The notes under the pieces: generated by a model | What the model saw: the letters and a program-made list of their open reading frames with translations, nothing else | The model's database searches: none | Told to the model about the DNA's origin: nothing | Virus record (IMG/VR): IMGVR_UViG_2617270923_000003 | Location: 1 to 64,000 of that record | Reading direction: 5' to 3' (one strand) | Source: a virus | DNA length: 64,000 bases | Program-made: the position numbers and the translations under genes | Part shown: positions 1 to 64,000 of the stretch, one piece after another | Layout: each line of letters opens with the position of its first letter | Numbering within the stretch: the stretch's first letter is position 1

Positions 1-564
1 TCATGCCGCAAGCCCCTTATCCACGCACTCTTTACGCAGGCGCGCAATCTGCTCGATGGTGAGGCGCCAGACGATCGGGTCAGCCTGGCGAAGGCATTCC
101 ATCGCTTCTGACTTCTCGCGCAGATACTGCAGCGCGAACTTCGGATCGAGTTCCACGATGTTGCGGGTGTTGTCGCGGATATCGAGAACCTTGACCGTCG
201 CTACCCAAGCCGGCGCTTGGCGCAGTCGCGCGCAATTGATCTGGTGACGGGCCGCCCGGTTGCCGGCTTCCTTGCCGACATTAGTCAGGAAGTAGAGGCC
301 GTCGTGGATGTCCTCGCCGAATTCCTGTTTGATCTGGTCGAGCGTAACGCCGGTGTCCTCGACGACATCGTGGAGCAAGGCCAGAACAACCTGCTGCCAG
401 GTATGCCCCGGAACAGCCTGGATCATGCCGGCGATCGTGCGCGGGTGTTGAATATAAGGCTCACCTGTGTATTTGCGCACCTGGCTCACAGCGGAGTGAG
501 CCGCGAACGCGAACAGATCGGCGCGGGCGATTTGGTTGTCGCCGTGAACTGAATAGCGGTTCAT
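1..564 (-). CDS. HD-domain hydrolase of RelA/SpoT type (small alarmone (p)ppGpp hydrolase-like); 3' end lies outside window
   Basis: The ORF runs to the window edge. It carries 'H..V..GEPYIQHP' plus 'ALLHDVVEDT', the hallmark metal-binding His/Asp motifs of the RelA/SpoT/Mesh1 HD family. Confidence 0.6.
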   Translation of the reverse strand: MNRYSVHGDNQIARADLFAFAAHSAVSQVRKYTGEPYIQHPRTIAGMIQAVPGHTWQQVVLALLHDVVEDTGVTLDQIKQEFGEDIHDGLYFLTNVGKEAGNRAARHQINCARLRQAPAWVATVKVLDIRDNTRNIVELDPKFALQYLREKSEAMECLRQADPIVWRLTIEQIARLRKECVDKGLAA

Positions 565-635
565 TCTGGTGTCTTTCTTCTTCGGTCGTTGCTGATATTC
601 GAATCTTAACGCTCTCGACTTCGGAGAGCGGCAGG

Positions 636-950
636 CTATGTGCGGTCGTTATTGTTGACCGCGATCAAACCAGTCGCCCGCGCCGCGCCCAATATGTCGC
701 GCTTGATATTCTTGGTGTCGCGGTGATCACCCGCCGTCGATGCGCAGAACACCTTGCGGGATCCATTCGGTCCTCGAATGGTGATTTGCAGGTGGTGTCC
801 GGAGTGCTCGATTGTTGCGGCGGGGCAGATTGCTTGAGCGAGCCGCAATAGCTCGCGCTTTCGTTTTTGGACGCTCATAGGGTTAGAACCTCGCATAGTC
901 GGGATGGTCACGATAGAAAGGCTCCCCGCCAAGGACGCCTTCCATTTCAT
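636..950 (-). CDS. hypothetical protein; true start probably at the internal MSVQKRK Met near 878
   Basis: ORF in the minus-strand gene array. The longest form overlaps the upstream gene by 68 nt, so a later start is likely. Confidence 0.35.
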   Translation of the reverse strand: MKWKASLAGSLSIVTIPTMRGSNPMSVQKRKRELLRLAQAICPAATIEHSGHHLQITIRGPNGSRKVFCASTAGDHRDTKNIKRDILGAARATGLIAVNNNDRT

Positions 951-1188
951 TCACGACGCTGATAGCTGCCACAGCCTGCTCAGCGGCACGTTTTTGTCGA
1001 AGCCCCTCTTGACCGGCGACCTGGGTGAATAGGTATTCGGCCATTTCGCGCGTTTGGGCAGGCTGTTTGGATAGGTATTCGTGGGTTCGGGGCCGATAGC
1101 GCACCACGAGCCAACCTGTTTTCGCAGGATCGGGATCGCGGATGATGGAAACCTCAACGTCGCCGACCTTGATCCTCTTTCCGCTCAT
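883..1188 (-). CDS. hypothetical protein ending ...DYARF (member of the C-terminal aromatic-tail family)
   Basis: 101-aa ORF translationally coupled to its neighbours. Confidence 0.45.
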   Translation of the reverse strand: MSGKRIKVGDVEVSIIRDPDPAKTGWLVVRYRPRTHEYLSKQPAQTREMAEYLFTQVAGQEGLRQKRAAEQAVAAISVVNEMEGVLGGEPFYRDHPDYARF

Positions 1189-1412
1189 GTTTCGTGAGCG
1201 TCCTTAACGAGCTCCGACACCTCATCTGCCGGGACGCGATCCATCTTCACGCGATAGGTCTCGCCATCATCGCCAAAAATTATGAGCTCCTGGGTCATCG
1301 AGCGACCGTGCGCGCCTTCGTGCCAGCGCTTGTAAATTTTGCCGGGAAAGTCTTCGCCGCACACGTTGGCGCAGTCTGTGAGGTGATCGAGCATGTTTTG
1401 CGGTGTCTGCAT
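1185..1412 (-). CDS. hypothetical protein (75 aa)
   Basis: ORF with AGGAG RBS directly downstream of a promoter/palindrome cassette at 1429-1456. Confidence 0.5.
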   Translation of the reverse strand: MQTPQNMLDHLTDCANVCGEDFPGKIYKRWHEGAHGRSMTQELIIFGDDGETYRVKMDRVPADEVSELVKDAHET

Positions 1413-1428
1413 GGCTTTGCTCCTGTTT

Positions 1429-1456
1429 TAAGTAAGTCATTACTTACGTTATAGCG
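1429..1456 (-). promoter_or_regulatory. promoter/operator cassette copy (TAAGTAAgtcaTTACTTA + TTATAGCG on the plus strand; CGCTATAA-palindrome-RBS in gene direction)
   Basis: The 7-bp inverted repeat lies 17 nt upstream of the ATG at 1412. The CTATAA -10-like box lies 2 nt upstream of the palindrome. A GC box (GCGC) lies ~17 bp further upstream. Confidence 0.5.
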
Positions 1457-1492
1457 CGAACTAAATCGGAGCGCGCAAGGTAGTGAGCGGAA

Positions 1493-1841
1493 TCAGTAGT
1501 CGTGCGCGTAGAACACCGAGAGAACCCGGATCGTTACGTTGGGATCCTCCGGGTGCTCCGACAGACTTTCCTCGTCCAGGGCGTAATAGTCGATCTTGAA
1601 CATGAACCGCTCACCTGCGGTCTCGAATGTCCCGCAATCGTGTTCGCCGTGCGGGTCGTTGTCCGGATTGAAGTTGTTGAAGCTCTGGAGCGCGGCGATA
1701 ACCAACGCCATTTTCAATCCATCATCGACTTCGTTCACCAGATCGCCAGTGATGATCACTTTACCATTCCGCGAACGGCCGGCGATCCTCAGCTCGTCGT
1801 TCAGGGCCGCGATGCGGGCCTTCTTTTTGTCGTCTGTCACC
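1493..1841 (-). CDS. hypothetical protein; likely GTG start (VTDDKKK...) overlapping the upstream stop, RBS GGAGGA
   Basis: The long ORF 1493..1981 overlaps ORF 1837..2142. A GTGA stop/start overlap with GGAGGA 8 nt upstream gives a consistent coupled start. Confidence 0.4.
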
Positions 1842-2142
1842 AGAGGTCCTCCGAATATAGCTGTGGCGTCGGCTTCGTCTCCTTGAGCTGGCCGGAGCCG
1901 ATGGCGAGGTAATAGGCTTCGACACGGTTCACGAATCGGCCGGTATCGGTCAGAAACCCCTGCGTCTGGGGTGTCGCCCAAGTGCCGTCGAGGTTCTGCA
2001 TTTCCAGATCCATCGTCTGGATGATGGTGTGATGCCGGGCGGGAGGAGGAAGCGAGATGATCGCTCCGAAGTTGATTGCCGCGGCGATGATGCGCTCAGG
2101 GGAAGAAGACACGAGCCAACCCCACTGCGATGAGTGCGCCAA
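1837..2142 (-). CDS. hypothetical protein (101 aa)
   Basis: ORF in a coupled array. Confidence 0.4.
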   Translation of the reverse strand: MAHSSQWGWLVSSSPERIIAAAINFGAIISLPPPARHHTIIQTMDLEMQNLDGTWATPQTQGFLTDTGRFVNRVEAYYLAIGSGQLKETKPTPQLYSEDLW

Positions 2143-2202
2143 CCGGTGCGCCGACGATATAGCCGACGAGGAAGAGGTCAGAATCCATATACCAAGGCAT
2201 CA

Positions 2203-2907
2203 TCAGAACCCTCCATAAGCAGGGAGCGCCCGTAGGTGTTCGCTGCTGCTGCGCGCTTCCTCGATCTGACGCTCCTCTTCCAGCCGGCGCTGGCGTTCCA
2301 GCTCGGTAAGAACCGCCTTTCGTTCGGCAACCAGGCGCTTGTGCATGATCTCTGCCTTAGCAAGCGCCGTGGTCTTGTTCTTGACCTGCTCCTTGAAACC
2401 CTTGCGGCTGACGTAGAAGCTGCGGCTGGTGCCAGCCAGCGGGTTCGGATTGCGCGGATCGCGCCTGTCGACTTTCATGAGCGAGGCGTAAACCGTGCAG
2501 TCCGGGTGATCTGGATCCTCGAACTTACCCAACAGGTCGCCCTCGAAAACAACAGGCGCCCTAACCGGATTTTCGGTCCATAAGTTGTTGAAGGGGCTTT
2601 CACCAATAGCGATCTCGTTGAGAAAGTAGAACAGGTCGCCCGAGGCTTCATGTGTCCCTCGCGTCTTGGTCGCGGTCATCTTGAGTTCGCGCGAGGGGCT
2701 GCTGCGTCCCAATGCCAGCATGAGCGTTTCCGTCAGCATCGACTTGTTGTAACCGCGGCTGGGTGACGCCATAACGATGCTCAGTTCGCCCGGTCTCCAT
2801 CCCTTAAGGCTTTCTGCAAGGTCCGCCAGGTAGTCAGGGGTCGGAAGCTTTACGTCTTGAGCTTCAAGCTTCAGGCCGTCGAACTCGACAATGTATTGGC
2901 CGCTCAT
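2203..2907 (-). CDS. hypothetical protein (234 aa) ending ...LPAYGGF
   Basis: Long ORF; C-terminal coiled-coil/charged region; member of the aromatic C-tail family. Confidence 0.55.
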   Translation of the reverse strand: MSGQYIVEFDGLKLEAQDVKLPTPDYLADLAESLKGWRPGELSIVMASPSRGYNKSMLTETLMLALGRSSPSRELKMTATKTRGTHEASGDLFYFLNEIAIGESPFNNLWTENPVRAPVVFEGDLLGKFEDPDHPDCTVYASLMKVDRRDPRNPNPLAGTSRSFYVSRKGFKEQVKNKTTALAKAEIMHKRLVAERKAVLTELERQRRLEEERQIEEARSSSEHLRALPAYGGF

Positions 2908-3137
2908 GCTGCATCCTCCCAGCGCGGCTGAATCGCCTCGATCGCTTCCATCGCAATCAGGGTGTGCCAGTCGCCGTCAGGCGCAACCACGCGGATGCCC
3001 AGCACGTTATTGGTGAAGTCGGCTTTGGTGATGACGCCGGTAAAGCTGCGGGTCTTGGTGTAGACACAGACCTCGCGCTTGTCGGGCTTCACAGTCTCGG
3101 CCTGCTCGCGGATAATCTTAACCAGACGGGCACTCAT
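2904..3137 (-). CDS. hypothetical protein (77 aa)
   Basis: ORF with ATGA overlap to its neighbour. Confidence 0.45.
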   Translation of the reverse strand: MSARLVKIIREQAETVKPDKREVCVYTKTRSFTGVITKADFTNNVLGIRVVAPDGDWHTLIAMEAIEAIQPRWEDAA

Positions 3138-3460
3138 GCTACACCGCCCTGGATGAGCTGGAGCTGCGGACGCTGGCGCTTGGGAACCGGCAGGGGCACC
3201 GGGGCGTCGGCAAGCACCTTCTCGGGCTCAGCCGGGGGTGCGGACTGCGTTCCGGCCGCACGCGCCTTTGCCTTCCACTCCGCGAAAGTAGCGGGATCGT
3301 CAGGCGTCCGGGACATCTGGTAGACGGCCTCATGGGTCAGCTTCGCCAAGACAACGGTCGCACCGAGCTTCCTGGTGACGAGCCGCACGTCGTTTGAGCC
3401 TTCCTCGATCTGGATCGCGCCAGACTTCAGCGCGGCATTGATAAGCATGGGCACAATCAT
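3134..3460 (-). CDS. hypothetical protein (108 aa)
   Basis: ORF downstream of the promoter cassette at 3475-3502. Confidence 0.5.
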   Translation of the reverse strand: MIVPMLINAALKSGAIQIEEGSNDVRLVTRKLGATVVLAKLTHEAVYQMSRTPDDPATFAEWKAKARAAGTQSAPPAEPEKVLADAPVPLPVPKRQRPQLQLIQGGVA

Positions 3461-3474
3461 TATTCGAGCCTCCT

Positions 3475-3502
3475 AAGTAATTGCTTACTTAATTTATAGC
3501 GC
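3475..3502 (-). promoter_or_regulatory. promoter/operator cassette copy (TAAGTAAttgcTTACTTA..TTATAGCG)
   Basis: Same architecture upstream of the 3134..3460 gene. Confidence 0.5.
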
Positions 3503-3521
3503 AAAAGTTTGAGGAAGCGCA

Positions 3522-3830
3522 TCAGGTTGCGCGCGAACCATCTTCTTCCCTCTTCGCAACCCAGGCTGCGAAGGCATTGTCGGTGTCCGGCCCTGCATAC
3601 TGCACTGCCTTCTGAACGCCGGCCATCAGCGCCGAGCGTTCATTCTCCGGGTAGTCGGACAGGTTCTTGACGGGGCAGGGATCCTCGGGGTGGAGCTTGG
3701 CCCACTGCTTGCGCATCTCGGCCAGGAAGCCAGCGGCTGCAAATTCGAGCCGCTGTCTGTTGGTCACGTTCACGGGACGGGTCACTTTCTTTTGATCAGT
3801 GCCGCACCTTGCTGGCCGTAAGGGTCGCAA
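3522..3830 (-). CDS. hypothetical protein (102 aa)
   Basis: ORF; overlaps the next ORF by 35 nt. Confidence 0.4.
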   Translation of the reverse strand: MRPLRPARCGTDQKKVTRPVNVTNRQRLEFAAAGFLAEMRKQWAKLHPEDPCPVKNLSDYPENERSALMAGVQKAVQYAGPDTDNAFAAWVAKREEDGSRAT

Positions 3831-4113
3831 AGTCGATCACATCAGGATCAGAGGCGATGTCGATGAGCGTCTGCATAAGCTGCGGATGACCGGCCGCGAA
3901 GGCGAGGGCGAATAACTTCTTACCCTGCTCAAGCATTGCCCGGTCCTCGTCGTTGAGGTGTTCATTGGGCTGCAGTAACCGATTGCGATCATAACCAAAC
4001 GTCAGCGCCTGCACGGCGCCGTTTTTCTTAAGGAGCAGCGCAACGTCTCCTTCTTCCACGATCTGCGTGCCCGTAATCTGTTCGGCAGCTAGAAAGTTGT
4101 TAGTATTAGACAT
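3796..4113 (-). CDS. hypothetical protein (105 aa)
   Basis: ORF; a partial TTATAGC motif lies upstream at about 4185. Confidence 0.45.
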   Translation of the reverse strand: MSNTNNFLAAEQITGTQIVEEGDVALLLKKNGAVQALTFGYDRNRLLQPNEHLNDEDRAMLEQGKKLFALAFAAGHPQLMQTLIDIASDPDVIDFATLTASKVRH

Positions 4114-4347
4114 AAGGTGCTCACTCCGTCAGATGCATTCTATTTCAACCAGAAACTGCGTGTTTCTTCTTTTAACTTATAGCTAAATCAACGAGGAAGC
4201 GCACTGATCCCTCGTTAACCGTCCGAACTTCTTGTCCATAAAGAAGTTGCAAACCGGCAGATATTCGGCTTAAAGCTGAGCCATAATCTCCACTTTGACG
4301 CGTTTCAAGGGCCAGGGCTGGTGATTGGGGTTGAACGGAGAAAACAG

Positions 4348-4551
4348 ATGCTAAGGAATGACTTTGACGCGAACGTAAACGAACTCAAGGCCGCGGTAGT
4401 CGGCGCAATGGAGACGCATTTCAAGGAGCGTCGGTTCACCTTCGACGTAGGGCGCTTTCTCGCGGAGACGCAGGTTGATCTGGACCTGTTTCTACGCGAA
4501 GCATATTTCCTCGGCGCCGAGGTATTTCCGATACAATCACCGCAGCAATAA
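4348..4551 (+). CDS. small hypothetical protein with C-terminal ...FLGAEVFP; paralog of the 5119..5324 gene
   Basis: ATG at 4348 with GGAGAAAACAG RBS; immediately followed by a strong intrinsic terminator. Confidence 0.4.
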   Translation: MLRNDFDANVNELKAAVVGAMETHFKERRFTFDVGRFLAETQVDLDLFLREAYFLGAEVFPIQSPQQ

Positions 4552-4555
4552 AGAA

Positions 4556-4586
4556 AAGGCCCGCTTGTGACGGGCCTTTTTGTTAT
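4556..4586. terminator. Rho-independent terminator, bidirectional (aaggcccgcttgtgacgggccttttt)
   Basis: GC-rich 7-bp stem with a T-tract on the plus strand and an A-tract on the other side. Sits between convergent genes. Confidence 0.65.
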
Positions 4587-4891
4587 TTCTGGAGTTTGTC
4601 GAGATCGCGCTGCAGGTCAGCGGGACTGACCGGTGTGCAGACGTAGGTCCGCGACAGGATCGGTCGACCCGTGGCAGCATCGACAGTCGCCGGCGGCTGG
4701 TCATTCAGCGTCGTAGCTCGAAAGTTGCATTCTTTCTGATCCACTATGCCTTGAACGACAACTTGGGTCTCGGGCGCTTTGCCACCGCCAAGGACCATCA
4801 CCAGAACTACCATCCATGCTGTGTTCATATACATGCCCTGCATTGTTCGTTTAGAAGCGATCTTGGTAACGAACTGGGGCGAAACAGACAA
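4583..4891 (-). CDS. small secreted/membrane protein (hydrophobic N-terminal segment MNTAWMVVLVMVLGGG)
   Basis: ORF with a signal-peptide-like N-terminus; the real start is probably one of the internal Met codons. Confidence 0.35.
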   Translation of the reverse strand: MSVSPQFVTKIASKRTMQGMYMNTAWMVVLVMVLGGGKAPETQVVVQGIVDQKECNFRATTLNDQPPATVDAATGRPILSRTYVCTPVSPADLQRDLDKLQK

Positions 4892-5118
4892 GACATTGCA
4901 ACCAAAAACCTTGCTCTAATATCGGCACCTGAAGGCGACGTAGCTTGACAGCTCCGTAGCGATCCCGGATCTCGCTTCTCGACGTGCTTAAATGTATCTC
5001 ACGACAGCGTGGATAGCGGTAGGCGATTCAAAATTCACAACATCACCGTGCATAAAGTGGTTGACTCTCGGCGCCGAGTGTAGGAATTTTGTCCTACGGA
5101 ACATAACAGGAACGGACG

Positions 5119-5324
5119 GAATGACCCACATGGAATTCTATCAGCATACCGAAGGTTTGCGACAGGCCATCACCGGAGCGATCACAGTATATTTGGCGAG
5201 GAATGATATCCCATTCTCCCAAGAAGCCTTCGTAGAACAATCCTCTACCGAGATCGAGGAACTTTCCAAAGGCGCGCTGTTTTACGGCGCCGAGGTCTTC
5301 CCGGACGCACCCGCGGCATCCTGA
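5119..5324 (+). CDS. small hypothetical protein with C-terminal ...FYGAEVFPDAP; paralog of 4348..4551
   Basis: Shares the C-terminal motif L..E.F.GAEVFP with the 4348..4551 product. The start is chosen at MTHMEF within the longer ORF 4992..5324. Confidence 0.35.
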
Positions 5325-5587
5325 CGCCACTGCTTTATCAGCTTCTCCTTCTGGCCCTGGACATAAGCGGCATCAAACTTTGGATGCCGCTCCCAGAACT
5401 TGAGCTTCCGCTCACAAATCAGGATCTCTTTCTCGACCGAGGCACGCTCTTCCCGCGTGCCCTTGACGGCTACGAAGTTGAGGAACAGATAATTGGAGTA
5501 GTGGCGCAGATAGGCTTCCGAGCCGTTCATCTTCCATACGTCGATGTCGGAATGGGCGCGCGGCGCAGTATCGCTGTAGAAATACAT
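5282..5587 (-). CDS. hypothetical protein (101 aa)
   Basis: ATG at 5587 preceded by GGAGATC RBS. Confidence 0.45.
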   Translation of the reverse strand: MYFYSDTAPRAHSDIDVWKMNGSEAYLRHYSNYLFLNFVAVKGTREERASVEKEILICERKLKFWERHPKFDAAYVQGQKEKLIKQWRQDAAGASGKTSAP

Positions 5588-5740
5588 TTGAGATCTCCGT
5601 CTCGTTGCTGACAGAGATAATTTCGCATGTTCGATCGTGGATATCGGGAGGTGCTTGACGGAAAGCGCCGGGCGACACATATTAGCGGAGTGGGCCAGGA
5701 GCGCTAACTCCTGACCCGTTTACCTTACGAGACGAATAAG

Positions 5741-5777
5741 ACCCGCACTCTCACTGTCCAGGTGGTGCGGGTTTTTC
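5741..5777. terminator. Rho-independent terminator (acccgcac...gtgcgggttttt)
   Basis: 7-bp GC stem followed by TTTTT on the plus strand. Confidence 0.5.
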
Positions 5778-5960
5778 GTATCTCAAAGGTGATACTCAAT
5801 GGCACAAGCCACATCATATCTCTCCTATCGTAGGCGAGGGCACTCGCTGGGTGCTGGTGCGGCCCATCCTCACCAGCGCGCGCCTGGACCTCGCGCACAC
5901 TGCTTTTCGCCTTCGATTCGATCACTTTAGCAGCATCTATAGCGGATGTCGGCAGGTTTA

Positions 5961-6150
5961 CTAGCGGGACCCGGCGCGGGGTGCGCATACGACCTTCGAA
6001 CCGGGCCTGAGCATATTCAACTCCTTTTTGACGACCGCGGCGACCAGCCGGCATTCGTCGCGGCTCGTAAACACAGCATTTGCGCGCTTGATATCGGGCT
6101 CTGGACCCGTGAAGTTGAAAATCAGCAGGATTGTGGTGATCTTGAGCATG
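5961..6150 (-). CDS. hypothetical small protein with hydrophobic N-terminus (62 aa)
   Basis: ATG at 6150 preceded by AAGGAGG RBS. Confidence 0.4.
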
Positions 6151-6218
6151 TTGTGCCTCCTTCTAACCAGAAAAGCCCGCACGAGGCGGGCTTCTCCAGT
6201 CGACTGCGGGATCCGCGG

Positions 6219-7118
6219 TTACTTGATCGCGTTGAAGAACGGGATCGCAGAGTTCGGCGTCATCGTGGTCGGCAGTTCGCCCTTCCACTGCAGAGCCTTC
6301 TGGTATTCGATCAGGTTCGGGTTGGCAGACAGAGCGTCGGACTTGGCCTTGATGGCAGCAGCGTCGGCTTCGCCGATAAGGCGATTACCTTCAGCGACAG
6401 CCTTGGAGTCAGCAAGCTTGCCGGCTGCGTTGGCTTCTGCGACCGCGAGCTGGCTATCAGCCTGGGCCTGCGCATTCGTCACCGCAATTTCAGCGTTGAT
6501 CTTCGCCTGCAGCGCCTTCTGTTCGAGCTTCTTGACCTCGACCTCCTGGGTCATCTTGGCTTCGATATTGTCCTCGTAGCTATCCGGCAGCGAGAAGTTT
6601 TCGATCTGCGCCGAGAGGATCTCGACAGGTCCATCGATGTTGCGGATGCGCTTGGTGAATTCGGCGCCAAGCTCGGCGCGCTTCTGGATCGCGGTGTCAG
6701 CGGTGAACTGTCCAAAGACCGTTTCGAGCGTTTCACCGACGCGACGCGTGACCATCTGGCTCACTGCCTGTTCGACAGTGCCGTAGCGGGTATAGATCTC
6801 CAGGACGGATTCATTTGCAGGCTTGGCGCGGTAGCCGATCGAAACGCGGTGAACGGTCGCGGTCTGACCATCGCGGGTGTAAGCCTTGATCTCGTCAAAG
6901 GTGATCATGCCGTCGCGAAGGGAAACTTCCTTCGTATCGTCGACCCAGGGTGCCTTCCAGTGGAAGCCGGCATCAGCCACACCGGTCACGGCGCCGTTGC
7001 GAAGGACGATCGCCTTCTCGCCTTCATCGACAGTGTAGAAGGAGCCGCCTACGACGCCGAGAGCGACGAACAGGGCGATACCGGCGATAATGCCAGAGAA
7101 AATCTTTGCGGGGCTCAT
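6219..7118 (-). CDS. SPFH/band-7 (prohibitin/HflC-like) membrane protein
   Basis: N-terminal TM helix, then an SPFH core (EKAIVLRNGAVTG...HWKAPW...RDG..ITFDEIKAYTRDGQTATV) and a long Ala/Gln/Lys-rich coiled-coil typical of the HflK/C and stomatin families. Confidence 0.8.
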   Translation of the reverse strand: MSPAKIFSGIIAGIALFVALGVVGGSFYTVDEGEKAIVLRNGAVTGVADAGFHWKAPWVDDTKEVSLRDGMITFDEIKAYTRDGQTATVHRVSIGYRAKPANESVLEIYTRYGTVEQAVSQMVTRRVGETLETVFGQFTADTAIQKRAELGAEFTKRIRNIDGPVEILSAQIENFSLPDSYEDNIEAKMTQEVEVKKLEQKALQAKINAEIAVTNAQAQADSQLAVAEANAAGKLADSKAVAEGNRLIGEADAAAIKAKSDALSANPNLIEYQKALQWKGELPTTMTPNSAIPFFNAIK

Positions 7119-7120
7119 GG

Positions 7121-7243
7121 TTATTCCTTGTCTCCTTTAGACTTGTCGGAACGATTGGTGAGAAACAGACTCGTGCGGTAGACGCCAATGGCGAACACGA
7201 CGAGAAGGACGGCAAAGCCGAGGAACATCGCGAGCTTTCCCAT
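7121..7243 (-). CDS. micro-ORF, single-TM peptide (40 aa: MGKLAMFLGFAVLLVVFAIGVYRTSLFLTNRSDKSKGDKE)
   Basis: Absent from the ORF track (<60 aa). TGATG-coupled to the upstream micro-ORF. Its stop is followed by AAAGGAGACAAGGAATAAcc-ATG of the SPFH gene. Confidence 0.45.
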   Translation of the reverse strand: MGKLAMFLGFAVLLVVFAIGVYRTSLFLTNRSDKSKGDKE

Positions 7244-7383
7244 CACAGGAGAGCCTTGATGCCTTCGACCAGGCCGGCGAGGGCGAGAGCGCCCGTGAAG
7301 ACGATGGCGACGATGACAGCACCGCGGTTACCGTTGTATGCCTTGCCGTCGTGGTTGATGGTGTTCATGTCTTCAGGGCGCAT
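7243..7383 (-). CDS. micro-ORF, single-TM peptide (46 aa: MRPEDMNTINHDGKAYNGNRGAVIVAIVFTGALALAGLVEGIKALL)
   Basis: Lies directly downstream of the promoter cassette at 7406-7432 and is first in the operon with the SPFH gene. Confidence 0.45.
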   Translation of the reverse strand: MRPEDMNTINHDGKAYNGNRGAVIVAIVFTGALALAGLVEGIKALL

Positions 7384-7405
7384 GTCGTTCTCGCTTTCTG
7401 TGAAC

Positions 7406-7432
7406 TAAGTAACGACTTACTTATATCGCTAC
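7406..7432 (-). promoter_or_regulatory. promoter/operator cassette copy (TAAGTAAcgacTTACTTA..TATCGCT variant)
   Basis: Upstream of the micro-ORF/SPFH operon; followed by the CAGGTAGTGAGCGG upstream box. Confidence 0.45.
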
Positions 7433-7463
7433 ACAGTTTGGAGTGCTGCAGGTAGTGAGCGGC

Positions 7464-8909
7464 TTATGCAGCCGCCTGCACCTCGGCGTTGACGCGCTGC
7501 ATGGTCGAAGCGACAAAGCCAACGAGCGACTTGTGGGCGCGATCGGTAATCTGCTCCCAGGACTGGGTCGTGATGAAATCGCCGTTGCGGAAGACGACCT
7601 GGAGCTGGTTGTCGATGCCCTCGGGCAGCGCGTCCTCGCGGATGGTTTCGAATTCGCCGTCATTCATGACCACGGCGACACGACCAGCCTTGGAAGACTT
7701 CGAGGGATCCGTCGCGGGCTTCTTCTGCACGTCCTGCCAGCCATTTCCGAAGTCGATGGCATTAGCCTTCATGGCGAAGCGCTGATCGTCGCGCTTGTGG
7801 GACTGCAAGAGCCCACCACCCATGCCAAAGGCGATATTGTCGATGGAGAAGCCTTCCATCAGCATCCGGGCAACCAGGGCAGCAACAGACTGCGGCGTCA
7901 TGCCGTCGCCCTGGATGACGCGCACATGCTTGTCGAGAACCTTGAACCCCTTCGAGTTCGTGGTCCCGCCGAAGATATCCCAAAGCTTCTTGATGACCGC
8001 AACGGGCGTTTCGACCGGATCGCCGGAGTCAGGACGGATAACGAGCGTGCCGTCGATATTGAGGATCTTCTCCTTGAGCTCGTCGCCGAAGATGTTCTCG
8101 ACCGCGTTGAACAGGTCGTAACTGTCGGAGACGACCGAGAACAGACCGTGACCGAAGTTGTCGATCATATTGGAGTAGGCATCCGCTTCGCGGTCCTGAC
8201 CCCAGCTCGTCATGGTCGAATGCTCCGACGCCGGAATGGAGAAGCCGGGCATCTCCTGAGCATCGTAGTAGTGCATCGCGCCCTGAATGGCTTCGAGGGT
8301 GTCGGTGCCCTTGAAATTGACCAGGTGAGCCATACCGCCCAGCATCGCGGATTCGCCAGACGAGACTCCACGGGCGCCGAAGTCATGCAGCTTGAACGGG
8401 ATCTGACCATCCGGATCGTCGGATGAGCGCTTCAGGCCGTCATAGATGATCGCCTTGGTGATGAAGGAGATCGTCGCGACAGAGGTCGGATACCAGATGG
8501 CGCGCAACAGCGCGGTTTCGACGAAGCTCGTAAGCCACGGAACCTTCGGGTCGGTGTTCTTGACCTGGATCATCGGCGTGCCGCGCGGAACGAACGAACC
8601 TTCCGGCAGAGCCTGAATCTCAATCGGCAGGTAGCCGTCATGATGTTCAAGGATATAGCGCCAGCCTTCCTCGTTGAACGGCAGGCCGTGCTTAAGGCAA
8701 AGCTCCTTGGCTTCCACGATGTCCGCTGCCTGAATCGGCATCGTCAGGTATTCCGACAGAAACGCCTGCAAACCGAAGAAGACGGAGAACTGCGGGCGAT
8801 CCGACTGCTTGCGCGCCTCGATGTAGGAGGAGATGAACTGCGCGCCGGGCGGATACTGGTTGAAATGGGACTGCTTATAGCTGTCCGTGGACAGGATGAT
8901 GTTCCTCAC
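7464..8909 (-). CDS. nadV: nicotinamide phosphoribosyltransferase (NAMPT/NadV)
   Basis: 481 aa; matches NAMPT along its whole length (STDSYK...HDFGARG...GTDT...SIPA.EHST...IRPDSGDP...QGDG). Confidence 0.85.
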   Translation of the reverse strand: MRNIILSTDSYKQSHFNQYPPGAQFISSYIEARKQSDRPQFSVFFGLQAFLSEYLTMPIQAADIVEAKELCLKHGLPFNEEGWRYILEHHDGYLPIEIQALPEGSFVPRGTPMIQVKNTDPKVPWLTSFVETALLRAIWYPTSVATISFITKAIIYDGLKRSSDDPDGQIPFKLHDFGARGVSSGESAMLGGMAHLVNFKGTDTLEAIQGAMHYYDAQEMPGFSIPASEHSTMTSWGQDREADAYSNMIDNFGHGLFSVVSDSYDLFNAVENIFGDELKEKILNIDGTLVIRPDSGDPVETPVAVIKKLWDIFGGTTNSKGFKVLDKHVRVIQGDGMTPQSVAALVARMLMEGFSIDNIAFGMGGGLLQSHKRDDQRFAMKANAIDFGNGWQDVQKKPATDPSKSSKAGRVAVVMNDGEFETIREDALPEGIDNQLQVVFRNGDFITTQSWEQITDRAHKSLVGFVASTMQRVNAEVQAAA

Positions 8910-9949
8910 AGGTAGTCTCCCTTGAGCAAGTTGGTGATGATGGAATGATGGTCTTCGTAGAACTCAGCGGTCGTGAGCGACGCGAAGTCATACCAATCGG
9001 CATGAGCCGCATCGTCACCCGCCTTGACGGCCGGGAGTTCCACGTCGGCGGGAATGGCGAACACGAAGGCCATCGACACGATGCGACCGCGGAGAGAGCG
9101 GTTCGGGTTGTCACACAGCCACTCGCCGGCGCAGTGTTCCTCAAGTGTCTCGCGATCGAGCCCGGTCTCTTCCATCGCTTCGCGTAGCGCGGCATCGAAG
9201 AAGCGTTCGCCCTTCTCGACGAACCCGCCCGGCATAGCCTTCTGACCACGACCGGCAGCCTTGCCGCGCGTGACGAGAAGGATCTTGCCGCGATGAAAGA
9301 CGAGAGCATCGGCAGCCAGGAACGGACCGTCGCCGTAGGTCTCCTTGTCCTTGGCGAGACCGTCTTTCCAGGCGACCAGATCCTTGAAGCGCGGCGTAAG
9401 AGCAAACTCCTTGAGCCAGGTGACGACCTGCGGCGAGCAAGCGTCATGCGGCAGGCGCGGGAGCCGGCGAAGGTAATCGTCGCGGATATCGGACGCGTTG
9501 AGCGTGCCGTGCTGAATGTCGATCTGAATATTGTCCCACTGGGGAAACATATTCAGATAGTAAGACGAGGCATCCTTGCCGAAGCCGGCGAGCGCGACCT
9601 TGAAGTCGTTTAACCCATGCAGGCGAATGCCACCCTTGTTGGCGTGATTGAGGATCGCATTCTCGACGCCACGGCGCAGGTTCTTCTCCCAATCGTAGTC
9701 GTGCTCGTAATCGTAGAGCGGGACCAGGATCAGACGGCCGGTTTCCAGCTCGTGATGGAAAACCCGTGTAAACATCGCTTCGCGATCAGCGAAGGTGAAA
9801 GGGTTCTTGGGCGTGGGCGCCATGTGGCTCGAACCAACAACGACGATCAGGGTTTCAACACGCTCAAGCGCGCCGCGAATGACGGCCTCGTGGCCCAGAT
9901 GAAGAGGCTGGAAACGGCCGATGAAGACGCCGTAGTGAAAGTCGCGCAT
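8906..9949 (-). CDS. natV: bifunctional NMN adenylyltransferase / Nudix ADP-ribose pyrophosphatase (NatV-like)
   Basis: N-terminal nucleotidyltransferase motif (GRFQPLHLGH) and a C-terminal Nudix box (GG.VE.GE....A.REA.EETG). ATGA-coupled to nadV. Confidence 0.8.
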   Translation of the reverse strand: MRDFHYGVFIGRFQPLHLGHEAVIRGALERVETLIVVVGSSHMAPTPKNPFTFADREAMFTRVFHHELETGRLILVPLYDYEHDYDWEKNLRRGVENAILNHANKGGIRLHGLNDFKVALAGFGKDASSYYLNMFPQWDNIQIDIQHGTLNASDIRDDYLRRLPRLPHDACSPQVVTWLKEFALTPRFKDLVAWKDGLAKDKETYGDGPFLAADALVFHRGKILLVTRGKAAGRGQKAMPGGFVEKGERFFDAALREAMEETGLDRETLEEHCAGEWLCDNPNRSLRGRIVSMAFVFAIPADVELPAVKAGDDAAHADWYDFASLTTAEFYEDHHSIITNLLKGDYL

Positions 9950-10152
9950 CAGTGGATGCTCCTCGAAAAGCGGAAGCTGCCCTCGGCAGTCCGGATGACA
10001 TCGCCGTCGATCTCCTGGATCGGTGCGGAATAGAAGGTTCGGCCATTGAGCGTGCCGCCCACGACCTGCTTGTTGGTGCCGATATCAAGGAAGCGCGCGT
10101 TGGTGATCAGACCAAGTTCTTCCTGAACAAGCTTGACTGCTGTTGGCGGCAT
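9949..10152 (-). CDS. hypothetical protein (67 aa)
   Basis: ORF directly downstream of the promoter cassette at 10163-10190. Confidence 0.4.
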   Translation of the reverse strand: MPPTAVKLVQEELGLITNARFLDIGTNKQVVGGTLNGRTFYSAPIQEIDGDVIRTAEGSFRFSRSIH

Positions 10153-10162
10153 TGTTCCTCAC

Positions 10163-10226
10163 TAAGTAATTGCTTACTTATGTTATAGCGTGAAGAAAAA
10201 GGGAGCGCTGCGGATGATGAGCGCTC
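10163..10226 (-). promoter_or_regulatory. promoter/operator cassette copy plus 9-bp inverted repeat GGGAGCGCT...AGCGCTCCC in the upstream box
   Basis: TAAGTAAttgcTTACTTAtgTTATAGCG at 10163-10190; perfect GC-rich inverted repeat at 10199-10226. Confidence 0.5.
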
Positions 10227-10237
10227 CCTTGTTGATG

Positions 10238-10660
10238 TTAGTAAGCCGCGACGATCTTGGGTGGCGCGATCTTGAAGCCGCGCTCCTTGACCAGGCAATA
10301 GACGGCCTTCGCCTTGTCGACGGACTTGTCACCGGTGGCAGCGCCGGCAGGTAGCTTGTAGCAATTCTTACGCACACCCCAGCCCGCCTTGACGGCCTTC
10401 ATCATATCCGGATCTTCGACGCGGATTTCGCTCGGGTAGCCGTTCTTCTTGAGGAACGGCAGCACCTTCTGCTGATACTCGACCTCGCGGCGCTCGTTCA
10501 CCTTCCAGTGCGGTTCGCAGCGGGTGGACTGTGCGCCGTAGTCGCGGCACGCAAAGTCCGAAAGGTCGCGATCGTCCAGGGCGAGCGCTTGATTGGAAGC
10601 GAAACCAGCAGCGACAATCAGGCCGGCGAGAAGGAGAGACTTGACGTTCATTTGAGACAT
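10238..10660 (-). CDS. secreted Cys-containing protein (signal peptide)
   Basis: N-terminus MSQMNVKSLLLAGLIVAAGFASNQALA looks like a Sec signal peptide; four Cys residues follow. Confidence 0.5.
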   Translation of the reverse strand: MSQMNVKSLLLAGLIVAAGFASNQALALDDRDLSDFACRDYGAQSTRCEPHWKVNERREVEYQQKVLPFLKKNGYPSEIRVEDPDMMKAVKAGWGVRKNCYKLPAGAATGDKSVDKAKAVYCLVKERGFKIAPPKIVAAY

Positions 10661-10731
10661 ACCTCGTTGTTTGCGTTTCGATAATTACTTATCGCGCATT
10701 CTGAGTTGGACTTCGGCAGGGGTCTTTCGGG

Positions 10732-12186
10732 TTACGCAGCCTCTGCGGGCTGCGTATCCTTCTTGGGCTTCTTGCCCTTGTGCCACTTCATTTCGCCGGC
10801 CATGATCGAGCCACGCGGAAGAATCCGGTCGGCAATCTTGGCGAGTTCGAACTTTTCAATCTGAGCTTGCACCTGGCTTGCGTTCTTGTAGGCGCTCGGC
10901 AGTTCGGATACGTCCGGATCACCGGTGTAGAAGCGGACATCAAGGCCGGCCGTTTCACGATCCATGATCGCCTTGATCGCATTCGGGCCCAGACCGCGCG
11001 TGTCGCCGAACTCTTCCATGAGGCGCTTGATATGCGCCGTGCGGGAGAGATTGCGCCCGGCACCATGCGGTGCGAACCCGAGAGCGTTCTCGTTGTTCTT
11101 GTGCTCGGCGATCAGGATGGGCTGTGCCATATTCATCGGGATCAGCGTCAGACCCTGGTCATCCTTTGAGAAGCCCTTGAAGGACGGCGTTGCGCCCTTG
11201 GCGTGGTAGAACAGCCCGTCGGAGCGCTGAAAGACAAAATTGTGCTCGTTCCAGAACTGCCCGATGATCTGATTACCGAGCCGCTTGGCGACCAGGTTGT
11301 GAATGGCGAAGTGGTTCATCTTCGTCCAAAGGCGCAGCGCCTGAAGAGCCTGCCAGTAATCCTGGCCCACCTGGCTATCCGCCTCGATCCAGGCATTGTG
11401 CAACGGGATCCTCGGGGCGACGATCCGCGTATGGCGCTCGGCTGCAGCCTTGCCCCGCTTGTAGAGCTGACCGCCCAGCCCACGAGAGCCATGATGAGTA
11501 ACGATCGCCATCTGACCGGTCGATTCCAGCTCGCCCACGTAGAAGAAGTGATTGCCGTCACCCTGGGTCATGAAGTGGTGGATGGCGTAATCCTCCAGCC
11601 CTTTCAAGAACGGGTTGGCTTCGAAACCGTTGACCAGGCTCACAAGATCCTTGTGCTGACGAACCTCAGACGCCGTGCGCTTGCCGACGCCGAAGTGGGT
11701 CGCCTTCATGGCGATATCAAGCACATAATCGACCGGCGTGTCGCGCTTGAAGACGGAGATCGCCATCGAGCAGCAGATGTCGGCCGAGTGGAAGCCCGGA
11801 TGGATCGCGTTCTTGGTCGCAACCACGCCACCAACAGGAATCGTGCCTATCGCAGAGCCTGACGGGCAAGCGTCAGGCATGACTGCGCCGCGCTCGATAG
11901 TCGGAACGCGCATTAGCGCATCCATGTGGGCGAGGACGCCGGCGACGTTCGCCTTCTCGTCGTCACCTTCCGGCTCGATGAACTGGCCGAACGGAATGTT
12001 GTTGGTTCGCAGCGGCACACCTTCCTCGACAGCCTTGGCTGCCTGGAGCGGAAACAGCGCCTGAATGATCTCCTTGTCGGTCTTGCCGTCCTCGCGGAGC
12101 TGGCGAGCCAACGGCAGCGCTTCCTTGAACCATGCGCCAGGCTGTAAGCCCCACGCGACGAGCGTCTTGCCCGAGATATTACTCAT
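10732..12186 (-). CDS. rtcB: RtcB-family RNA 3'-phosphate ligase
   Basis: 484 aa with the conserved RtcB motifs (QGDGNHF, THHGSRGLG, FAPHGAGR, His/Cys metal ligands). Confidence 0.85.
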   Translation of the reverse strand: MSNISGKTLVAWGLQPGAWFKEALPLARQLREDGKTDKEIIQALFPLQAAKAVEEGVPLRTNNIPFGQFIEPEGDDEKANVAGVLAHMDALMRVPTIERGAVMPDACPSGSAIGTIPVGGVVATKNAIHPGFHSADICCSMAISVFKRDTPVDYVLDIAMKATHFGVGKRTASEVRQHKDLVSLVNGFEANPFLKGLEDYAIHHFMTQGDGNHFFYVGELESTGQMAIVTHHGSRGLGGQLYKRGKAAAERHTRIVAPRIPLHNAWIEADSQVGQDYWQALQALRLWTKMNHFAIHNLVAKRLGNQIIGQFWNEHNFVFQRSDGLFYHAKGATPSFKGFSKDDQGLTLIPMNMAQPILIAEHKNNENALGFAPHGAGRNLSRTAHIKRLMEEFGDTRGLGPNAIKAIMDRETAGLDVRFYTGDPDVSELPSAYKNASQVQAQIEKFELAKIADRILPRGSIMAGEMKWHKGKKPKKDTQPAEAA

Positions 12187-12323
12187 TTCCTCTTTCCTTC
12201 CTTCTCACGGCGCATGGCTTCCTGGATCTTCTCCAGCACCAGCTTCCGGTGGTCGTAAAAATCATCCGAGTCGGTGCGAACTCGCCCGAGCTTAGGGTCG
12301 TATTGACCGATCTTCGGGAACAT
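12185..12323 (-). CDS. possible micro-ORF (46 aa, MFPKIGQYDPKLGRVRTDSDDFYDHRKLVLEKIQEAMRREKEGKRK) coupling into rtcB
   Basis: Not in the ORF track. Its start overlaps the upstream stop (TGATG) and its stop overlaps the rtcB ATG (ATGA). It supplies the GAAGGAAGG RBS for rtcB. Confidence 0.3.
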
Positions 12324-12709
12324 CAGCCTACGTGCTCGTCCCAAGTCTTGTTGAAGCGGCAGTTCGATGGCATACCGGCGAACATTGGCTCGATCTGCGA
12401 GCGCTTGAAGCCGGCGAGACCACAGCCGATTGGCGTGATGTCGAACGTGTGCTCCGGGTGGTCCTCGGCGAAGCGCAGGAATTCCTGCACGGACTTCTCG
12501 ATCTCGACCAGGCCACGGCTGCGGATGCGCTCGTCCTTGGTGGCGATGCCATAGGACTCGCCCTGCAAACCTTCACCTTGCAAGAGAATTGCGCCCTTGT
12601 TCTTGAGAGCATAGAGCGCGGCACCGGCGCCATGCCGGCCGGCGAGGTTCGAGCCAAATACGAAAATGTCGGCCATAAGACTTTCCTCAGATAGGGTTGA
12701 CGTGGGCAA
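12323..12709 (-). CDS. hypothetical protein, possibly Rossmann-like SLOG/DprA-like (DUF2493-like) fold
   Basis: 128 aa with a Gly-rich motif FVFGSNLAGRHGAGAALYAL. The family assignment is tentative. Confidence 0.45.
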   Translation of the reverse strand: MPTSTLSEESLMADIFVFGSNLAGRHGAGAALYALKNKGAILLQGEGLQGESYGIATKDERIRSRGLVEIEKSVQEFLRFAEDHPEHTFDITPIGCGLAGFKRSQIEPMFAGMPSNCRFNKTWDEHVG

Positions 12710-12968
12710 CGACGTTCACGCCGTCGGGCGTGTGCCATCTGATCGGACCCGCTAGATTGCTTTCCGGGACCAGGAAGATTCTCGCGTCCTCGCAGGTCGC
12801 GTCTTCGGGCGGTTCAGACGAAAGAACACCTTCGAAGCAGCAAGCCCAGCCAGAGCAGAAGTCAGTGGCTTTCCAGGCTTCAAAGGCCTCTGCGGGTGTC
12901 TCGGCGCGCACAAACAAATTCAGGCTCTCGCCGTCATTGTCGTGGGCGCAGATGAAATAGAGGTTCAT
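12687..12968 (-). CDS. hypothetical protein (93 aa)
   Basis: ORF in a coupled array. Confidence 0.4.
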   Translation of the reverse strand: MNLYFICAHDNDGESLNLFVRAETPAEAFEAWKATDFCSGWACCFEGVLSSEPPEDATCEDARIFLVPESNLAGPIRWHTPDGVNVVAHVNPI

Positions 12969-13264
12969 CGATACCTCCTCATGTCGCCGAGGATCAGCAC
13001 CAGGCGCGGGTTCTCAGTGATCTGTGGCTCCGAATAGGCGCTGTAGAAGCACTCCACGGCCTCTTCCGGACTGTCGAAAATTTCATAGAACTCCTCGCGA
13101 GGATCTTCGGTCGTGCGGTCGATACCCTCGTAGCTGTCGTAAATGACTGCGTAGAAAGGCAGGCCTTCGTGTCCGTGCTGGAAGGCCGCGATCGCCAGGC
13201 GCAACCGTGCGAAGAAGCGGTAGAGCGCCTTAGACATTGATCTTCTCCTCGATGAGAATATCAA
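12965..13264 (-). CDS. hypothetical protein (99 aa)
   Basis: ORF with ATGA coupling. Confidence 0.4.
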   Translation of the reverse strand: MIFSSRRRSMSKALYRFFARLRLAIAAFQHGHEGLPFYAVIYDSYEGIDRTTEDPREEFYEIFDSPEEAVECFYSAYSEPQITENPRLVLILGDMRRYR

Positions 13265-13586
13265 TTTCGTCGTCTGTCAGACCCTGGACGCGCCCATTGC
13301 AGGCGATCTCCACGAGCGCGGGCGGAATCATGGAATTGTCCTGCCACAACCGAAGCGCAGCGATGACTGTGTCACGCTCGGGGCCGGTAAGGGCGATCGT
13401 GTCGGTGGGCGTGATGCTGCGAAGACGACCCCTCTCAGCGAACAGGCGCTCTTTCTCCGCGTCCAAGCGCTTGATCAGGTCTGCAACAGCGGGATCATTC
13501 TCCGGACCTTCCTTCGCTTGGCATAAGCGGCAGATGACGGCTGATATCACCAGGTCCAGTTGCTCTTCGGTAAACTCGATCTGCAT
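13230..13586 (-). CDS. hypothetical protein (118 aa)
   Basis: ORF downstream of the promoter cassette at 13603-13631. Confidence 0.45.
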   Translation of the reverse strand: MQIEFTEEQLDLVISAVICRLCQAKEGPENDPAVADLIKRLDAEKERLFAERGRLRSITPTDTIALTGPERDTVIAALRLWQDNSMIPPALVEIACNGRVQGLTDDEIDILIEEKINV

Positions 13587-13602
13587 AGAAATCTCCCTTC
13601 GC

Positions 13603-13631
13603 TAAGTAATTACTTACTTAGCTTTATAGCG
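13603..13631 (-). promoter_or_regulatory. promoter/operator cassette copy (TAAGTAAttacTTACTTA..TTTATAGCG)
   Basis: Upstream of the 13230..13586 gene. A 9-bp hairpin at 13660-13690 upstream of it may terminate the preceding operon. Confidence 0.5.
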
Positions 13632-13714
13632 GTGGCATCGACGGGGTGCATCAAGTCGTGAGCGGACGGCGATAACAGGAAACTCGCCGTCCGTTACCTA
13701 CGCAGTTAGTCGGG

Positions 13715-14506
13715 TTAGCTTGCGGCAGGTGCCGGCACCAGGCTGCGCAGACGCTCGGCAATCTTGCTGTCCGAGCGGAGCGTAAGCGTCTGCCCGGAGC
13801 GATCAGCGATCTTGACCGTAGCGAAGAGGTTCATGATCTGACCTGACTGCGAGCGCGCGGTGCCTTCGCCAAGGCCGGAAGCCTTGTAGGCGCCGACGAC
13901 ATCAGCCGAAGTCATCGAGCCCTTGCTGTCGAGCAGCTTGAATGCCACCATCACGTAGACGGACGGCTCCTTGCCGACGGACAAAGCGGTGAACAGGTTG
14001 TCGAACTTCTCGGCGACCTTTACCTGAGCCGGCAGGAGCTTCATGGTCGTCTCACGGGCGGTCTTGAGGTCTTCGTCCGACATCGTGGACGGGTCGCCCG
14101 AGAGCACGAAGAACTCGTCGGCCACCTTGGAGATATCGCGAGGCGTGCGCGTCACGCCACTGGATGCTGCCTTACGCTCGCCCTTGGCCTTCGGCCGGAC
14201 GGCTGCAGTCGGCGCCGGCAATTCGGTCGTGGTAACGGAAGATGACTTCTGCTCCTCATAGATTTCGTTCTTGGCGAGCGCCAGGTCGAGATCGGCGAGC
14301 TCCTCGCTTTCGAGGACGGTCGGCGCGACCGCGGCTTCTTCCGCTGCTTCGAGTTCGGCTTCGTCTTCCGGCGTTGTCTCGTAGATCACGCCTTCTTCCT
14401 CACCCTCGGACTGAATGTCGAGGTCTGCGAGAACGGCGTCGAGTGCGTCGAGGTCTGCGGTATTCGGCATGGCGTTTTGCTGGATCGTTGCGAGTGCGGT
14501 GCTCAT
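13715..14506 (-). CDS. hypothetical protein with a strongly acidic N-terminal half (263 aa)
   Basis: Long ORF. The Asp/Glu-rich N-terminal segment could be a DNA mimic or scaffold; no family was recognised. Confidence 0.5.
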   Translation of the reverse strand: MSTALATIQQNAMPNTADLDALDAVLADLDIQSEGEEEGVIYETTPEDEAELEAAEEAAVAPTVLESEELADLDLALAKNEIYEEQKSSSVTTTELPAPTAAVRPKAKGERKAASSGVTRTPRDISKVADEFFVLSGDPSTMSDEDLKTARETTMKLLPAQVKVAEKFDNLFTALSVGKEPSVYVMVAFKLLDSKGSMTSADVVGAYKASGLGEGTARSQSGQIMNLFATVKIADRSGQTLTLRSDSKIAERLRSLVPAPAAS

Positions 14507-14520
14507 CGCTGCATTCCTTT

Positions 14521-14567
14521 CTAAGTGACTGCGTTACTTGATGAATTTGTTATAACGCAGTCACTAT
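14521..14567 (-). promoter_or_regulatory. variant cassette: 13-bp inverted repeat AGTGACTGCGTTA...TAACGCAGTCACT flanking a TTATAA box
   Basis: Upstream of the acidic-protein gene (start 14506). The palindrome sequence differs from the common TAAGTAA type. Confidence 0.4.
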
Positions 14568-14585
14568 TGGGATGCGGCAGGATCG

Positions 14586-15152
14586 TTACGCAGCGAGTGC
14601 GATCCCTTCCATCTGAGGCAGGGCGAAGAAGCCCCAATCGAGACCGCGGTAGAAGCAGTCCATCATGATATCCACGTCATAGGCCGCGGCATGTGCCCTG
14701 GTCGGGTCGTAGTCGACGCCGCAGGCAAAGGCGAGTTCGCCAAGGCGGGGCTTCTTGCCGTCGCTGCAAGCCCAGACGCCATCGACCATCGTGTCGATCC
14801 AGGGCTTCTCGGTCATGGTGAGACCGATGCGCTGCATTTCGCGTTCACCGAACGGCTTGTCGAAGTCATTGCCGTTGTGGGCGACGATGAAGTCGGCGCG
14901 CTGCAGGATCGCATTGATCGTGGGAGCCACCGCGTCCCAGGTGGGCTGTCCGATCAAGTCGGTCGCCGAGATCCCGTGAACGCGCTGGGCGTCGGCTGCA
15001 ATTGAGCGCTGCGGGTCAATGCGCTGCTCGAAGCTCCAAATCTTCTGTCCACCGCGATAGAGCCCAATGTAGGCTTCGATGATGCGGTGATCGGGCTCGT
15101 TCTTGCCCGTCGTCTCCCAATCGAGACCGGCGATAATTGGAACATAGGTCAT
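14586..15152 (-). CDS. DnaQ-like 3'-5' exonuclease (DEDDh family)
   Basis: Exo motifs I-III are present (LDWETTG; HNGNDFD; HAAAYDVD). Confidence 0.75.
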   Translation of the reverse strand: MTYVPIIAGLDWETTGKNEPDHRIIEAYIGLYRGGQKIWSFEQRIDPQRSIAADAQRVHGISATDLIGQPTWDAVAPTINAILQRADFIVAHNGNDFDKPFGEREMQRIGLTMTEKPWIDTMVDGVWACSDGKKPRLGELAFACGVDYDPTRAHAAAYDVDIMMDCFYRGLDWGFFALPQMEGIALAA

Positions 15153-15376
15153 GGTCGATGCCTCGGATTAGTCAGCGCCGCCTCAAGCATTTCGAGGGCG
15201 ATGGCGCGATTGATGTGTTGGCCGCGACCGTGGTGGTAACGTGCAACCGTGCCGGTCGGCAGATGCGTCACCTGGACGCCGGTGAGAGTGCGGGCAACAC
15301 GCATACCCTTGCTCGGATAGGCGTCGTAAACCTCGATCTTCAACTCGTCGTAGGGAATGATGGTCGCGTGGGTCAT
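15149..15376 (-). CDS. peptide chain release factor GGQ-domain homolog that lacks the GGQ motif (75 aa)
   Basis: [54 protein letters not shown] aligns with RF1 [54 protein letters not shown]. The GGQ position reads SKG here. ATG has a GGAAG RBS; ATGA-coupled to the HNH gene upstream and the DnaQ gene downstream. Confidence 0.6.
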   Translation of the reverse strand: [75 protein letters not shown]

Positions 15377-15916
15377 ACGTGCTTCCAGGTCTTGCCGTTG
15401 ATGATGTTGATGACCGTCGAGCGCGAGACGCCATAGGTCTTCGCCAGCTCTTCCGGAGTGTTATCGTTTGCGGCCGCGCGGATCTTCATCACCTGGTCAG
15501 CGGTGAGCTTGGCGTTCGAGTTCGCGGAGCCGCGTCCGGTCTTCAATCCCGTGCGATGGGCGTGTTTCTCGTTGTCCGAGCCCGTCGACCATTCGAGGTT
15601 CGAAGCCGCGTTATTCTCCTTGTTGCCGTCAATGTGATTGACCTGCGGCAAGTTGAGCGGGTTCGGATGGAAGCGCAGCGCGACCACCCGGTTGACCAGG
15701 ACCGACTTGGTGTAGCCGACATAGGTCATGTTGAAGTAAACCCGGCCGGACTTCTTGTGGACCTGCTGCGTGACGACAGAGTAGCCCTTCGACCGGTCGA
15801 CGACGCCCTTGTCGTCGGCCTTGTTGGCGCGACGAATGGTGCCGTCTTCCGAGACGATCAGATAGCCGCTCCGGATCGCGATCAGGATCCAGGTGTCCTT
15901 GGGGAACTTCTTGCTC
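15373..15916 (-). CDS. HNH homing-endonuclease-like protein (NUMOD-type N-terminus; probable TTG start)
   Basis: HNH motif NHIDGNKENNAASNLEW and a C-terminal DNA-binding tail. An N-terminal W..I.GY.VS.DG.I segment is also present. There is no ATG; a TTG overlaps the upstream stop. Confidence 0.65.
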
Positions 15917-16229
15917 AAAGATGCTGGTCCTTGTGAAGGCTGGAGAACAATTCGCCGTCCTTCGTCTGGACGGTCATGACGCCAAGACCGGCAGCCGGAT
16001 ACATCTTGGCGATCATGCGGGAGAGCCAGGACAGGATCGAGAGCTTCCACATCTGGCGTTTGGCGATACGGTAGTCCTCGGCCGTCAGCATATTGGACTG
16101 GCAGTCCGGGCATTCCTTACCGATCAGACCCTTGTGCAGGCGGTCCACATCTTCCATGTAGTGACAGGCGTCACACACCAGCCTTTGCAGCTTTTCGACG
16201 GGCCGCTTCATCACGTATTTCCTTTTCAA
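15915..16229 (-). CDS. hypothetical Zn-ribbon protein (CxxC...CxxC)
   Basis: 104 aa with two Cys pairs (CDACHY...CPDCQ). Confidence 0.45.
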   Translation of the reverse strand: MKRKYVMKRPVEKLQRLVCDACHYMEDVDRLHKGLIGKECPDCQSNMLTAEDYRIAKRQMWKLSILSWLSRMIAKMYPAAGLGVMTVQTKDGELFSSLHKDQHL

Positions 16230-16422
16230 TGTTTGCCAGCAAATCGCTGATGTCTCGCGGTGCGAGGCCGCTTGTGGAGTCGTAGAGCGAGACCACGATC
16301 AGGTAGTATTCCTTGATGGTGAGCCGCCCGGCGTCGTAGAGCTTGGTCCACTTTTCCAAGACCTCCGACATTTTGCGGCCGAGCTCGTCGGCGTAGCTCG
16401 GCCATTCATCCTTCTCGATCAT
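16171..16422 (-). CDS. hypothetical protein (83 aa)
   Basis: ORF downstream of the promoter cassette at 16438-16466. Confidence 0.45.
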   Translation of the reverse strand: MIEKDEWPSYADELGRKMSEVLEKWTKLYDAGRLTIKEYYLIVVSLYDSTSGLAPRDISDLLANIEKEIRDEAARRKAAKAGV

Positions 16423-16437
16423 GCCTACCTCGACGTA

Positions 16438-16466
16438 TTAAGTAAACGCTTACTTAACTTATAGAT
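16438..16466 (-). promoter_or_regulatory. promoter/operator cassette copy (TAAGTAAacgcTTACTTA..TTATAGAT)
   Basis: Upstream of the 16171..16422 gene. Confidence 0.45.
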
Positions 16467-17160
16467 CAAGCGAAGACGGAAGTGCGTGGAAATTCGACCG
16501 GCGACGAATGGCGTCTTCGTATTCCATCAAGAAGAATTCCTTCGCGGCGTAGGCGTCGAGCATCTGAATCTCATAGGGCGCGACGTGCTTGTCGTCGTGC
16601 ATCTTACCGGACTGCCATTCTTCATCAGGATGCTTCGGGACGATCTGCTCGGCCTCGGCTGCGCAAACGGCTTCGTCAGCCATCTTCACTTCTTTGGGCA
16701 GCGGAAAGATCAGGCCGAAGCGATCGGCGAACGCTTTCTCCCAGCTATCTTCCAGCGGCTTGATGACCGGGTGAATGCGCGGGTCGTGCTTGAGCGGGCG
16801 GATCATGTCGCCGGTCACGTATTCGGGACCGTCGTGCAGCAGCGCTTCCAGCTCCAGGTCAGGACGCTTGAGAACGTCGCGGATATAGCGGGCGCAGTAA
16901 ACGGAATGTTCCGCAACCGAGTAGCTGATCCGCGTCTTGAAACGCTTGTGCTGGGTGGCGCCATTCCAGCGATTGTTCGTCGCCAAGTGGTGCGCAACCA
17001 CGTTGATGTTGATCTCCTCTCCACGCGGGTCGAACGGGTAAATCTTCCGGCCGTTCGCGGAGTGCATATACTGACCGCGCACCGGCTGACCGTTAGTGAG
17101 GGCGGGAGCCGGCGTCGGGGTCATGATGTTGGTGTGGTGATGAACGATTGTCATGAACAA
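16459..17160 (-). CDS. HD-domain phosphohydrolase (YfbR/5'-nucleotidase-like)
   Basis: H...HS (VAEHS) and LLHD motifs, spaced as in HD phosphohydrolases. Confidence 0.6.
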   Translation of the reverse strand: MFMTIVHHHTNIMTPTPAPALTNGQPVRGQYMHSANGRKIYPFDPRGEEININVVAHHLATNNRWNGATQHKRFKTRISYSVAEHSVYCARYIRDVLKRPDLELEALLHDGPEYVTGDMIRPLKHDPRIHPVIKPLEDSWEKAFADRFGLIFPLPKEVKMADEAVCAAEAEQIVPKHPDEEWQSGKMHDDKHVAPYEIQMLDAYAAKEFFLMEYEDAIRRRSNFHALPSSLDL

Positions 17161-17172
17161 CCTTTTCAGGTG

Positions 17173-17203
17173 TGAGTAAGTAAGTTCTTACTGATTTTAT
17201 AGC
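17173..17203 (-). promoter_or_regulatory. promoter/operator cassette copy (GAGTAAGTAAgttcTTACTgat..TTTATAGCG)
   Basis: Upstream of the HD phosphohydrolase gene. Confidence 0.45.
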
Positions 17204-17253
17204 GCGCAATGCGACGGAGAACATCACATTGCGCACGGGTTATTCGAGTGGGA

Positions 17254-18822
17254 TCAGCCGTTCGGCTTCAAGCCACGAGCGTCGAACAGCTTCTTGAGGG
17301 TCTTGCGGCAAATATGCAGCTCAGCCTCGATCTGACGGTTCGACTTGCCTTCGGCGTGCAGCACCAGGGCGAGGGTATGCTTTTCGGGCAGTTCCTTCTC
17401 GGCCTTGGCCTTTTCGACGACCTTCTTCGACTTCTCGACCTTCTCAGGCGTCGGCTTGGCAGTTCCCTTGCCGATCTTTGACTCAGGGGAGCTCACAGGC
17501 TCGCTCGGAGCAGTCATTGCAGCGCTGATAGCGGCCGAGAGATCGCCGCTCGCAGCGGCCTTCTGAACGGCCTTGCTCGGCTTCTTCTGACGCGACAGTT
17601 CGACCTCATCCACGCGCTTGCGCAGATCGCGGATCGACACGTCGACCTTCTCCTCGATCACCTCGGGGCGATCATCGAGCGCCTTGGCAACGCCGGAGGT
17701 TCCGACATCGGCACGCGCCATCTTCTTCGCACCTTCGACCGGCGTGACGGTGACGTTTCCACCGTAGGCCGAGCCGATGTTGACGATCTCAAGGATCGAC
17801 GTGTGATTGCCCTTGATCACGTCCGCGAGCAGCTTGGATGCCTTCTCGTGTCCGGTCATCGGCTTGTTGCTGCGCAGCGTCGGGTGAACGTCAGCCGGCA
17901 GGACCGCGACGATGTGATAGCCCTTGGCGCGCATCTTGTTCGGCTCGCCGGGCGGCACAGCGATCACGTCTTCCGGCGCGACCTTGACCAGGGTGATGAT
18001 ATCGCCACTGAAGCCGGAGAGGTAGCCGCGCCGTGCGATATGCAAGCCCGTCGAGCATTCGTTGCGCCGGTTCGGGTCGACCAGCTTCTCGTCCATCTGC
18101 ACGAAGGAGCCGAGCTTCTGCGTCACCTTGCGCGAATGGCAATCGACGAAGCCGTTGGACGTGGACTGCAGCACCTTGTAGGCGACGATCGAGCCGTCAT
18201 CCGCGATCGGCAGGTCGCCCTTGCTCATGAAGTTGAGCAGCTCCTTGATAGTATGCGAGCGGCTGTCGATCACAGAGGCGATGCGCTCCATGAACTTCTG
18301 GAAGCCTGCGGCGTCCTCGCCGTGATTGATCGCATCCATGTAGGGCGTCAGCGCCTCGACACCAGGGATGACCTTGTTGTTGACGACGGCGTGCAGTTCT
18401 TCCGGCTCATATTCGACAGCCGGACCCTTGTCCTGCGGAACGTAGCGCGACGACACCGACGGCTTCGTCAGCTCCATGACCGGCGTGGGAGCCGGCGTCG
18501 GCTTGACGCTGCCCAGAACGACAGTCGTGGTCTTGGGCTCCGGCTCGCTCGGCGTGCCGCCCAGCAATGCCTTGAGCTGGGAGAAGCGGCCGCGCACGAA
18601 CCTCACGACGCCGTTGGTCTTCTCCTCGATAGTCTTCTCGATGGAGAAGGTCGCGAGGTCGATTTCCATGTGCTCGCCGCGCTTGAGAGCTTCGACCGTC
18701 TGATCGAGGATCTCCTTCGTGCGCTTGGTGTCCTTCTTGAGGTTTAGTTCCTCCCCGTTGTCGAGGAAGAGGGTAACGCCGGAATTAGATGCGATGGCGC
18801 TGAGGATCTTTACCTTGCTCAT
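17254..18822 (-). CDS. rIIB: rIIB-like protein with a C-terminal HTH-like segment
   Basis: Lies immediately downstream of the rIIA-like gene with an ATGA overlap. AAGGAGG RBS precedes the MSKVK start at 18822. Size and position match T4 rIIB. The C-terminus (LALVLHAEGKSNRQIEAELHICRKTLKK) resembles a LuxR/sigma-70 region-4 HTH. Confidence 0.55.
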   Translation of the reverse strand: MSKVKILSAIASNSGVTLFLDNGEELNLKKDTKRTKEILDQTVEALKRGEHMEIDLATFSIEKTIEEKTNGVVRFVRGRFSQLKALLGGTPSEPEPKTTTVVLGSVKPTPAPTPVMELTKPSVSSRYVPQDKGPAVEYEPEELHAVVNNKVIPGVEALTPYMDAINHGEDAAGFQKFMERIASVIDSRSHTIKELLNFMSKGDLPIADDGSIVAYKVLQSTSNGFVDCHSRKVTQKLGSFVQMDEKLVDPNRRNECSTGLHIARRGYLSGFSGDIITLVKVAPEDVIAVPPGEPNKMRAKGYHIVAVLPADVHPTLRSNKPMTGHEKASKLLADVIKGNHTSILEIVNIGSAYGGNVTVTPVEGAKKMARADVGTSGVAKALDDRPEVIEEKVDVSIRDLRKRVDEVELSRQKKPSKAVQKAAASGDLSAAISAAMTAPSEPVSSPESKIGKGTAKPTPEKVEKSKKVVEKAKAEKELPEKHTLALVLHAEGKSNRQIEAELHICRKTLKKLFDARGLKPNG

Positions 18823-21191
18823 GCTGCCTCCTTGAGGGCGGTGGTGTTGGTGTTGGCTGCGGACTTCTTGGCGGACTTCTGCTTGGCGCGGCGCTGCAGG
18901 AACTTGATCGTTTCGATCAGATCGTCGGTGAACTGATCGCCCCACTCGGACACCCGCTCATTGAGGAACCAGGCGCCGCAGATCGGATTGAGGTAGCGGA
19001 AGTGATCCTCGGCCTTGGAGATGCTCAGCGGCTTGAAGGTCTTGCCGCACGCCTTCTTGAGGCCGTCCTTAGCCTGGGTGACGATGGTCTTGGTCTCGTC
19101 CGACATGGACTCAGCGCTGGAGAGGAAGTCCCAGATCAGCTTTGCTTCCTGATGCAGCTCGCCGGGATTTGCCCGGTCGGGGAACAGGAGCTTGGCAATC
19201 CGGGGTTCCTTCTTAGCCAGCTTGAGCGCAGCCTCGACGGTCGAGGCGTGATAGGCGCTGCTACCATCGCGGATGAAACGGTCGTGCCGGATGGTCTCGC
19301 CGTAGACGACCTCGCGCTTCTTGGTGAGTTCGACCAGGCGGGCAGCCAAGACCTCGTGCAGGTTGCGGCAGCCGGCCTTCTTGAGCTTCTCCTCCTGGCC
19401 CTTCGTCGTGATGAGCGCGGTCTTCGGATAGAGCTTCATGATCTGGGCGCGGTATGCCTCGTTGAACGGCATCCGGGCGATCTCGTCGCGCTGCCAGGTC
19501 ATCATGTAGAAGGACGGATCCTCGCAGGACGCCGGATGGTCACGGTCGCGGCTCTTGTCGCTGATGTCTTCCAGGATGAAATACTTGTCGGCGCTGGTCT
19601 TGCGCACGGCAGGCTTGCGATTTGCCTTGGCCTCCTCGTAATCGAACAGCTCCAAGCTGATCTTGAAGTGGCCGCACAGTTCCTGCAGACGCTTGAGGTT
19701 CTTCTCGGTCCACTGGCGCATGACCATGCCGGGCACGTAGGTATTCTTGTCGTGGCCGTAGAACTCGCGACCCTTGAGCGCGAGCATCGGGCGCAAGTCG
19801 CGCATGTTGCGGGCAACGCACAGCACCGGATAGACGTGCCCCGAGCGTTCGTATTCGCCGATCCGCTTGGTCTTCGGTCCCGGATAGTCGTGGCGATGCC
19901 TGTAAATGTCGAACAGCATCAGCTCCTTGAGCAGGCCCATCTTCGACGCGATGCGCAGTGCCGCCGTAGAGGTGCGCTTGAAGTGCAGCTCCTTCGCATT
20001 GCCGAAGTTCTGCGGAGCGCGCCGGTAGAACCGGCGATCGTCGCGGAACATCTTCTGGGCGATCTTGTAGAGCTTGCGGCGCGTGTCGATGCCGATCCAA
20101 ACGTGGTGATGACCGTGCGTGGAGACCGCGTGGTCGGCGATCATATCGGGCGTCGACAGGATTCCTGCCGGGTAGTCGCTGCGCGGGCTGATATAGTCGT
20201 CCAACTGCAGACGGCTGCGGCTCTCAACGATCGAGGTGAGCAACCGCATGGTAGCGGGATCCAGCGCCCGCGTGATCGTCTTGATCGCCTTGTTGAGCAG
20301 GCGGTTCAACGTCTCGTCGGTGAGCGGCGAGAACGACAGCGCTTCACGCGACGGCGTGACGCCGATCGAGTTCGGAGGCGGGATCAGCACCAGGATCGAG
20401 TTCGTGCCACAAAGATTGATCGCCTCGACGGCGAGCCGGGTCATGGCGTCGTCAGTGTTGGTCAGCGGATACATGACCGTGCCGTAGAGGACGTAGACGC
20501 GGCCTTCGTTGAGCCCGATGTTCGGGATGACGCCGAACTCGTGCTTACGGGCCTCGGTGAAGTCGAAGCGCTCAAGCGGCACGCCGTTCAAGGTAGCAAG
20601 CATTCCGCCCTGCTTGACGACAGCGCGAATGTGGTTTTCGAACTCGTAGCGGTCCTTGGGCTGCTGGATCGGGATCGTGACCGTCAGACCGGTTTCGGTC
20701 GAAGCGGTGCGGAACATCTCGCGCATTTCCGGCTTGCCGTCGGTCGCGACACCACCACGGGAGATCGCATGGACGGTCTTGAGGCCGTCGTGCTGGTTGA
20801 CGATGGTGAAGTGGTCCGTCACGGCGAAAGGCGCCTTGGATCCGAGGCCGAAGCCGCCCGTCTGGTTCTCGTCCTTGACCTTGGTGGACTTGCCGTAGAT
20901 GCAATAGATCGGGTGCAGCAGCTCCAGCGGAATGCCAGGCCCGAAGTCGCGGATCTTGATCTCGGTTTCAGTGACCGTGATTTCGACCGGAACGTCGGTC
21001 TTGCCGACCATAATGTGTGCATCCCAGGCGTTGCAGATGGTCTCTCGCATCGCCGCGCGCTTCTTGTCGCGGTAAATCTTGTCGGAGAGGAGGGCATAGA
21101 GCTCAGCGGAGTCGTCCATGCCGAAGGCTTTGGCCTCGCCACCGCCGATGACGGCATGTGTGTCGAGTTCTGCGATCGTTGAAACCTGCAT
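18819..21191 (-). CDS. rIIA: rIIA-like protein (N-terminal GHKL/HATPase_c domain)
   Basis: 790 aa. N-terminal Bergerat ATPase motifs (E..NAWDA, DFGPGI, GGFGLGSKAPFAV), as in T4 rIIA. Confidence 0.7.
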   Translation of the reverse strand: MQVSTIAELDTHAVIGGGEAKAFGMDDSAELYALLSDKIYRDKKRAAMRETICNAWDAHIMVGKTDVPVEITVTETEIKIRDFGPGIPLELLHPIYCIYGKSTKVKDENQTGGFGLGSKAPFAVTDHFTIVNQHDGLKTVHAISRGGVATDGKPEMREMFRTASTETGLTVTIPIQQPKDRYEFENHIRAVVKQGGMLATLNGVPLERFDFTEARKHEFGVIPNIGLNEGRVYVLYGTVMYPLTNTDDAMTRLAVEAINLCGTNSILVLIPPPNSIGVTPSREALSFSPLTDETLNRLLNKAIKTITRALDPATMRLLTSIVESRSRLQLDDYISPRSDYPAGILSTPDMIADHAVSTHGHHHVWIGIDTRRKLYKIAQKMFRDDRRFYRRAPQNFGNAKELHFKRTSTAALRIASKMGLLKELMLFDIYRHRHDYPGPKTKRIGEYERSGHVYPVLCVARNMRDLRPMLALKGREFYGHDKNTYVPGMVMRQWTEKNLKRLQELCGHFKISLELFDYEEAKANRKPAVRKTSADKYFILEDISDKSRDRDHPASCEDPSFYMMTWQRDEIARMPFNEAYRAQIMKLYPKTALITTKGQEEKLKKAGCRNLHEVLAARLVELTKKREVVYGETIRHDRFIRDGSSAYHASTVEAALKLAKKEPRIAKLLFPDRANPGELHQEAKLIWDFLSSAESMSDETKTIVTQAKDGLKKACGKTFKPLSISKAEDHFRYLNPICGAWFLNERVSEWGDQFTDDLIETIKFLQRRAKQKSAKKSAANTNTTALKEAA

Positions 21192-21206
21192 TGTCGTCGT
21201 CTCTCC

Positions 21207-21237
21207 TATGTAATTGCTTACTTATCTCGTTATAGCG
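21207..21237 (-). promoter_or_regulatory. promoter/operator cassette copy (TATGTAAttgcTTACTTA...TTATAGCG)
   Basis: Upstream of rIIA and downstream of the tRNA island. Confidence 0.45.
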
Positions 21238-21277
21238 AATGACGCGTTGGAGTGCGTCAGGTGACGAGTGGATAATC

Positions 21278-21354
21278 TGGTTGGGGATTAGAGGAGTCGA
21301 ACCTCAACCTTGTCTGACTCGTCAGCCAGTTGCTCTGCCCTGAGCTAATCCCCA
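21278..21354 (-). tRNA. tRNA-like gene with a normal acceptor stem, D-arm and T-arm (GGTTCGACTCC) and encoded CCA, but an aberrant anticodon arm
   Basis: rc sequence TGGGGAT-TA-GCTC-AGGGCA-GAGC-A-ACTGGCTGACGAGTCAGAC-AAGG-TGAGG-TTCGACT-CCTCT-ATCCCCA-A-CCA. The anticodon region is the palindrome CTGAC-GA-GTCAG, so a 5-bp stem with a 7-nt loop cannot form. Confidence 0.4.
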
Positions 21355-21370
21355 ACATGGACACGATTTG

Positions 21371-21647
21371 ACGAAGGGTGCCTCTTAGTTCCGGGATCGA
21401 ACCGGCACACCCGTTTGTAACTGGCCTCGGACGGAGCAGGGAGCGCTGCTGTGGTCGCGATTGCTCTCGTCTAACCGCGCCGCCGAAGATGCACCAGCGT
21501 CCGATTATGCCTCGTCAATTCGAGGATTATTCCCCTAAGCCGGCCTTGTCGGCACTTGCGTAACTCCAACCCGTAAAGGTCTTGCGGAGAATGCGGGGAT
21601 GCCTGGGCTAAATCTACCTCCCAGGCTGAATCGGAGCACCCTTCGTC
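21371..21647 (-). ncRNA. ~277-nt structured RNA element closed by a 12-bp long-range helix, with a tRNA T-arm-like hairpin (CCGG-TTCGATC-CCGG) near its 3' end
   Basis: 21371-21382 (acgaagggtgc..) is the reverse complement of 21635-21646. Internal perfect hairpins include GCCTGGG/CCCAGGC, CCTCG-AATTGA-CGAGG and GAGCA...TGCTC. The element sits between two tRNA genes. Confidence 0.3.
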
Positions 21648-21654
21648 AAAAAGA

Positions 21655-21727
21655 TGGCCGGGAGGCAAGGAGTCGAACCTCGACCGCTGCCCTCCATAGG
21701 CAGTGCTCTGCCCTAAGCTACCTCCCG
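21655..21727 (-). tRNA. tRNA with anticodon UGG (Pro) and an unusual A33; encoded CCA
   Basis: rc sequence CGGGAGG-TA-GCTT-AGGGCA-GAGC-A-CTGCC-TATGGAG-GGCAG-CGGT-CGAGG-TTCGACT-CCTTG-CCTCCCG-G-CCA. Cloverleaf is clean; the anticodon loop is UAUGGAG. Confidence 0.55.
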
Positions 21728-21980
21728 GTATTTATGGTGGTGATGAGCTCCTATACCCCTCTGGCCGACTGCCAGTGATATCCGCGGTGTCAATCGCGGC
21801 CAGGGCTCCTAAGAGCTCATCACCGAAACGTTTCCCCGTTCATCCGGCCTATCAGATGGCTACTTTCGCAGCGTCCACGATCTACCCAGCGCTAGACTCA
21901 GGCGGTGGCGGGGCTTGCCTTGCGGAGCGGTGTTCAGACTCCACAAGTTCGGCGCACTTCGTTGCCCATTCGGGCGAAAC

Positions 21981-22068
21981 TGGAGATCCGGGTCGGATTC
22001 GAACCGACGAGTCCAAGAAAGGAACGGGATTTGCAGTCCCGCGCGTTCGACCACTTCGCTACCGGATC
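21981..22068 (-). tRNA. type-II (long variable arm) tRNA with anticodon GCA (Cys codons) and U73 discriminator; encoded CCA
   Basis: rc sequence GATCCGG-TA-GCG-AAGTGGTCGAA-CGC-G-CGGGA-CTGCAAA-TCCCG-TTCCTTTCTTGGACTC-GTCGG-TTCGAAT-CCGAC-CCGGATC-T-CCA. It has a 3-bp D-stem with an 11-nt D-loop and a 16-nt variable arm, as in Ser/Leu/Tyr tRNAs. The anticodon is that of Cys. Confidence 0.6.
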
Positions 22069-22298
22069 GGATGGGCTGGGACGCCAGCGACTAGGCACTG
22101 GTCTGGACCGCGGCTCCACCCTACTACCTGGGACGCTAACGCGCGCCAGGCCGTCCCAACTCGTTGAATTAACGTCCCTGGGAGTAGAAAGGACGAAACA
22201 CCTCCCAGGGACTCGCCGGGTCGCTACTCCGGTGAACAGGCGATAGGCGTGGGTTATGACGCCTCGTTTTAAGTCGCCGCTTGCGCGGCTTGATTAGC

Positions 22299-22367
22299 AT
22301 CGGGAGCGTGGAGTCGAACCACGACCGCGGATTTCAAGCCCGCCGCACTGCCCTGTGCTACTCCCGC
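22299..22367 (-). tRNA. short type-I tRNA with anticodon UGA (would read UCA Ser codons), G1-A72 mismatch, no encoded CCA
   Basis: rc sequence GCGGGAG-TA-GCAC-AGGGCA-GTGC-G-GCGGG-CTTGAAA-TCCGC-GGT-CGTGG-TTCGACT-CCACG-CTCCCGA-T. 69 nt with a 3-nt variable loop. Confidence 0.5.
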
Positions 22368-22528
22368 ATATCGACCCTAATCAGTTCTCGCTCTGCTGAT
22401 TACCCGATGCGTTCGGGACCGTCTGGGCAAAGGTGGAGCCCGATGCTGTCGAGGCGGCTTCAATGATCGGCCACACACCGGGCTCCTAGACGCCAACCCG
22501 ACGGCTGTCGGCGTCTATTCGTCAACCC

Positions 22529-23002
22529 TTACAGGCCGAAGCGAACTTCGCGGCCGCGAGGAACGATACCGCCCTGGTGAAAACGACCACCGCGGCCGGC
22601 GATCGCAGCAGCGAGAACGGAAGCGATGCCGGCAGCAGCAGCGAAGGCGTTCTCACCACCGACGTTGTAAGCTTCGTGGCCGCGCTTCAGCAGCGCCTTG
22701 AGATCGTCGTGATCGAGGTCTTCGTCATCGGCGATCGCAGCGAGGTCTTCGCGAAGGCCCTTCAGGAGCTTCTTCTGCGCCTTCACGGCCTTGTAGCGCT
22801 TGTCGATGTCGGCCTGCATGTTCAGGACTTCGCCGATAAGATGGCGCTTTTCGGCGACACGCTCGGCTTCGACGCGTTCGGCTTCGATGCGCGCGGCTTC
22901 TGCGGCAGCTTCTTCGCGTTCCTGCTTGATCGAGTTGAGCGTCGGGTCGATCTTGACGACGGTTGCGACAGCGGTATCAGCGGCCTGATTTTCGTAGGTC
23001 AT
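22529..23002 (-). CDS. hypothetical coiled-coil protein (~157 aa from MTYENQ)
   Basis: ATG at 23002 with AAGGAAC RBS. Central Glu/Ala/Arg-rich coiled coil; Gly/Ala-rich C-terminus. Confidence 0.5.
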   Translation of the reverse strand: MTYENQAADTAVATVVKIDPTLNSIKQEREEAAAEAARIEAERVEAERVAEKRHLIGEVLNMQADIDKRYKAVKAQKKLLKGLREDLAAIADDEDLDHDDLKALLKRGHEAYNVGGENAFAAAAGIASVLAAAIAGRGGRFHQGGIVPRGREVRFGL

Positions 23003-23128
23003 GGGTAGTTCCTTTCGGTTGCGGATCAGATCAAATTCAGCGTCAAGCACCCGACAAAGATGATGGAGGCAGCGCAGACGAGGTGTGCGAAACTAATGCT
23101 CATCTGCGCTGTCTTTCGTTCGTTGTCA

Positions 23129-23160
23129 GTATGTGCTTACTTACATTTCTACTTATAGCG
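23129..23160 (-). promoter_or_regulatory. promoter/operator cassette copy (ATGTGCTTACTTACAT...CTTATAGCG)
   Basis: Upstream of the 22529..23002 gene and a possible 25-aa hydrophobic micro-ORF. Confidence 0.4.
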
Positions 23161-23260
23161 ATGCGCTCATCGGAGCGCATCAGGTTGTGAGCGGAAAGTC
23201 GTTGCAAAGATAGAAAACAATAATATCGTAGACCGCATTCAGTAATTTTCGGGGGAAATC

Positions 23261-23794
23261 ATGGGCTGGATTAACGAGCGCTACTGCCGGTCAGGGAGCC
23301 CCCTGCCGCATCTCTTGATAGAGGATGTTGATCACTCCCAAGGTTGCAATAATGGTGGGCTTGAATATTTTTCGCGAAACGGATCATCGTGGCCGTATAC
23401 AGTCGCCCACGGTATCGTTGATGTAACTGATGTTTCGACAAAATATTACAAGACAACTATTGTTGGTGAGAGGGAGCGAAAAGTCATCTCTTGCACGAAG
23501 AACTCACAGGGGAATCTTGTTAATATTCGGCGGATTTGGGCTTACGGCGATACCAACTACGTTCCAGCAAACTACGACAATCCTTGGGATGTGATGCTCA
23601 TCCAGCTTCATCGAAATTCAACCTATCGGAATCTGTATAATCTTCACGCTCGCCAAATTTTGGTTGAGATCAGAAAGCCCAACGGCCGATACGAAAACCG
23701 GGTGCTTGGTCCGAAGTCGCGTTGGGGCGAGTCAATCCCATTTCCGCCCGGCTGGGAAATAACCCACGCGGAATGGGGCGCGCCGGGAACCTGA
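23261..23794 (+). CDS. hypothetical protein on the opposite strand in a low-GC island (moron-like, 177 aa)
   Basis: Plus-strand ORF with GGGGGAAATC RBS. The local GC content is much lower than the surrounding ~60% GC. It converges on the kinase gene. No family was recognised. Confidence 0.5.
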   Translation: MGWINERYCRSGSPLPHLLIEDVDHSQGCNNGGLEYFSRNGSSWPYTVAHGIVDVTDVSTKYYKTTIVGERERKVISCTKNSQGNLVNIRRIWAYGDTNYVPANYDNPWDVMLIQLHRNSTYRNLYNLHARQILVEIRKPNGRYENRVLGPKSRWGESIPFPPGWEITHAEWGAPGT

Positions 23795-23805
23795 CGCGCC
23801 CTGCC

Positions 23806-24426
23806 TTAGTGGATGTGAGCGGACGAGGACCGCTCACGCGAAATGTCGTCCATCCGCCTTACGATCGTGTCGTGGAGCGCCTCATGGCGATCCTCAAGAT
23901 CCTGGGAGCGGATGATCGTGTAGTTGATCCGGCCGTAGAGCCTAGACATACACCCCTGCATTATAAGCTGGGTGTGGGTCTGATAGGCCCGATTGTCGGC
24001 CGGACGGCTTTCCTTGATCTCGTAATGGTCGAGCTGGCCGAGGATGAAGATATAGTCGTAGAGCTTTGCCGTGGTTTCCAGGCAAAGATCCACATACTCC
24101 TCGGCAGCGACGATCTCCTCGGGGGTGGCGCGCATATGCGAGTGCATATCGAACTCACCCATGAGGTATGCGACCATATCGATCGGCGTGCGGTCCACGA
24201 TTAACGGACGATCTGCCTTCGTGACCATTTCCACATGGTCATTGAGCAAGTGCATCTGCAGTTCGAGGCGCGAACGAATGGACATCGGGGCTACGGGATC
24301 AAACCCATGCTTCTTGCCGCATTCGGTGATGGACGTGGGCATGTAAGTGATGCCCAGGTCTTCTGCCACCCGCTTTGCGAGGGTGGTCTTACCAGTGCCG
24401 GACGCGCCGGAGATGCCAAACAGCAT
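23806..24426 (-). CDS. P-loop nucleoside/nucleotide kinase (Nrk1/uridine-kinase-like; possible NR kinase or dNMP kinase)
   Basis: Start MLFGISGASGTGKTTLAKRV (Walker A) resembles Nrk1 IIGISGVTNSGKTTLAK. About 205 aa; coupled to the dut stop (TAAtATG). Confidence 0.55.
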   Translation of the reverse strand: MLFGISGASGTGKTTLAKRVAEDLGITYMPTSITECGKKHGFDPVAPMSIRSRLELQMHLLNDHVEMVTKADRPLIVDRTPIDMVAYLMGEFDMHSHMRATPEEIVAAEEYVDLCLETTAKLYDYIFILGQLDHYEIKESRPADNRAYQTHTQLIMQGCMSRLYGRINYTIIRSQDLEDRHEALHDTIVRRMDDISRERSSSAHIH

Positions 24427-24427
24427 A

Positions 24428-24886
24428 TTACTTGCCCGTCGAGCCGAAGCCGTTTGCGCCGCGGGCCGTGTCGTCGAGGGACTCGGCGACGGTGAACTCG
24501 GCACGAATGACAGGCGCGATCACCATCTGCGCGATACGGTCGCCGGTCTTGATCGCAAAGTCTTCCTTGCCCGTGTTGAGCAGAATTACCTTCACCTCGC
24601 CGCGATAATCGCTGTCGATCGTGCCCGGTGCGTTGACCACAGTAATGCCGTTCTTCGCAGCCAGACCGGAACGCGGGCGAACCTGGGCTTCCGTGCCAGT
24701 GCTCAGTTCGATGGCGATGCCGGTCGGAACGATGGCGCGCTCGCCAGGAGGGATTACCAATTCGCCATCGACGACCGCGTAAAGATCCGCGCCGGCCGCT
24801 TCATTCGAGCCGTAGGTCGGAACCTTGGCCTTGTCGTTCAAAAGCTGGACGCGAACGCCCGTGGTTTCGTAAAGTGATGCACCCAT
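24428..24886 (-). CDS. dut: dUTP diphosphatase (dUTPase)
   Basis: Start [11 protein letters not shown] with AAGGAGAA RBS. Carries the five dUTPase motifs (AAGADL; PTG; [10 protein letters not shown]; RIAQ; C-terminal GFGSTG). Confidence 0.85.
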
Positions 24887-24897
24887 TTGGTTCTCCT

Positions 24898-25089
24898 TTA
24901 TGCAACGCCGAGGGCGGATGCGACAGCCCTGGCTAGATGTTCTTCGCACGCCTTGACCGCAGCTTCTTCTGCGGCCCTGCGAGAGGGGTAGGGACTAGAC
25001 CAGGGCGCACTTTCGTCGCCGGCCGGGTGACGGAAGCACCAGCCGCCCTGGCGCTCTGCCACGTCGAAGCTCATGGTGATGGTGCTCAT
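24898..25089 (-). CDS. hypothetical protein (63 aa)
   Basis: ATGA-coupled to the upstream gene; GAAGGACG RBS. Confidence 0.4.
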
Positions 25090-26006
25090 GCCGCGTCCTT
25101 CACGTATTCGCCGGCAAGCGTCTTGCGGAACTGGATCCAACCAGGTCCAAAATTGCCGCCCAGGTCCGGGTTCTCGAAGATCATCTTACCATTGCCCAGG
25201 TAGAGCTTTGATCCGCGGTCGGGGGTTGCCTGGTGTTCGGTCGGCGAGGCGTGCAGCGGTGATGATCCGACAAGCAGATCATACCGTTCCAGTTCGCGCT
25301 CGATCGAGGCATCGCCATCGAACGGAGCGTAGGAGATGCGGGCCGAACGAGCGACCGACAGCTTCTGCAGGACATCGAGGCTGTGGAACTTCTTCTCCTG
25401 GCGCGTGACGTAAGGCAGATGCCAATCGCCATGCAGGAGGGTCTGGTATTGCGCACCAGCCAGAGCCTCGCGCACCATAATCGCGAGGTCATGGAAGTGC
25501 GGCTCAGCATCGTCGTGATCGCGCAGATGCAGGAAGTTCGCCCACGAGGTCGAGGTGATCAACGTGTGCTTCCAGGTGAAGGGCGCAATCAGACGGTTGG
25601 CGACCTGCTTATGATATCCGGCCTCGCCAAACGCTTCTGCGAAGCCTGCGGCCGTCCTCGCCGCGTGGCGCCAAGCTTCCTCGCGATCAAGGTCGTTACA
25701 TTCCAGCTCCATCGGAATGAAGTCGGTCGGAATGCGGGTATTACATTCTTCTAAAGCCTGCATGCCGCGCTGGTTCTTGCCCCAATGCCACGGCACGAAC
25801 GGATCGTTGCGAACTTCTTCGACCATCGTCTTGATCGGAACCGCGCGCATCGAACGGGCGTTGCGCGAGAAGACCCGGTGCGTCATCACTTCGCCGTGGA
25901 TGATATCCGGATAGTGCAGGTGCATCGTGATCAGCGGCAGAGCCGTGGTGTCGGCCGGGCGAGACGCAAGGACGATCTTTGCGAACATTCGATCAAGACC
26001 CGACAT
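25086..26006 (-). CDS. ThyX-like flavin-dependent thymidylate synthase (tentative)
   Basis: Start MSGLDRMF at 26006 with GGAGG RBS. Contains a THRVFSRNARSMRA segment resembling the ThyX RHR..S....S.RY motif. Adjacent to dut. Confidence 0.45.
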   Translation of the reverse strand: MSGLDRMFAKIVLASRPADTTALPLITMHLHYPDIIHGEVMTHRVFSRNARSMRAVPIKTMVEEVRNDPFVPWHWGKNQRGMQALEECNTRIPTDFIPMELECNDLDREEAWRHAARTAAGFAEAFGEAGYHKQVANRLIAPFTWKHTLITSTSWANFLHLRDHDDAEPHFHDLAIMVREALAGAQYQTLLHGDWHLPYVTRQEKKFHSLDVLQKLSVARSARISYAPFDGDASIERELERYDLLVGSSPLHASPTEHQATPDRGSKLYLGNGKMIFENPDLGGNFGPGWIQFRKTLAGEYVKDAA

Positions 26007-26196
26007 TGATCTGTGCCTCCAATTCAGCGATCCGACGGCGCTGGGCGCGGTTTTCTTCAAGCTGCTGGTTGTTATGGTTGAGAAGCTCGGCCACGCGCTT
26101 ATTGTGCGCCTCGACCAGAGTTTCGTCGGTGATTTCCACGACGGTCGTCTCATTGATGACGATCGTGGTCGGCTGGCGCCGGAACAGGCCAAACAT
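25993..26196 (-). CDS. hypothetical protein (67 aa)
   Basis: ATG at 26196 with GAAGGAGAAGCC RBS. Confidence 0.45.
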   Translation of the reverse strand: MFGLFRRQPTTIVINETTVVEITDETLVEAHNKRVAELLNHNNQQLEENRAQRRRIAELEAQINVGS

Positions 26197-26210
26197 GGCT
26201 TCTCCTTCTA

Positions 26211-26627
26211 TTAGAACTTTGCGAAATTCTCGGGCTGGTCCGATGCTTCGAGCGGATCGGGTTCGATGAAGACCTTGATCTTCACGCGGCTTGCGGCCTC
26301 GCCGATCGACTTTTCGAGCGCCACCTTGACGCCCTTCTCGGTCGCATCGAGAACCAGTTTCGGATAGTTGGTCCGGCTGCCATGCTTGTCGGCGAGGCGC
26401 TGGGCCAGGTTCTCCAGGAACTGATCGTCCTTGAGGAGCTGGTTGATGCGCTCGTCGGCGCGGGCGCGGACCTGGTAGCTCACGTCCTTCGAGCCACCGA
26501 TACCGTGCTCGTTGGCAAGAATGTTCTGGATCTGACCGGTCAGGAACCACTTGAGCGCGGCCTTGTCGTCCTGATGCAGCTTGTCGAAGAAAGCCTTTCC
26601 GCGCTTTTCGAGTTCGTCCGGAGTCAT
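26211..26627 (-). CDS. hypothetical protein (138 aa) ending ...NFAKF
   Basis: ORF downstream of the promoter cassette at 26638-26665. Confidence 0.5.
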   Translation of the reverse strand: MTPDELEKRGKAFFDKLHQDDKAALKWFLTGQIQNILANEHGIGGSKDVSYQVRARADERINQLLKDDQFLENLAQRLADKHGSRTNYPKLVLDATEKGVKVALEKSIGEAASRVKIKVFIEPDPLEASDQPENFAKF

Positions 26628-26637
26628 ATCTTCCTCT

Positions 26638-26665
26638 TGAGTAAGTGCTTACTTAACTTATAGCG
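26638..26665 (-). promoter_or_regulatory. promoter/operator cassette copy (TGAGTAAgtgcTTACTTAacTTATAGCG)
   Basis: Upstream of the 26211..26627 gene. Confidence 0.5.
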
Positions 26666-26716
26666 TGAACGAATTGGAACTGCGCATTTTGTTCTCGGCG
26701 GCAGTGTTTTTTTATT

Positions 26717-26753
26717 AGTGCTACGTCTTGTAAGACTCGCCAGTCATACCTAT
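26717..26753 (+). promoter_or_regulatory. direct repeat TTGTAAGACTCG x2 (25-bp pitch) in an AT-rich leader upstream of the PadR gene; candidate autoregulatory operator
   Basis: Two exact 12-mers at 26717-26728 and 26742-26753. A T-tract lies upstream. Confidence 0.4.
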
Positions 26754-26799
26754 TGTAAGACTCGTTGGTTCCTATGGTTTACGTTTGATTGGATTGATT

Positions 26800-27096
26800 A
26801 TGTTTGGTGCCACGGACTTGGAAATGGAGATCCTGCGGCTTTTGACTAGCGGACGCCGCCTCTATGGACTTGAGATGGTAAAGGAGTCGGAGAAATTGAA
26901 ACGGGGAACGATCTACGTCTACCTCGGCAGGATGGAAGACAAAGAGTGGATTAAATCGGAAGCCGAGAAGGAAGCTTCGGTTCCGGGACTGCCGCGCAGG
27001 CGCTATTGGATCACTGGTAAGGGCCAGCGGGTCTTCGACCGCGCCAATGAAATGCGGAGGCAGTATGACGCGTTTGGTGAAGGATACGCGGTATGA
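26800..27096 (+). CDS. PadR-family transcriptional regulator
   Basis: Winged-helix PadR signature (LEMEILRLL..G...YGLEM...G.......GT.Y..L.R.E..G.I). AT-rich; plus strand. Confidence 0.7.
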   Translation: MFGATDLEMEILRLLTSGRRLYGLEMVKESEKLKRGTIYVYLGRMEDKEWIKSEAEKEASVPGLPRRRYWITGKGQRVFDRANEMRRQYDAFGEGYAV

Positions 27097-27686
27097 GTGA
27101 CGACAATAAAAAAGAGAGATCATGTTACGATGTCATTTTTCACCGCGAGGGAATTCCTTCCTACATTCAGGTGAAAACCTACGGAAAAGGCACAAAGAAA
27201 ATTAGCCCTGCGAACGAGTGGAATCTCCAAACTCAAGAGCATTTTCTTGCGATCACGCGGGCTATTCGAGAGACTCATGTTAATCAAGTCAACATGTTAG
27301 TCTCGTTTGAGGACAATCAGGCCAAATCCAAGGCCGTATACATCGAGACCGAGCTTCTCCAAGCTGAAAAAATATTGGACAGTTGGAAGATTGAACCAGA
27401 AGTGCCCTTGGCGGCACCCGTCATCGAACGGCCACCTGGGCACCGCGTCATAGTGATACTTCAGACGGTTCTGCCAAAATCCGTCTTCGAACGGGTGTAT
27501 GGCCAGATGGTAGCCGATTCGCGCGAAGAGTATTACGAAGCCCTTCAGCAAGGCGACTGCGAGGAGGCGAAAAAGATCAAGTGGCAACTCAATTACCACC
27601 TGATCATGTCCGTTGTGGAATACTTTGCGAGCCTGCCGGCCCACTTGCTGACAAAACCTTTGAAGATGTTCGACAAAGGCGAATAA
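27093..27686 (+). CDS. hypothetical protein (197 aa) co-transcribed with PadR; AT-rich
   Basis: ATGA-coupled to padR; followed by an intrinsic terminator. No family was recognised. Confidence 0.55.
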   Translation: MSDDNKKERSCYDVIFHREGIPSYIQVKTYGKGTKKISPANEWNLQTQEHFLAITRAIRETHVNQVNMLVSFEDNQAKSKAVYIETELLQAEKILDSWKIEPEVPLAAPVIERPPGHRVIVILQTVLPKSVFERVYGQMVADSREEYYEALQQGDCEEAKKIKWQLNYHLIMSVVEYFASLPAHLLTKPLKMFDKGE

Positions 27687-27711
27687 GGTGGGGCCGAAGC
27701 CCCACCTTTCT
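27685..27711. terminator. Rho-independent terminator, bidirectional (ggtggggccgaagccccacctttct)
   Basis: 8-bp GC stem with T-tract; sits between convergent genes. Confidence 0.65.
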
Positions 27712-27928
27712 AAAATTCAAGATATTCGACAAGCTGGTCATACCCACCAATAAGCACCCCATCGTGGAAGACCTGCGGAAAGGTCGTGTAACCGGCGTCC
27801 TTAAACCGCTGGACCTTCTCCGGCGTGTCGTGGTCGGTTACGGTGAAGTGCTCCTTGTTGCTCTTGAGAAGAGCCTTCGCGCGGACGCAGTAGTTGCAGC
27901 CCGGCCTCGTCATGATGTGATATGCCAT
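27710..27928 (-). CDS. nrdH: NrdH-like glutaredoxin
   Basis: 72 aa with a CNYC redox motif near the N-terminus; thioredoxin-fold length; downstream of nrdA. Confidence 0.75.
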   Translation of the reverse strand: MAYHIMTRPGCNYCVRAKALLKSNKEHFTVTDHDTPEKVQRFKDAGYTTFPQVFHDGVLIGGYDQLVEYLEF

Positions 27929-27929
27929 C

Positions 27930-29612
27930 TTACGCCTCGCACGCTACGCACGAAGCGTTGGCACGGGCCAGCTCCTGTGCCTTGTTCATTCCCTTGCGGT
28001 AGTAGAGAGACTTTGAGCCGCCCTTCCATGCCGCGACGATGATGTCGATGTCGTCCTTCATGGTGGCTTCCGGCGGAAGCTGAACGTTGAAGGAGATGCC
28101 CTGGTCGACGAACGGCGTGCGGTCATTGTTCTGACGCACGAGCTCCATCTGGTCGATATCGACCCACGGCTTGTAGGTGTCCTTCTGGCGCTGGGTCAGG
28201 AAGTCCAGATGCTCGACACGGCCGCCTGCAGCCAGAATGGACTGCCAGACCGAGGTCGTGTTCATGCCCAGCCGGTCGAGCAGCTTGACGAACTGCGGAT
28301 TGTAGTTGGTGAACACACCCTTCGCGTTGTCGTTTTCGAAGACGACAGCTTCCCACGGCTCAATCGACTGCGAGACCTGGCCGCAGATGATCGAGGACGA
28401 GGTAGTCGGGGCGATCGCGTTGACCGTTAGGTTGCGATAACCAGTGCCCTTGAGACCTTCAGGCTCGCCCAGGATGATCGCCAGGTCGCGGGATGCGGCG
28501 TGGGACTCGTCATGGAGATACTTGTGGATCTCGATGTTGAGGTCGCGGGCTTCCTGCGTCTCGATCGGGATTTCACGCGACTGCAGGTAGGAGTGCCAGC
28601 CGAGCGTTCCGAGACCAAGCGCGCGCCAGCGAACGGCAAAGCGATGGGCGTCGGCGAGCAGCCGCTTTCCTTCGGTCTTGCGGATGTATTCCGACATGAC
28701 CGCGTCCAGGAAGAAGATCATCTCCTTGACGAAGGTCGTGCCCTTCCATTCCTCGTAGTAGAGGACGTTGACCGAGGACAGGTCGCAGACGAAGCTTTCG
28801 TCCGGCCCGGACGGCAGCATGATCTCGGTGCAGAGGTTCGAAGCGTAGATCAGCAGACCGAGCCGCTTGAGGACTTCCGGCCGGGCATTGTTGGCGTTGT
28901 CGCGGAACAGGATATAGGGGAAGCCGGTCTCGCGCCGCTTGTTGCGGATCTTCGCCATCATCCGGCGCTTCGGACCACCCTTCGGCTCCGCAAGCATTTC
29001 ATTCATCCAGTCGTCGCCAATGGTGACGCCGAAGGACAGATGCTGGATCGGATGATGAACGCCTTCGGTCGTGGAACGCATCTGCATCCAGCGATCGGCG
29101 TCCTGGTGCTCGATCGGCAGCCAGATGGCAGCATTACCGCGCCGGGTGTTGCCCTGCGAAACGACAGTCACCTGCTCCTGTGTCAGGCGGGCGAAATGGA
29201 CCGGGCCTTCGGACGTGCCACCGCCCGAGATAGGCGACCCGAACGGGCGCAGCGCGCCCATATAGAGCGAGGTGCCGGCACCTTCCTTAGTCATCGCACC
29301 GATTTCGGCGTTCTTGAACAGGATGGAGTCCATGTCGTCGTCAACGAAGGAACCGTTGCACGAGATGGGCAGACCGCGGTTGGTGCCGAAGTTCGACCAG
29401 ATCGGCGAGGCGGGCGATACCCAGCCGCGCTTCATGCCGTAGCGAACCATCGGCAATTCCATGCCGAGCTCCTTCTCGGCAGCATCAACAAGCGCGTTCG
29501 CACGCTTGATGGCCTCATCCTTGAGGTCTTCCTTCGCAATGCCTTCCCGCAGATATCCGCGAGAGAGGGTCTTCAACGAGATATCGTTGAAATGTTCCCA
29601 ATCAGGGCGCAT
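27930..29612 (-). CDS. nrdA: ribonucleotide reductase class I large subunit (no ATP-cone)
   Basis: 560 aa with the active-site SNLCTEI motif. Confidence 0.85.
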   Translation of the reverse strand: MRPDWEHFNDISLKTLSRGYLREGIAKEDLKDEAIKRANALVDAAEKELGMELPMVRYGMKRGWVSPASPIWSNFGTNRGLPISCNGSFVDDDMDSILFKNAEIGAMTKEGAGTSLYMGALRPFGSPISGGGTSEGPVHFARLTQEQVTVVSQGNTRRGNAAIWLPIEHQDADRWMQMRSTTEGVHHPIQHLSFGVTIGDDWMNEMLAEPKGGPKRRMMAKIRNKRRETGFPYILFRDNANNARPEVLKRLGLLIYASNLCTEIMLPSGPDESFVCDLSSVNVLYYEEWKGTTFVKEMIFFLDAVMSEYIRKTEGKRLLADAHRFAVRWRALGLGTLGWHSYLQSREIPIETQEARDLNIEIHKYLHDESHAASRDLAIILGEPEGLKGTGYRNLTVNAIAPTTSSSIICGQVSQSIEPWEAVVFENDNAKGVFTNYNPQFVKLLDRLGMNTTSVWQSILAAGGRVEHLDFLTQRQKDTYKPWVDIDQMELVRQNNDRTPFVDQGISFNVQLPPEATMKDDIDIIVAAWKGGSKSLYYRKGMNKAQELARANASCVACEA

Positions 29613-29629
29613 TCACGTTTCCTTTCGAT

Positions 29630-30598
29630 TTAGAAATTGTCGTCGTCGGCCTGATCCGCCTTCTGGTAGGCGGTCGGCTCGGAGTGGAAAAAGTCGACCT
29701 TGGCGGGCGCGAGCAGCCCTTCGGTCATCCAGAAGGTCTCGGCGCGCTCAGCCTCGGAGACCTCGAACATCGGCGTGTAGCCAATGCCTTCGAGCGACTC
29801 GTTGAGGCGCTGAGCGACGTAGGTCTTAAGGATCGAGGCGTTGAGCTTGGGCTGGTCGTAGTCGCCGAGCATCCAGTCGATCAGAGCGGCTTCAGCCTTG
29901 TAGGCTTCCTGGCACTCTTCCTTGATGCGGGCTTCCAGCTCGGCGTCGAACAGGTCCGGATATTCCACGCGCAGCGTATTGATGATCTTCATGCCGGCCT
30001 GGGCATGGAGCATCTCCTCGTTGCGGGTGTATTTCACCTGCTGGGCGGCGTCCTTGAAGCGGTTCTCGAAGCGGTTGAACCAGAGGACGATGTAGAACTG
30101 CGAGAAAAGGCTCACATTCTCCACGAACAGCGTGAACAGGATCAGGCTGTAGATGAACTGCTTCTTGTCGTCGTTGGCGAATGCCTTGTCCTTGTGCTTG
30201 GACAGGTAGCCGACACGGCCGGCGATTGCCGGCACGTTCATGTTTTCCTTAAACACGCCCTGCAGACCGAGCTTCTTGAGGAGCTTCTCATAGGCGTTAT
30301 TATGGATGACCTCGATGTAGCCCATCGTGATCCCGAGATCGGAGATAGAAGGATGAGGCAGAATGCGACCGAGTAGCGGCCAGAATTCCTTCACCTGAAT
30401 TTCGATCTGGGCGATCGCAGCGAGGCAGCGCTTGATGATTTCGCGCTCCTGGTCGGTCAGGCGGAGCTCGTAGTCGGTCACATCGCTGTCGAAGGTGAAC
30501 TTCTTGGCGGTCCAGAAGCCGTCCTGCATGGCTTCGATGAAGTCCTGAGCCCAAGGATAGAGGTCGGGGAGACGTTCGACCTGGCGTTCGAAAAGCAT
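29630..30598 (-). CDS. nrdB: ribonucleotide reductase class I small subunit
   Basis: 322 aa with the di-iron/tyrosyl radical helices (...EE..H...) and the C-terminal acidic-aromatic tail (DDDNF). Confidence 0.85.
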   Translation of the reverse strand: MLFERQVERLPDLYPWAQDFIEAMQDGFWTAKKFTFDSDVTDYELRLTDQEREIIKRCLAAIAQIEIQVKEFWPLLGRILPHPSISDLGITMGYIEVIHNNAYEKLLKKLGLQGVFKENMNVPAIAGRVGYLSKHKDKAFANDDKKQFIYSLILFTLFVENVSLFSQFYIVLWFNRFENRFKDAAQQVKYTRNEEMLHAQAGMKIINTLRVEYPDLFDAELEARIKEECQEAYKAEAALIDWMLGDYDQPKLNASILKTYVAQRLNESLEGIGYTPMFEVSEAERAETFWMTEGLLAPAKVDFFHSEPTAYQKADQADDDNF

Positions 30599-30654
30599 GG
30601 TTATTCTCGTCGGTTGGGAATGGTTGAACCCGACGCTAGGTCGGGCTCACATCA

Positions 30655-30700
30655 TAAGTAAGTAAGCCCTTACTTACTAGACTTGACAAATAAAAAGGTG
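30655..30700 (-). promoter_or_regulatory. palindrome copy (ATAAGTAAGTAAgcccTTACTTAC) followed by TTGACA...TAAAAA instead of the TTATAGCG box; upstream of nrdB
   Basis: Differs from the common cassette: a sigma-70-like -35 TTGACA lies beside the palindrome. Confidence 0.4.
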
Positions 30701-30703
30701 GTC

Positions 30704-31276
30704 TCAGGCTGCCTGCGGGACCGACCGGAGAATGGCAAGCGTCTGCTGGAAGGAAGGCGTCCTGATGCCCGCTTCCATGATCGCAACCGCGTCAGCCAGG
30801 TGCTCGTTCTTCTTGACCGGAACCATGATGCCGCCCCGCTTCGTCAGGAGCCACGGTGCCTTCGGATACTTGCCGAACGCCCATTCGATCATTTCATCCT
30901 TGGATGCGGTCTTCGTGCCGACGGCGCCAAGCTTGGTTTCCGCAGGGGATACCTCGATACCCGGAATGGGGATGCCGGCATAGGTGCCGATCACGATACC
31001 GAAGCCGAGAACGGCGTTATAGTCCTGGCCGCCCGACGGCACTTCGTAGAAGACGGTCGTAACGCCCTTGAGGGCTGCGTGAACGCCAATGCGTAGCTCG
31101 GTTGCACGGGCCAGATTGTCGGACGACGCGCGAATATTCTTGACCTTCGACTTCTCCGTCTCAACCAAGGTCAGATCCTTGACTTCAAGGGCGAGCGTGT
31201 CGAGGTCGAGCCAGGCAGTCGCAATGCCGAAGTTGCGCAGAGAGCCGTCGAGGCCCGCGATGAGAATCTTGCCCAT
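30704..31276 (-). CDS. RuvC-like Holliday junction resolvase (tentative)
   Basis: N-terminal ILIAGLDGSLRNFGIA and C-terminal HLADAVAIMEAG resemble the RuvC catalytic Asp motifs. Confidence 0.55.
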   Translation of the reverse strand: MGKILIAGLDGSLRNFGIATAWLDLDTLALEVKDLTLVETEKSKVKNIRASSDNLARATELRIGVHAALKGVTTVFYEVPSGGQDYNAVLGFGIVIGTYAGIPIPGIEVSPAETKLGAVGTKTASKDEMIEWAFGKYPKAPWLLTKRGGIMVPVKKNEHLADAVAIMEAGIRTPSFQQTLAILRSVPQAA

Positions 31277-31599
31277 TAAAAGGCTCCATAATTCGGATTG
31301 AAGTTGTTGATCCGGGTTTTCAGATCGGCAATCTCTTGTTCAATGTCGGTCAGGTCAGGTGCGGGAGGAGGAGGCGGCAAGGCGGCAAGCTTAGCCTGCA
31401 GGTCAAAGAGCTGGTTCTGGAGCCGGGCAATATCAGGGTTACTAGTCGGATATCGATTGCGCTGAACGACATCAGCGACAACATTCGGGTCCAGGGCCGA
31501 GCGCGCCTGCAGCGCCACGATCATGTTCCCGAGAAACGAGACCTCGTGCGGCTCAAGTTCATAGGAGATCGTGCCATCGGTGGCATAGACGCTCCGCAT
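31276..31599 (-). CDS. hypothetical protein (107 aa) ending ...NYGAF
   Basis: TAATG-coupled to the RuvC-like gene; poly-Pro stretch. Confidence 0.45.
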   Translation of the reverse strand: MRSVYATDGTISYELEPHEVSFLGNMIVALQARSALDPNVVADVVQRNRYPTSNPDIARLQNQLFDLQAKLAALPPPPPAPDLTDIEQEIADLKTRINNFNPNYGAF

Positions 31600-32069
31600 C
31601 AGAATGCCCCGAACAGCTCGTTATTCTGCAGAGCCATTTCCGTCTGCTTCTTCTCAAGCTCGGCTTCGTTCGCCTTGGCGTTGAGGCGCTCGGCGACGAC
31701 GGAGTTGACGATGGTGTTGAAGTTCTCGCCTTCGACGCCGAAATGCTTGGCAACAGCCGCACCAATCAGCGGAAAGGTGAAGTCGACCTCCTTCGGGTTA
31801 AGCTCGGCCCACTTGTATTCCTGGGCGTCTTCCGGCGTCATGCCAAGGATGAGCTTGCCCTGGGTGCCGACATAGGCGTATTCGACGGCGAACAGCCAGC
31901 CGGCCATCAGGGTCTTCTTCTTGAAATTCCCGGCTGCGTATTTCACCGTCGCCATCGGGGTTCCATCGACCTCGAAGAACTCACCCTTGAGAGCGGCAAC
32001 AATCTCGTTGCCGACCTGTTCGAGGATCTTCTTGGTTTCGGGATGCTGATCGGCCTTGACCTTCGGCAT
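31599..32069 (-). CDS. hypothetical protein (156 aa) ending ...QNNELFGAF
   Basis: ORF downstream of the promoter cassette at 32084-32110. Confidence 0.5.
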   Translation of the reverse strand: MPKVKADQHPETKKILEQVGNEIVAALKGEFFEVDGTPMATVKYAAGNFKKKTLMAGWLFAVEYAYVGTQGKLILGMTPEDAQEYKWAELNPKEVDFTFPLIGAAVAKHFGVEGENFNTIVNSVVAERLNAKANEAELEKKQTEMALQNNELFGAF

Positions 32070-32083
32070 CGCTTTCTCCTTCT

Positions 32084-32110
32084 AAGTAAGTGCTTACTTA
32101 ATATATAGCG
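32084..32110 (-). promoter_or_regulatory. promoter/operator cassette copy (TAAGTAAgtgcTTACTTAatatATAGCG)
   Basis: Upstream of the 31599..32069 gene. Confidence 0.5.
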
Positions 32111-32145
32111 CTTTCTTCTGGGGAACGCACAAAATATTGTGTTGG

Positions 32146-32598
32146 CTACATCGATGCGCCCGCTGCATCCTCGGCAGCGCTATCGAGCCTGTCCGTTACG
32201 TTTTCGCCAAGAGCCGCACGAAGGTCGTCGAACGCCTTCTGCTTCTTGGCGTCATACTCCTGCCAGGACCAATCCGAAGCGAAGCGCTCAGCGCCCGGCG
32301 CTTCCTTTCCGTCGGGTGTATCCCAGCAATCCTTCTCGGGCTCACCATTAACGGACTCGACGTAGGCGATCGCTGCCTTCTTGATTGCCCGAAGCTGCGC
32401 GAACTCGGTCTCGACTGCGTTACTCACGCGCTGGAAGGTCGAACGCGGCGCCGGAGAGCGCAGGTATTCTTCACAACGTTCGACTTCCGAGGGCCGCAAG
32501 AGGTGCGGCGACTTTCCACGCGACGCCGCCCAGGCGAACCTCAGCAGTTCAATCAGATCGCCAGGGTAGGGCGGTTCAAATACGATTTCTTCGGTCAT
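32146..32598 (-). CDS. hypothetical protein (150 aa)
   Basis: ATG at 32598 with GGAGAAATGGG RBS. Confidence 0.5.
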   Translation of the reverse strand: MTEEIVFEPPYPGDLIELLRFAWAASRGKSPHLLRPSEVERCEEYLRSPAPRSTFQRVSNAVETEFAQLRAIKKAAIAYVESVNGEPEKDCWDTPDGKEAPGAERFASDWSWQEYDAKKQKAFDDLRAALGENVTDRLDSAAEDAAGASM

Positions 32599-32807
32599 CC
32601 CATTTCTCCGATCTTCACGCCGAGCCAGACGGCTCCGCAGACTGCGCCGATGAGCCAGATCGCAATTCCGACGACCGGGACCAGGACGAAGGCTTCAAGC
32701 CCACCCTTGCGATTGAAGAACAACGTGAGCAGTCCGCCGATATAGCCAGCCAGAAAGACGCACACGATGTAGATTGCGGCTGCGCCGGTGAGTTCGAGCG
32801 GGGTCAT
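32595..32807 (-). CDS. small membrane protein (2 TM helices, 70 aa)
   Basis: Two hydrophobic spans; ATGA-coupled to the sbcC-like gene. Confidence 0.5.
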   Translation of the reverse strand: MTPLELTGAAAIYIVCVFLAGYIGGLLTLFFNRKGGLEAFVLVPVVGIAIWLIGAVCGAVWLGVKIGEMG

Positions 32808-34741
32808 GCTGCAAGCTCCGTGACGCGAGTGGTCTTGTTGGCGAGCTTCTCGACCAGGAGCACCTGCTTGATATGGTCGCGCAGCTCGTTATGGGAGACC
32901 ACGAAGACCGACCCACGTTCGCGTGCCTTTTCCTCCAGAATCTGCATGAGCCGTTCCAGGCCGGACGCATCGAGCGCGTCATCGATTTCGTCGCCGATGA
33001 AAAGGTCAATCGGCTTGGTCGCGCGGGTCGCCACAAGATCCTGCAGCGCGAGAGCTGTCGAGATCCTGACCTTGCGCTTTTCACCACCGGACAGACCCTT
33101 GAAGCTTTCACCGCCCGTCGCGTTGGTCACGTCGATGGTGAACTTCTCCTTTAAATTGCCCTTGGCGTCAGGCGTCAGGGTGTTCCAGGTCGCCTCAATA
33201 TTGCCGTCGGACAGGATCGCCAGGTATTTCGCCGTCTGCGAATTGAGGAACGGCGTCACGTCGTCAAGGATCGTGGCGCGTGCACCGGCAGGTCCGTAGA
33301 CCTTGACGGCCTCGGTTTCGAGCGCGACTTCCGCTTCCTCATCCTTGATCTTCGAGGCAAGCTCGTTGGTCTTGGCCTCAGCGTCGGCTAGCTCCTTGGT
33401 CAGACGGATGACGGTTGCCGCGTGCGGGTTCGCTTCCGCCTGAATTGCGACCAAGCGATCACGCCAAGTCTTGGCCGTGTTCGCAAGACTGACCTGCTTA
33501 CTCACCAGATCGTTGTAGGATGCAAGCTCACGTTCGAATGCAGAGCGCTGGGCAGCGACCGCGCTGATGTCAGTCATACCTGCTGCGAAAATGTCGCGAG
33601 CGGCCACAGCTTCGCTGTGAGCTTCTACCGCAGCCTCGTGATCAGCCTTCGCCTTCACGAGTTCCGCAGCCCTCTCATCGATACGAGCCTTCGCCGAATT
33701 GGTCGTGGCGCGCAGTTCATCTGCGGTCAGCGGGCGACCGCACTCCTTGCAGGGGCAGCCGAGCTGGTGCTGAATGCCGGCAAGTGCAGCTTCGGCCACC
33801 GAATGCTCGCGCGCAACCAAGTCGAACCTGTATGCGGTGTTGTTGACGGCCGTGTGAGCAGCGGCCACCTTGGCGTCATAGGTGCGTAATTCCGCCTGCT
33901 GCGTGCCCACGGCTGCGATCTTCGCATCGCAGTCGGCGATGGAAGCCTCGATCTTGCCCTTGTCGATCGCCTCGATCGATGCCTTGATCGTCTTGAGGTG
34001 CGGAATGATGGCCGCGATCTCATTCTTGGCCTCCGCCTCGCGGACCTTCATCTGGCCTTCCCAAGACCCAAGGGAACTCTTGGCGGAATGAAGCTGGGCA
34101 CGGAGAAAGCCTTCCTGGCTACTTGCCGTCATGTGCTCGGCGTTCGCCGCTTCAAGCTTCTTCTGGGCGGCGAGAAGACCCTTGCGGGCGATCTCATGTG
34201 CGCCTTCGAGCAGGGATGCGCCGGAAGCTTCCTCGATCAGAACCTTCAAGTTCTTGTCGGTCATGCCGGGGAGGTCGGGCATCTGTTCCTGCCCGGCGTA
34301 GATCGACGCCGCAAAAACTTCGAGGCTGGATCCGATAACCTTGTTGGCCTCAATCTGCGTCAGAGCGTCCTTGCCCTTCGTCAGGTCGGTTTCCTTGAAG
34401 CCGTCGAACTGCTTTAATGTGAAGGTGTTCTTGCCGGTCTTGTGCTTACGATAGCGCGTGGCCGTATAGGTCATCGTGCCGTCGATCACGACGGAGCGGA
34501 CGAAGCAGTCCTTCTTGGCATCGCGGTTGATCACGTCATCGCCGGAGACGCCGCGCGCGGTGGTGCCGAACCAGCACCAGCAAAGAGCATCGGGAATGGT
34601 CGACTTGCCGGCGCCATTGGAGTCAGCGGACGTGTCTGCCTGGTTGTCGCCCTGGATCAGGACGAGGCCGCGATCAGCCAGGTTCAGCTTGGCGTTGGTG
34701 ATGGCGAGGAAGTGCTGGATTTCGAGTTCGGGAAACTTCAC
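32804..34741 (-). CDS. SbcC/Rad50-like ATPase (T4 gp46-like)
   Basis: N-terminal Walker A (GAGKST), long coiled-coil with a CxxC hook (CPCKEC), C-terminal ABC signature (LSGGEKRKV) and Walker B/D-loop. Confidence 0.8.
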   Translation of the reverse strand: MKFPELEIQHFLAITNAKLNLADRGLVLIQGDNQADTSADSNGAGKSTIPDALCWCWFGTTARGVSGDDVINRDAKKDCFVRSVVIDGTMTYTATRYRKHKTGKNTFTLKQFDGFKETDLTKGKDALTQIEANKVIGSSLEVFAASIYAGQEQMPDLPGMTDKNLKVLIEEASGASLLEGAHEIARKGLLAAQKKLEAANAEHMTASSQEGFLRAQLHSAKSSLGSWEGQMKVREAEAKNEIAAIIPHLKTIKASIEAIDKGKIEASIADCDAKIAAVGTQQAELRTYDAKVAAAHTAVNNTAYRFDLVAREHSVAEAALAGIQHQLGCPCKECGRPLTADELRATTNSAKARIDERAAELVKAKADHEAAVEAHSEAVAARDIFAAGMTDISAVAAQRSAFERELASYNDLVSKQVSLANTAKTWRDRLVAIQAEANPHAATVIRLTKELADAEAKTNELASKIKDEEAEVALETEAVKVYGPAGARATILDDVTPFLNSQTAKYLAILSDGNIEATWNTLTPDAKGNLKEKFTIDVTNATGGESFKGLSGGEKRKVRISTALALQDLVATRATKPIDLFIGDEIDDALDASGLERLMQILEEKARERGSVFVVSHNELRDHIKQVLLVEKLANKTTRVTELAA

Positions 34742-35013
34742 GGGTCGCTCCTCGTGGTCTGCACCGCAATCGGCACCTGCTTGGTGCAGTTTTTACCGCA
34801 ACTCTCGGCGTGGAAGCCGGTCGTGGTGCCGGAGCAGTTGGAATAGTAGACGTATTCGCCGGCGTCCTTGAACCGATAGACCTTGCAGCCCTCGTATTCG
34901 AACATCTTGGAGACCGGCACGTTCGGATTGTCGCTCTGCCCCGTGGAGACGGGATCCTTGCCACATGCGGCGAGAAGGATCGCGGCGGAAAAGAGTGCGA
35001 GGATTTTCTTCAC
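34738..35013 (-). CDS. lipoprotein (lipobox LAAC; Cys-rich, 91 aa)
   Basis: Signal peptide MKKILALFSAAILLAAC. Located between the sbcD-like and sbcC-like genes. Confidence 0.5.
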   Translation of the reverse strand: MKKILALFSAAILLAACGKDPVSTGQSDNPNVPVSKMFEYEGCKVYRFKDAGEYVYYSNCSGTTTGFHAESCGKNCTKQVPIAVQTTRSDP

Positions 35014-35369
35014 GAACGCGCTCCCGCATTGATCGCGGCTGCCAGATTGCCGGATGCAGCAGCGCTCTGCGCGGCCGCCTTCCCGCTCGGTGCGCTCGTT
35101 GTCGCCAACGGCTTATTCTTCCCGCTCGGGACGGCGCCGCGGAACTCGGTCTTGGCCTTCTTGGCGCCGTGCGAACGCTGAGCTTCGGTCATGTAGTAGG
35201 GCTCGATGCGCCAGTTACCGAACTTCTTGTAGCTCTGGGCCGTCGAAAGCGGCAGGGCGTGCAGCGTCTGCGGATAGTCCATCTCGTATTCGCCGGTCTT
35301 TCGACCCTTTTCATCGAACTTGGACACGACCTGCTTGGTCGTGAAATGCACCGTGTAGAGCTGGGTCAT
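35010..35369 (-). CDS. hypothetical protein (119 aa) with C-terminal ...AAASGNLAAAINAGARS tail
   Basis: The tail is shared, at nucleotide level too, with the 55804..56385 product. Confidence 0.5.
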   Translation of the reverse strand: MTQLYTVHFTTKQVVSKFDEKGRKTGEYEMDYPQTLHALPLSTAQSYKKFGNWRIEPYYMTEAQRSHGAKKAKTEFRGAVPSGKNKPLATTSAPSGKAAAQSAAASGNLAAAINAGARS

Positions 35370-35433
35370 GATGTCGTTTCCTGTATCAAATCAATGCTTT
35401 GATATGTTTTGACATATCAGCGAATGGAGTTCG

Positions 35434-36528
35434 TCAGGCTTCTTCGAAGATCGAGCGGCTTTCATCCAGGATCGCCTGGCACCGCTTCTTGAGCTTCTCC
35501 TTGTCGATCGATGCCGGGATCGCCTTGGCCGTGTCGATGAAGTTCGCGACCGACTGGTCGATCGTCAGCCCCTTGGATGCAGCAGCCGACGGACGAGTGG
35601 CGACCGTGGTCTTCGGAACCTCGATCGAGACACCGAGAGCACCCCACTTGCGGAACTGGTCGCGGAGCTCGTTGATTTCGGCCTGGGTCATGGTCGGGCC
35701 GCGGAAGCGGACGTAATTGCCGCGGCACTCGATCTCCATGTCCGTCTCGTCGAGACCGGTCAGATCGGTGAACTTCGGTGCGCGGGTATCGTGGAACGAC
35801 ACCGCGTCGCTATCGGTATCGACCATCAAGAAGCCGGCACGAGTGCCAACATCGCCCCAATTGTGATGAGTGGTCGCGCCGATCGACACGACTGCGCCGT
35901 CTTCGAAGATGACGTGGTTATGGTAGTGGCCGGCATAAATGCGCTTGAAGCCAAACTTAGCCAAGTCGGCTGAGGTCAGACCGTGCGCCGGCATACCAGA
36001 CAGAACACCGTCGATACCTGCATGGATAAAGACGTGCATATCTGCGTGGGCGGGATGCGCCGACAGGTCGCCCAGATCTTCGAGAAGATCCTTGAGTGCC
36101 GCGCGCCACGGCACGAAGCCGAACCACTGGCCTTCGACCTGGAAGGACGTGACCTGATTGTAGCAGCGGAACATGCCGCCCGCGATCGAGATCTGGGCAA
36201 GGTTCTCGATCTGCGAGGACAGCGCACGACTATCCTTCGACTTCAAATCGTGGTTGCCGGGAATCGCGTGAATATCGATTCCCATGTTGAGAATTTCTTC
36301 GACGGTCGCGCGCAGCGGGTTCAGCACTTCCGGATCAATCGATCCGCGCGTGTGGAAGATGTCACCGGCGATGAACATGCTCTTGCCGCCCTGCGCCTGC
36401 AGGGTCAGCGCCGCGCGCTGCAGCTCGGAGAGGATGAGCGACAGACGGGTGTTGATACCGTCCACTCCAGTCGAGGAGTAAACGGTCGAGCCATAGGCGT
36501 GAATGTCAGCGAGGACAGCGAAGTGCAT
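35434..36528 (-). CDS. SbcD/Mre11-like nuclease (T4 gp47-like)
   Basis: Calcineurin-like phosphoesterase motifs (DIH; GDIFH; GNHD; ...H.H). Confidence 0.8.
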   Translation of the reverse strand: MHFAVLADIHAYGSTVYSSTGVDGINTRLSLILSELQRAALTLQAQGGKSMFIAGDIFHTRGSIDPEVLNPLRATVEEILNMGIDIHAIPGNHDLKSKDSRALSSQIENLAQISIAGGMFRCYNQVTSFQVEGQWFGFVPWRAALKDLLEDLGDLSAHPAHADMHVFIHAGIDGVLSGMPAHGLTSADLAKFGFKRIYAGHYHNHVIFEDGAVVSIGATTHHNWGDVGTRAGFLMVDTDSDAVSFHDTRAPKFTDLTGLDETDMEIECRGNYVRFRGPTMTQAEINELRDQFRKWGALGVSIEVPKTTVATRPSAAASKGLTIDQSVANFIDTAKAIPASIDKEKLKKRCQAILDESRSIFEEA

Positions 36529-36540
36529 TGCGATACCTTT

Positions 36541-36574
36541 CTAAGTAATTACTTACTTACTTATTCACTTATAG
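36541..36574 (-). promoter_or_regulatory. promoter/operator cassette copy (TAAGTAAttacTTACTTACTTA..CTTATAGCG)
   Basis: Upstream of the sbcD-like gene. Confidence 0.5.
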
Positions 36575-36613
36575 CGAAACGCGCGTGGGAGTGCGTCAGG
36601 TATAGAGCGGGAC

Positions 36614-37066
36614 TTAAAAGGTCGTCTTGCCGGCAAGCTTGATGAAGTGCTTGTGGTTGACGTAGTGCTGCATGGCGCCGCCCCGCTTCTCGTAGTTGCG
36701 GAACGTGAACTTGGTCGGATCCATGCAGGTTTCGAGCGTCGTGATATAGATCATGCCGCCTCGTTCGCGCTCGATGACGCCAACGTATTTCACCTTTTTG
36801 AGCCGAAACTCCAGCAGGTGATCGTGATCAAAGGCCCATTCTTCCTTGTTGAGGGCCATTGCTGCGGAGATGTTTGGCTCTCCGCAGCAGAAAATTTCGC
36901 CACGCCAGCGCCGAGCCAGGTAGCAGAGATCGCCGTTAGACAACTCGTAAACCGCTCCAATAGTGCGGGAGCTGCGCTTCACGACCCATTTCACGTTCGC
37001 CTTCGAGAACCGGCGCTGCGGCGGGCGTGGAAACTTCCGTTTCGCTGCCATTCGGGAGGACTCCAT
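36614..37066 (-). CDS. hypothetical protein (start uncertain; the longest ORF overlaps the upstream gene)
   Basis: 150-aa ORF with a 130-nt out-of-frame overlap with ORF 36936..37517. Confidence 0.35.
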   Translation of the reverse strand: MESSRMAAKRKFPRPPQRRFSKANVKWVVKRSSRTIGAVYELSNGDLCYLARRWRGEIFCCGEPNISAAMALNKEEWAFDHDHLLEFRLKKVKYVGVIERERGGMIYITTLETCMDPTKFTFRNYEKRGGAMQHYVNHKHFIKLAGKTTF

Positions 37067-37481
37067 TCCAATCGTAGATGCCCTGGGCGCCGCGGATCGG
37101 GATCGGATGCTCCAACGTCATCAGGTTCGCCAAGCGCCAGGCAAAGTTCCCGCGCTCCCAATGACCGTATGCCTTCTCCTCGTCAGACACTTCCTCCATG
37201 AACTCTTCCGTCATGAGGCAGCATTCTTCGATCATCACCGTGCCAAGTAGATAGCCGCAGGGCAGGGTGTCGAGAGGAGGCATTCCGGTCGTCGCATAGT
37301 AATGAGCGAACCGTTCGTCCTCGAAATAGGCGCGCTGCGCTGGCTTCAAACCCTTGGTGGAGGCAATACCGATAGTTTGACCAATGATGGAAGCCGGCGC
37401 AGGCCAGGTGCGTGTTTCAAAAGTCTTGAAGCCCTTCACCGCTAACGAGGCGAAGGGCTGCCAGATGGATATTACTTTCAT
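36936..37481 (-). CDS. ASCH/PUA-like domain protein (tentative)
   Basis: Start MKVISIWQPFASLAVKGFKTFETR resembles the ASCH beta-barrel N-terminus. Confidence 0.45.
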   Translation of the reverse strand: MKVISIWQPFASLAVKGFKTFETRTWPAPASIIGQTIGIASTKGLKPAQRAYFEDERFAHYYATTGMPPLDTLPCGYLLGTVMIEECCLMTEEFMEEVSDEEKAYGHWERGNFAWRLANLMTLEHPIPIRGAQGIYDWNGVLPNGSETEVSTPAAAPVLEGEREMGREAQLPHYWSGLRVV

Positions 37482-37548
37482 GCTCTGCCCGACTTGCTGT
37501 TCGTGTTTACAGATCACTTATAGCAAGTCGGGCGAGGGAGTGCAGGGA

Positions 37549-38667
37549 TTAGGCAGCTTCCTTCGTCTCTTCCGAGACGAGAGCTGCGAGTTCGACATCC
37601 GCAACAACAGGCGGCTTGTAGGCGGCCGGCAGCAGTGCGCGCAGCTTGGCAAAGCCAGTCGGACCTTCTGCTTCGATCTGACGAGCCAGATTCTCGCGGG
37701 CGATCTCCTTGCCTTCCCAAAAGACAAAGCCCTTCCGAACTTCCTTGCCATCCGGCTTGGTGGTCGGGAACAGCTTCTCTTCGTTCAGGAACTCGATCAG
37801 GCTGCGTTCTACGTCAAAGCGACCAGTGCCATCGGGCTGGAACATGAAGCGCCACTTGGCCTTGGCGAAGGGCCGAGCGACCTTGTTCTTTACGAACATG
37901 CCCGACACTTCCATACCGAGAACGTCACCGTTAGGGCCCTTGATCTGGGCGGCCGACAGCCACAGGCGCTGCGAGAAATAGAACTCAGGCGCGTCGCCGC
38001 CCGTAGTCTTGCGGGGATCACCGAACACGACGCCGATCTTCTTGCGCATCTGGTTCAAGAAGATGACCAGAACGTCATACTTTTCGGCAATCATCGCAAT
38101 AGCCGGGAAGTGGGCTGACGTTGCACGAGCCAGCGCCGTGTTGTCGTTCATGTTGCGCTCAGCCGCCTCACGAGCATTGCCCTTGGCGTCCTGCAGGACC
38201 GACTGCGGAACCATAGCAGCCAGACTGTCGAAGACCCACACAATAGGAGCGTCCTTGGCGATCAACTTCTTATCGCGGATCAAGGCGACGGTCTTATGGA
38301 AGGTATCGACAGACTGTTCGAAGGTTTCCGGCTTCTTATAGATGAAGATGCCGGGCGTGGTATCGAGACCGATCTTTTTCGCGACCGACGACATAAACGA
38401 GCGCTCATGATCCATAAACGCTGCGATGCCGCCTGCCTTCTGCGCTGCGGTCATCAATGCAGTCGCGATTGCAGTCTTGCCGGACGACGGCGGACCGGCG
38501 ATTTCGATCACGCGGCCGACAGGGCCACCGTTGTCCCAATTGGCGCTCGATGCGTTGTTGAGGGGCGGAAAGCCAGTATCGAGGAAGTGCTTAACGCTTG
38601 CCTCCGGGTCATTCGCGCCAATGACGCCAGCCAGCGCCTTCATGATATCTTCGGGCTTGCTCATGTT
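37549..38667 (-). CDS. uvsX: RecA-like recombinase (UvsX-like)
   Basis: Start MSKPEDIMKAL with AAGGAGAA RBS. Walker A GPPSSGKT, Walker B and L1/L2-like loops. Confidence 0.8.
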   Translation of the reverse strand, partial: NMSKPEDIMKALAGVIGANDPEASVKHFLDTGFPPLNNASSANWDNGGPVGRVIEIAGPPSSGKTAIATALMTAAQKAGGIAAFMDHERSFMSSVAKKIGLDTTPGIFIYKKPETFEQSVDTFHKTVALIRDKKLIAKDAPIVWVFDSLAAMVPQSVLQDAKGNAREAAERNMNDNTALARATSAHFPAIAMIAEKYDVLVIFLNQMRKKIGVVFGDPRKTTGGDAPEFYFSQRLWLSAAQIKGPNGDVLGMEVSGMFVKNKVARPFAKAKWRFMFQPDGTGRFDVERSLIEFLNEEKLFPTTKPDGKEVRKGFVFWEGKEIARENLARQIEAEGPTGFAKLRALLPAAYKPPVVADVELAALVSEETKEAA

Positions 38668-38683
38668 TTCTCCTTCGTAAAAT

Positions 38684-39634
38684 CTAAGCGGCAAGCGCCT
38701 GACGAGGCGCTCGGAATGCAGGAAAGACGGAGATCCAGTCGTCGAAGTCCTTGAGGATCGACTTGAAAAGCAGGATCTCGCAGAACTGACGAAACTTGTC
38801 GGCGTCGGGCGTGCCTTTATCGACCTCAAGCGCCTGGGGCGCGGGACGCGCCGTGGTGCGCAGATCCACAAGATCGATGTTGCGGGAGAAGGTGATCGCC
38901 TTGTTCTCGTCTTCGACCAGGTTGCGATACTTCTTCGGCACGCCCTTAAGATCGATAGACTTGTCGAGGATCACGCCATTGGTGAAGTTGGCGACGGAGC
39001 CATACTGCTTGATGAACTCGATCGCGCCCTTCTCGCCGATGCCACCCACGCCGGCCACGTTGTCGCCCTGGTCGCCGCACAGCGCCTTAACCTCGACGAA
39101 CTGACGCACGGTCTCGACACCGGTGAAATCCTGAAAGGTCTTCTGCGTGACGAGCCGGTCGTTGGCGAAATCCTTCCAGACGACACCAGGCCCGACGAGC
39201 TGAAGCCAGTCCTTGTCGCCTGTGAGCAGGATGATACGGCTGCCGGTCTTCGTGTAGCGGTCGGTCAGGATCGCCCCGAGGTCGTCAGCTTCCATGTTGA
39301 GCGACCAGACCTGGGGAATGCCGAGAAACCGGAGAGCCTTCTTGATATAGGGCACCTGCTTCTTGTAGGCGTCCTTCATCTCCTGCATCCGGATCTCGTT
39401 CTTCGTCTCCTTCCGGTCCCGGTTCTCCTTGTATTCGGCGAACATCAGCTTGCGCCAGGACACGCCGTCCCACAGAACGACCGGCTGGTAATCCTGAAAA
39501 CTTGCAACGTGCGACCGGACCCCCTTCAACAGATGATAGATCGCCTGGACCTGGGTCTCTCCGATCGAGAGCGGCTTGGAATTGTTGTAATAGTGACCGA
39601 GCGAGTTGCCGTCGATCAACGTGTAATTGGTCAT
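38684..39634 (-). CDS. rnh: 5'-3' exonuclease / flap endonuclease (T4 RNase H-like)
   Basis: PIN-like N-terminus (LIDGNSL; EADD; TGDKDWLQLV) and H3TH (LCGDQGDNVAGVGGIGEKGA). Confidence 0.8.
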   Translation of the reverse strand: MTNYTLIDGNSLGHYYNNSKPLSIGETQVQAIYHLLKGVRSHVASFQDYQPVVLWDGVSWRKLMFAEYKENRDRKETKNEIRMQEMKDAYKKQVPYIKKALRFLGIPQVWSLNMEADDLGAILTDRYTKTGSRIILLTGDKDWLQLVGPGVVWKDFANDRLVTQKTFQDFTGVETVRQFVEVKALCGDQGDNVAGVGGIGEKGAIEFIKQYGSVANFTNGVILDKSIDLKGVPKKYRNLVEDENKAITFSRNIDLVDLRTTARPAPQALEVDKGTPDADKFRQFCEILLFKSILKDFDDWISVFPAFRAPRQALAA

Positions 39635-39751
39635 TGAAACCTCGCAAGAGAAAGGCGACGACGCCGGGAGGAAAGGCGTCGTCGCAAAGCCTCATCCGCG
39701 ACGATGAGGCGGCCAGAGCGGGGAGGGGACGACCCGCTCGGCAGATGCTGA

Positions 39752-40786
39752 TCACACGAGGTTATCGAGCTCAGCGAGGATCGCGTCCTGTTCGGAGACA
39801 GGCAGCGAGGAGATGCCGGACGCGGGAGCCGCGGTCTCGGCCGGAGCAGGCGCCGGCGTTTCAAGCGCGGCGAGCTCGGCGGCTGCTTCCTGCTGGCGAC
39901 GCAGGATTTCGGCCTTGCGGGCTTCGATCGCCGGATCGACTACAGGTGCGGCTGCGGTCTCGACCGGAGCGGCAGCAGTCTGTGCAGCGGCGGGTGCCGA
40001 TGCGGTAGAAGCGTCGGCGACGGCAGCAGCCGACGAAGACAGAGCGGCAGTCGGCGTGCGGACACCGGCAGCAGTTGCAGGACCGGTCAGAGCCGGAACG
40101 GCGACGCCTGCAATCTGGGCGATGCAGTTGAGCGCCTTCTGTTCCTCACCGCGGAAGAAGTTCTGCGCGATGAATTCGTGCAGGTCCGTCGTGCGGCCGA
40201 GAACGTCCGGAGCAACCGGCTTCGGCGGAGCAGGATCGACCATCACTTCATACTTGGTGTTGAGCCCCTTGCCGGTCTTGGTGATGATAATATCAACACC
40301 GGACAACGGGTCGGTGATGTCCTTACCAGCGTCGTCGTAGACGTTGATCAGATCCATAACCTTACCGAAGGTCGTGCTGGTCAGTTCGAGAACGACCGGA
40401 TCCTCACCGGAAGAGCGGTCGACAACATTGAGAAGGACCGACTTCTTGGCCTTCCACTCGTTGTAGAGCTCCTTGGATTCCTCATCCATTGCCGAGTTGA
40501 TCGCCATCTCGATAGCGGTGTTCAGGACGGAGGGCTGCTGGTAAACGGTGTCGCAGTCGCCAACGACGGCGAGCGGCTTGCCGTTCTTGTCAGCCTTGAT
40601 CCAGTGAACGCCGAGATCGGCCCAATACTGGCCGGAAGGAGGGACCCAGGATGCCTGGGCAGAAGTCGGTGCGAGAACGCGATATGCGTTACGACCATCC
40701 TTCGGCTTGACGGTCTTCTGGTTGTTGGAAGAATACTTGTTCTTCGCGCTGGAGACCATCTTCTTCAATTCGGGGCTAAGTGCCAT
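39752..40786 (-). CDS. gp32-like single-stranded DNA-binding protein (tentative)
   Basis: 344 aa. The N-terminal region resembles the T4 gp32 core (..GRNAYRVLAP..). There is a long Ala/Pro-rich linker and an acidic C-terminus (EQDAILAELDNLV). Position matches T4: next to rnh/uvsX. Confidence 0.55.
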   Translation of the reverse strand: MALSPELKKMVSSAKNKYSSNNQKTVKPKDGRNAYRVLAPTSAQASWVPPSGQYWADLGVHWIKADKNGKPLAVVGDCDTVYQQPSVLNTAIEMAINSAMDEESKELYNEWKAKKSVLLNVVDRSSGEDPVVLELTSTTFGKVMDLINVYDDAGKDITDPLSGVDIIITKTGKGLNTKYEVMVDPAPPKPVAPDVLGRTTDLHEFIAQNFFRGEEQKALNCIAQIAGVAVPALTGPATAAGVRTPTAALSSSAAAVADASTASAPAAAQTAAAPVETAAAPVVDPAIEARKAEILRRQQEAAAELAALETPAPAPAETAAPASGISSLPVSEQDAILAELDNLV

Positions 40787-40905
40787 ATGCGTAGTTCCTT
40801 ACTGCTTTGTGCTTTGGTGCTTTCGACTTGCCTCGACAGCTATTTAGCTATCTAGCTGTTTACTTATAGCGACGTGTCGATGGGATCGCTCAAGTTCCCG
40901 ACGGA

Positions 40906-41169
40906 TCAGGCTGCCTTGCGGGCAGGGCGGATCAGTCCAGAATTCTTCCAATTGTTCGACAGTTCGGCTGCATCAGCCGCTTCGAGACGTGCGGCTTCTG
41001 CCTTCTCGGCTGCCGCCTTGGCACGCTTGTCGGCCTTTTCAGCCCTTGCCGTGTGGAGCTTTTCGAGCGTATCGAGGTCGCGGACGACCTTGCTCTGACG
41101 GCTTACAACGCGGTCGATGGTCAGTTCGAGACCAAGAACCTTGCGCAGGTATGCGATAAACTGTTCCAT
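40906..41169 (-). CDS. hypothetical protein (87 aa)
   Basis: ORF downstream of the promoter cassette at 41197-41225. Confidence 0.45.
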   Translation of the reverse strand: MEQFIAYLRKVLGLELTIDRVVSRQSKVVRDLDTLEKLHTARAEKADKRAKAAAEKAEAARLEAADAAELSNNWKNSGLIRPARKAA

Positions 41170-41196
41170 GAGGATCTTCCTTTGGAGGGCGTCACA

Positions 41197-41225
41197 CTAA
41201 GTAAGTGCTTACTTACTTTATAGCG
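41197..41225 (-). promoter_or_regulatory. promoter/operator cassette copy (TAAGTAAgtgcTTACTTACTTTATAGCG)
   Basis: Upstream of the 40906..41169 gene. Confidence 0.5.
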
Positions 41226-41245
41226 TAAATGACGACGGATTGCAC

Positions 41246-41821
41246 TTAATTCTGAGAATTTTCTGCGGCTGCGTTTCCGGCATTCCGACGCGCCAGGCGG
41301 TCGAGGGCAATGATCTTGGACGCTTCAAGAGCATCCTCGCGGGCCGAGCGTTCGCGGATCGACAGCTCGCCCTTCATCTCCTCACGGGAGATCAGCCCCT
41401 GCTGCACGAGCATGTCACGACGATGGCGGAAAGCCTCAACTGCGGTCTTGCCAATGGACTCGATCCGCTTGGCCTCGTTGAGCGCCTTCTTCATGGAGAT
41501 GACGCGAGGATGGCGCGCGACCTTGGCCGCGATCGCGGACTCGGTGATCTTCTCGCTGGCAGCCGCAAGTTCGTTGCGAATGATCTGCTGGACGGCAGCC
41601 TCGGTATTCTCGACCAGCATCTTCACAACGTCGGTCTGCTTGGCAGCTTCCGCAGCCAGGACGCCGTAATGTGAGAACATGGATGCCTGCTGCATCATGG
41701 CGTCGGTCAGGTTGTTAGGAGAGTAGGCGAGATCGCGCCTCAATTCTGCGGCGTCAATGAAGTCGCGGACCTGGTAAACAGTCAGCTCCTTCCCTGCATC
41801 GCCAGTCGTGGGCTTGGTCAT
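41246..41821 (-). CDS. hypothetical protein (191 aa)
   Basis: ORF; helical; no family recognised. Confidence 0.5.
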   Translation of the reverse strand: MTKPTTGDAGKELTVYQVRDFIDAAELRRDLAYSPNNLTDAMMQQASMFSHYGVLAAEAAKQTDVVKMLVENTEAAVQQIIRNELAAASEKITESAIAAKVARHPRVISMKKALNEAKRIESIGKTAVEAFRHRRDMLVQQGLISREEMKGELSIRERSAREDALEASKIIALDRLARRNAGNAAAENSQN

Positions 41822-41878
41822 GTCTGGTTTCCTTCTTTGATGCTAGAATTATAGCGATCTGACGATCGGAGCGCGCAT

Positions 41879-42511
41879 TTAGAAAGCGCCGAAAATCTCG
41901 TTCTGCTGGTAGTGCTGTTCGCGCACCTCAGCCTCGGCCAGTTCTTTTTCGAGCTTGCGCTTGTGGTTCTCCATCTGGAAAGCAAGCTCGCGCACGTGGC
42001 GCATCTTCTCTTCACGCTGGAGTTCCCTCTCGGCCGCGATATCTGCCGGCGAGACGGCGATGCCATGCGAGGCCAGCCCGAGCTTCTTCTGCCATTCATC
42101 GATCGCGGCCAGACGTTCGCTTTCCTGCATGTCGTTCCACTCCTCGATCTCAAACTGTTCGAGCACCTTGTCGCCGTCGTTCATGACGGACCGCAGCATC
42201 GGGTGCCTACCCTTCGGCTGCCACCAGTCCGGTGCGGGCTGGTAGTAATACTGCGTCGGCGTCAGGGGCATTCCGCGCCATGTCATGAACGTGCCTAAGA
42301 CCCTGGCGTTTTCGTTAGGCAACCTCATCTTGCCGTAGGTCATAGGAACGGGCGTGGGATCAGCCGTGGGCTTGCTCTCGACCGGCTCTTCGCCCACAGC
42401 GGACAACGACTCCAAGATCCGCTGAAGGAAGCCCTTCTTGGGCTTCTCCAACGCGGTCAGGCTTGCAACATAAGTCGGACGCATGATCTCAATCCCTCCG
42501 TTCCAAATCAT
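41879..42511 (-). CDS. hypothetical protein (210 aa) ending ...QQNEIFGAF; ATGA-coupled downstream of dnaE
   Basis: ORF with a Trp-rich central region and a C-terminal coiled-coil. Confidence 0.5.
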   Translation of the reverse strand: MIWNGGIEIMRPTYVASLTALEKPKKGFLQRILESLSAVGEEPVESKPTADPTPVPMTYGKMRLPNENARVLGTFMTWRGMPLTPTQYYYQPAPDWWQPKGRHPMLRSVMNDGDKVLEQFEIEEWNDMQESERLAAIDEWQKKLGLASHGIAVSPADIAAERELQREEKMRHVRELAFQMENHKRKLEKELAEAEVREQHYQQNEIFGAF

Positions 42512-45500
42512 GACAGGCAGTCCGCGACGGCTGCGAACACCTGATTCATGTTTTCCTGCTTGTCCGGGTCGTGATAGATTTCACCCGGAGAGAAGCCGAT
42601 GATGATGTTGGCGTCATACTTCTTGGAGTAGATGACCTTGCCGGCCTGCTCTGACGCCTTACCCTTGAAGTCCGGGAAGAAGTGACGCACGGTCGTCGAG
42701 CCGAGGAGCACGATGACGGGCGGCTGCAACAATTCGATCTCCCGCTCCAGGTAGGGCTCGTAGGTCTTGATCTCGTCGGGCGTGACCTGCTTGCCGCGCT
42801 TCGGACGCTTGATGAGCGCCGTCCAATAGGCGTTGTGTCTATCGAGGGACGCCGTTTCGATCGCTTCGACCACTGCGTTATTCGAGATCGAGAAGCCCAT
42901 GATCCCGCCCGTGTCCTCCTCGTTGCCGGGGGCATCGGAGATGATCATGAAGTCGGCGCTCTTGCCGAAGAACGGCTTGACCGGATATCCGTCTGCAGTC
43001 GTGGCCTTGGGCCCATGCGCTGCGCGGTATTCGTCCACGAGCTCGCCAAGGGCTGCCTTCGTGTCCTTATCCTTGTTCAAGTCGTGGTCGACCGGCACAT
43101 GCGCGGCGATCAGGCCCGGCAGGAGTTCGATCTGGTCCTTGATGCGGCTCGGGTCGTTAGCAGGCGCCTGACCAGACTCAATGCGAGAGAAAGCACCCAC
43201 CAGGTCGAGCGCCTCCTGGACCCGCTTGTTACAGACGCGCTTCTCCACCCGAGACAGGAAATCGTTCTTATCGACAAACGGGCCGGCCTTGCGGGCTGCG
43301 AGGATCGCGTTCGTTGCCTTCTCGCTCAGACCCTTGATGCGCTGGAGCGGCATGACGAGGCGGACAGACGTTGCCATCTCGAAGCGGTTGGTCGAGATAT
43401 TGATGTCAGGCATCGAGACCTCGATCCCGAGCGCCTTTGCATCCCGGATGATACCCGTCAGCTTCTCTTCCTTCTGCACGGTCAGGGCTGCGGCGTAGAA
43501 CTCGGCCGGATAGTAGGTCTTGAGATACATCGACTGATAGGAGATCAGCGTGTATTCGACCGAGTGCGACTTGTTGAAGCCGTAGCCGGCGAAGCCTTCG
43601 ATCTTGTCGAACAGAGCGCCTGCCCAATCCTCGGTGCAGCCGATCGTGGCGACACAGCCGTCGCAGAACTTCTTCCGCTCCTTCTTCATTTCCTCCGGCA
43701 GCTTCTTGCCCATGATCTTGCGGAGCTTGTCAGCAGCGGCGCCGGAGTAGCCGGCGATCACCTGGGAGATCTTCATGACCTGCTCCTGGTAGACGATGAC
43801 GCCGAAGGTTTCTTCGAGCACCGGCTCCATCAGCGGGTGATCATATTCGATCTCCTCATTGCCCTGCTTGCGCAGATAGAAGCTATCCATCATCCCGGAC
43901 TCGATCGGGCCAGGACGATAGAGCGCGGTGCAAGCCGTGATATCTTCGAAGGTGATGACGCCAGTCGAGCCGAGCTCCTTCAAGAGCCGGCGCATACCTC
44001 CGGACTCGAACTGGAAGATGGCAGTCGTGTTCGCCTTGGCGAAGTTCGCCAGCACCTTCTCGTCATCGAGAGGAATGCGGTTCAAGTCGATGCGCTTGCC
44101 CGTGTTCTCGCGGATATATTCGAGCGCCAGGGTCATATGGTCGAGCGTGTTCAGGCCGAGCACGTCCATCTTGACCAGGCCCTGGTCCTCGACGATGCGC
44201 TTGTCCCAGCACACGACGTTGCCTTCCTTGCGCCGTTCCACGACCGCGCGATCCACAATGTCTACACCGGCGACAATGACACCGCCTGCGTGCTGACCGA
44301 AGTTGCGGATCGTTCCTTCCAGGCGCTCCATCATCGGATAGTGCGTCGGATAGTTGTTGGCGAAGTCGTCGATCTCCTTGACCTGCTTGCGAGCCTCGGG
44401 GAGGGGAACGTTCTGCCCGTGCAGCTTCGGCACGAACTTGGAGACGGAGAAGTCCTTTTCGGGGATGAGCGTCACGCGGCCGACATCGCGGATCGCGGAT
44501 GCGGAGCCGAGCGTGCCATAGTTATTGACGCCTGCGACACGCGCTGCGCCATACTTCTTGGTCAGATATTCGAAGACCTCGTGCCGGCGCTCGGACATAA
44601 AATCGAGGTCGGCGTCGGGCAAGTCGATACGTTCGGGATTGATGAAGCGTTCGAACAGGAGCCCGAAGCGGATCGGGTCGCACTCGGTAATGCCCATCAG
44701 ATACGCGACGAGGGATCCGCCCACGGAACCACGACCAGGGCCAACCATGATGCCGGACTTCTTGGCAAACTGCACCACGTCCTGCACGAGCAGGAAGTAA
44801 CCCGAGAAATTGAGGCGCTTGAGGGTTTCGAGTTCATAGGCGAGGCGAGGCTTATAAACCTCGACCAGCTCCTTTGCGCCCGGCTGATGACCGAAGATCG
44901 GCGCGTCGAAGCGCTCCTTCCAGCCCTTCTTGCACTCCTCGACCACGGCGGCGAACTCGTTCGGCGCCATAACCGGCAGTGACACGTCTGCCTTCTTCCA
45001 TTCATATTCGACCAGGTCGACTAGCTCAGCCGTATTGAGCAGCCCCTGCTTGAAGCAATCAGCGACATACGAAGCAGCCATGCCGCGCTTGACCAGGTGG
45101 GCTACCGCCTTCTTCATTTCGCCGACGAGCTCGCCCGAGCCCATGATGTGCATATCGCGGTTGAAACGCGACTTGAACCAGCCATCGGTGATCTTGTTGT
45201 TGTCGGAGATCGCCGTCATAATTTCCTGGGTGTCGGCTTCGCCCTGGCCGTAGAAGGCCGGACGCACGACGATCGGCTTGATGTTCTGCCGGGCGAACTC
45301 GCCAAGCGCGATCTGATTAAGCCGACCGTAATAGGGCGTGCTAACCGGGATCAGCGGCGCATACAGATGCGTCACGCGGGTTTCCAGCTCATCCACGATC
45401 TTCGTGTATTCGGGGTGCTCCAGGATGCTGTGAGCGTCACCGAGGACGATAGCGAGGTCATCCGGCGCGATCTTCGCCAGCTCCTTGTAAAGATCCTCGA

Positions 45501-45873
45501 AGCCGAGCTTGGCCTCGTAGTAGAAGCGGTCGTCCGAGTTGGCGAGCGTCAAGAGACGGAAGATCGCCTTCATGCCAACTTCCTTGAGCGCGTAGACGGT
45601 CAGGAAGTAGGAGCGCGGCATATCCTTCTTTTTCTCACCATCGCCCGGACGCCAGGTCGGATCATCGGACAGGCGCAGCCGGCAACCAATCACAGGCTTC
45701 AGACCCTCGGCCTTGGCCTTATTCGTAAAGTCGATCATGCCAGTAATCGACATGGTGTCGGTCATCGCGACGGCCTTGGCTCCGGCGTCGACGGCGTTCT
45801 TAATCAGACGCTTGGTTGTGAGGATGCTTTCGCCGACTGAGAAATCAGTCCGCGCTGCAAGGATCGAGTGCAT
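42508..45873 (-). CDS. dnaE: DNA polymerase III alpha subunit (DnaE-type C-family polymerase with N-terminal PHP domain)
   Basis: 1121 aa, full-length similarity to bacterial DnaE: PHP His/Asp motifs, palm catalytic Asp region (GPGRGS), fingers, and OB-fold. Confidence 0.9.
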   Translation of the reverse strand: MHSILAARTDFSVGESILTTKRLIKNAVDAGAKAVAMTDTMSITGMIDFTNKAKAEGLKPVIGCRLRLSDDPTWRPGDGEKKKDMPRSYFLTVYALKEVGMKAIFRLLTLANSDDRFYYEAKLGFEDLYKELAKIAPDDLAIVLGDAHSILEHPEYTKIVDELETRVTHLYAPLIPVSTPYYGRLNQIALGEFARQNIKPIVVRPAFYGQGEADTQEIMTAISDNNKITDGWFKSRFNRDMHIMGSGELVGEMKKAVAHLVKRGMAASYVADCFKQGLLNTAELVDLVEYEWKKADVSLPVMAPNEFAAVVEECKKGWKERFDAPIFGHQPGAKELVEVYKPRLAYELETLKRLNFSGYFLLVQDVVQFAKKSGIMVGPGRGSVGGSLVAYLMGITECDPIRFGLLFERFINPERIDLPDADLDFMSERRHEVFEYLTKKYGAARVAGVNNYGTLGSASAIRDVGRVTLIPEKDFSVSKFVPKLHGQNVPLPEARKQVKEIDDFANNYPTHYPMMERLEGTIRNFGQHAGGVIVAGVDIVDRAVVERRKEGNVVCWDKRIVEDQGLVKMDVLGLNTLDHMTLALEYIRENTGKRIDLNRIPLDDEKVLANFAKANTTAIFQFESGGMRRLLKELGSTGVITFEDITACTALYRPGPIESGMMDSFYLRKQGNEEIEYDHPLMEPVLEETFGVIVYQEQVMKISQVIAGYSGAAADKLRKIMGKKLPEEMKKERKKFCDGCVATIGCTEDWAGALFDKIEGFAGYGFNKSHSVEYTLISYQSMYLKTYYPAEFYAAALTVQKEEKLTGIIRDAKALGIEVSMPDINISTNRFEMATSVRLVMPLQRIKGLSEKATNAILAARKAGPFVDKNDFLSRVEKRVCNKRVQEALDLVGAFSRIESGQAPANDPSRIKDQIELLPGLIAAHVPVDHDLNKDKDTKAALGELVDEYRAAHGPKATTADGYPVKPFFGKSADFMIISDAPGNEEDTGGIMGFSISNNAVVEAIETASLDRHNAYWTALIKRPKRGKQVTPDEIKTYEPYLEREIELLQPPVIVLLGSTTVRHFFPDFKGKASEQAGKVIYSKKYDANIIIGFSPGEIYHDPDKQENMNQVFAAVADCLS

Positions 45874-45879
45874 GGCGAA

Positions 45880-46113
45880 TTACCCCTTAATAGGCTGGAA
45901 ATCGTAGACGAAGACGGATGGCTCGTCCTTTGGGAGCAAGCATCCCTGGGCAAGCGCCTGCGCCACGATGTTGCGGGAGATCTGGTCTTCGACGGAACGC
46001 AGCACGCCTTCGTTGAGCGAACCCGGTCCTACGTCCGAGACGCGCTTATGAATGCGGCCGGCGATGACGAAACTGTAAAAGAGCCGCGTTCTGGACTTCT
46101 GTTGCGTCGTCAT
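45880..46113 (-). CDS. hypothetical protein (77 aa)
   Basis: ORF immediately upstream of dnaE. Confidence 0.4.
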   Translation of the reverse strand: MTTQQKSRTRLFYSFVIAGRIHKRVSDVGPGSLNEGVLRSVEDQISRNIVAQALAQGCLLPKDEPSVFVYDFQPIKG

Positions 46114-46116
46114 GGG

Positions 46117-46665
46117 TTAACTCCTGAGAGAAATGATGCCGTCCTGATTGCAGATGGCGCCAATGTGTTCGAGGGCTTGAATTGCCATGCGGGCGTGAGC
46201 GTCTGCCGTGCCCTGCTGCCAATCCAGCTTCTTGACGAAGGCGGTTGCGATGAGCGCCCGGTCGATCCGCGTGTTCTTAAGATTGAGGAGCAGATGACCG
46301 ACGATCTGCATGAACTTCATGGATGCGCCGAACGGGTTCTCGCCACGCGAGAACTTGCCCTTAACGTCGTAGTTTCCACGGTCGAGCCGGTCGATCAGCT
46401 CCTGTGTCTTCTTCGGCAGCACCAGCATGTCAGCCGGGCGATTGGCTTCACGCTCGGCACGTTCCTCTGCGAGCCTGCGGTCACGCTCTGCGTAGACCTG
46501 AGCGGATGTCTTGATACCGTAGCGCTCTCGCAAAACAGCCTGAGCTTCCAGGTGTGCGGGTTCGCACATGCTTGCGAACTTGCATCCACGGCATACGGTG
46601 TCGTCCTTTTTGAAAGCGACTGCGGAGCCGTAGCAACCAGGCGCATACTGAGGAATGGTCGTCAT
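46117..46665 (-). CDS. hypothetical Zn-finger protein (CxxC...CxxC)
   Basis: Start MTTIPQYAPGCYGS at 46665 (TAGGACG RBS); CRGCKFASMC motif. Confidence 0.45.
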   Translation of the reverse strand: MTTIPQYAPGCYGSAVAFKKDDTVCRGCKFASMCEPAHLEAQAVLRERYGIKTSAQVYAERDRRLAEERAEREANRPADMLVLPKKTQELIDRLDRGNYDVKGKFSRGENPFGASMKFMQIVGHLLLNLKNTRIDRALIATAFVKKLDWQQGTADAHARMAIQALEHIGAICNQDGIISLRS

Positions 46666-46672
46666 GATCGTC

Positions 46673-47317
46673 CTAATTCGAAATGAGCCGCCCGATCTGG
46701 GTGACTTCATCCATGATCTGCTTGCGCTCGGCCCGGCTTGCGCCCATGAAATCAAAGATCATTGCGCTGGTGATGCGGCCGGGCATTGCGTAACAAGCGC
46801 CAATTTCCTTGGCGTAGGCGGATTTCGCTTCGAGATCCTTCATACGTTCCATCAGCTCCGGCGGATTGTCCTTGAGGAAGGTCAGAAACATCTGCGACCG
46901 GGGCGACAGGCGCGTCAGAGCGTAAGCGAAGCAATCCTCACGCTGATAGGTTTCGTCCTGACGCTCGTGCGGGTCAGGAACAACGTCGCCAAGCGAGGTT
47001 GCGCCCGTATAATCTGCGTCGTCTCCCCGCAGCTTCATGTCGAGGGACGCGGCGATGGTCTCGCCATGAAAGCGCTCGAAGTTCTTCTCGACCCAGCGAT
47101 TGATGTGGTTGCGCAGACCAGCATAGAGAAAGGTCTTAAACGCGGCACCGCCGTTGTCGTCATACTTTTCGCAGGCCAGGCACCACGCTACCCAGAGCTC
47201 GCTTTCAACATCTTCGAGGGTCTGGGTCTTGGCCCCAAGCGCATGAACGCGCTTGAGCACCTTGTAAGCAAATGCCTTGATCTGCTGGCGATCGAGCTTC
47301 GGGTCACGCTTGATCAT
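46673..47317 (-). CDS. sigma-70 family (ECF-like) sigma factor
   Basis: Region-2-like segment (AFAYKVLKR...ELWVAWCLACEKYD...FKTFLYAGLRNHINRW) and a C-terminal region-4-like HTH. Confidence 0.55.
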   Translation of the reverse strand: MIKRDPKLDRQQIKAFAYKVLKRVHALGAKTQTLEDVESELWVAWCLACEKYDDNGGAAFKTFLYAGLRNHINRWVEKNFERFHGETIAASLDMKLRGDDADYTGATSLGDVVPDPHERQDETYQREDCFAYALTRLSPRSQMFLTFLKDNPPELMERMKDLEAKSAYAKEIGACYAMPGRITSAMIFDFMGASRAERKQIMDEVTQIGRLISN

Positions 47318-48618
47318 GCGCCGAACACCCGCTGCATATATTCCTGCACGACCTTCTTATCGACACGCGACAGACGGTTGGCGAAGGCAAGCTCCATTCC
47401 GAGCGTCCAGTTACCACCGTATGCGATGCCGAGGGATGCGCAGCGGATCAGCTCGCGCGGCGAGACCGTCATAGTGATCTTGCCGTCGCGGAACAGCTTG
47501 CGCACCTCGTTCGCCATCTTGACGATCTTGTTGGCGCTGGCACTGTCGATACCGGTCTTCGACTGCAGGATCGCGGTCTCGATCTTTGCGTCCATGTATT
47601 CGACCTCTTCCGTGATGGCGAAGCGCGAATAGTTGGCTGCGTTCTGGACGAGAGTGCCCTGGTAGAGGCCGGTTTCGTCGCCGACGCCGTTCGTGTTGCC
47701 GGTCGCAACGAAGCGGAAGTTCGGATGCGGGATGATCTTGCGGAAGTGCGGAGGCGCGTCCTTGATCAGGAGCGGCTGCCCTTCGAGAACCGGCTGATAG
47801 ACCGCGGTCACGGACGGCATCGCGAAGTCGTATTCATCGGCACAATAAACCCAGCCGTTGATCATCGCCATCGGCAGCGGCCCGAGCTGGAACTCGGTGA
47901 CGGACTGCTGCTTCATCACCTTATGCTTGACGCCAGCACCATCGAGCTCCTCGACTTCAACCGGCTTCGAGCGCACGGTCCACTGACCAAGAACGTCCGA
48001 CTCCTGCATGTTGATCGTATGCTGGACACGAATGAACGGCCGGCGAGTGCGCGCGGCTGCCTGCTGCAGAATCGTGGTCTTGCCAGTGCCGTGAAAGCCC
48101 CAGAGGTAGGTCGGCATGTTCAGCTCAAAGCCGATGATGACCTTCTTCAACAGGTCGATGTTGAAAACGTAGGACTTGTCGATATCAGCAAGGAAGTCGG
48201 CCGAGATCGGATCATGACCTTCGAGGATCTTGATCGGAATCGGCTGACCCTTGGCAGACAGAGCGGCCGGCGCAGTGCCAAGCTCGAACAGCTCGTGGAA
48301 GAGAGCCTGCTTGACGACGATCTTGGAAGGCGAACCAACACCGGCTTCGACCAGCATGTTTGCCTGGATCGAGTGAGCGTCACCACCGGCAGGGGTCTGG
48401 GCTTCCTTCTCTGCCTTCTTCTTGGCGATGATATCTAGTGCGGTCTGGGAGAACAGCGGCTCGCCGGGAAACTTCTCCTGGTATTTCTCGACCGTCCAGT
48501 CCTTGTGGTTATTCTTGATGTGGGCCTGGATCGAGTGAACGCGAACGTTATCGATATGGCACAAAATCTTATCGTCAGGCGCAGCGACAGCTACGCCAGC
48601 TTCATCAGCCTGGCTCAT
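47314..48618 (-). CDS. CobS-like / MoxR-type AAA+ ATPase
   Basis: Walker A LWGFHGTGKTT, Walker B and sensor motifs of the AAA_5 (CobS/MoxR) type. Paired with a downstream vWA protein. Confidence 0.75.
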   Translation of the reverse strand: MSQADEAGVAVAAPDDKILCHIDNVRVHSIQAHIKNNHKDWTVEKYQEKFPGEPLFSQTALDIIAKKKAEKEAQTPAGGDAHSIQANMLVEAGVGSPSKIVVKQALFHELFELGTAPAALSAKGQPIPIKILEGHDPISADFLADIDKSYVFNIDLLKKVIIGFELNMPTYLWGFHGTGKTTILQQAAARTRRPFIRVQHTINMQESDVLGQWTVRSKPVEVEELDGAGVKHKVMKQQSVTEFQLGPLPMAMINGWVYCADEYDFAMPSVTAVYQPVLEGQPLLIKDAPPHFRKIIPHPNFRFVATGNTNGVGDETGLYQGTLVQNAANYSRFAITEEVEYMDAKIETAILQSKTGIDSASANKIVKMANEVRKLFRDGKITMTVSPRELIRCASLGIAYGGNWTLGMELAFANRLSRVDKKVVQEYMQRVFGA

Positions 48619-48654
48619 GACTTCCCTCTTGTGTGATTAAGCGCTTTCGCGTTG

Positions 48655-48728
48655 CGCTATAAGTAATGACTTACTTATTTTTCAGATGGAGAGCAAGCGG
48701 GAAAATAAGCTCCCGCTTACTTTTTTTA
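48655..48728. promoter_or_regulatory. inverted cassette copy (CGCTATAAGTAATGACTTACTTA on the plus strand) followed by a plus-strand intrinsic-terminator-like hairpin (AAGCGGGAaaataagcTCCCGCTT + T7) between cobT-like and cobS-like genes
   Basis: Orientation is opposite to the other copies; GC stem plus T-tract at 48695-48728. Confidence 0.35.
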
Positions 48729-51086
48729 CATGCCGGTGAGAATCTTCTTGATCTCCGTCATCACCTGACCGGGGAGATCCTCGGCCTTATGGAGAACCGT
48801 CGACTTCGGGTAATACTTGGTCACAGACGAGTCCATGATACCGATCCCGATGCACTCAACGCCCAACTTGCCAAGGCTTTGCACGACACCAGAGAGGTGA
48901 GGGCCGCACTTGGCGCCGCCTGCAGGCTGCCCATCGGACAGAACCAGCATGACCTTGCGCTTTTCAGAGCGTTTAAGCAGCCGCTCGGCTGCATATTCCA
49001 GGGACTCGCCGTCGATGTTGCCATTGAGACCTGCCTGGGCATTCCTCATAAACGCGAAACGACTTTTCACGGTCGCGGTCAGGCGTTCGTCGAAGGTCTT
49101 GTAGATCGGCATAACGATCGGGATCACACGATCCCAATTGATACGCGCCTTTTTCGCATCTTCGGCCATCGCCTCGCGCAGCGACTGCGGCATTCCGTAG
49201 TAGCCACCCGTAGTGAAGCCGATAACCTCATGGGAAATCTTGACGCGGTCGAGGGTCGAGCAGAGCGCATAGCCGGCCGTCATGGCGAGCTTCATCTTCG
49301 GGCCGCCCATCGAGCCGGAGTTGTCGATGACGACCGATACGGCCGTATCCTTCGACACATGCTCCTGCTTCTGGGTGAACACGCGCGGATCGCCGCCCGG
49401 AACACGGAACAGCGATGGCGCATGAAGCTTGCCGGTGCGATGACCAGGAGTGCGGATGACGTGGGACTGAGAGGCCATCATGCGCTCGATGTCCTTCTGC
49501 ATCTTTGAGGTCATCTGCCGAGTCTCGTCTTCCATTTCCGGAACCCACTTGGAGTTCATGTTATCCGGAACCTGCACGGGCTTGATCTCGTCCATCTCGC
49601 GGGTGAAGACGAGATACTGGCGAGGGTCCATTGCCGCGACCGCCGCATCGGAAATCTTGATCGCGATCTGCGAGGACATATCGACGGCTTCGAAATCGCC
49701 GTCCTCGTAGTCGAACAGAGACTTGGCTGCAGCGTTTCCGACGCCTCCTCCTCCGCCCTGGTGCTCCTCCTCGCTGCCGTCGCCTACCTCGCCGATGCCA
49801 CCACCTTCGTCGCCGGAGGTAATGACAGACGATACCTCGTTGCGGCGACCGCCTTCGTCATCGTCACCGTCATCGCCATTGTTCGAGGATTCATCAGCGG
49901 ATGAATTGTCTTCTTCATCAGGGCCGTCCTCAGCGCCTTCGTTCCCGCTTTCGTCTCCTTCGTCCTGTGGATCTTCATCTGCGCCAGGAGCGTCATCCTC
50001 CTCTTCGCTGTCGCCCACCTCGCTCTCAGGATCAGCATCTGCGTCACCGTCGTCGCCGGCGTCATCATCGGAATCCTCTTCGCTGCCATCAGACGGATCG
50101 CCGTCGTCATCGGCGCCAGCTTCTTCCTCAGCGTCGTCTTCCTTATCCTTCTTCTCATTCTTGCCGCCCTTCGAACTATCGGGCTTGGACTTTTCATCGC
50201 CGGCTTCATCACCGTCGCCTTCGCCCTTATCGTCCTTTTTCTTCTGCTTGCCCTTGCCGGACTTGCCTTCGTTCGGCTCCGACTTCGAGTGATCGCGCTC
50301 GCCATCACCGTCACCTTCGCCAGCCTCCTTTTCGGGCTTGTCCACAGACTTGCCCTTGGATTCAGACTTATCCTTCGTCTTTGAAGGCTGGGGCGGGGGA
50401 GGCGGCAGGATCTTGCCCATCAGAATGTCATGGACCTCTTCGGCGACGACGAGCGTCTCCTTGGTGGTCGTTGCCTTCTTGAGGAGCTCAAGAGTGGCCG
50501 GCTTCATGGTCGCGAGCATTTCCTCTACAAGCGGATGCTTCCAGTAGCCGTGCTTGTCCATCCAATCCTGCATTTCTTCGTGCCCGCCAAGAGCGCGCAT
50601 CATCGGGACCATGATGTAGCGGAACTGCTCCTTGGGATCCTTGACGCCCTTGAGCGCCGCATCAGTGATCTTTTCGAGAAACCACTTGCGCGTAACCGAC
50701 AGGTTGCGAGCTGCGCCAGGGAAGGTCTTGACCTGCTCCCGTTCGATCATCACGTCTTCGATAATGTTGTGGGTGTTCATGAACGCACGACGCCTGGGAT
50801 CACGCAGGTCTCGTTCGCTCATACCGCCCTTGCCACCGTAGTAGTGCCAGTCGGTATGAAGGACGTGAGCGACCTCGTGGTCGATAAAGCCGGAAATAGC
50901 CGCGATGAACTCCGAATTTGCATTGTCCGGGATGTTCGGGATATTGACCAGAACCGGCTGCTTGGTCTTGGCATCAGTCTGGACGTAAGCCTGCGAACCG
51001 CGCTGCGTAACCATCAGGCCCTTGCCAGACAGAAGCGGCACGAGCTTGGTAATCACCTCGCGCAGTTCGATGATATCGCGGTTCAT
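48726..51086 (-). CDS. CobT-like vWA-domain protein with a ~200-aa poly-acidic tract
   Basis: vWA MIDAS motif (VIDNSGSMGG) in the C-terminal half. Central Asp/Glu/Gly/Ser low-complexity region. N-terminal CobT-like region. Confidence 0.75.
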   Translation of the reverse strand: MNRDIIELREVITKLVPLLSGKGLMVTQRGSQAYVQTDAKTKQPVLVNIPNIPDNANSEFIAAISGFIDHEVAHVLHTDWHYYGGKGGMSERDLRDPRRRAFMNTHNIIEDVMIEREQVKTFPGAARNLSVTRKWFLEKITDAALKGVKDPKEQFRYIMVPMMRALGGHEEMQDWMDKHGYWKHPLVEEMLATMKPATLELLKKATTTKETLVVAEEVHDILMGKILPPPPPQPSKTKDKSESKGKSVDKPEKEAGEGDGDGERDHSKSEPNEGKSGKGKQKKKDDKGEGDGDEAGDEKSKPDSSKGGKNEKKDKEDDAEEEAGADDDGDPSDGSEEDSDDDAGDDGDADADPESEVGDSEEEDDAPGADEDPQDEGDESGNEGAEDGPDEEDNSSADESSNNGDDGDDDEGGRRNEVSSVITSGDEGGGIGEVGDGSEEEHQGGGGGVGNAAAKSLFDYEDGDFEAVDMSSQIAIKISDAAVAAMDPRQYLVFTREMDEIKPVQVPDNMNSKWVPEMEDETRQMTSKMQKDIERMMASQSHVIRTPGHRTGKLHAPSLFRVPGGDPRVFTQKQEHVSKDTAVSVVIDNSGSMGGPKMKLAMTAGYALCSTLDRVKISHEVIGFTTGGYYGMPQSLREAMAEDAKKARINWDRVIPIVMPIYKTFDERLTATVKSRFAFMRNAQAGLNGNIDGESLEYAAERLLKRSEKRKVMLVLSDGQPAGGAKCGPHLSGVVQSLGKLGVECIGIGIMDSSVTKYYPKSTVLHKAEDLPGQVMTEIKKILTGM

Positions 51087-51132
51087 GTCGCGTCTCTCCT
51101 TGAGATAAGTATTTGATTACTTATGTTTATGC

Positions 51133-51414
51133 TCAAAATGAACGGAGCACTACAGGCTTCACTTCGAACGACAAAAGCCCCTTTGCATCGCCAATGGCTG
51201 GAATGACAACGTGAATGTTGCCGTGGATCGGATGCTTTCCGGAGTAGACGGTGCAACCGTTCATCTCCTCGACCTCGCGATTTTCGAGCTCCATAGCGAC
51301 CTCGTTGGCCTGTTCGTTCGTGAAAGACAGATTGCGGAGGAAAGGTGACTTCTCGCTCATGATGACCTCGTGTTTGGACGGTGTAAGTATGCGATTACTT
51401 ATATTCGCGGACAA
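51133..51414 (-). CDS. hypothetical protein (93 aa or shorter)
   Basis: ORF downstream of a palindrome/promoter cassette at 51392-51450. Confidence 0.4.
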   Translation of the reverse strand: MSANISNRILTPSKHEVIMSEKSPFLRNLSFTNEQANEVAMELENREVEEMNGCTVYSGKHPIHGNIHVVIPAIGDAKGLLSFEVKPVVLRSF

Positions 51415-51473
51415 AAAGAATGCTTGCCATGGTTATAGCAAGCATCCAATTGAACCGCTGCAGGTCAGGAGCG

Positions 51474-51875
51474 TTACGCGTCGGGCGCGAACAGCTTCCG
51501 TAGGGCCTCTTCACGCTCCTTCGTCAAGGCGGGCGGCGTATCGCCCGCCGCTTCTCTGACGGTATTCAGTATGGCGCGCTCTTCCTTGGAGACCCCGGTC
51601 TCCATAAGCTCGGTCAGCATTCTAACCGAGGCGTCGTCGTAAAATTGGGTGAGCGCCAGTTTGAACATATCCACCGGGTCGACACCAAGGGCCTTAGACA
51701 TCGCTGGAACGCGGTCGAGAGCGAGCTTCACATGCCCAAGTTTGAGCATGGTGATCATGTTCTGGTTCTTGAAGCCGACGGCCTCCGCTATCTCTCTTTG
51801 AGACTTCGAAGACTCCATGAGCAGCTTCATAATGTAGTTGGAAAACCTCGTAGGTGTTCCTGCTTCCTTAGCCAT
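51474..51875 (-). CDS. XRE-family HTH transcriptional regulator (Cro/CI-like)
   Basis: HTH SQREIAEAVGFKNQNMITMLKLGH; AGGGGATTTGAA RBS. Diverges from the RHH-RepC operon. Confidence 0.65.
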   Translation of the reverse strand: MAKEAGTPTRFSNYIMKLLMESSKSQREIAEAVGFKNQNMITMLKLGHVKLALDRVPAMSKALGVDPVDMFKLALTQFYDDASVRMLTELMETGVSKEERAILNTVREAAGDTPPALTKEREEALRKLFAPDA

Positions 51876-51912
51876 TTCAAATCCCCTGACAGGCGGTTCG
51901 TTTTCAATTTCA

Positions 51913-51951
51913 GTGTCTCTCGCTTTCGACAGTTCATTTATAGCGAGACAC
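51913..51951. promoter_or_regulatory. 10-bp inverted repeat GTGTCTCGCT...AGCGAGACAC enclosing a TTATAGCG box, in the XRE / RHH divergent control region
   Basis: Perfect 10-bp arms separated by 17 bp; candidate operator. Confidence 0.4.
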
Positions 51952-52177
51952 TGATGGGATCGTTGCGGAAGTCGTTAGACCATACGAAAAAAATATGTCA
52001 ACACTTACTTATTTTCTGGACTCGGCTTGTCATCAATTCGAGTCCTCTATAAGGGCATTTCCCTGGGGCAAAAGGATCGCTGAGTTCCATAATTAAACTT
52101 ATGCGATCAATTGTGGATTCGCTGCTACTGTTGATTGTCTGGAACTTTTGGGGTTCACAAATCGAGAGAATCGGGCA

Positions 52178-52199
52178 ATCACTAGCGATGTAGTGATTT
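52178..52199. promoter_or_regulatory. palindromic operator AATCACTAgcgatgTAGTGATT immediately upstream of the RHH gene
   Basis: 8-bp perfect arms 15-20 bp before the RHH start; typical RHH autorepression site. Confidence 0.45.
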
Positions 52200-52220
52200 G
52201 AATGAGTCGGAAGTTTGAGC

Positions 52221-52418
52221 ATGGGCATCCAAGCAGAGATAACACCGTCAGAACGTTATAGGGTCAAGCGCGAGGCGCGGGGCGAAAAACAGGTTCTTTT
52301 GTGGATAGAGAACCGTCTGACGGCGCAACTGGATGATCTAGTCAAAACGGGTGAGTTCCGCAATCGGTCTGAGGCCGTTGCGGTTGCCCTTAACAAGTTG
52401 ATCGAGGAACGAAACTAA
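52221..52418 (+). CDS. ribbon-helix-helix (CopG/ParD-like) DNA-binding protein
   Basis: 65 aa with EFRNRSEAVAVALNKLI, a typical RHH second helix. GGAAG RBS. Confidence 0.6.
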   Translation: MGIQAEITPSERYRVKREARGEKQVLLWIENRLTAQLDDLVKTGEFRNRSEAVAVALNKLIEERN

Positions 52419-52586
52419 GGGCTTAAACGGCTGAAGGCTCCAGGACGGCAATCCCAGAGCCTTCGAATTAGATAGTGACCGTCGGGACACCAGAGCCATT
52501 TAGCAACTCTGTTATCCCGAATCACCGCTGATTTGTCAACGACCTTTTGGGGTCGATGGCGAAGCTTTGCCCGGAAACGAGGGATT

Positions 52587-53714
52587 ATGAGAAGCGCACA
52601 GTCATCCGGCTGGCGCGCTCTAAAGCCGACAAAGCCGTCGGCCGCGGAGCCTGATACAGCGGATAAACAAGTCCTCTATGAGGCGGCCAGAGCGGCAGCT
52701 CAGGTCTTGAGATTGCCGTCGTCATGCCGGTTCGTTCTGGATCAGCTTGTCGGCGTCTATGGTGGAGAGCTCATCGAAAACCGTATGCTCGTCTGGCCGT
52801 CCAACGAATTTCTGGTCGAACGAACGGGAATCCCGGAGCGGTCTGTTCGCTACGCCTTGTCGCGACTGCTCGCAGAGGGCGTCATCGGCGCAAAGGATTC
52901 GCCAAACGGCAAGCGATATGCGCAGCGATCGCCCCGTGGGCAGATCATCAAGGCGTATGGTTTCGACCTCTCCCCTCTCCTCGCTATGCTCCCCGAGTTA
53001 CGCGATCGGCTGCAGGCAATCAGAGACGCCGAGCGTGAGCGCTTGGCTGTATTCGATGATCTCACTATACACCGAAGAGCGGCTCAGGAAGCGCTGAGGA
53101 CGCTTGCTGAGGTCTATCCGGACATCGACATAGTTGACCTCGGCTCGCGGGCCCTTGAGCTTGCACGAGTTACACCACGCAGATCCGTAACGGGATCGGC
53201 CGATAGTGCCCGAGATGCATGGCAGGCGATCAGGATCGAAGCAGAAAGCAGATATTATGCCGCCTCTGCCGGCAATTCTTGCCGTCACAAAGACAACAAC
53301 AAATATGCCCCTGACCAGTCTTGTAACAACGGCAAAGAGAATGGTGAGGAGGCGAAGCCGAGGGTAACCGCGACGGCTGAGGATGTGATGAAGGCGTGCC
53401 CGGACGCAATGGAGTTTATCGGGCCTGCCAGAAGCGACCGTGAATTTGTGGCGTGCGTCGGTCGCGCCCGCGGCATGTTTGGTGTTTCACCGTCAGCCTG
53501 GGAGGAAGCAGTGCGCGAAATCGGGGCGCTGGGCGCGGCCGTGACGCTGACTTATGTGGTTCAACTCCAGCAGAGGCCCGCGCCGGGGTCGGAGACTATC
53601 AAAAACGCGGGCGGCTATTTCCGAGCGCTGGTGAGGCTCATCAAGAATGGATCCGTCGATATCGAAGCCGAGATTATGAAGCTGAAAAGGTCGGGTCGAC
53701 CACGATCTGATTAA
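52587..53714 (+). CDS. repC: RepC-like plasmid replication initiator (repABC-family type)
   Basis: N-terminal winged-helix segment (VLDQLVGVYGGE..WPSNEFLVERTGIPERSVRYALSRLLAEGVIGAKDSPNGKRYA) closely resembles alphaproteobacterial RepC. A central AT-rich low-complexity stretch (53230-53350) sits where repC genes carry their internal origin. Confidence 0.6.
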   Translation: MRSAQSSGWRALKPTKPSAAEPDTADKQVLYEAARAAAQVLRLPSSCRFVLDQLVGVYGGELIENRMLVWPSNEFLVERTGIPERSVRYALSRLLAEGVIGAKDSPNGKRYAQRSPRGQIIKAYGFDLSPLLAMLPELRDRLQAIRDAERERLAVFDDLTIHRRAAQEALRTLAEVYPDIDIVDLGSRALELARVTPRRSVTGSADSARDAWQAIRIEAESRYYAASAGNSCRHKDNNKYAPDQSCNNGKENGEEAKPRVTATAEDVMKACPDAMEFIGPARSDREFVACVGRARGMFGVSPSAWEEAVREIGALGAAVTLTYVVQLQQRPAPGSETIKNAGGYFRALVRLIKNGSVDIEAEIMKLKRSGRPRSD

Positions 53715-54168
53715 CGTCATCGAGCTTGGCCCAGAATTTTCGGCGAGCCGGACGGTAAGTGCCGCCTTGGCTGATTGGGGTTAGCTTTGGAGAGGGAGAC
53801 GAGCATATGAGAAAGGAGACCACTGGATTGGTCGAACCCTTCTTAACGTCAATCTTGTCGACGGTGAGGATTGTGCCGGCATCGAGAGTAATATGGGCGC
53901 CCAAGAACACCTGCCCACGGCGGATGCGATAGATTTCGGTTATTCTCTCGTCCTGCTGAAGGGTTCGTCGCCGCGAATTAATCAACTCCAGGGAGGCTAG
54001 TTCCTGATCGATATCGCCGGCCTTTATGAGTTCGTCGCGGTAGTCGGCGCTGTTGGAAAGATCAAGACCATTCCAGAGATCGGCGTTCTGGTGATCGTTG
54101 TATAACTTAAACGTCCATGGCTGAAGCAATTCAACCTTTTGCCCCACCCTAGGTATAAATATGCGCAT
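53674..54168 (-). CDS. hypothetical protein (164 aa)
   Basis: Minus-strand ORF converging on repC with a 40-nt overlap. Confidence 0.45.
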   Translation of the reverse strand: MRIFIPRVGQKVELLQPWTFKLYNDHQNADLWNGLDLSNSADYRDELIKAGDIDQELASLELINSRRRTLQQDERITEIYRIRRGQVFLGAHITLDAGTILTVDKIDVKKGSTNPVVSFLICSSPSPKLTPISQGGTYRPARRKFWAKLDDVNQIVVDPTFSAS

Positions 54169-54267
54169 TATCCTGCCTCAATTCTCGACATGCGTGCATA
54201 TTCCGTCCAATAGCCGACGCAACTGCAAAAAGTAAAGGGCTGCTTTCGCAACCCTTTCTTTAATTTG

Positions 54268-55794
54268 TCACGCGGCCTCCTTGATCTCCACTTCGCCGTC
54301 CTTATCGTCGCGGAAGCGAATGGCGCGGGGATGACGAAGCGAGCCGTCGGGCGTAACTTCCATGAACTCGGTTTCGAGAAGCCGGGTCATCAGGTTCGTG
54401 GCGCCAACCTCCTTGAGATCATCGTATGCGAATGACTTGCCCTTGAAGCCAACCGAGGGATCGATGCCGAGGATCTTGGCGTCCATTTCCCAGAGCTGCC
54501 AGAGTTCCTCGCGATCGGGATCGGAGAAGCCACCGCCTACGCGAACGTTGACGCCATCGTGGTCGACGATGACGCCGCCCAGGATATTCTCATACTTGGA
54601 ATGCTCCTGACCGTTGTAGATACCGACAATCGGCAGATCGAGAGTTTCCTCGGCCTTGACCTTCAACCAGGCAGAGGACTTCTTCTTCTCGTAAAGCGCC
54701 TCTAGATCCTTGACGACGATGCCTTCGAGGACTGCGGGCTTACCGGTCTTCGGGTTGATCGTGGTCTTGAGAAGCGCCTCCTCCTTCGCCTTGTTACCGC
54801 GAGCCAGGTAGGAGGCGAGCGTCATGTCGCGTGCGCGCAGGAACAGCTCCTGGACCTCGGCGTCATTGTTGACGAAGAACTGCGGCACGATCTGGATCGT
54901 TTCGGGCGAGGACGTGCCCTTGAGTGCGATCTTGGCGAGATCCTGGAACTCTTCGACCCACTTGCGACGAACAGACAGCGGCTGACCGACAGCCCCAACG
55001 GCATTGAAGTCATCGTAGGACATCATGTCGTAGAGGTGCAACTCGGCGCCAACAGCGTCTTCTTCCTGACGACGAAATGCGCCGGTCTCCTCGAAGACCG
55101 TCATCATGGCTTCACCGTCGAGCATAAAATTAAGCTTGTCCTCACCGTCGCGCATCATAACCCTGCGCAGCTCGGGACTCGCCGCTGACACCACATAGGA
55201 TGCCGCCTGCATGACCGGCTCTACCAGGAAGTCGAGTGCCGCCACACGGTTGCCAGTGCGCGTAAAGAAGCCGGCGTTGTTGTCCTTGCACAGGAAGGTG
55301 TTGCGGTTCCCGTCCAGCTTGAACTCGGCCTTATAGACCTTGCCCTTCTTGAGCTTCTTGGGCTCGTAGTGAACCGCGCGCTGCACGGAGAAGACCGGAA
55401 TGAGGCCAGGCACCGCGACGTTGATCGTCTGCGCCCCAATGCCGCACTTCAAATCCTTCGAGAGGATTAGAAACAGCAGACGTGCGCCGTCTTCATCGAG
55501 CGCGCCCATAACCTCACCCACCTCGCGCTCAGCAGCAAGGCCGGTAAGCTCACGCGAAGCCAGCTTCTTCAACAGCGGCTCGATCAGGTTCTGCTTAAAC
55601 TCCATCTTGAAGCGACCAGCATTTTCGGTGAGCGCCGGCGTCAGATAGAACTTGATGTAGGGGTTATACGCCCAGGAAAGAACGAACTTGCCCAGATCGG
55701 AAGCGCCAAGCTCCATCGTCAGGCGTTCCTTTTCCGTGCGTGATGATGTCGCCCCAATGTCATCGATCAGGGACTTGACGGCATAAGCGTCCAT
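54268..55794 (-). CDS. ATP-dependent DNA ligase
   Basis: Adenylation motif I (AEFKLDGNR), motifs III-V and OB domain; 508 aa. Confidence 0.85.
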   Translation of the reverse strand: MDAYAVKSLIDDIGATSSRTEKERLTMELGASDLGKFVLSWAYNPYIKFYLTPALTENAGRFKMEFKQNLIEPLLKKLASRELTGLAAEREVGEVMGALDEDGARLLFLILSKDLKCGIGAQTINVAVPGLIPVFSVQRAVHYEPKKLKKGKVYKAEFKLDGNRNTFLCKDNNAGFFTRTGNRVAALDFLVEPVMQAASYVVSAASPELRRVMMRDGEDKLNFMLDGEAMMTVFEETGAFRRQEEDAVGAELHLYDMMSYDDFNAVGAVGQPLSVRRKWVEEFQDLAKIALKGTSSPETIQIVPQFFVNNDAEVQELFLRARDMTLASYLARGNKAKEEALLKTTINPKTGKPAVLEGIVVKDLEALYEKKKSSAWLKVKAEETLDLPIVGIYNGQEHSKYENILGGVIVDHDGVNVRVGGGFSDPDREELWQLWEMDAKILGIDPSVGFKGKSFAYDDLKEVGATNLMTRLLETEFMEVTPDGSLRHPRAIRFRDDKDGEVEIKEAA

Positions 55795-55803
55795 TGCTGC
55801 TCC

Positions 55804-56385
55804 TTACGCTGCATTAATCGCCGCTGCGAGATTGCCGGATGCGGCAGCATCGCCAACGGAGTTGGTCTGGGTGTTGGTGTTGTCGGCCTTCGGAGCAGCC
55901 TTGCGCGACTTGCGCGGCGTCGGGCTCTCGGTGAAGTTGCGGGAATAAGAAGGGCCGTCGTCGCTCGGAAGCGGTGCAGCACCAATAGCCTTTCCGATGC
56001 GCTCGGAAGCGGTCTCGATCTTGAGCCGTTCTGCATCCGAGACGCCCGGAAACTCTCGATAGTAGGACTCGACGACCATCGGGCGGTGGATGCGTTCCAG
56101 AACGTCCTTACGCAGCTTGCCCACGACCGGCGTGTCGGATGCGTAGTCATCCTGCCAGCTTCGACCGTTGGTGCGGATCTTGTTGACGATCGCCGCGGCC
56201 GCGCACTTGCCGGCCCGCATGCAAACCTGGCAGCCCTTGCGGACCTCGGGACGCTCGCCGCGCCAGAACATCTCCCGCAGCTTGAAGCACTGCGAAATCT
56301 TGGTCGTGGTCTCAAATACCGGGCAAACAAACGCGAACTGATTGCGCGGGTCGTCCAGTTTCACGTATTCGTTCTTGGTAGACAT
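55804..56385 (-). CDS. Cys-rich hypothetical protein (possible Zn-binding DNA-end sensor) with C-terminal ...AAASGNLAAAINAA tail
   Basis: N-terminal C..C....C...C cluster (CPVF...CFK...CQVCMRAGKC), a Lys/Pro/Thr-rich linker, and a tail shared with the 35010..35369 product. Confidence 0.5.
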   Translation of the reverse strand: MSTKNEYVKLDDPRNQFAFVCPVFETTTKISQCFKLREMFWRGERPEVRKGCQVCMRAGKCAAAAIVNKIRTNGRSWQDDYASDTPVVGKLRKDVLERIHRPMVVESYYREFPGVSDAERLKIETASERIGKAIGAAPLPSDDGPSYSRNFTESPTPRKSRKAAPKADNTNTQTNSVGDAAASGNLAAAINAA

Positions 56386-56906
56386 CAGAACCTCCCGTAG
56401 AGATCGTTTTCGGAGTAAGCCTTTTCAGCCGCTTCCTTTTCGGCTGCGAGCTGCGCGGCGCGAACGGCTGCGGGGTCGACCTTGCGCGAGGAGTCGAGCT
56501 TGTTGCCGTCTTCATCCCACTGCGGGCTATCCAGTTCACGCATACCGCTCGTATCGAAGCCGGGATCGAGGTGCTGGACTGCTGTCGCGCCCATCTTGTT
56601 GAAGTAGACATTGCCCACGGCCTTCACGATTTCCGAGGGGTCTTTCGCACTTGCCTCGCGCGCCGGCCCGTTCTGGCGATAGCCCTTACGGGTCTTCTCG
56701 GTCTCCTTCTTGTCGAAGGCACGCTGCGCCTTGACCGGGCTGTCGAACATTTCGATCTTCATTTCACCGATCGCGCCGGTCTTGCCCCAGCGGTTAATGA
56801 CGACGCAGTTCCCGTTCGCAGCCTGGATCAGGTGCAGATGATAGGACTTCGTGCCGCCCTGGTGATCGTAGGAGATGGTCTTCGATGTAATCGGGTAGAC
56901 GGACAT
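56385..56906 (-). CDS. WGR-domain protein (ending ...DLYGRF)
   Basis: Start MSVYPITSK with AGAGGAAAGCT RBS. KSYHLHLIQ...VINRWGKTGAIGEMKIEMFDSPVKAQRAFDKKETEKTRKGY matches the PARP-associated WGR consensus (kfY.l.l...rWGRiG.........A...F..k...Kt.kGY). Confidence 0.7.
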   Translation of the reverse strand: MSVYPITSKTISYDHQGGTKSYHLHLIQAANGNCVVINRWGKTGAIGEMKIEMFDSPVKAQRAFDKKETEKTRKGYRQNGPAREASAKDPSEIVKAVGNVYFNKMGATAVQHLDPGFDTSGMRELDSPQWDEDGNKLDSSRKVDPAAVRAAQLAAEKEAAEKAYSENDLYGRF

Positions 56907-57028
56907 AGCTTTCCTCTGCGCGACAATCGGTCTGCGACCAGTGATGCGCGTTTCTTCGTTCATGTTTGAGTTATAGCGAGATCGTCATTGGGACGCGGCA
57001 GGAAATAAGTATGTGATTACTTATCCCG

Positions 57029-58171
57029 TCAGGCAGCAGTTCGCGCCCTCGCCTCCTCGGCAAGCTTTTTCTTTTCAGCAGCCGCGTAGGGGTTCTTGAG
57101 ACGCCAGCGAATATCAAGCTTAGGGGTCCAAAGTTCGGCCGCGTAGAAAGCACGACGCACCACGTCACCGGTGACTTCGTTCGGATCCTTCTCAAACGGC
57201 AGAAGAGCAACACGGACCTTGAGCCCGATCCCCGTAAGAATCTTGGCAGCATCGAGAGCGGCAAGAAGCGCTTTAACCTCGCCGTCCCACATGATCGTGA
57301 CAGTCGTAACTCCCCTCGCCTTCAACTGAATGAACCGGCCAAGCTGGTCATCGCCATCCGACGCGCCATAGGACAAGTGCTTGCCGAACGATCCAACCGG
57401 CACGATATGGCGAAGGTCGGGATCGGCGTCGAAAGCTACCTTGATGGCCGCAACGTCGAAAGCGCCCTCGCCCATCACCACATGATCCGTCGCCACCGCA
57501 TTGTGGCCGTTGAGCAGATATCGCCCCGTTCCCGGCAGCTCCATCGGGAATAGATACTTCTTATTCGAGGTGCCGGTTAGATCGCGGCCCTGGAACGTCT
57601 TCAAGCTTCCGTCGAGATCAAAGACCGGAATGATGATCCGATTGCCGAAATTCTGCGTCTGCGTGACGCCGTCGGCGTCCTTGAACTTCCACCAGCCGAA
57701 CTGGCACCAACGAAGCTCGAAATACTTCGCGATCTCGCCGTCAAAGCCGCGTTGCTCCAGATATGCCAGGTTCGAACCGTCGGCGAGAGGCAGCGGATCA
57801 GAAACCGGCAGAGTGACCTGACTATGGTCGACGGCTACCATAGCCTTTCTCTTGGGCTTGTAGCCCTGGTCACGCAGGATTTCCTCGCACGTTTCGAACG
57901 TGGCGCGCCAGTTGTCGCCATGATCGAACTGGTAGTTCACATACTGGAGCTTGTTGAAGGAGTTGCCGCAGACGAAGCAGTTACCCTTGCCATTATCGAT
58001 CCCGAAATAGGTGCGCCAGCGCTCGTCACGACAACTTGGATGTGGACACGTCTTGATGTTAAGCTGAATGCCTGACGTGCCGCGCGTCTCGCGATAGGAA
58101 ATGCTTTCGCGATCCAGCAGAAACTCCATGTCGAGCTCCTCCTGGATCTGGTCGTATTCTACCCGTGCCAT
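57029..58171 (-). CDS. DnaG-like DNA primase (T4 gp61-like)
   Basis: Zinc-ribbon (CPHPSCRDE...CFVCGN) and TOPRIM (VVMGEGAFDVAA...DGD). Confidence 0.8.
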   Translation of the reverse strand: MARVEYDQIQEELDMEFLLDRESISYRETRGTSGIQLNIKTCPHPSCRDERWRTYFGIDNGKGNCFVCGNSFNKLQYVNYQFDHGDNWRATFETCEEILRDQGYKPKRKAMVAVDHSQVTLPVSDPLPLADGSNLAYLEQRGFDGEIAKYFELRWCQFGWWKFKDADGVTQTQNFGNRIIIPVFDLDGSLKTFQGRDLTGTSNKKYLFPMELPGTGRYLLNGHNAVATDHVVMGEGAFDVAAIKVAFDADPDLRHIVPVGSFGKHLSYGASDGDDQLGRFIQLKARGVTTVTIMWDGEVKALLAALDAAKILTGIGLKVRVALLPFEKDPNEVTGDVVRRAFYAAELWTPKLDIRWRLKNPYAAAEKKKLAEEARARTAA

Positions 58172-58172
58172 A

Positions 58173-59504
58173 TTATTCCTTCCCGAGAACCTTGGTCAGA
58201 AACTGCATCTTCTGGCGATCCTGCTTAATACGCAGGGAGAAGCCGTCTTCGGTGTTACGCGACAGCAGCCACGACAGACGGGCCTCGCCTGCGGCCTTCT
58301 CGGCCTCGGTGGCGTTGATGCCGATCATAATGTCGACCGTTCGCGCCTTGTTCCAGTCGTCGCCAACGTCTGTAGCATCGGCCTTGGCCTTCTTGGCGCC
58401 GTCACGGTTGGTCTGGGTGGCCGTCAGAAACGCGCAGTTGAGTTCATGGGCAAGAGCGCGGAGATCGACGTAGATCGTGCGCAGGTTTTCCTGCAGCGAG
58501 TCCGAGCGATACTCCGCAGCCATGATGTCGGCGTAGTCGACGATCACCAGGTCGAACATGATGCCGTCGGCCCGGTAGTTCTCAATCAGGCGATGCAGCG
58601 CAGACGGCTTCAACGTGCCGGAGGCGTGATCGCGGAGCTCGAAGCGGCCTGACTTGGCGTGGATGGCCTTGATCGCGGCCTCAATCTTGTCCGGATCCTT
58701 GTGCAGTTCGCGCATCAACGTGTCGGACATGGCCGCGTCGATACGATCGGCAATGATCTCCTTCGAAACTTCAAGGCTGTCGTAGAGGACGTTGTAGCCG
58801 GCCATCGCGGCGTTCTTGCCAAAGTCACCGAGAGACATGGACTTGCCGGCCTTGGCAGCGCCCATCATGCACGACAGTTCCTTGCGGCCCCATCCGCAGT
58901 GGTAAAGGTAGGCGTCCATTGCCGGATAACCGGTCGTGATCCCGTTCCTCACAACCTTCCCAGCCTTGAGATCGTGGCGCATCTTGGTGCGGTTCGCGAT
59001 CTCCTCGAAATAGTTGTATCCACCACCGTCGACATTGGCGCCGATCGCGGTTGCCTCCTTCATGAGCTGACCGATCTTGCCCCAATCCTTCTTGTCGATC
59101 AGGCCGTTGACGCACTTCTCCATCACATCGATGACCGCCTGCGTCTTTGCGAAATCAACGACCTTGTCCTGGACGAATTGAGGGTTGGACAGATCGGTCG
59201 TGAGGATCGACTTCACCATCTGCTTAACGGGATCCACCATGTCAGGACGGATCCGCTTGGCCGCGATTTCGTCTTTCAAGATCGTCGGCAGGATCTTCAT
59301 GTCCGGGACCGCTCGATAGGTCTTCACATGCTCGTGGACGATGCGAACGAGGGTGCCGGCGGCATCTTCCGTGAAATACTCGGGCTTGATCAGGTCCTTC
59401 GTGTTCATTGCGAAGGTGGTGTCGCGCATCACGAGGGCGGCGACCTTCGTCTGGAACGACTGGTCGAACTCGAACTGTGCCTCTTCGGTCACAACTGACT
59501 CCAT
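58173..59504 (-). CDS. DnaB-family replicative helicase (T4 gp41-like)
   Basis: Walker A GAAKAGKS, Walker B DYADIM, RecA-like C-domain and N-terminal helical domain. Confidence 0.85.
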   Translation of the reverse strand: MESVVTEEAQFEFDQSFQTKVAALVMRDTTFAMNTKDLIKPEYFTEDAAGTLVRIVHEHVKTYRAVPDMKILPTILKDEIAAKRIRPDMVDPVKQMVKSILTTDLSNPQFVQDKVVDFAKTQAVIDVMEKCVNGLIDKKDWGKIGQLMKEATAIGANVDGGGYNYFEEIANRTKMRHDLKAGKVVRNGITTGYPAMDAYLYHCGWGRKELSCMMGAAKAGKSMSLGDFGKNAAMAGYNVLYDSLEVSKEIIADRIDAAMSDTLMRELHKDPDKIEAAIKAIHAKSGRFELRDHASGTLKPSALHRLIENYRADGIMFDLVIVDYADIMAAEYRSDSLQENLRTIYVDLRALAHELNCAFLTATQTNRDGAKKAKADATDVGDDWNKARTVDIMIGINATEAEKAAGEARLSWLLSRNTEDGFSLRIKQDRQKMQFLTKVLGKE

Positions 59505-59505
59505 T

Positions 59506-59575
59506 TCCTAAGTAAGTGCTTACTTATATTATAAGACGCAGAGCGTCGTGTTTCGACTTATAGCGAAACGTTGAT
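59506..59575 (-). promoter_or_regulatory. tandem cassette: palindrome TAAGTAAgtgcTTACTTA + TATTATAAG, then a second CTTATAGCG box; between the 59579..60337 gene and helicase
   Basis: Two -10-like boxes 35 bp apart. Confidence 0.4.
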
Positions 59576-59578
59576 GGG

Positions 59579-60337
59579 CTACTGCAGATAGCGTTCGATC
59601 AATTCCAACGGCGGCAGGTCGGGATCCTTGCGAGACTTCACCTTGTCCAAGGGAAGCATGTTTTCCTCAACGAACCGGCCGATAAACTCTGCGGGGTTTG
59701 ACCGGAGCTTGGCCTGCTTGAAAAGCCATTCATGATAATGGTTCTGCTGAGGTAGATCCTGATAGTTCTGCACCAGGTAGCAGGAATGCTCGGCAAGAAA
59801 GAGCCGCGATGCCTGGAGCTCCTCCCACCGTTCCGCAATCTTCTCGACCACGTAATCGCCATAGAGCTGCTGCGGCTGCGGCATGTTGTTCTGCTGCCAG
59901 TGGTTCATCCGGTAGGTGAAAGCGAGGTCAATATAGACATCGTAGGGCATGGTCAGCATGTCGGCGATCTGACGGCCGCGCCAGCAGCCGATAAGCTGCT
60001 TCTTTGCCTTTGTCACCTTCTTCGGGTCAGCCTGACCGCCCGGACGAAGTGCAGCGAGAATATTGTCGACATGCAGAGGATTGATATGCTCGGCCCTCTC
60101 GCGATCATAGACACGGGCATAGATGCGCTTGTAGACAATTGCGTAAGCTTCCATGTAGGCCACGGTTGCCTGCAGCAGTGTCATGTGCCGATAGTCGAAC
60201 CACTTCTTCTCCCATCCCATACGATCAAAGCCCTGCCACTCATCCTTGATGTAGTTGGAGATGATGTAGTCGTTTTCGAAAGTAGGGCAGCGCTCGGCTT
60301 CAAGCTCGGTCGTATAGGCGGTAATGATATGCGGCAT
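59579..60337 (-). CDS. hypothetical protein (252 aa)
   Basis: ORF; Trp/Tyr-rich; no family recognised. Sits between helicase and PhoH; a helicase-loader role is possible but not shown. Confidence 0.45.
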   Translation of the reverse strand: MPHIITAYTTELEAERCPTFENDYIISNYIKDEWQGFDRMGWEKKWFDYRHMTLLQATVAYMEAYAIVYKRIYARVYDRERAEHINPLHVDNILAALRPGGQADPKKVTKAKKQLIGCWRGRQIADMLTMPYDVYIDLAFTYRMNHWQQNNMPQPQQLYGDYVVEKIAERWEELQASRLFLAEHSCYLVQNYQDLPQQNHYHEWLFKQAKLRSNPAEFIGRFVEENMLPLDKVKSRKDPDLPPLELIERYLQ

Positions 60338-60429
60338 AGCTGGTCTTTCACTGTATCTGCTAAGACTTATAGCGAGACGCGCATGGAAGCGCAGAGAAAG
60401 CGAGCGCGGGATTTCCGCGCTCTTGGTTG

Positions 60430-61182
60430 TCAGCTTTCGTAGGCTTCCACGATGTCCTGGCAGAGACCCGAACGGACGATCTCGGAACGCAAGAAGTTGA
60501 CGACCGTGACCTGGCTGTGATTGCCAATCCGGTTGACCGCGTCGCTAAGACCCGAATTGCGCCCAATCTTTTCATCGGTCTGCGTCACATCGCCATTGAT
60601 AACGAACTTGGCGTTCTCGCCGATCCGGGTCAGGAACGCCTGGAATTCGGCCTTGGTCGCGTTCTGCATTTCGTCGGCAATCACCCAGGCATCTCTCAAG
60701 GTGCGACCACGGATAAACGCCAGCGGCACAGGCTCAATGACGCCGGCCTTCAGGCAATATTCGTAATAGCCAAAGCCTAGCGCCTCGACGAAGGCTTCCT
60801 TGACCGGAACCAGGTAAGGGGCAAACTTCTCGTGCAATTCGCCCGGAAGAAAGCCCATGCCCTCGCCTACTTCGATTGCCGGGCGAGTGACATAAATCTT
60901 CTTGATGTCACCACGCTTGAGCGCTTCCGCCGCACGCTGGATTGCGAACCAGGTCTTGCCAGTGCCGGCCGGCCCAAGGCCGAAAACGATACTGGACTGC
61001 TTAAACCCGGCGTCATAACGCTTCTGACCAGCAGTGAGCGGCTTTACCGGCTCCTTGCGAGCGGCAGTGGGTGCGGCAGGGATCGACCGATCCGCGGATG
61101 CGATCAGCTTGGAGTCATTGCGCATACGGGCGCGTTCGTCGCGACGGGTCTGACGGGCGACGGACTTACGAGGCTTGGACAT
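60430..61182 (-). CDS. phoH: PhoH-like ATPase
   Basis: Walker A GPAGTGKTW and PhoH-family conserved blocks (YVTRP..E.GE.MGFLPG...K..P). Confidence 0.85.
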   Translation of the reverse strand: MSKPRKSVARQTRRDERARMRNDSKLIASADRSIPAAPTAARKEPVKPLTAGQKRYDAGFKQSSIVFGLGPAGTGKTWFAIQRAAEALKRGDIKKIYVTRPAIEVGEGMGFLPGELHEKFAPYLVPVKEAFVEALGFGYYEYCLKAGVIEPVPLAFIRGRTLRDAWVIADEMQNATKAEFQAFLTRIGENAKFVINGDVTQTDEKIGRNSGLSDAVNRIGNHSQVTVVNFLRSEIVRSGLCQDIVEAYES

Positions 61183-61280
61183 TTCAGGGGACTCCAGTGG
61201 AATATTAACGGTCCCACTGTAGCGAAATTCTGAGAAATAAGTAAGTAATTACTTACATAGGCGATCAGAATTTCATGCCG

Positions 61281-61679
61281 TCAGCCGTTGCGCCGATAGA
61301 TCGCAAAACCGGAAATCTCGCCGTTGTCGTCCGACATATCCTGTCTGTAATCGCCCCTGTAATACGTCCAGCCACCGCCTGACCAAGAGGTAGCGTTATA
61401 GTCGATCCGCGCTACCTCGCCACCGCCCCAGACCAACTGAGCATAAGTCCCCAAAAAGGCGTGATTGACGCGCGTCCAGCCGTAGTTGCTGTCATATGCC
61501 GGGCCTTCCTGAACAACCGAGCTCTTGCCGTGCAGGTCGCCCATCGAAATCCATCCAGACGAGCGACCTGCAAGATTTCGCACGTTTCCGTCATTCAGAT
61601 AAATCGGAGCGTTCCAGGCTTTACCAAGTTCCTGATTAACCTGGCTCATCAAGATATGTCCGGAAGATGGAAGAGTCAT
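61281..61679 (-). CDS. hypothetical protein, Gly/Trp/Tyr-rich; ATGA-coupled to the tail fibre gene (possible fibre-associated/adhesin component)
   Basis: 132-aa ORF overlapping the tail-fibre stop. Confidence 0.4.
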   Translation of the reverse strand: MTLPSSGHILMSQVNQELGKAWNAPIYLNDGNVRNLAGRSSGWISMGDLHGKSSVVQEGPAYDSNYGWTRVNHAFLGTYAQLVWGGGEVARIDYNATSWSGGGWTYYRGDYRQDMSDDNGEISGFAIYRRNG

Positions 61680-64000
61680 CCGCTTGCTCCCGCCTTGAGC
61701 GCCGTCACTTCAGCGCGCAACTCCTTGATCGCCTGGATTAGAACAGGAGTGAGCTTGTCATAAGCGACCACGCGCCACTGTTCGCCATCATTCTGTTCGT
61801 CGGGAATGGAGAGACTGACGATCTCCGGCAGAACAGCTTCAACCTCGTCAGCCAGAACACCGATGTCACGCTCGCCGGGGCGGCCGATAAGCTTGGTCTT
61901 GCCATTCCAGGTGAAGCGAACACCGCGGAGCTGTTGCACGATGTCGAGCGCATTATCAATTTCGGCTACATCATCCTTCAGACGAGGATCCGAATACGCG
62001 CCGACGTTACCAGCGGAAACCATGTCGCCACTCGGGGACGTATACCAAGACCAGGCAGGCCGAGACCAACCACCGAGACCGAAATAACCATCTGCGCGCA
62101 GATGCATCTTGATGCCATACTGACCCTGGCACAAGAATGTCATCGCGGCTACAGCACTGTCGCCGGTGCCAGATGCGTTCTGAATACGAAGATTGCCACC
62201 ATCGTCATTCTGGTTGGCATTTTGATTGATAGGGCGGGTCAACAAACTGCCGACCATCTGCTGATCAATATCGCGACGCAGCCAGTTTGCCGCGACTACG
62301 CCGCCCAACTGATCGGCCGTCGTCGCAGAGGCAGCCTTGCCGCTGGTGGAGAGCTTTCCGTCCAACGTCGTCTGCAGGTTGGTGATCTTGCTAATAGCCA
62401 ACGAAGGGATGCGTGCGTCAGCCAAGGTGCCGGACGAGATGTTCGAGGCGTTAAGCGAGGTCAGTGACGCGCCGGAGCCAGAGAATGAAACAGCGGTAAC
62501 AGCTCCCGTATATGTCGCGGTGGCGCAGGTAAAGCTCAGCGAGCCACCACCTGCGGTCCCGCTTCCGCCGCTTGCGATGATGCGGGCGTCGTAGTCGGTC
62601 GCGGTCGCGCCAGAATGGAAGTCGAGAACCGGCGTGCTCGCGGTTCCATCGGTGCGGCCGATCTCGATGGCAACACTGCCCGGTCCGTTGAGGGACAGGG
62701 TGTTGCCTGCGAGCGTCATCCGGTTACTTCCACCAGTGGTGAATCCGATTGAATCTGCGCCAGGGAACCACAAGCCCGTGTTCAGGTCGGCCGCGTTCGT
62801 GAAAGAAGGCGCGGCCGCTGAGTCCGAGTTGGTGCCATAGAAGCGGGCAAAGTCGGCGACGCCCGAGCCGGTAACATTACCAGCAAAGGAAGCACCCGAG
62901 GAGAAGGTCGCGGTTCCGGTGGTCGAGAAGGCGCCGGCAACGCTCAAACCGTTTCCAATCGCGACAGCGCCAGTCGTCGCACTCACCCGCAACGGACGAA
63001 GCGAATTGTATGCGCCGTTCTGATCACCCGAATCGGTCAGCATCAGATACCAGTTCGAACCGTCGAACCGTTGAAAGATACCGTAGTCGCCAGAGACGAA
63101 GCGATAGCTGTTCTGACTAGTCGAACGGAATTCCGCGCTATTGGTCAAGACGCCGCCGAGCGAGCCACCGGTCAGATTGAGCTTAGCATCCAAAGCTGCC
63201 TGCAGACTCGTAACATCCGAGATCGCGTGCGTGTGAACCGTGTCGGCCTTGCCGGACGTGCCGTTCTGAACTGCCGTCGTGACGAATGCGGTCGTGGCGA
63301 TACGCGTGGAATTATTGCCAACTGCCTGAGTAGGCGCCGTCGGCGTGCCGGTCAGAGCAGGAGACGCCAGCGGGGCCTTGGCGTTCAGGAGCGCGGCGAG
63401 ATCGGTAATATCCGCCGCTACGTGCGTGTGAGATGACGCGGCCTTAGCATCCAGAGCGGCCTGTAAGCCGGTCACATCAGCGATAACATGCTGATGGCCC
63501 GTTGCTGCGAGACCGGATGCCGCGATCGCCAGCTTAACGTGCGCGGTCGTGGCAAGCTGGGTGTTATTGGTCGCAGCCGCAGCGGTCGGAGCGGTCGGCG
63601 TTCCAGTGAGGGCCGGAGACGCCTTCGGTGCGAGGCCGTTGATTGCTGCCACCAGTCCCGTGATGTCAGCCATAGCATGAGTATGGCCGGCATCGGCCTT
63701 GCCGGCCAACGCCTGCGTCATCGTCGCCGCAAAGTTTGGATCGTCACCGAGGGCGTCTGCGATCTCCTGCAGCGTGTCGAGAGTGCCAGGCGCCGCACCG
63801 ATCATCTCATCCAACGCCTGTCGAACGTATTCGGTGTTGGCAATCGCGAGCGAGCGATCACTAGGGGCCTTAGTAGGGACAGTCGGGGTGCCGGTAAACG
63901 CCGGGGAGGCAATAAACGCGTCTAGCTGAGCTTGAAGGCCATTGATTTCCGCGATTTCATGCGCGTGGGTCTTGGTTGCAGCGTAGGCCGCAATCGCCTG
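61676..64000 (-). CDS. tail fibre protein with repeated H-x-H...DITGL motifs and a C-terminal intramolecular-chaperone (S74-like) domain; 5' end outside window
   Basis: Repeats GHTHAMADITGL / GHQHVIADVTGL / SHTHVAADITDL / HTHAISDVTSL / THAHEIAEINGL. The frame stays open to the window edge. C-terminal DPRLKDDV...RFTWNGK...YDKLTPVLIQAIKELRAEVTALK is typical of auto-cleaving fibre chaperone domains. Confidence 0.75.
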   Translation of the reverse strand, partial: QAIAAYAATKTHAHEIAEINGLQAQLDAFIASPAFTGTPTVPTKAPSDRSLAIANTEYVRQALDEMIGAAPGTLDTLQEIADALGDDPNFAATMTQALAGKADAGHTHAMADITGLVAAINGLAPKASPALTGTPTAPTAAAATNNTQLATTAHVKLAIAASGLAATGHQHVIADVTGLQAALDAKAASSHTHVAADITDLAALLNAKAPLASPALTGTPTAPTQAVGNNSTRIATTAFVTTAVQNGTSGKADTVHTHAISDVTSLQAALDAKLNLTGGSLGGVLTNSAEFRSTSQNSYRFVSGDYGIFQRFDGSNWYLMLTDSGDQNGAYNSLRPLRVSATTGAVAIGNGLSVAGAFSTTGTATFSSGASFAGNVTGSGVADFARFYGTNSDSAAAPSFTNAADLNTGLWFPGADSIGFTTGGSNRMTLAGNTLSLNGPGSVAIEIGRTDGTASTPVLDFHSGATATDYDARIIASGGSGTAGGGSLSFTCATATYTGAVTAVSFSGSGASLTSLNASNISSGTLADARIPSLAISKITNLQTTLDGKLSTSGKAASATTADQLGGVVAANWLRRDIDQQMVGSLLTRPINQNANQNDDGGNLRIQNASGTGDSAVAAMTFLCQGQYGIKMHLRADGYFGLGGWSRPAWSWYTSPSGDMVSAGNVGAYSDPRLKDDVAEIDNALDIVQQLRGVRFTWNGKTKLIGRPGERDIGVLADEVEAVLPEIVSLSIPDEQNDGEQWRVVAYDKLTPVLIQAIKELRAEVTALKAGASG

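Follow-up and report, generated by a model that had tools for sequence, protein, structure and literature searches.

The XRE/RHH/repC segment analysed here is a genuine, intact plasmid-type RepC replication cassette, and we consider it likely, with good confidence, that it serves a phage-plasmid of the RHEph10/pLM21S1/B1VFA lineage, carried by Rhizobium sp. AN5, as its replicon for plasmid maintenance. This lineage is already described; its members are Rhizobium tailed phages of ~120 kb that persist in the host in plasmid form. The window, i.e. the whole stretch of 64,000 nucleotides that was analysed, is part of a 120,504-bp contig from the genome assembly of strain AN5, a cultured bacterium. 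It contains the rep module, phage replication and nucleotide-metabolism genes and one tail fibre, and the one contig end that was reached carries phage genes, including lysozyme and tail genes. Sequence comparison adds three new details: a constrained 85-bp element within repC, a strand-specific hairpin with a promoter-like box, and the boundaries of the cassette.

The RepC cassette and its lineage

The repC gene (52587-53714, plus strand) encodes a 375-aa initiator with RP-C N- and C-terminal domains. Its longest ORF begins at TTG 52533; the real start is almost certainly ATG 52587, which is preferred because the SD GAGGG (52579-52583) lies upstream, the 375-aa gene called on the source contig is matched exactly and the annotated starts in relatives agree. 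The sequence-only reading had recognised a RepC-like initiator by its motif WPSNEFLVERTGIPERSVRYALSRL...DSPNGKRYA. All three ORFs of the module lie at the positions given for them. The motif is found in the RepC ORF, and the homology check, now run with profiles, supports the assignment: both Pfam domains (RP-C, PF03428, E = 1.7e-37, 129.3 bits with a cut-off of 24.4; RP-C_C, PF11800, E = 9.8e-17, 61.5 bits with a cut-off of 32.6) and NCBIfam RepABC_RepC (NF040974, 193.6 bits, equivalog cut-off 150) exceed their cut-offs, and PHROG 22671 'replication protein' is matched at 5.6e-95. No match to RepC was found among PDB sequences. The gene is not the third of a repA-repB-repC operon: a 65-aa RHH gene lies upstream, no ParA/ParB-type gene is located next to repC or anywhere in the window, and RepC is only ~31% identical to a typical Rhizobium repABC RepC. 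Because repA and repB are missing upstream, the module is classified as a repC-family (solo repC) replicon and not as repABC.

Synteny links the window to the RHEph10/B1VFA siphophages and to pLM21S1, a circular plasmid-prophage. The RepC of the window shares 64-74% identity with its counterparts in the Rhizobium phages B1VFA, V1VFA-S, RHph_X66 and RHEph10, which share the arrangement of an XRE gene divergent from RHH and RepC genes, placed between CobT-like and ligase genes. The same layout is present in IMG/VR contigs and in circular 115-120-kb plasmids (pLM21S1, pRlX6 and plasmids of Shinella, Pararhizobium and Methylobacterium); five such plasmid records carry the module, showing that the lineage is found as an extrachromosomal replicon in bacteria. 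Within the phage, plasmid and IMG/VR collections that were searched, the closest RepC is one from the IMG/VR contigs, at 84% identity, so novelty exists at the sequence level only. The module is syntenic across elements of Rhizobium, Sinorhizobium, Shinella, Pararhizobium and Methylobacterium.

Earlier work described pLM21S1 as a plasmid-like prophage with a RepC replicon and without integrase, which has not been induced to release phage (PMC4447125). The siphophages B1VFA and V1VFA-S carry parA, parB and repC and are 93-94.5% identical to plasmid pRlX6, and the siphophage morphology of relatives was seen by electron microscopy (PMC12509600). Plaque-forming isolates exist within the lineage alongside the plasmid records. 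With the window on a Rhizobium sp. AN5 contig and circular 115-120-kb plasmids as its close relatives, the suggestion of a plasmid-like carrier state appears well founded, and the AN5 element itself would exist as a plasmid. The novelty that had been attached to repC in a phage was overstated, since the gene is already annotated in the RHEph10 genome and is treated as a phage-plasmid feature of the RHEph10 group (PMC4447125, PMC7969092, PMC12509600).

The sequence-only reading had also taken the genome for a virulent-looking, T4-like one. The gp32-like, UvsX/RecA-like, Mre11/Rad50-like, RNR (NrdAB) and Gp34-trimer domains in the window probably gave this impression, and they would fit a virulent T4-superfamily phage with an auxiliary theta origin. 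However, the polymerase is of the DnaE/Pol III alpha type, has PHP and UDG domains and is not a family-B gp43, the relatives are siphophages with HK97/lambda-type structural genes (in pLM21S1 the capsid, tape-measure and gpL/gpK/gpI/gpJ-like tail genes), and the AN5 element and its relatives occur in bacterial assemblies as replicon-sized ~120-kb molecules. A virulent T4-superfamily phage is therefore hardly credible.

The module had alternatively been viewed as a remnant of recombination with a rhizobial replicon. The rival considered here is a decaying remnant without present function. Sym plasmids carry a 71%-identical RHH-repC pair, which implies that exchange with plasmids has occurred, and the annotation of plasmid pRlX6 splits repC into two CDS with a change of frame, which reflects either an assembly error or a RepC that can be dispensable. 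Decay is contradicted by the full-length repC ORF, in which all conserved blocks are kept, by a repC dN/dS of 0.12-0.20, by the conservation of position and regulatory DNA across five genera and by a synonymous constraint that is specific to the predicted origin. Purifying selection acts on this intact module, and its being a functionless remnant is very improbable.

Nucleotide homology to nif-bearing sym plasmids is confined to 52154-53632, comprising RHH, the leader and repC without XRE, and the homology to sym plasmid pRlX1 begins at 52154. This homology delimits the self-contained unit, a 1.56-kb 'repC-family' cassette of the solo-repC type (52154-53714) with RHH, the predicted ctRNA and repC in this order. 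A scan of genome contigs returned one locus only, a sym plasmid.

In tblastn searches with pLM21S1 proteins, no parA, parB, terminase or capsid gene was detected in the window; in pLM21S1, the terminase, capsid and parAB genes lie 17-50 kb further out than the region that corresponds to the edge of the window. Partition would be provided by parA and parB-like genes elsewhere on the element, outside the window. The whole window yielded four tRNAs only when compared with Rfam at gathering thresholds. At a distance from the cassette, a 411-aa plus-strand ORF (5946-7181) with no Pfam match overlaps a 299-aa minus-strand ORF (6219-7118), which adjoins NadV at the place where the SPFH gene sits in pLM21S1; the 411-aa ORF is a probable shadow ORF.

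A candidate origin embedded in repC

Synonymous constraint, a GC minimum and a dyad with an A-rich tract coincide in an 85-bp stretch of repC (53250-53334), which we designate the candidate oriV core. Codon identity at synonymous sites amounts to 0.86-0.93 in this stretch versus 0.32-0.68 (about 0.5) in other 20-codon windows, and dS is 0.06-0.34 versus 1.0-1.8 upstream. The drop in GC content, from 0.59 for the whole of repC to 0.48 at 53250-53349, is a modest dip. The candidate origin coincides with the GC minimum in eight of ten relatives, GC3 is lowered too, and synonymous constraint and the GC/GC3 minimum meet at repC nt 664-748. The element comprises an imperfect dyad, CGGCAA-TTC-TTGCCG (53270-53284), and the A-rich tract CACAAAGACAACAACAAATATG (53286-53307); no long direct repeats were found in repC.

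An AT-rich, low-complexity stretch at about 53230-53350 had been pointed out at the site where repC genes carry an internal oriV. The stretch is real but modest as a dip in GC content, and its position matches the repABC oriV; the label of low complexity is wrong, as a highly conserved peptide, AGNSCRHKDNNKYAPDQSCNNG, is encoded there. A 'low-complexity linker' was likewise rejected as a reading because peptide and DNA at this site are the most conserved part of repC. The proposed association of an origin with repC is best specified as a candidate inside the gene, consisting of the constrained dyad and A-rich element.

In p42d, the A+T-rich region occupies nt 450-850 of repC and replication is lost when silent mutations are introduced at 658-822 (PMC3155836), and the RepC of pTiR10 binds an imperfect dyad beside an AT-rich region in mid-repC (PMC6090056). 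By analogy with both proteins, RepC made from the RHH-repC transcript would act in cis on the origin inside its own gene, and its binding at the dyad and A-rich tract would start theta replication of the circular prophage. The cumulative GC skew of the complete pLM21S1 is monotonic and weakly negative, without inflection or origin signature, and is uninformative, probably since nearly all genes lie on one strand.

RepC and its internal origin could mainly, or also, act as a lytic origin that recruits the DnaB, primase and Pol III alpha of the element. Such a role is suggested by the location of repC in the middle of the replication cluster, with DnaB, primase and ligase genes on one side and CobT/CobS-like, sigma factor and Pol III alpha genes on the other. 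No other initiator-like gene was found among the 35 window ORFs scanned against Pfam, a screen that covered only part of the genome, and in N15, a plasmid prophage, RepA is an earlier example of an initiator acting in cis (mentioned in PMC3155836). However, RHH and repC are transcribed in the opposite direction to nearly all other genes of the element, which fits an expression uncoupled from lytic transcription, and the same cassette serves sym plasmids that are not phages. We regard a lytic role as possible but doubtful. It overlaps with the best explanation, and under it the RHH and ctRNA layer would form a switch between low-copy maintenance and runaway replication.

Predicted control of the cassette

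For plasmid maintenance, the preferred function of the cassette, the supply of initiator would be placed under two layers of control, namely an antisense ctRNA and the RHH protein. In the leader between RHH and repC, a ctRNA of ~75-80 nt is predicted on the minus strand (52425-52503), ending in a 14-bp hairpin (52433-52464); the predicted fold has an energy of -36.3 kcal/mol (z = -5.45). The hairpin has five covarying pairs, and 98.4% of cells pair on the minus-strand RNA versus 81.0% on the plus strand; pairing favours the minus strand because the wobble pairs of the helix are G-U only on that strand. In most relatives the hairpin is followed by a U-run on the minus strand; this run is poor in the window's own clade (CCTTCAGCCGTTT).

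The candidate ctRNA promoter (52511-52539, minus strand) consists of a -35 box TTGACA (52539-52534), a 17-nt spacer and a weak -10 box GATAAC (52516-52511). A strict sigma-70 scan of 51300-53900 returned no promoter, and this candidate fails it because the rule wants T at -10 position 6. The TTGACA-N17-GATAAC box is invariant in the Rhizobium/Sinorhizobium clade. Elements of Shinella, Pararhizobium and Methylobacterium carry a TTGAC box at the same offset and a downstream terminator in otherwise unalignable sequence. The sense leader contains a small covarying hairpin, CGACC-TTTTGG-GGTCG (52540-52555), followed by the near-palindrome GGCGAAGCTTTGCC (52558-52571) and then by the SD of repC. A comparison of the control region with Rfam at E of 10 or less gave chance matches only and no ctRNA family.

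From the hairpin and the promoter-like box we infer a ctRNA that would be transcribed from the leader promoter, end at the hairpin just past the RHH stop and pair with the leader, lowering repC expression. Such antisense RNAs are used by solo repC replicons (PMC10194956) and by repABC replicons too (PMC6090056). Alternatively, there is no antisense RNA, the hairpin is a terminator or attenuator of RHH and the leader block is a binding site for the RepC or RHH protein. The whole 29-nt leader block is conserved, including the spacer, which is more than a promoter requires, and it holds the AATCAC..TGATTTG motif that is also found upstream of RHH; the missing Rfam match and a short T-run that several relatives also have behind the hairpin on the plus strand point the same way. 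Against this stand the strand bias of the helix pairing given above, the longer U-run on the minus strand in most relatives and the TTGAC box at the same offset, with its downstream terminator, in three divergent genera. We therefore hold a leader without antisense RNA to be quite unlikely and retain the ctRNA as the preferred prediction.

The RHH gene (52221-52418, plus strand; 65 aa from ATG 52221, alternative TTG start 52215) is called at a matching position on the source contig. The protein of the window gives weak matches (Pfam RHH_1, E = 0.07; NCBIfam CdrS, 1.2e-5) and RHH_1 matches five of nine homologues (best 1.6e-4), all below curated cut-offs; the best PDB profile match, also weak, is the RHH domain of NikR (E = 0.016), via the '..NRSEA..' helix. 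The weak single-sequence E-values are consistent across homologues, which RefSeq calls RHH proteins, and an RHH protein before repC, as first proposed, is probable.

The RHH control region (52154-52214, plus strand), the left end of the cassette, contains TTCACA (52154-52159), the invariant AGAATCGGGC and the palindrome AATCACTA-gcgatg-TAGTGATT with an N6 spacer. This palindrome, previously placed at 52178-52199, exists and is perfect, with coordinates shifted by one base to 52177-52198, and it may act as an operator; the spacing of its right arm varies in relatives. In shuffled sequences, a repeat of at least 8 bp with a spacer of up to 10 arose in 6.7% and one of at least 9 bp in 4%. The control-region repeats alone are only marginally unusual by chance, and their weight comes from conservation in relatives. 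No convincing RHH promoter was found; the only sigma-70-spaced pair, TTCACA-N17-AATCAC, is weak. The AATCAC..TGATTTG motif occurs only twice in the window, in the RHH upstream region and at a second site (52520-52535) in the ctRNA promoter spacer, together with a GANTC site, and RHH would probably bind both, at its own promoter region and at the ctRNA promoter. The control region is enriched in GANTC sites, a feature also reported for repE promoters (PMC6090056).

The XRE-family helix-turn-helix regulator (51474-51875, minus strand; 133 aa, without peptidase domain) is divergent from RHH-repC, as had been read from the ORFs, and matches Pfam HTH_3 (4.1e-5, just above the cut-off) and PHROG families of transcriptional regulators and repressors, with no match among PDB sequences. 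An intrinsic terminator identified by terminator scan (51418-51447, minus strand; a 13-bp stem, then TTTTTGT) directly follows its stop. The 10-bp inverted repeat noted in the divergent region is real and extends over 51910-51954 instead of 51913-51951, with the perfect arms TCAGTGTCTC (51910-51919) and GAGACACTGA (51945-51954); its inner register, TCTCGCT-N17-AGCGAGA, is kept in relatives. The repeat flanks TTATAGCG, whose minus-strand reading CGCTATAA is a -10-like box found at many other genes of the element, and it may be both promoter and auto-operator of XRE. Next to it lies ATATGT-N8-ACTTAT (51993-52012), a variant of a 20-bp palindrome with copies all over the element; this variant is kept in all phage-plasmid relatives, the Shinella element included. 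The invariant block GTTCCATAA-N6-TTATGCGA (52084-52106), a CATAA/TTATG palindrome, is missing from the sym-plasmid cassette without XRE. The XRE gene itself is present in every phage-plasmid relative and missing from the sym-plasmid copies. This monocistronic, terminator-bounded and phage-plasmid-specific gene most likely encodes a prophage repressor or switch protein; the targets suggested for XRE and RHH are candidate sites.

In having many copies scattered over the element, the 20-bp palindrome resembles the C1 operators of P1, which are likewise dispersed. In a broader scheme, RepC and the intragenic origin would be the only origin of the 120-kb element in both life styles, with a cis-acting RepC loading the replisome of phage DnaB, primase and Pol III alpha. 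RHH at its twin sites (own promoter and ctRNA promoter) and the CcrM-methylatable GANTC sites would switch the element between plasmid replication once per cycle and runaway lytic replication, and XRE would be a P1-C1-like global repressor that acts via ~20-35 dispersed TAAGTAAG-N4-CTTACTTA palindromes. As a whole, we consider this scheme unlikely.

Comparison with known systems

Phage-plasmids are more and more regarded as links between the phage and plasmid worlds, and their rhizobial RepC-based group is barely characterised. For this group, the analysis provides a testable map of a 1.56-kb portable cassette, an 85-bp candidate origin core, a predicted antisense RNA and two candidate repressor sites. 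As a compact replicon, the cassette could be of use for rhizobial vectors, and it could explain incompatibility or exchange between RHEph10-like phages and nitrogen-fixation (sym) plasmids. The advance is incremental because both repC in RHEph10-like phages and the plasmid life style were already published.

The closest systems are pLM21S1 and the phages RHEph10, B1VFA, V1VFA-S, RHph_X66 and RHph_N1/N2/Y2, which share with the window the order CobT/CobS-like, small ORF, divergent XRE and RHH, RepC, ligase, WGR, primase, DnaB and PhoH. RHEph10-like phage-plasmids have the same set of replication, recombination and nucleotide-metabolism genes (including the nadV-nadM pair of pLM21S1), a size similar to that of the 120.5-kb source contig (115-122 kb), and the conserved regulatory blocks and internal repC element in common with the window; in comparison with them, the window's clade shows a weaker U-run behind the ctRNA hairpin. 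Pfeifer et al. left RHEph10 out of their curated AB phage-plasmid group (PMC7969092).

In solo repC replicons such as pRmeGR4a and the repC module of pSmeLPU88b, an antisense RNA upstream of repC is a negative regulator and incompatibility determinant (PMC10194956). The window has a promoter-plus-terminator layout that appears to match this RNA, whereas no sequence or Rfam similarity to the known ctRNAs of solo repC replicons was found. It further differs from these replicons in having RHH before repC and a divergent XRE, and in that the host replicon is a tailed phage genome. The repABC replicons p42d (R. etli) and pTiR10 (A. tumefaciens) have the same two RepC domains, and the candidate origin has the same relative position as the A+T region of p42d and a dyad with an AT-rich tract like the RepC site of pTiR10; GANTC enrichment in the control region is a further likeness to repABC. 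In contrast to repABC, repA and repB are missing upstream, the transcriptional control by RepA/RepB is presumably replaced by RHH, and partition in relatives is provided by a small unlinked ParA ~70 kb away. P1 and N15 are likewise tailed phages kept as low-copy plasmids with dedicated rep and par functions, but their initiators are unrelated (RepA types with iterons versus RepC with an intragenic origin), and lineage and host range differ.

RepC and the phage-plasmid lineage

On the plus strand, the ORF that ends at 53714 matches the Pfam families RP-C (1.7e-37) and RP-C_C (9.8e-17) and the phage protein family PHROG 22671 (5.6e-95), and its 193.6 bits pass the cut-off of 150 of the NCBIfam equivalog RepABC_RepC. 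The RepC assignment made in the sequence-only reading is thus backed by profile search, and all three ORFs described there are present in the window. The longest repC ORF starts at TTG 52533. Since alignments with most relatives begin at residue 11-19 of this ORF, a GAGGG Shine-Dalgarno sequence precedes ATG 52587 and the 375 aa protein starting at that ATG exactly matches the called gene of the source contig, 52587 was taken as the start. The gene is under purifying selection (dN/dS 0.12-0.20) and RepC is full length, which suggests that its function has been retained. At its 3' end (53674-53714), repC overlaps by 41 nt the 3' end of a convergent 164 aa ORF (53674-54168; PHROG 22676, unknown function), and no terminator is located between the two.

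This RepC is recorded as WP_097169887.1 of Rhizobium sp. AN5. Its gene is located on contig OCMJ01000001.1 (120,504 bp) of assembly GCA_900215255.1, and the one contig end that was read carries phage lysis and tail genes without chromosomal genes. RepC is 64-74% identical to its counterparts in the plaque-forming Rhizobium phages B1VFA, V1VFA-S, RHph_X66, RHEph10 and RHph_N1/N2/Y2, and at most 84% identical to anything in the collections searched. Other relatives are circular plasmids of 115-120 kb, namely pLM21S1 (Sinorhizobium), pRlX6 (R. beringeri) and plasmids of Shinella, Pararhizobium and Methylobacterium. All close relatives share one gene order: CobT/CobS-like genes, a leftward XRE gene, rightward RHH and repC genes, ligase, primase and DnaB. 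The window is a new member of this known phage-plasmid lineage. Its parAB genes lie outside the 64 kb, and the cumulative GC skew of pLM21S1 was uninformative.

The plasmid-type replicon and plasmid-like state were the correct part of the earlier interpretation. A repC gene in such a phage is not novel, as it is already documented in the literature. The RHEph10 product gp039 carries a repC-family annotation, and Pfeifer et al. list RHEph10 as a relative of phage-plasmid pLM21S1 (PMC7969092). The latter, a plasmid-like prophage, has a RepC replicon but lacks an integrase, and mitomycin C did not induce it (PMC4447125; PMC5537653). B1VFA and V1VFA-S are siphophages that carry parA, parB and repC, with 93-94.5% identity to plasmid pRlX6 (PMC12509600). 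What is new here is an origin signature embedded in repC, evidence for an antisense RNA resolved by strand, a pair of candidate operator sites and the limits of the cassette, each directly testable.

A T4-like, virulent context had also been proposed; this part was wrong. The window does encode T4-flavoured genes (gp32-like, RecA/UvsX-like, Mre11/Rad50-like, NrdAB and a tail-fibre Gp34-trimer domain), but three observations contradict a T4-like identity: its polymerase combines a DnaE-type Pol III alpha with a uracil-DNA glycosylase (UDG), the relatives are siphophages (PMC12509600) and the head and tail genes of pLM21S1 are of HK97/lambda type. The UDG-superfamily domain is located at the C-terminus of the Pol III alpha product (42508-45873), an arrangement that is unusual among phage replicases. 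In pLM21S1, RHH-repC, the parA block and a few more CDSs are annotated on the minus strand, and nearly all other genes lie on the opposite one; this layout accounts for the 'opposite strand' position noted for the module, and it fits maintenance genes being insulated from lytic transcription.

The window further contains an NAD salvage pair, NadV (NAMPT) and NadM (NMN adenylyltransferase-Nudix), as does pLM21S1; this pair and an RtcB RNA ligase are encoded at 7464-9949 and 10732-12186. Four tRNA genes are present at 21282-22367. A phage-encoded sigma-70-family factor (46673-47317), in which region 2 alone was detected, belongs to the same leftward block as the CobS/CobT-like and Pol III alpha genes and may read promoters of the CGCTATAA type. 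Outside the phages, plasmid unnamed3 of Microvirga ossetica (712 kb) carries at 1-5800 a solo repC with 39% identity, next to Rad50/Mre11-like and WGR-domain genes as in the phage-plasmids. A phage-plasmid that has decayed or become co-integrated within the megaplasmid may explain this locus.

Candidate control elements upstream of repC

The gene preceding repC (ATG 52221, plus strand) encodes a 65 aa protein for which each single profile match is sub-threshold. RHH_1 matches five of nine homologues, the NikR RHH domain is the best PDB profile match and the homologues carry RHH names in RefSeq; taken together, this makes it probably a ribbon-helix-helix (RHH) protein. The divergent XRE gene (51474-51875, minus strand) encodes 133 aa with a Pfam HTH_3 domain. 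A strong intrinsic terminator directly follows its stop codon, making XRE a single-gene unit.

The leader, from the RHH stop codon to the start of repC, measures 168 nt and contains several conserved elements. On the minus strand, a promoter-like box TTGACA-N17-GATAAC (52539-52511) forms a 29-nt block that is invariant in the Rhizobium/Sinorhizobium clade. The leaders of Shinella, Pararhizobium and Methylobacterium are otherwise unalignable, yet a TTGAC box is found at the same offset from repC, with a strong hairpin and U-run 70-110 nt downstream of it. In the window, the predicted minus-strand RNA ends in a hairpin at 52433-52464. Across nine distinct aligned relatives, 98.4% of cells in this hairpin pair when read as minus-strand RNA, with five covarying pairs, versus 81.0% as plus-strand RNA; its wobble positions form G-U pairs in the minus-strand RNA and C-A mismatches in the plus-strand RNA. 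The predicted antisense RNA of ~76 nt folds well (z = -5.45). Its candidate promoter has a weak -10 box, within the clade of the window the U-run past the hairpin is poor, and the Rfam models of counter-transcribed RNAs (ctRNAs) gave no match. Such RNAs control both repABC and solo-repC replicons (PMC10194956; PMC6090056). A second, small hairpin (52540-52555) also covaries; its wobble pairs are valid as sense-strand RNA, which places it in the repC leader.

Both inverted repeats reported previously exist, with coordinates corrected to 52177-52198 and 51910-51954. The first belongs to a motif, AATCAC..TGATTTG, that occurs exactly twice in the 64 kb: at the palindrome upstream of RHH (52177-52200) and in the spacer of the candidate ctRNA promoter (52520-52535). 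As the pattern was built from these two sites, a shuffle expectation is no independent test of this count. Both sites are conserved in relatives, and on the simplest reading of these sequences one protein, most likely RHH, would act at both.

The CcrM motif GANTC reaches 8.4 per kb in the control region (51875-52587) versus 1.6 per kb in the window, about five times as dense, and is denser in the same region of every relative (3.4-11.6 per kb). Copies at 52168, 52204 and 52519 lie in invariant blocks, the last within the candidate ctRNA promoter. A like enrichment has been described in repABC replicons for the repE promoters and the origins (PMC6090056). It may indicate a link with the cell cycle of the host.

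A 20-bp palindrome, TAAGTAAG-N4-CTTACTTA, is dispersed over the window with 22 copies (1428-61256; 0.46 expected), for example at 48659-48678, 51105-51124, 57005-57024 and 59508-59527, and over the whole of pLM21S1 with 35 (~1.2 expected). Nearly all copies are intergenic and gene-oriented and, where one is visible, a GGAG-like Shine-Dalgarno box follows at a short distance. Many are preceded by a -10-like GCGCTATAA box and, further upstream, a CGCTCAnnACCTGnCGCACTCC box. The copies could be dispersed operators of a global repressor, as in P1. Alternatively, they may mark phage-specific promoters whose transcripts carry a 5'-UTR hairpin, or act as translational operators.

Limits of the portable cassette

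Nucleotide homology with the nif-bearing symbiosis plasmid pRlX1 is limited to 52154-53632, and protein comparison shows the RHH-repC pair in the related pSM51_Rh08 as well. Both contain RHH, leader and repC without XRE. The homology span and this gene content set the limits of the portable replicon, and they mark XRE and the conserved upstream blocks 51910-51954, 51993-52012 and 52084-52106 as phage-plasmid-specific additions. Such sharing points to exchange of the replicon cassette between phage-plasmids and symbiosis plasmids.

The RHH-leader-repC cassette is found in pRlX1 (R. beringeri TP13, 7578-9134), pSM51_Rh08 and pRL9b2, with RepC 61-71% identical. In these conjugative symbiosis plasmids it adjoins nif and RiPP genes without XRE or phage genes, and the plasmids have two to three repC copies.

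A candidate origin inside repC

The AT-rich stretch noted within repC is a real GC dip, though a modest one (0.48 versus 0.59). Its position is conserved, since in 8 of 10 relatives the 90-nt GC minimum lies at repC nt 631-661, with a drop in GC3 as well. Its description as low-complexity was rejected, since the stretch encodes AGNSCRHKDNNKYAPDQSCNNG, the best conserved peptide of RepC; the same peptide rules out a variable linker. Synonymous-codon identity is 0.86-0.93 at residues 219-248 and 0.32-0.68 elsewhere (20-codon windows, ten relatives), while pairwise dS is 0.06-0.34 at the constrained stretch versus 1.0-1.8 further upstream in repC. Judged by these values, DNA conservation here exceeds the need of the protein. 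The constrained core (53250-53334) comprises an imperfect dyad, CGGCAA-TTC-TTGCCG, followed by an A-rich tract, and from its constraint and position it is likely the core of the replication origin, oriV.

In pRlX6, repC (5025-6171) is annotated as two CDSs with a frame change near residue 280, and it departs from the B1VFA sequence straight after the conserved internal element. The split reflects either an error of assembly or a recombination junction at which the C-terminal (incompatibility) domain is exchanged.

The repC gene of p42d replicates on its own; its A+T-rich region spans nt 450-850, and replication is abolished by silent mutations at 658-822 (PMC3155836). Purified RepC of pTiR10 binds mid-gene, at an imperfect dyad that adjoins an AT-rich region of repC, and acts in cis only (PMC6090056). 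The candidate origin features of repC in the window match those of these repABC plasmids.
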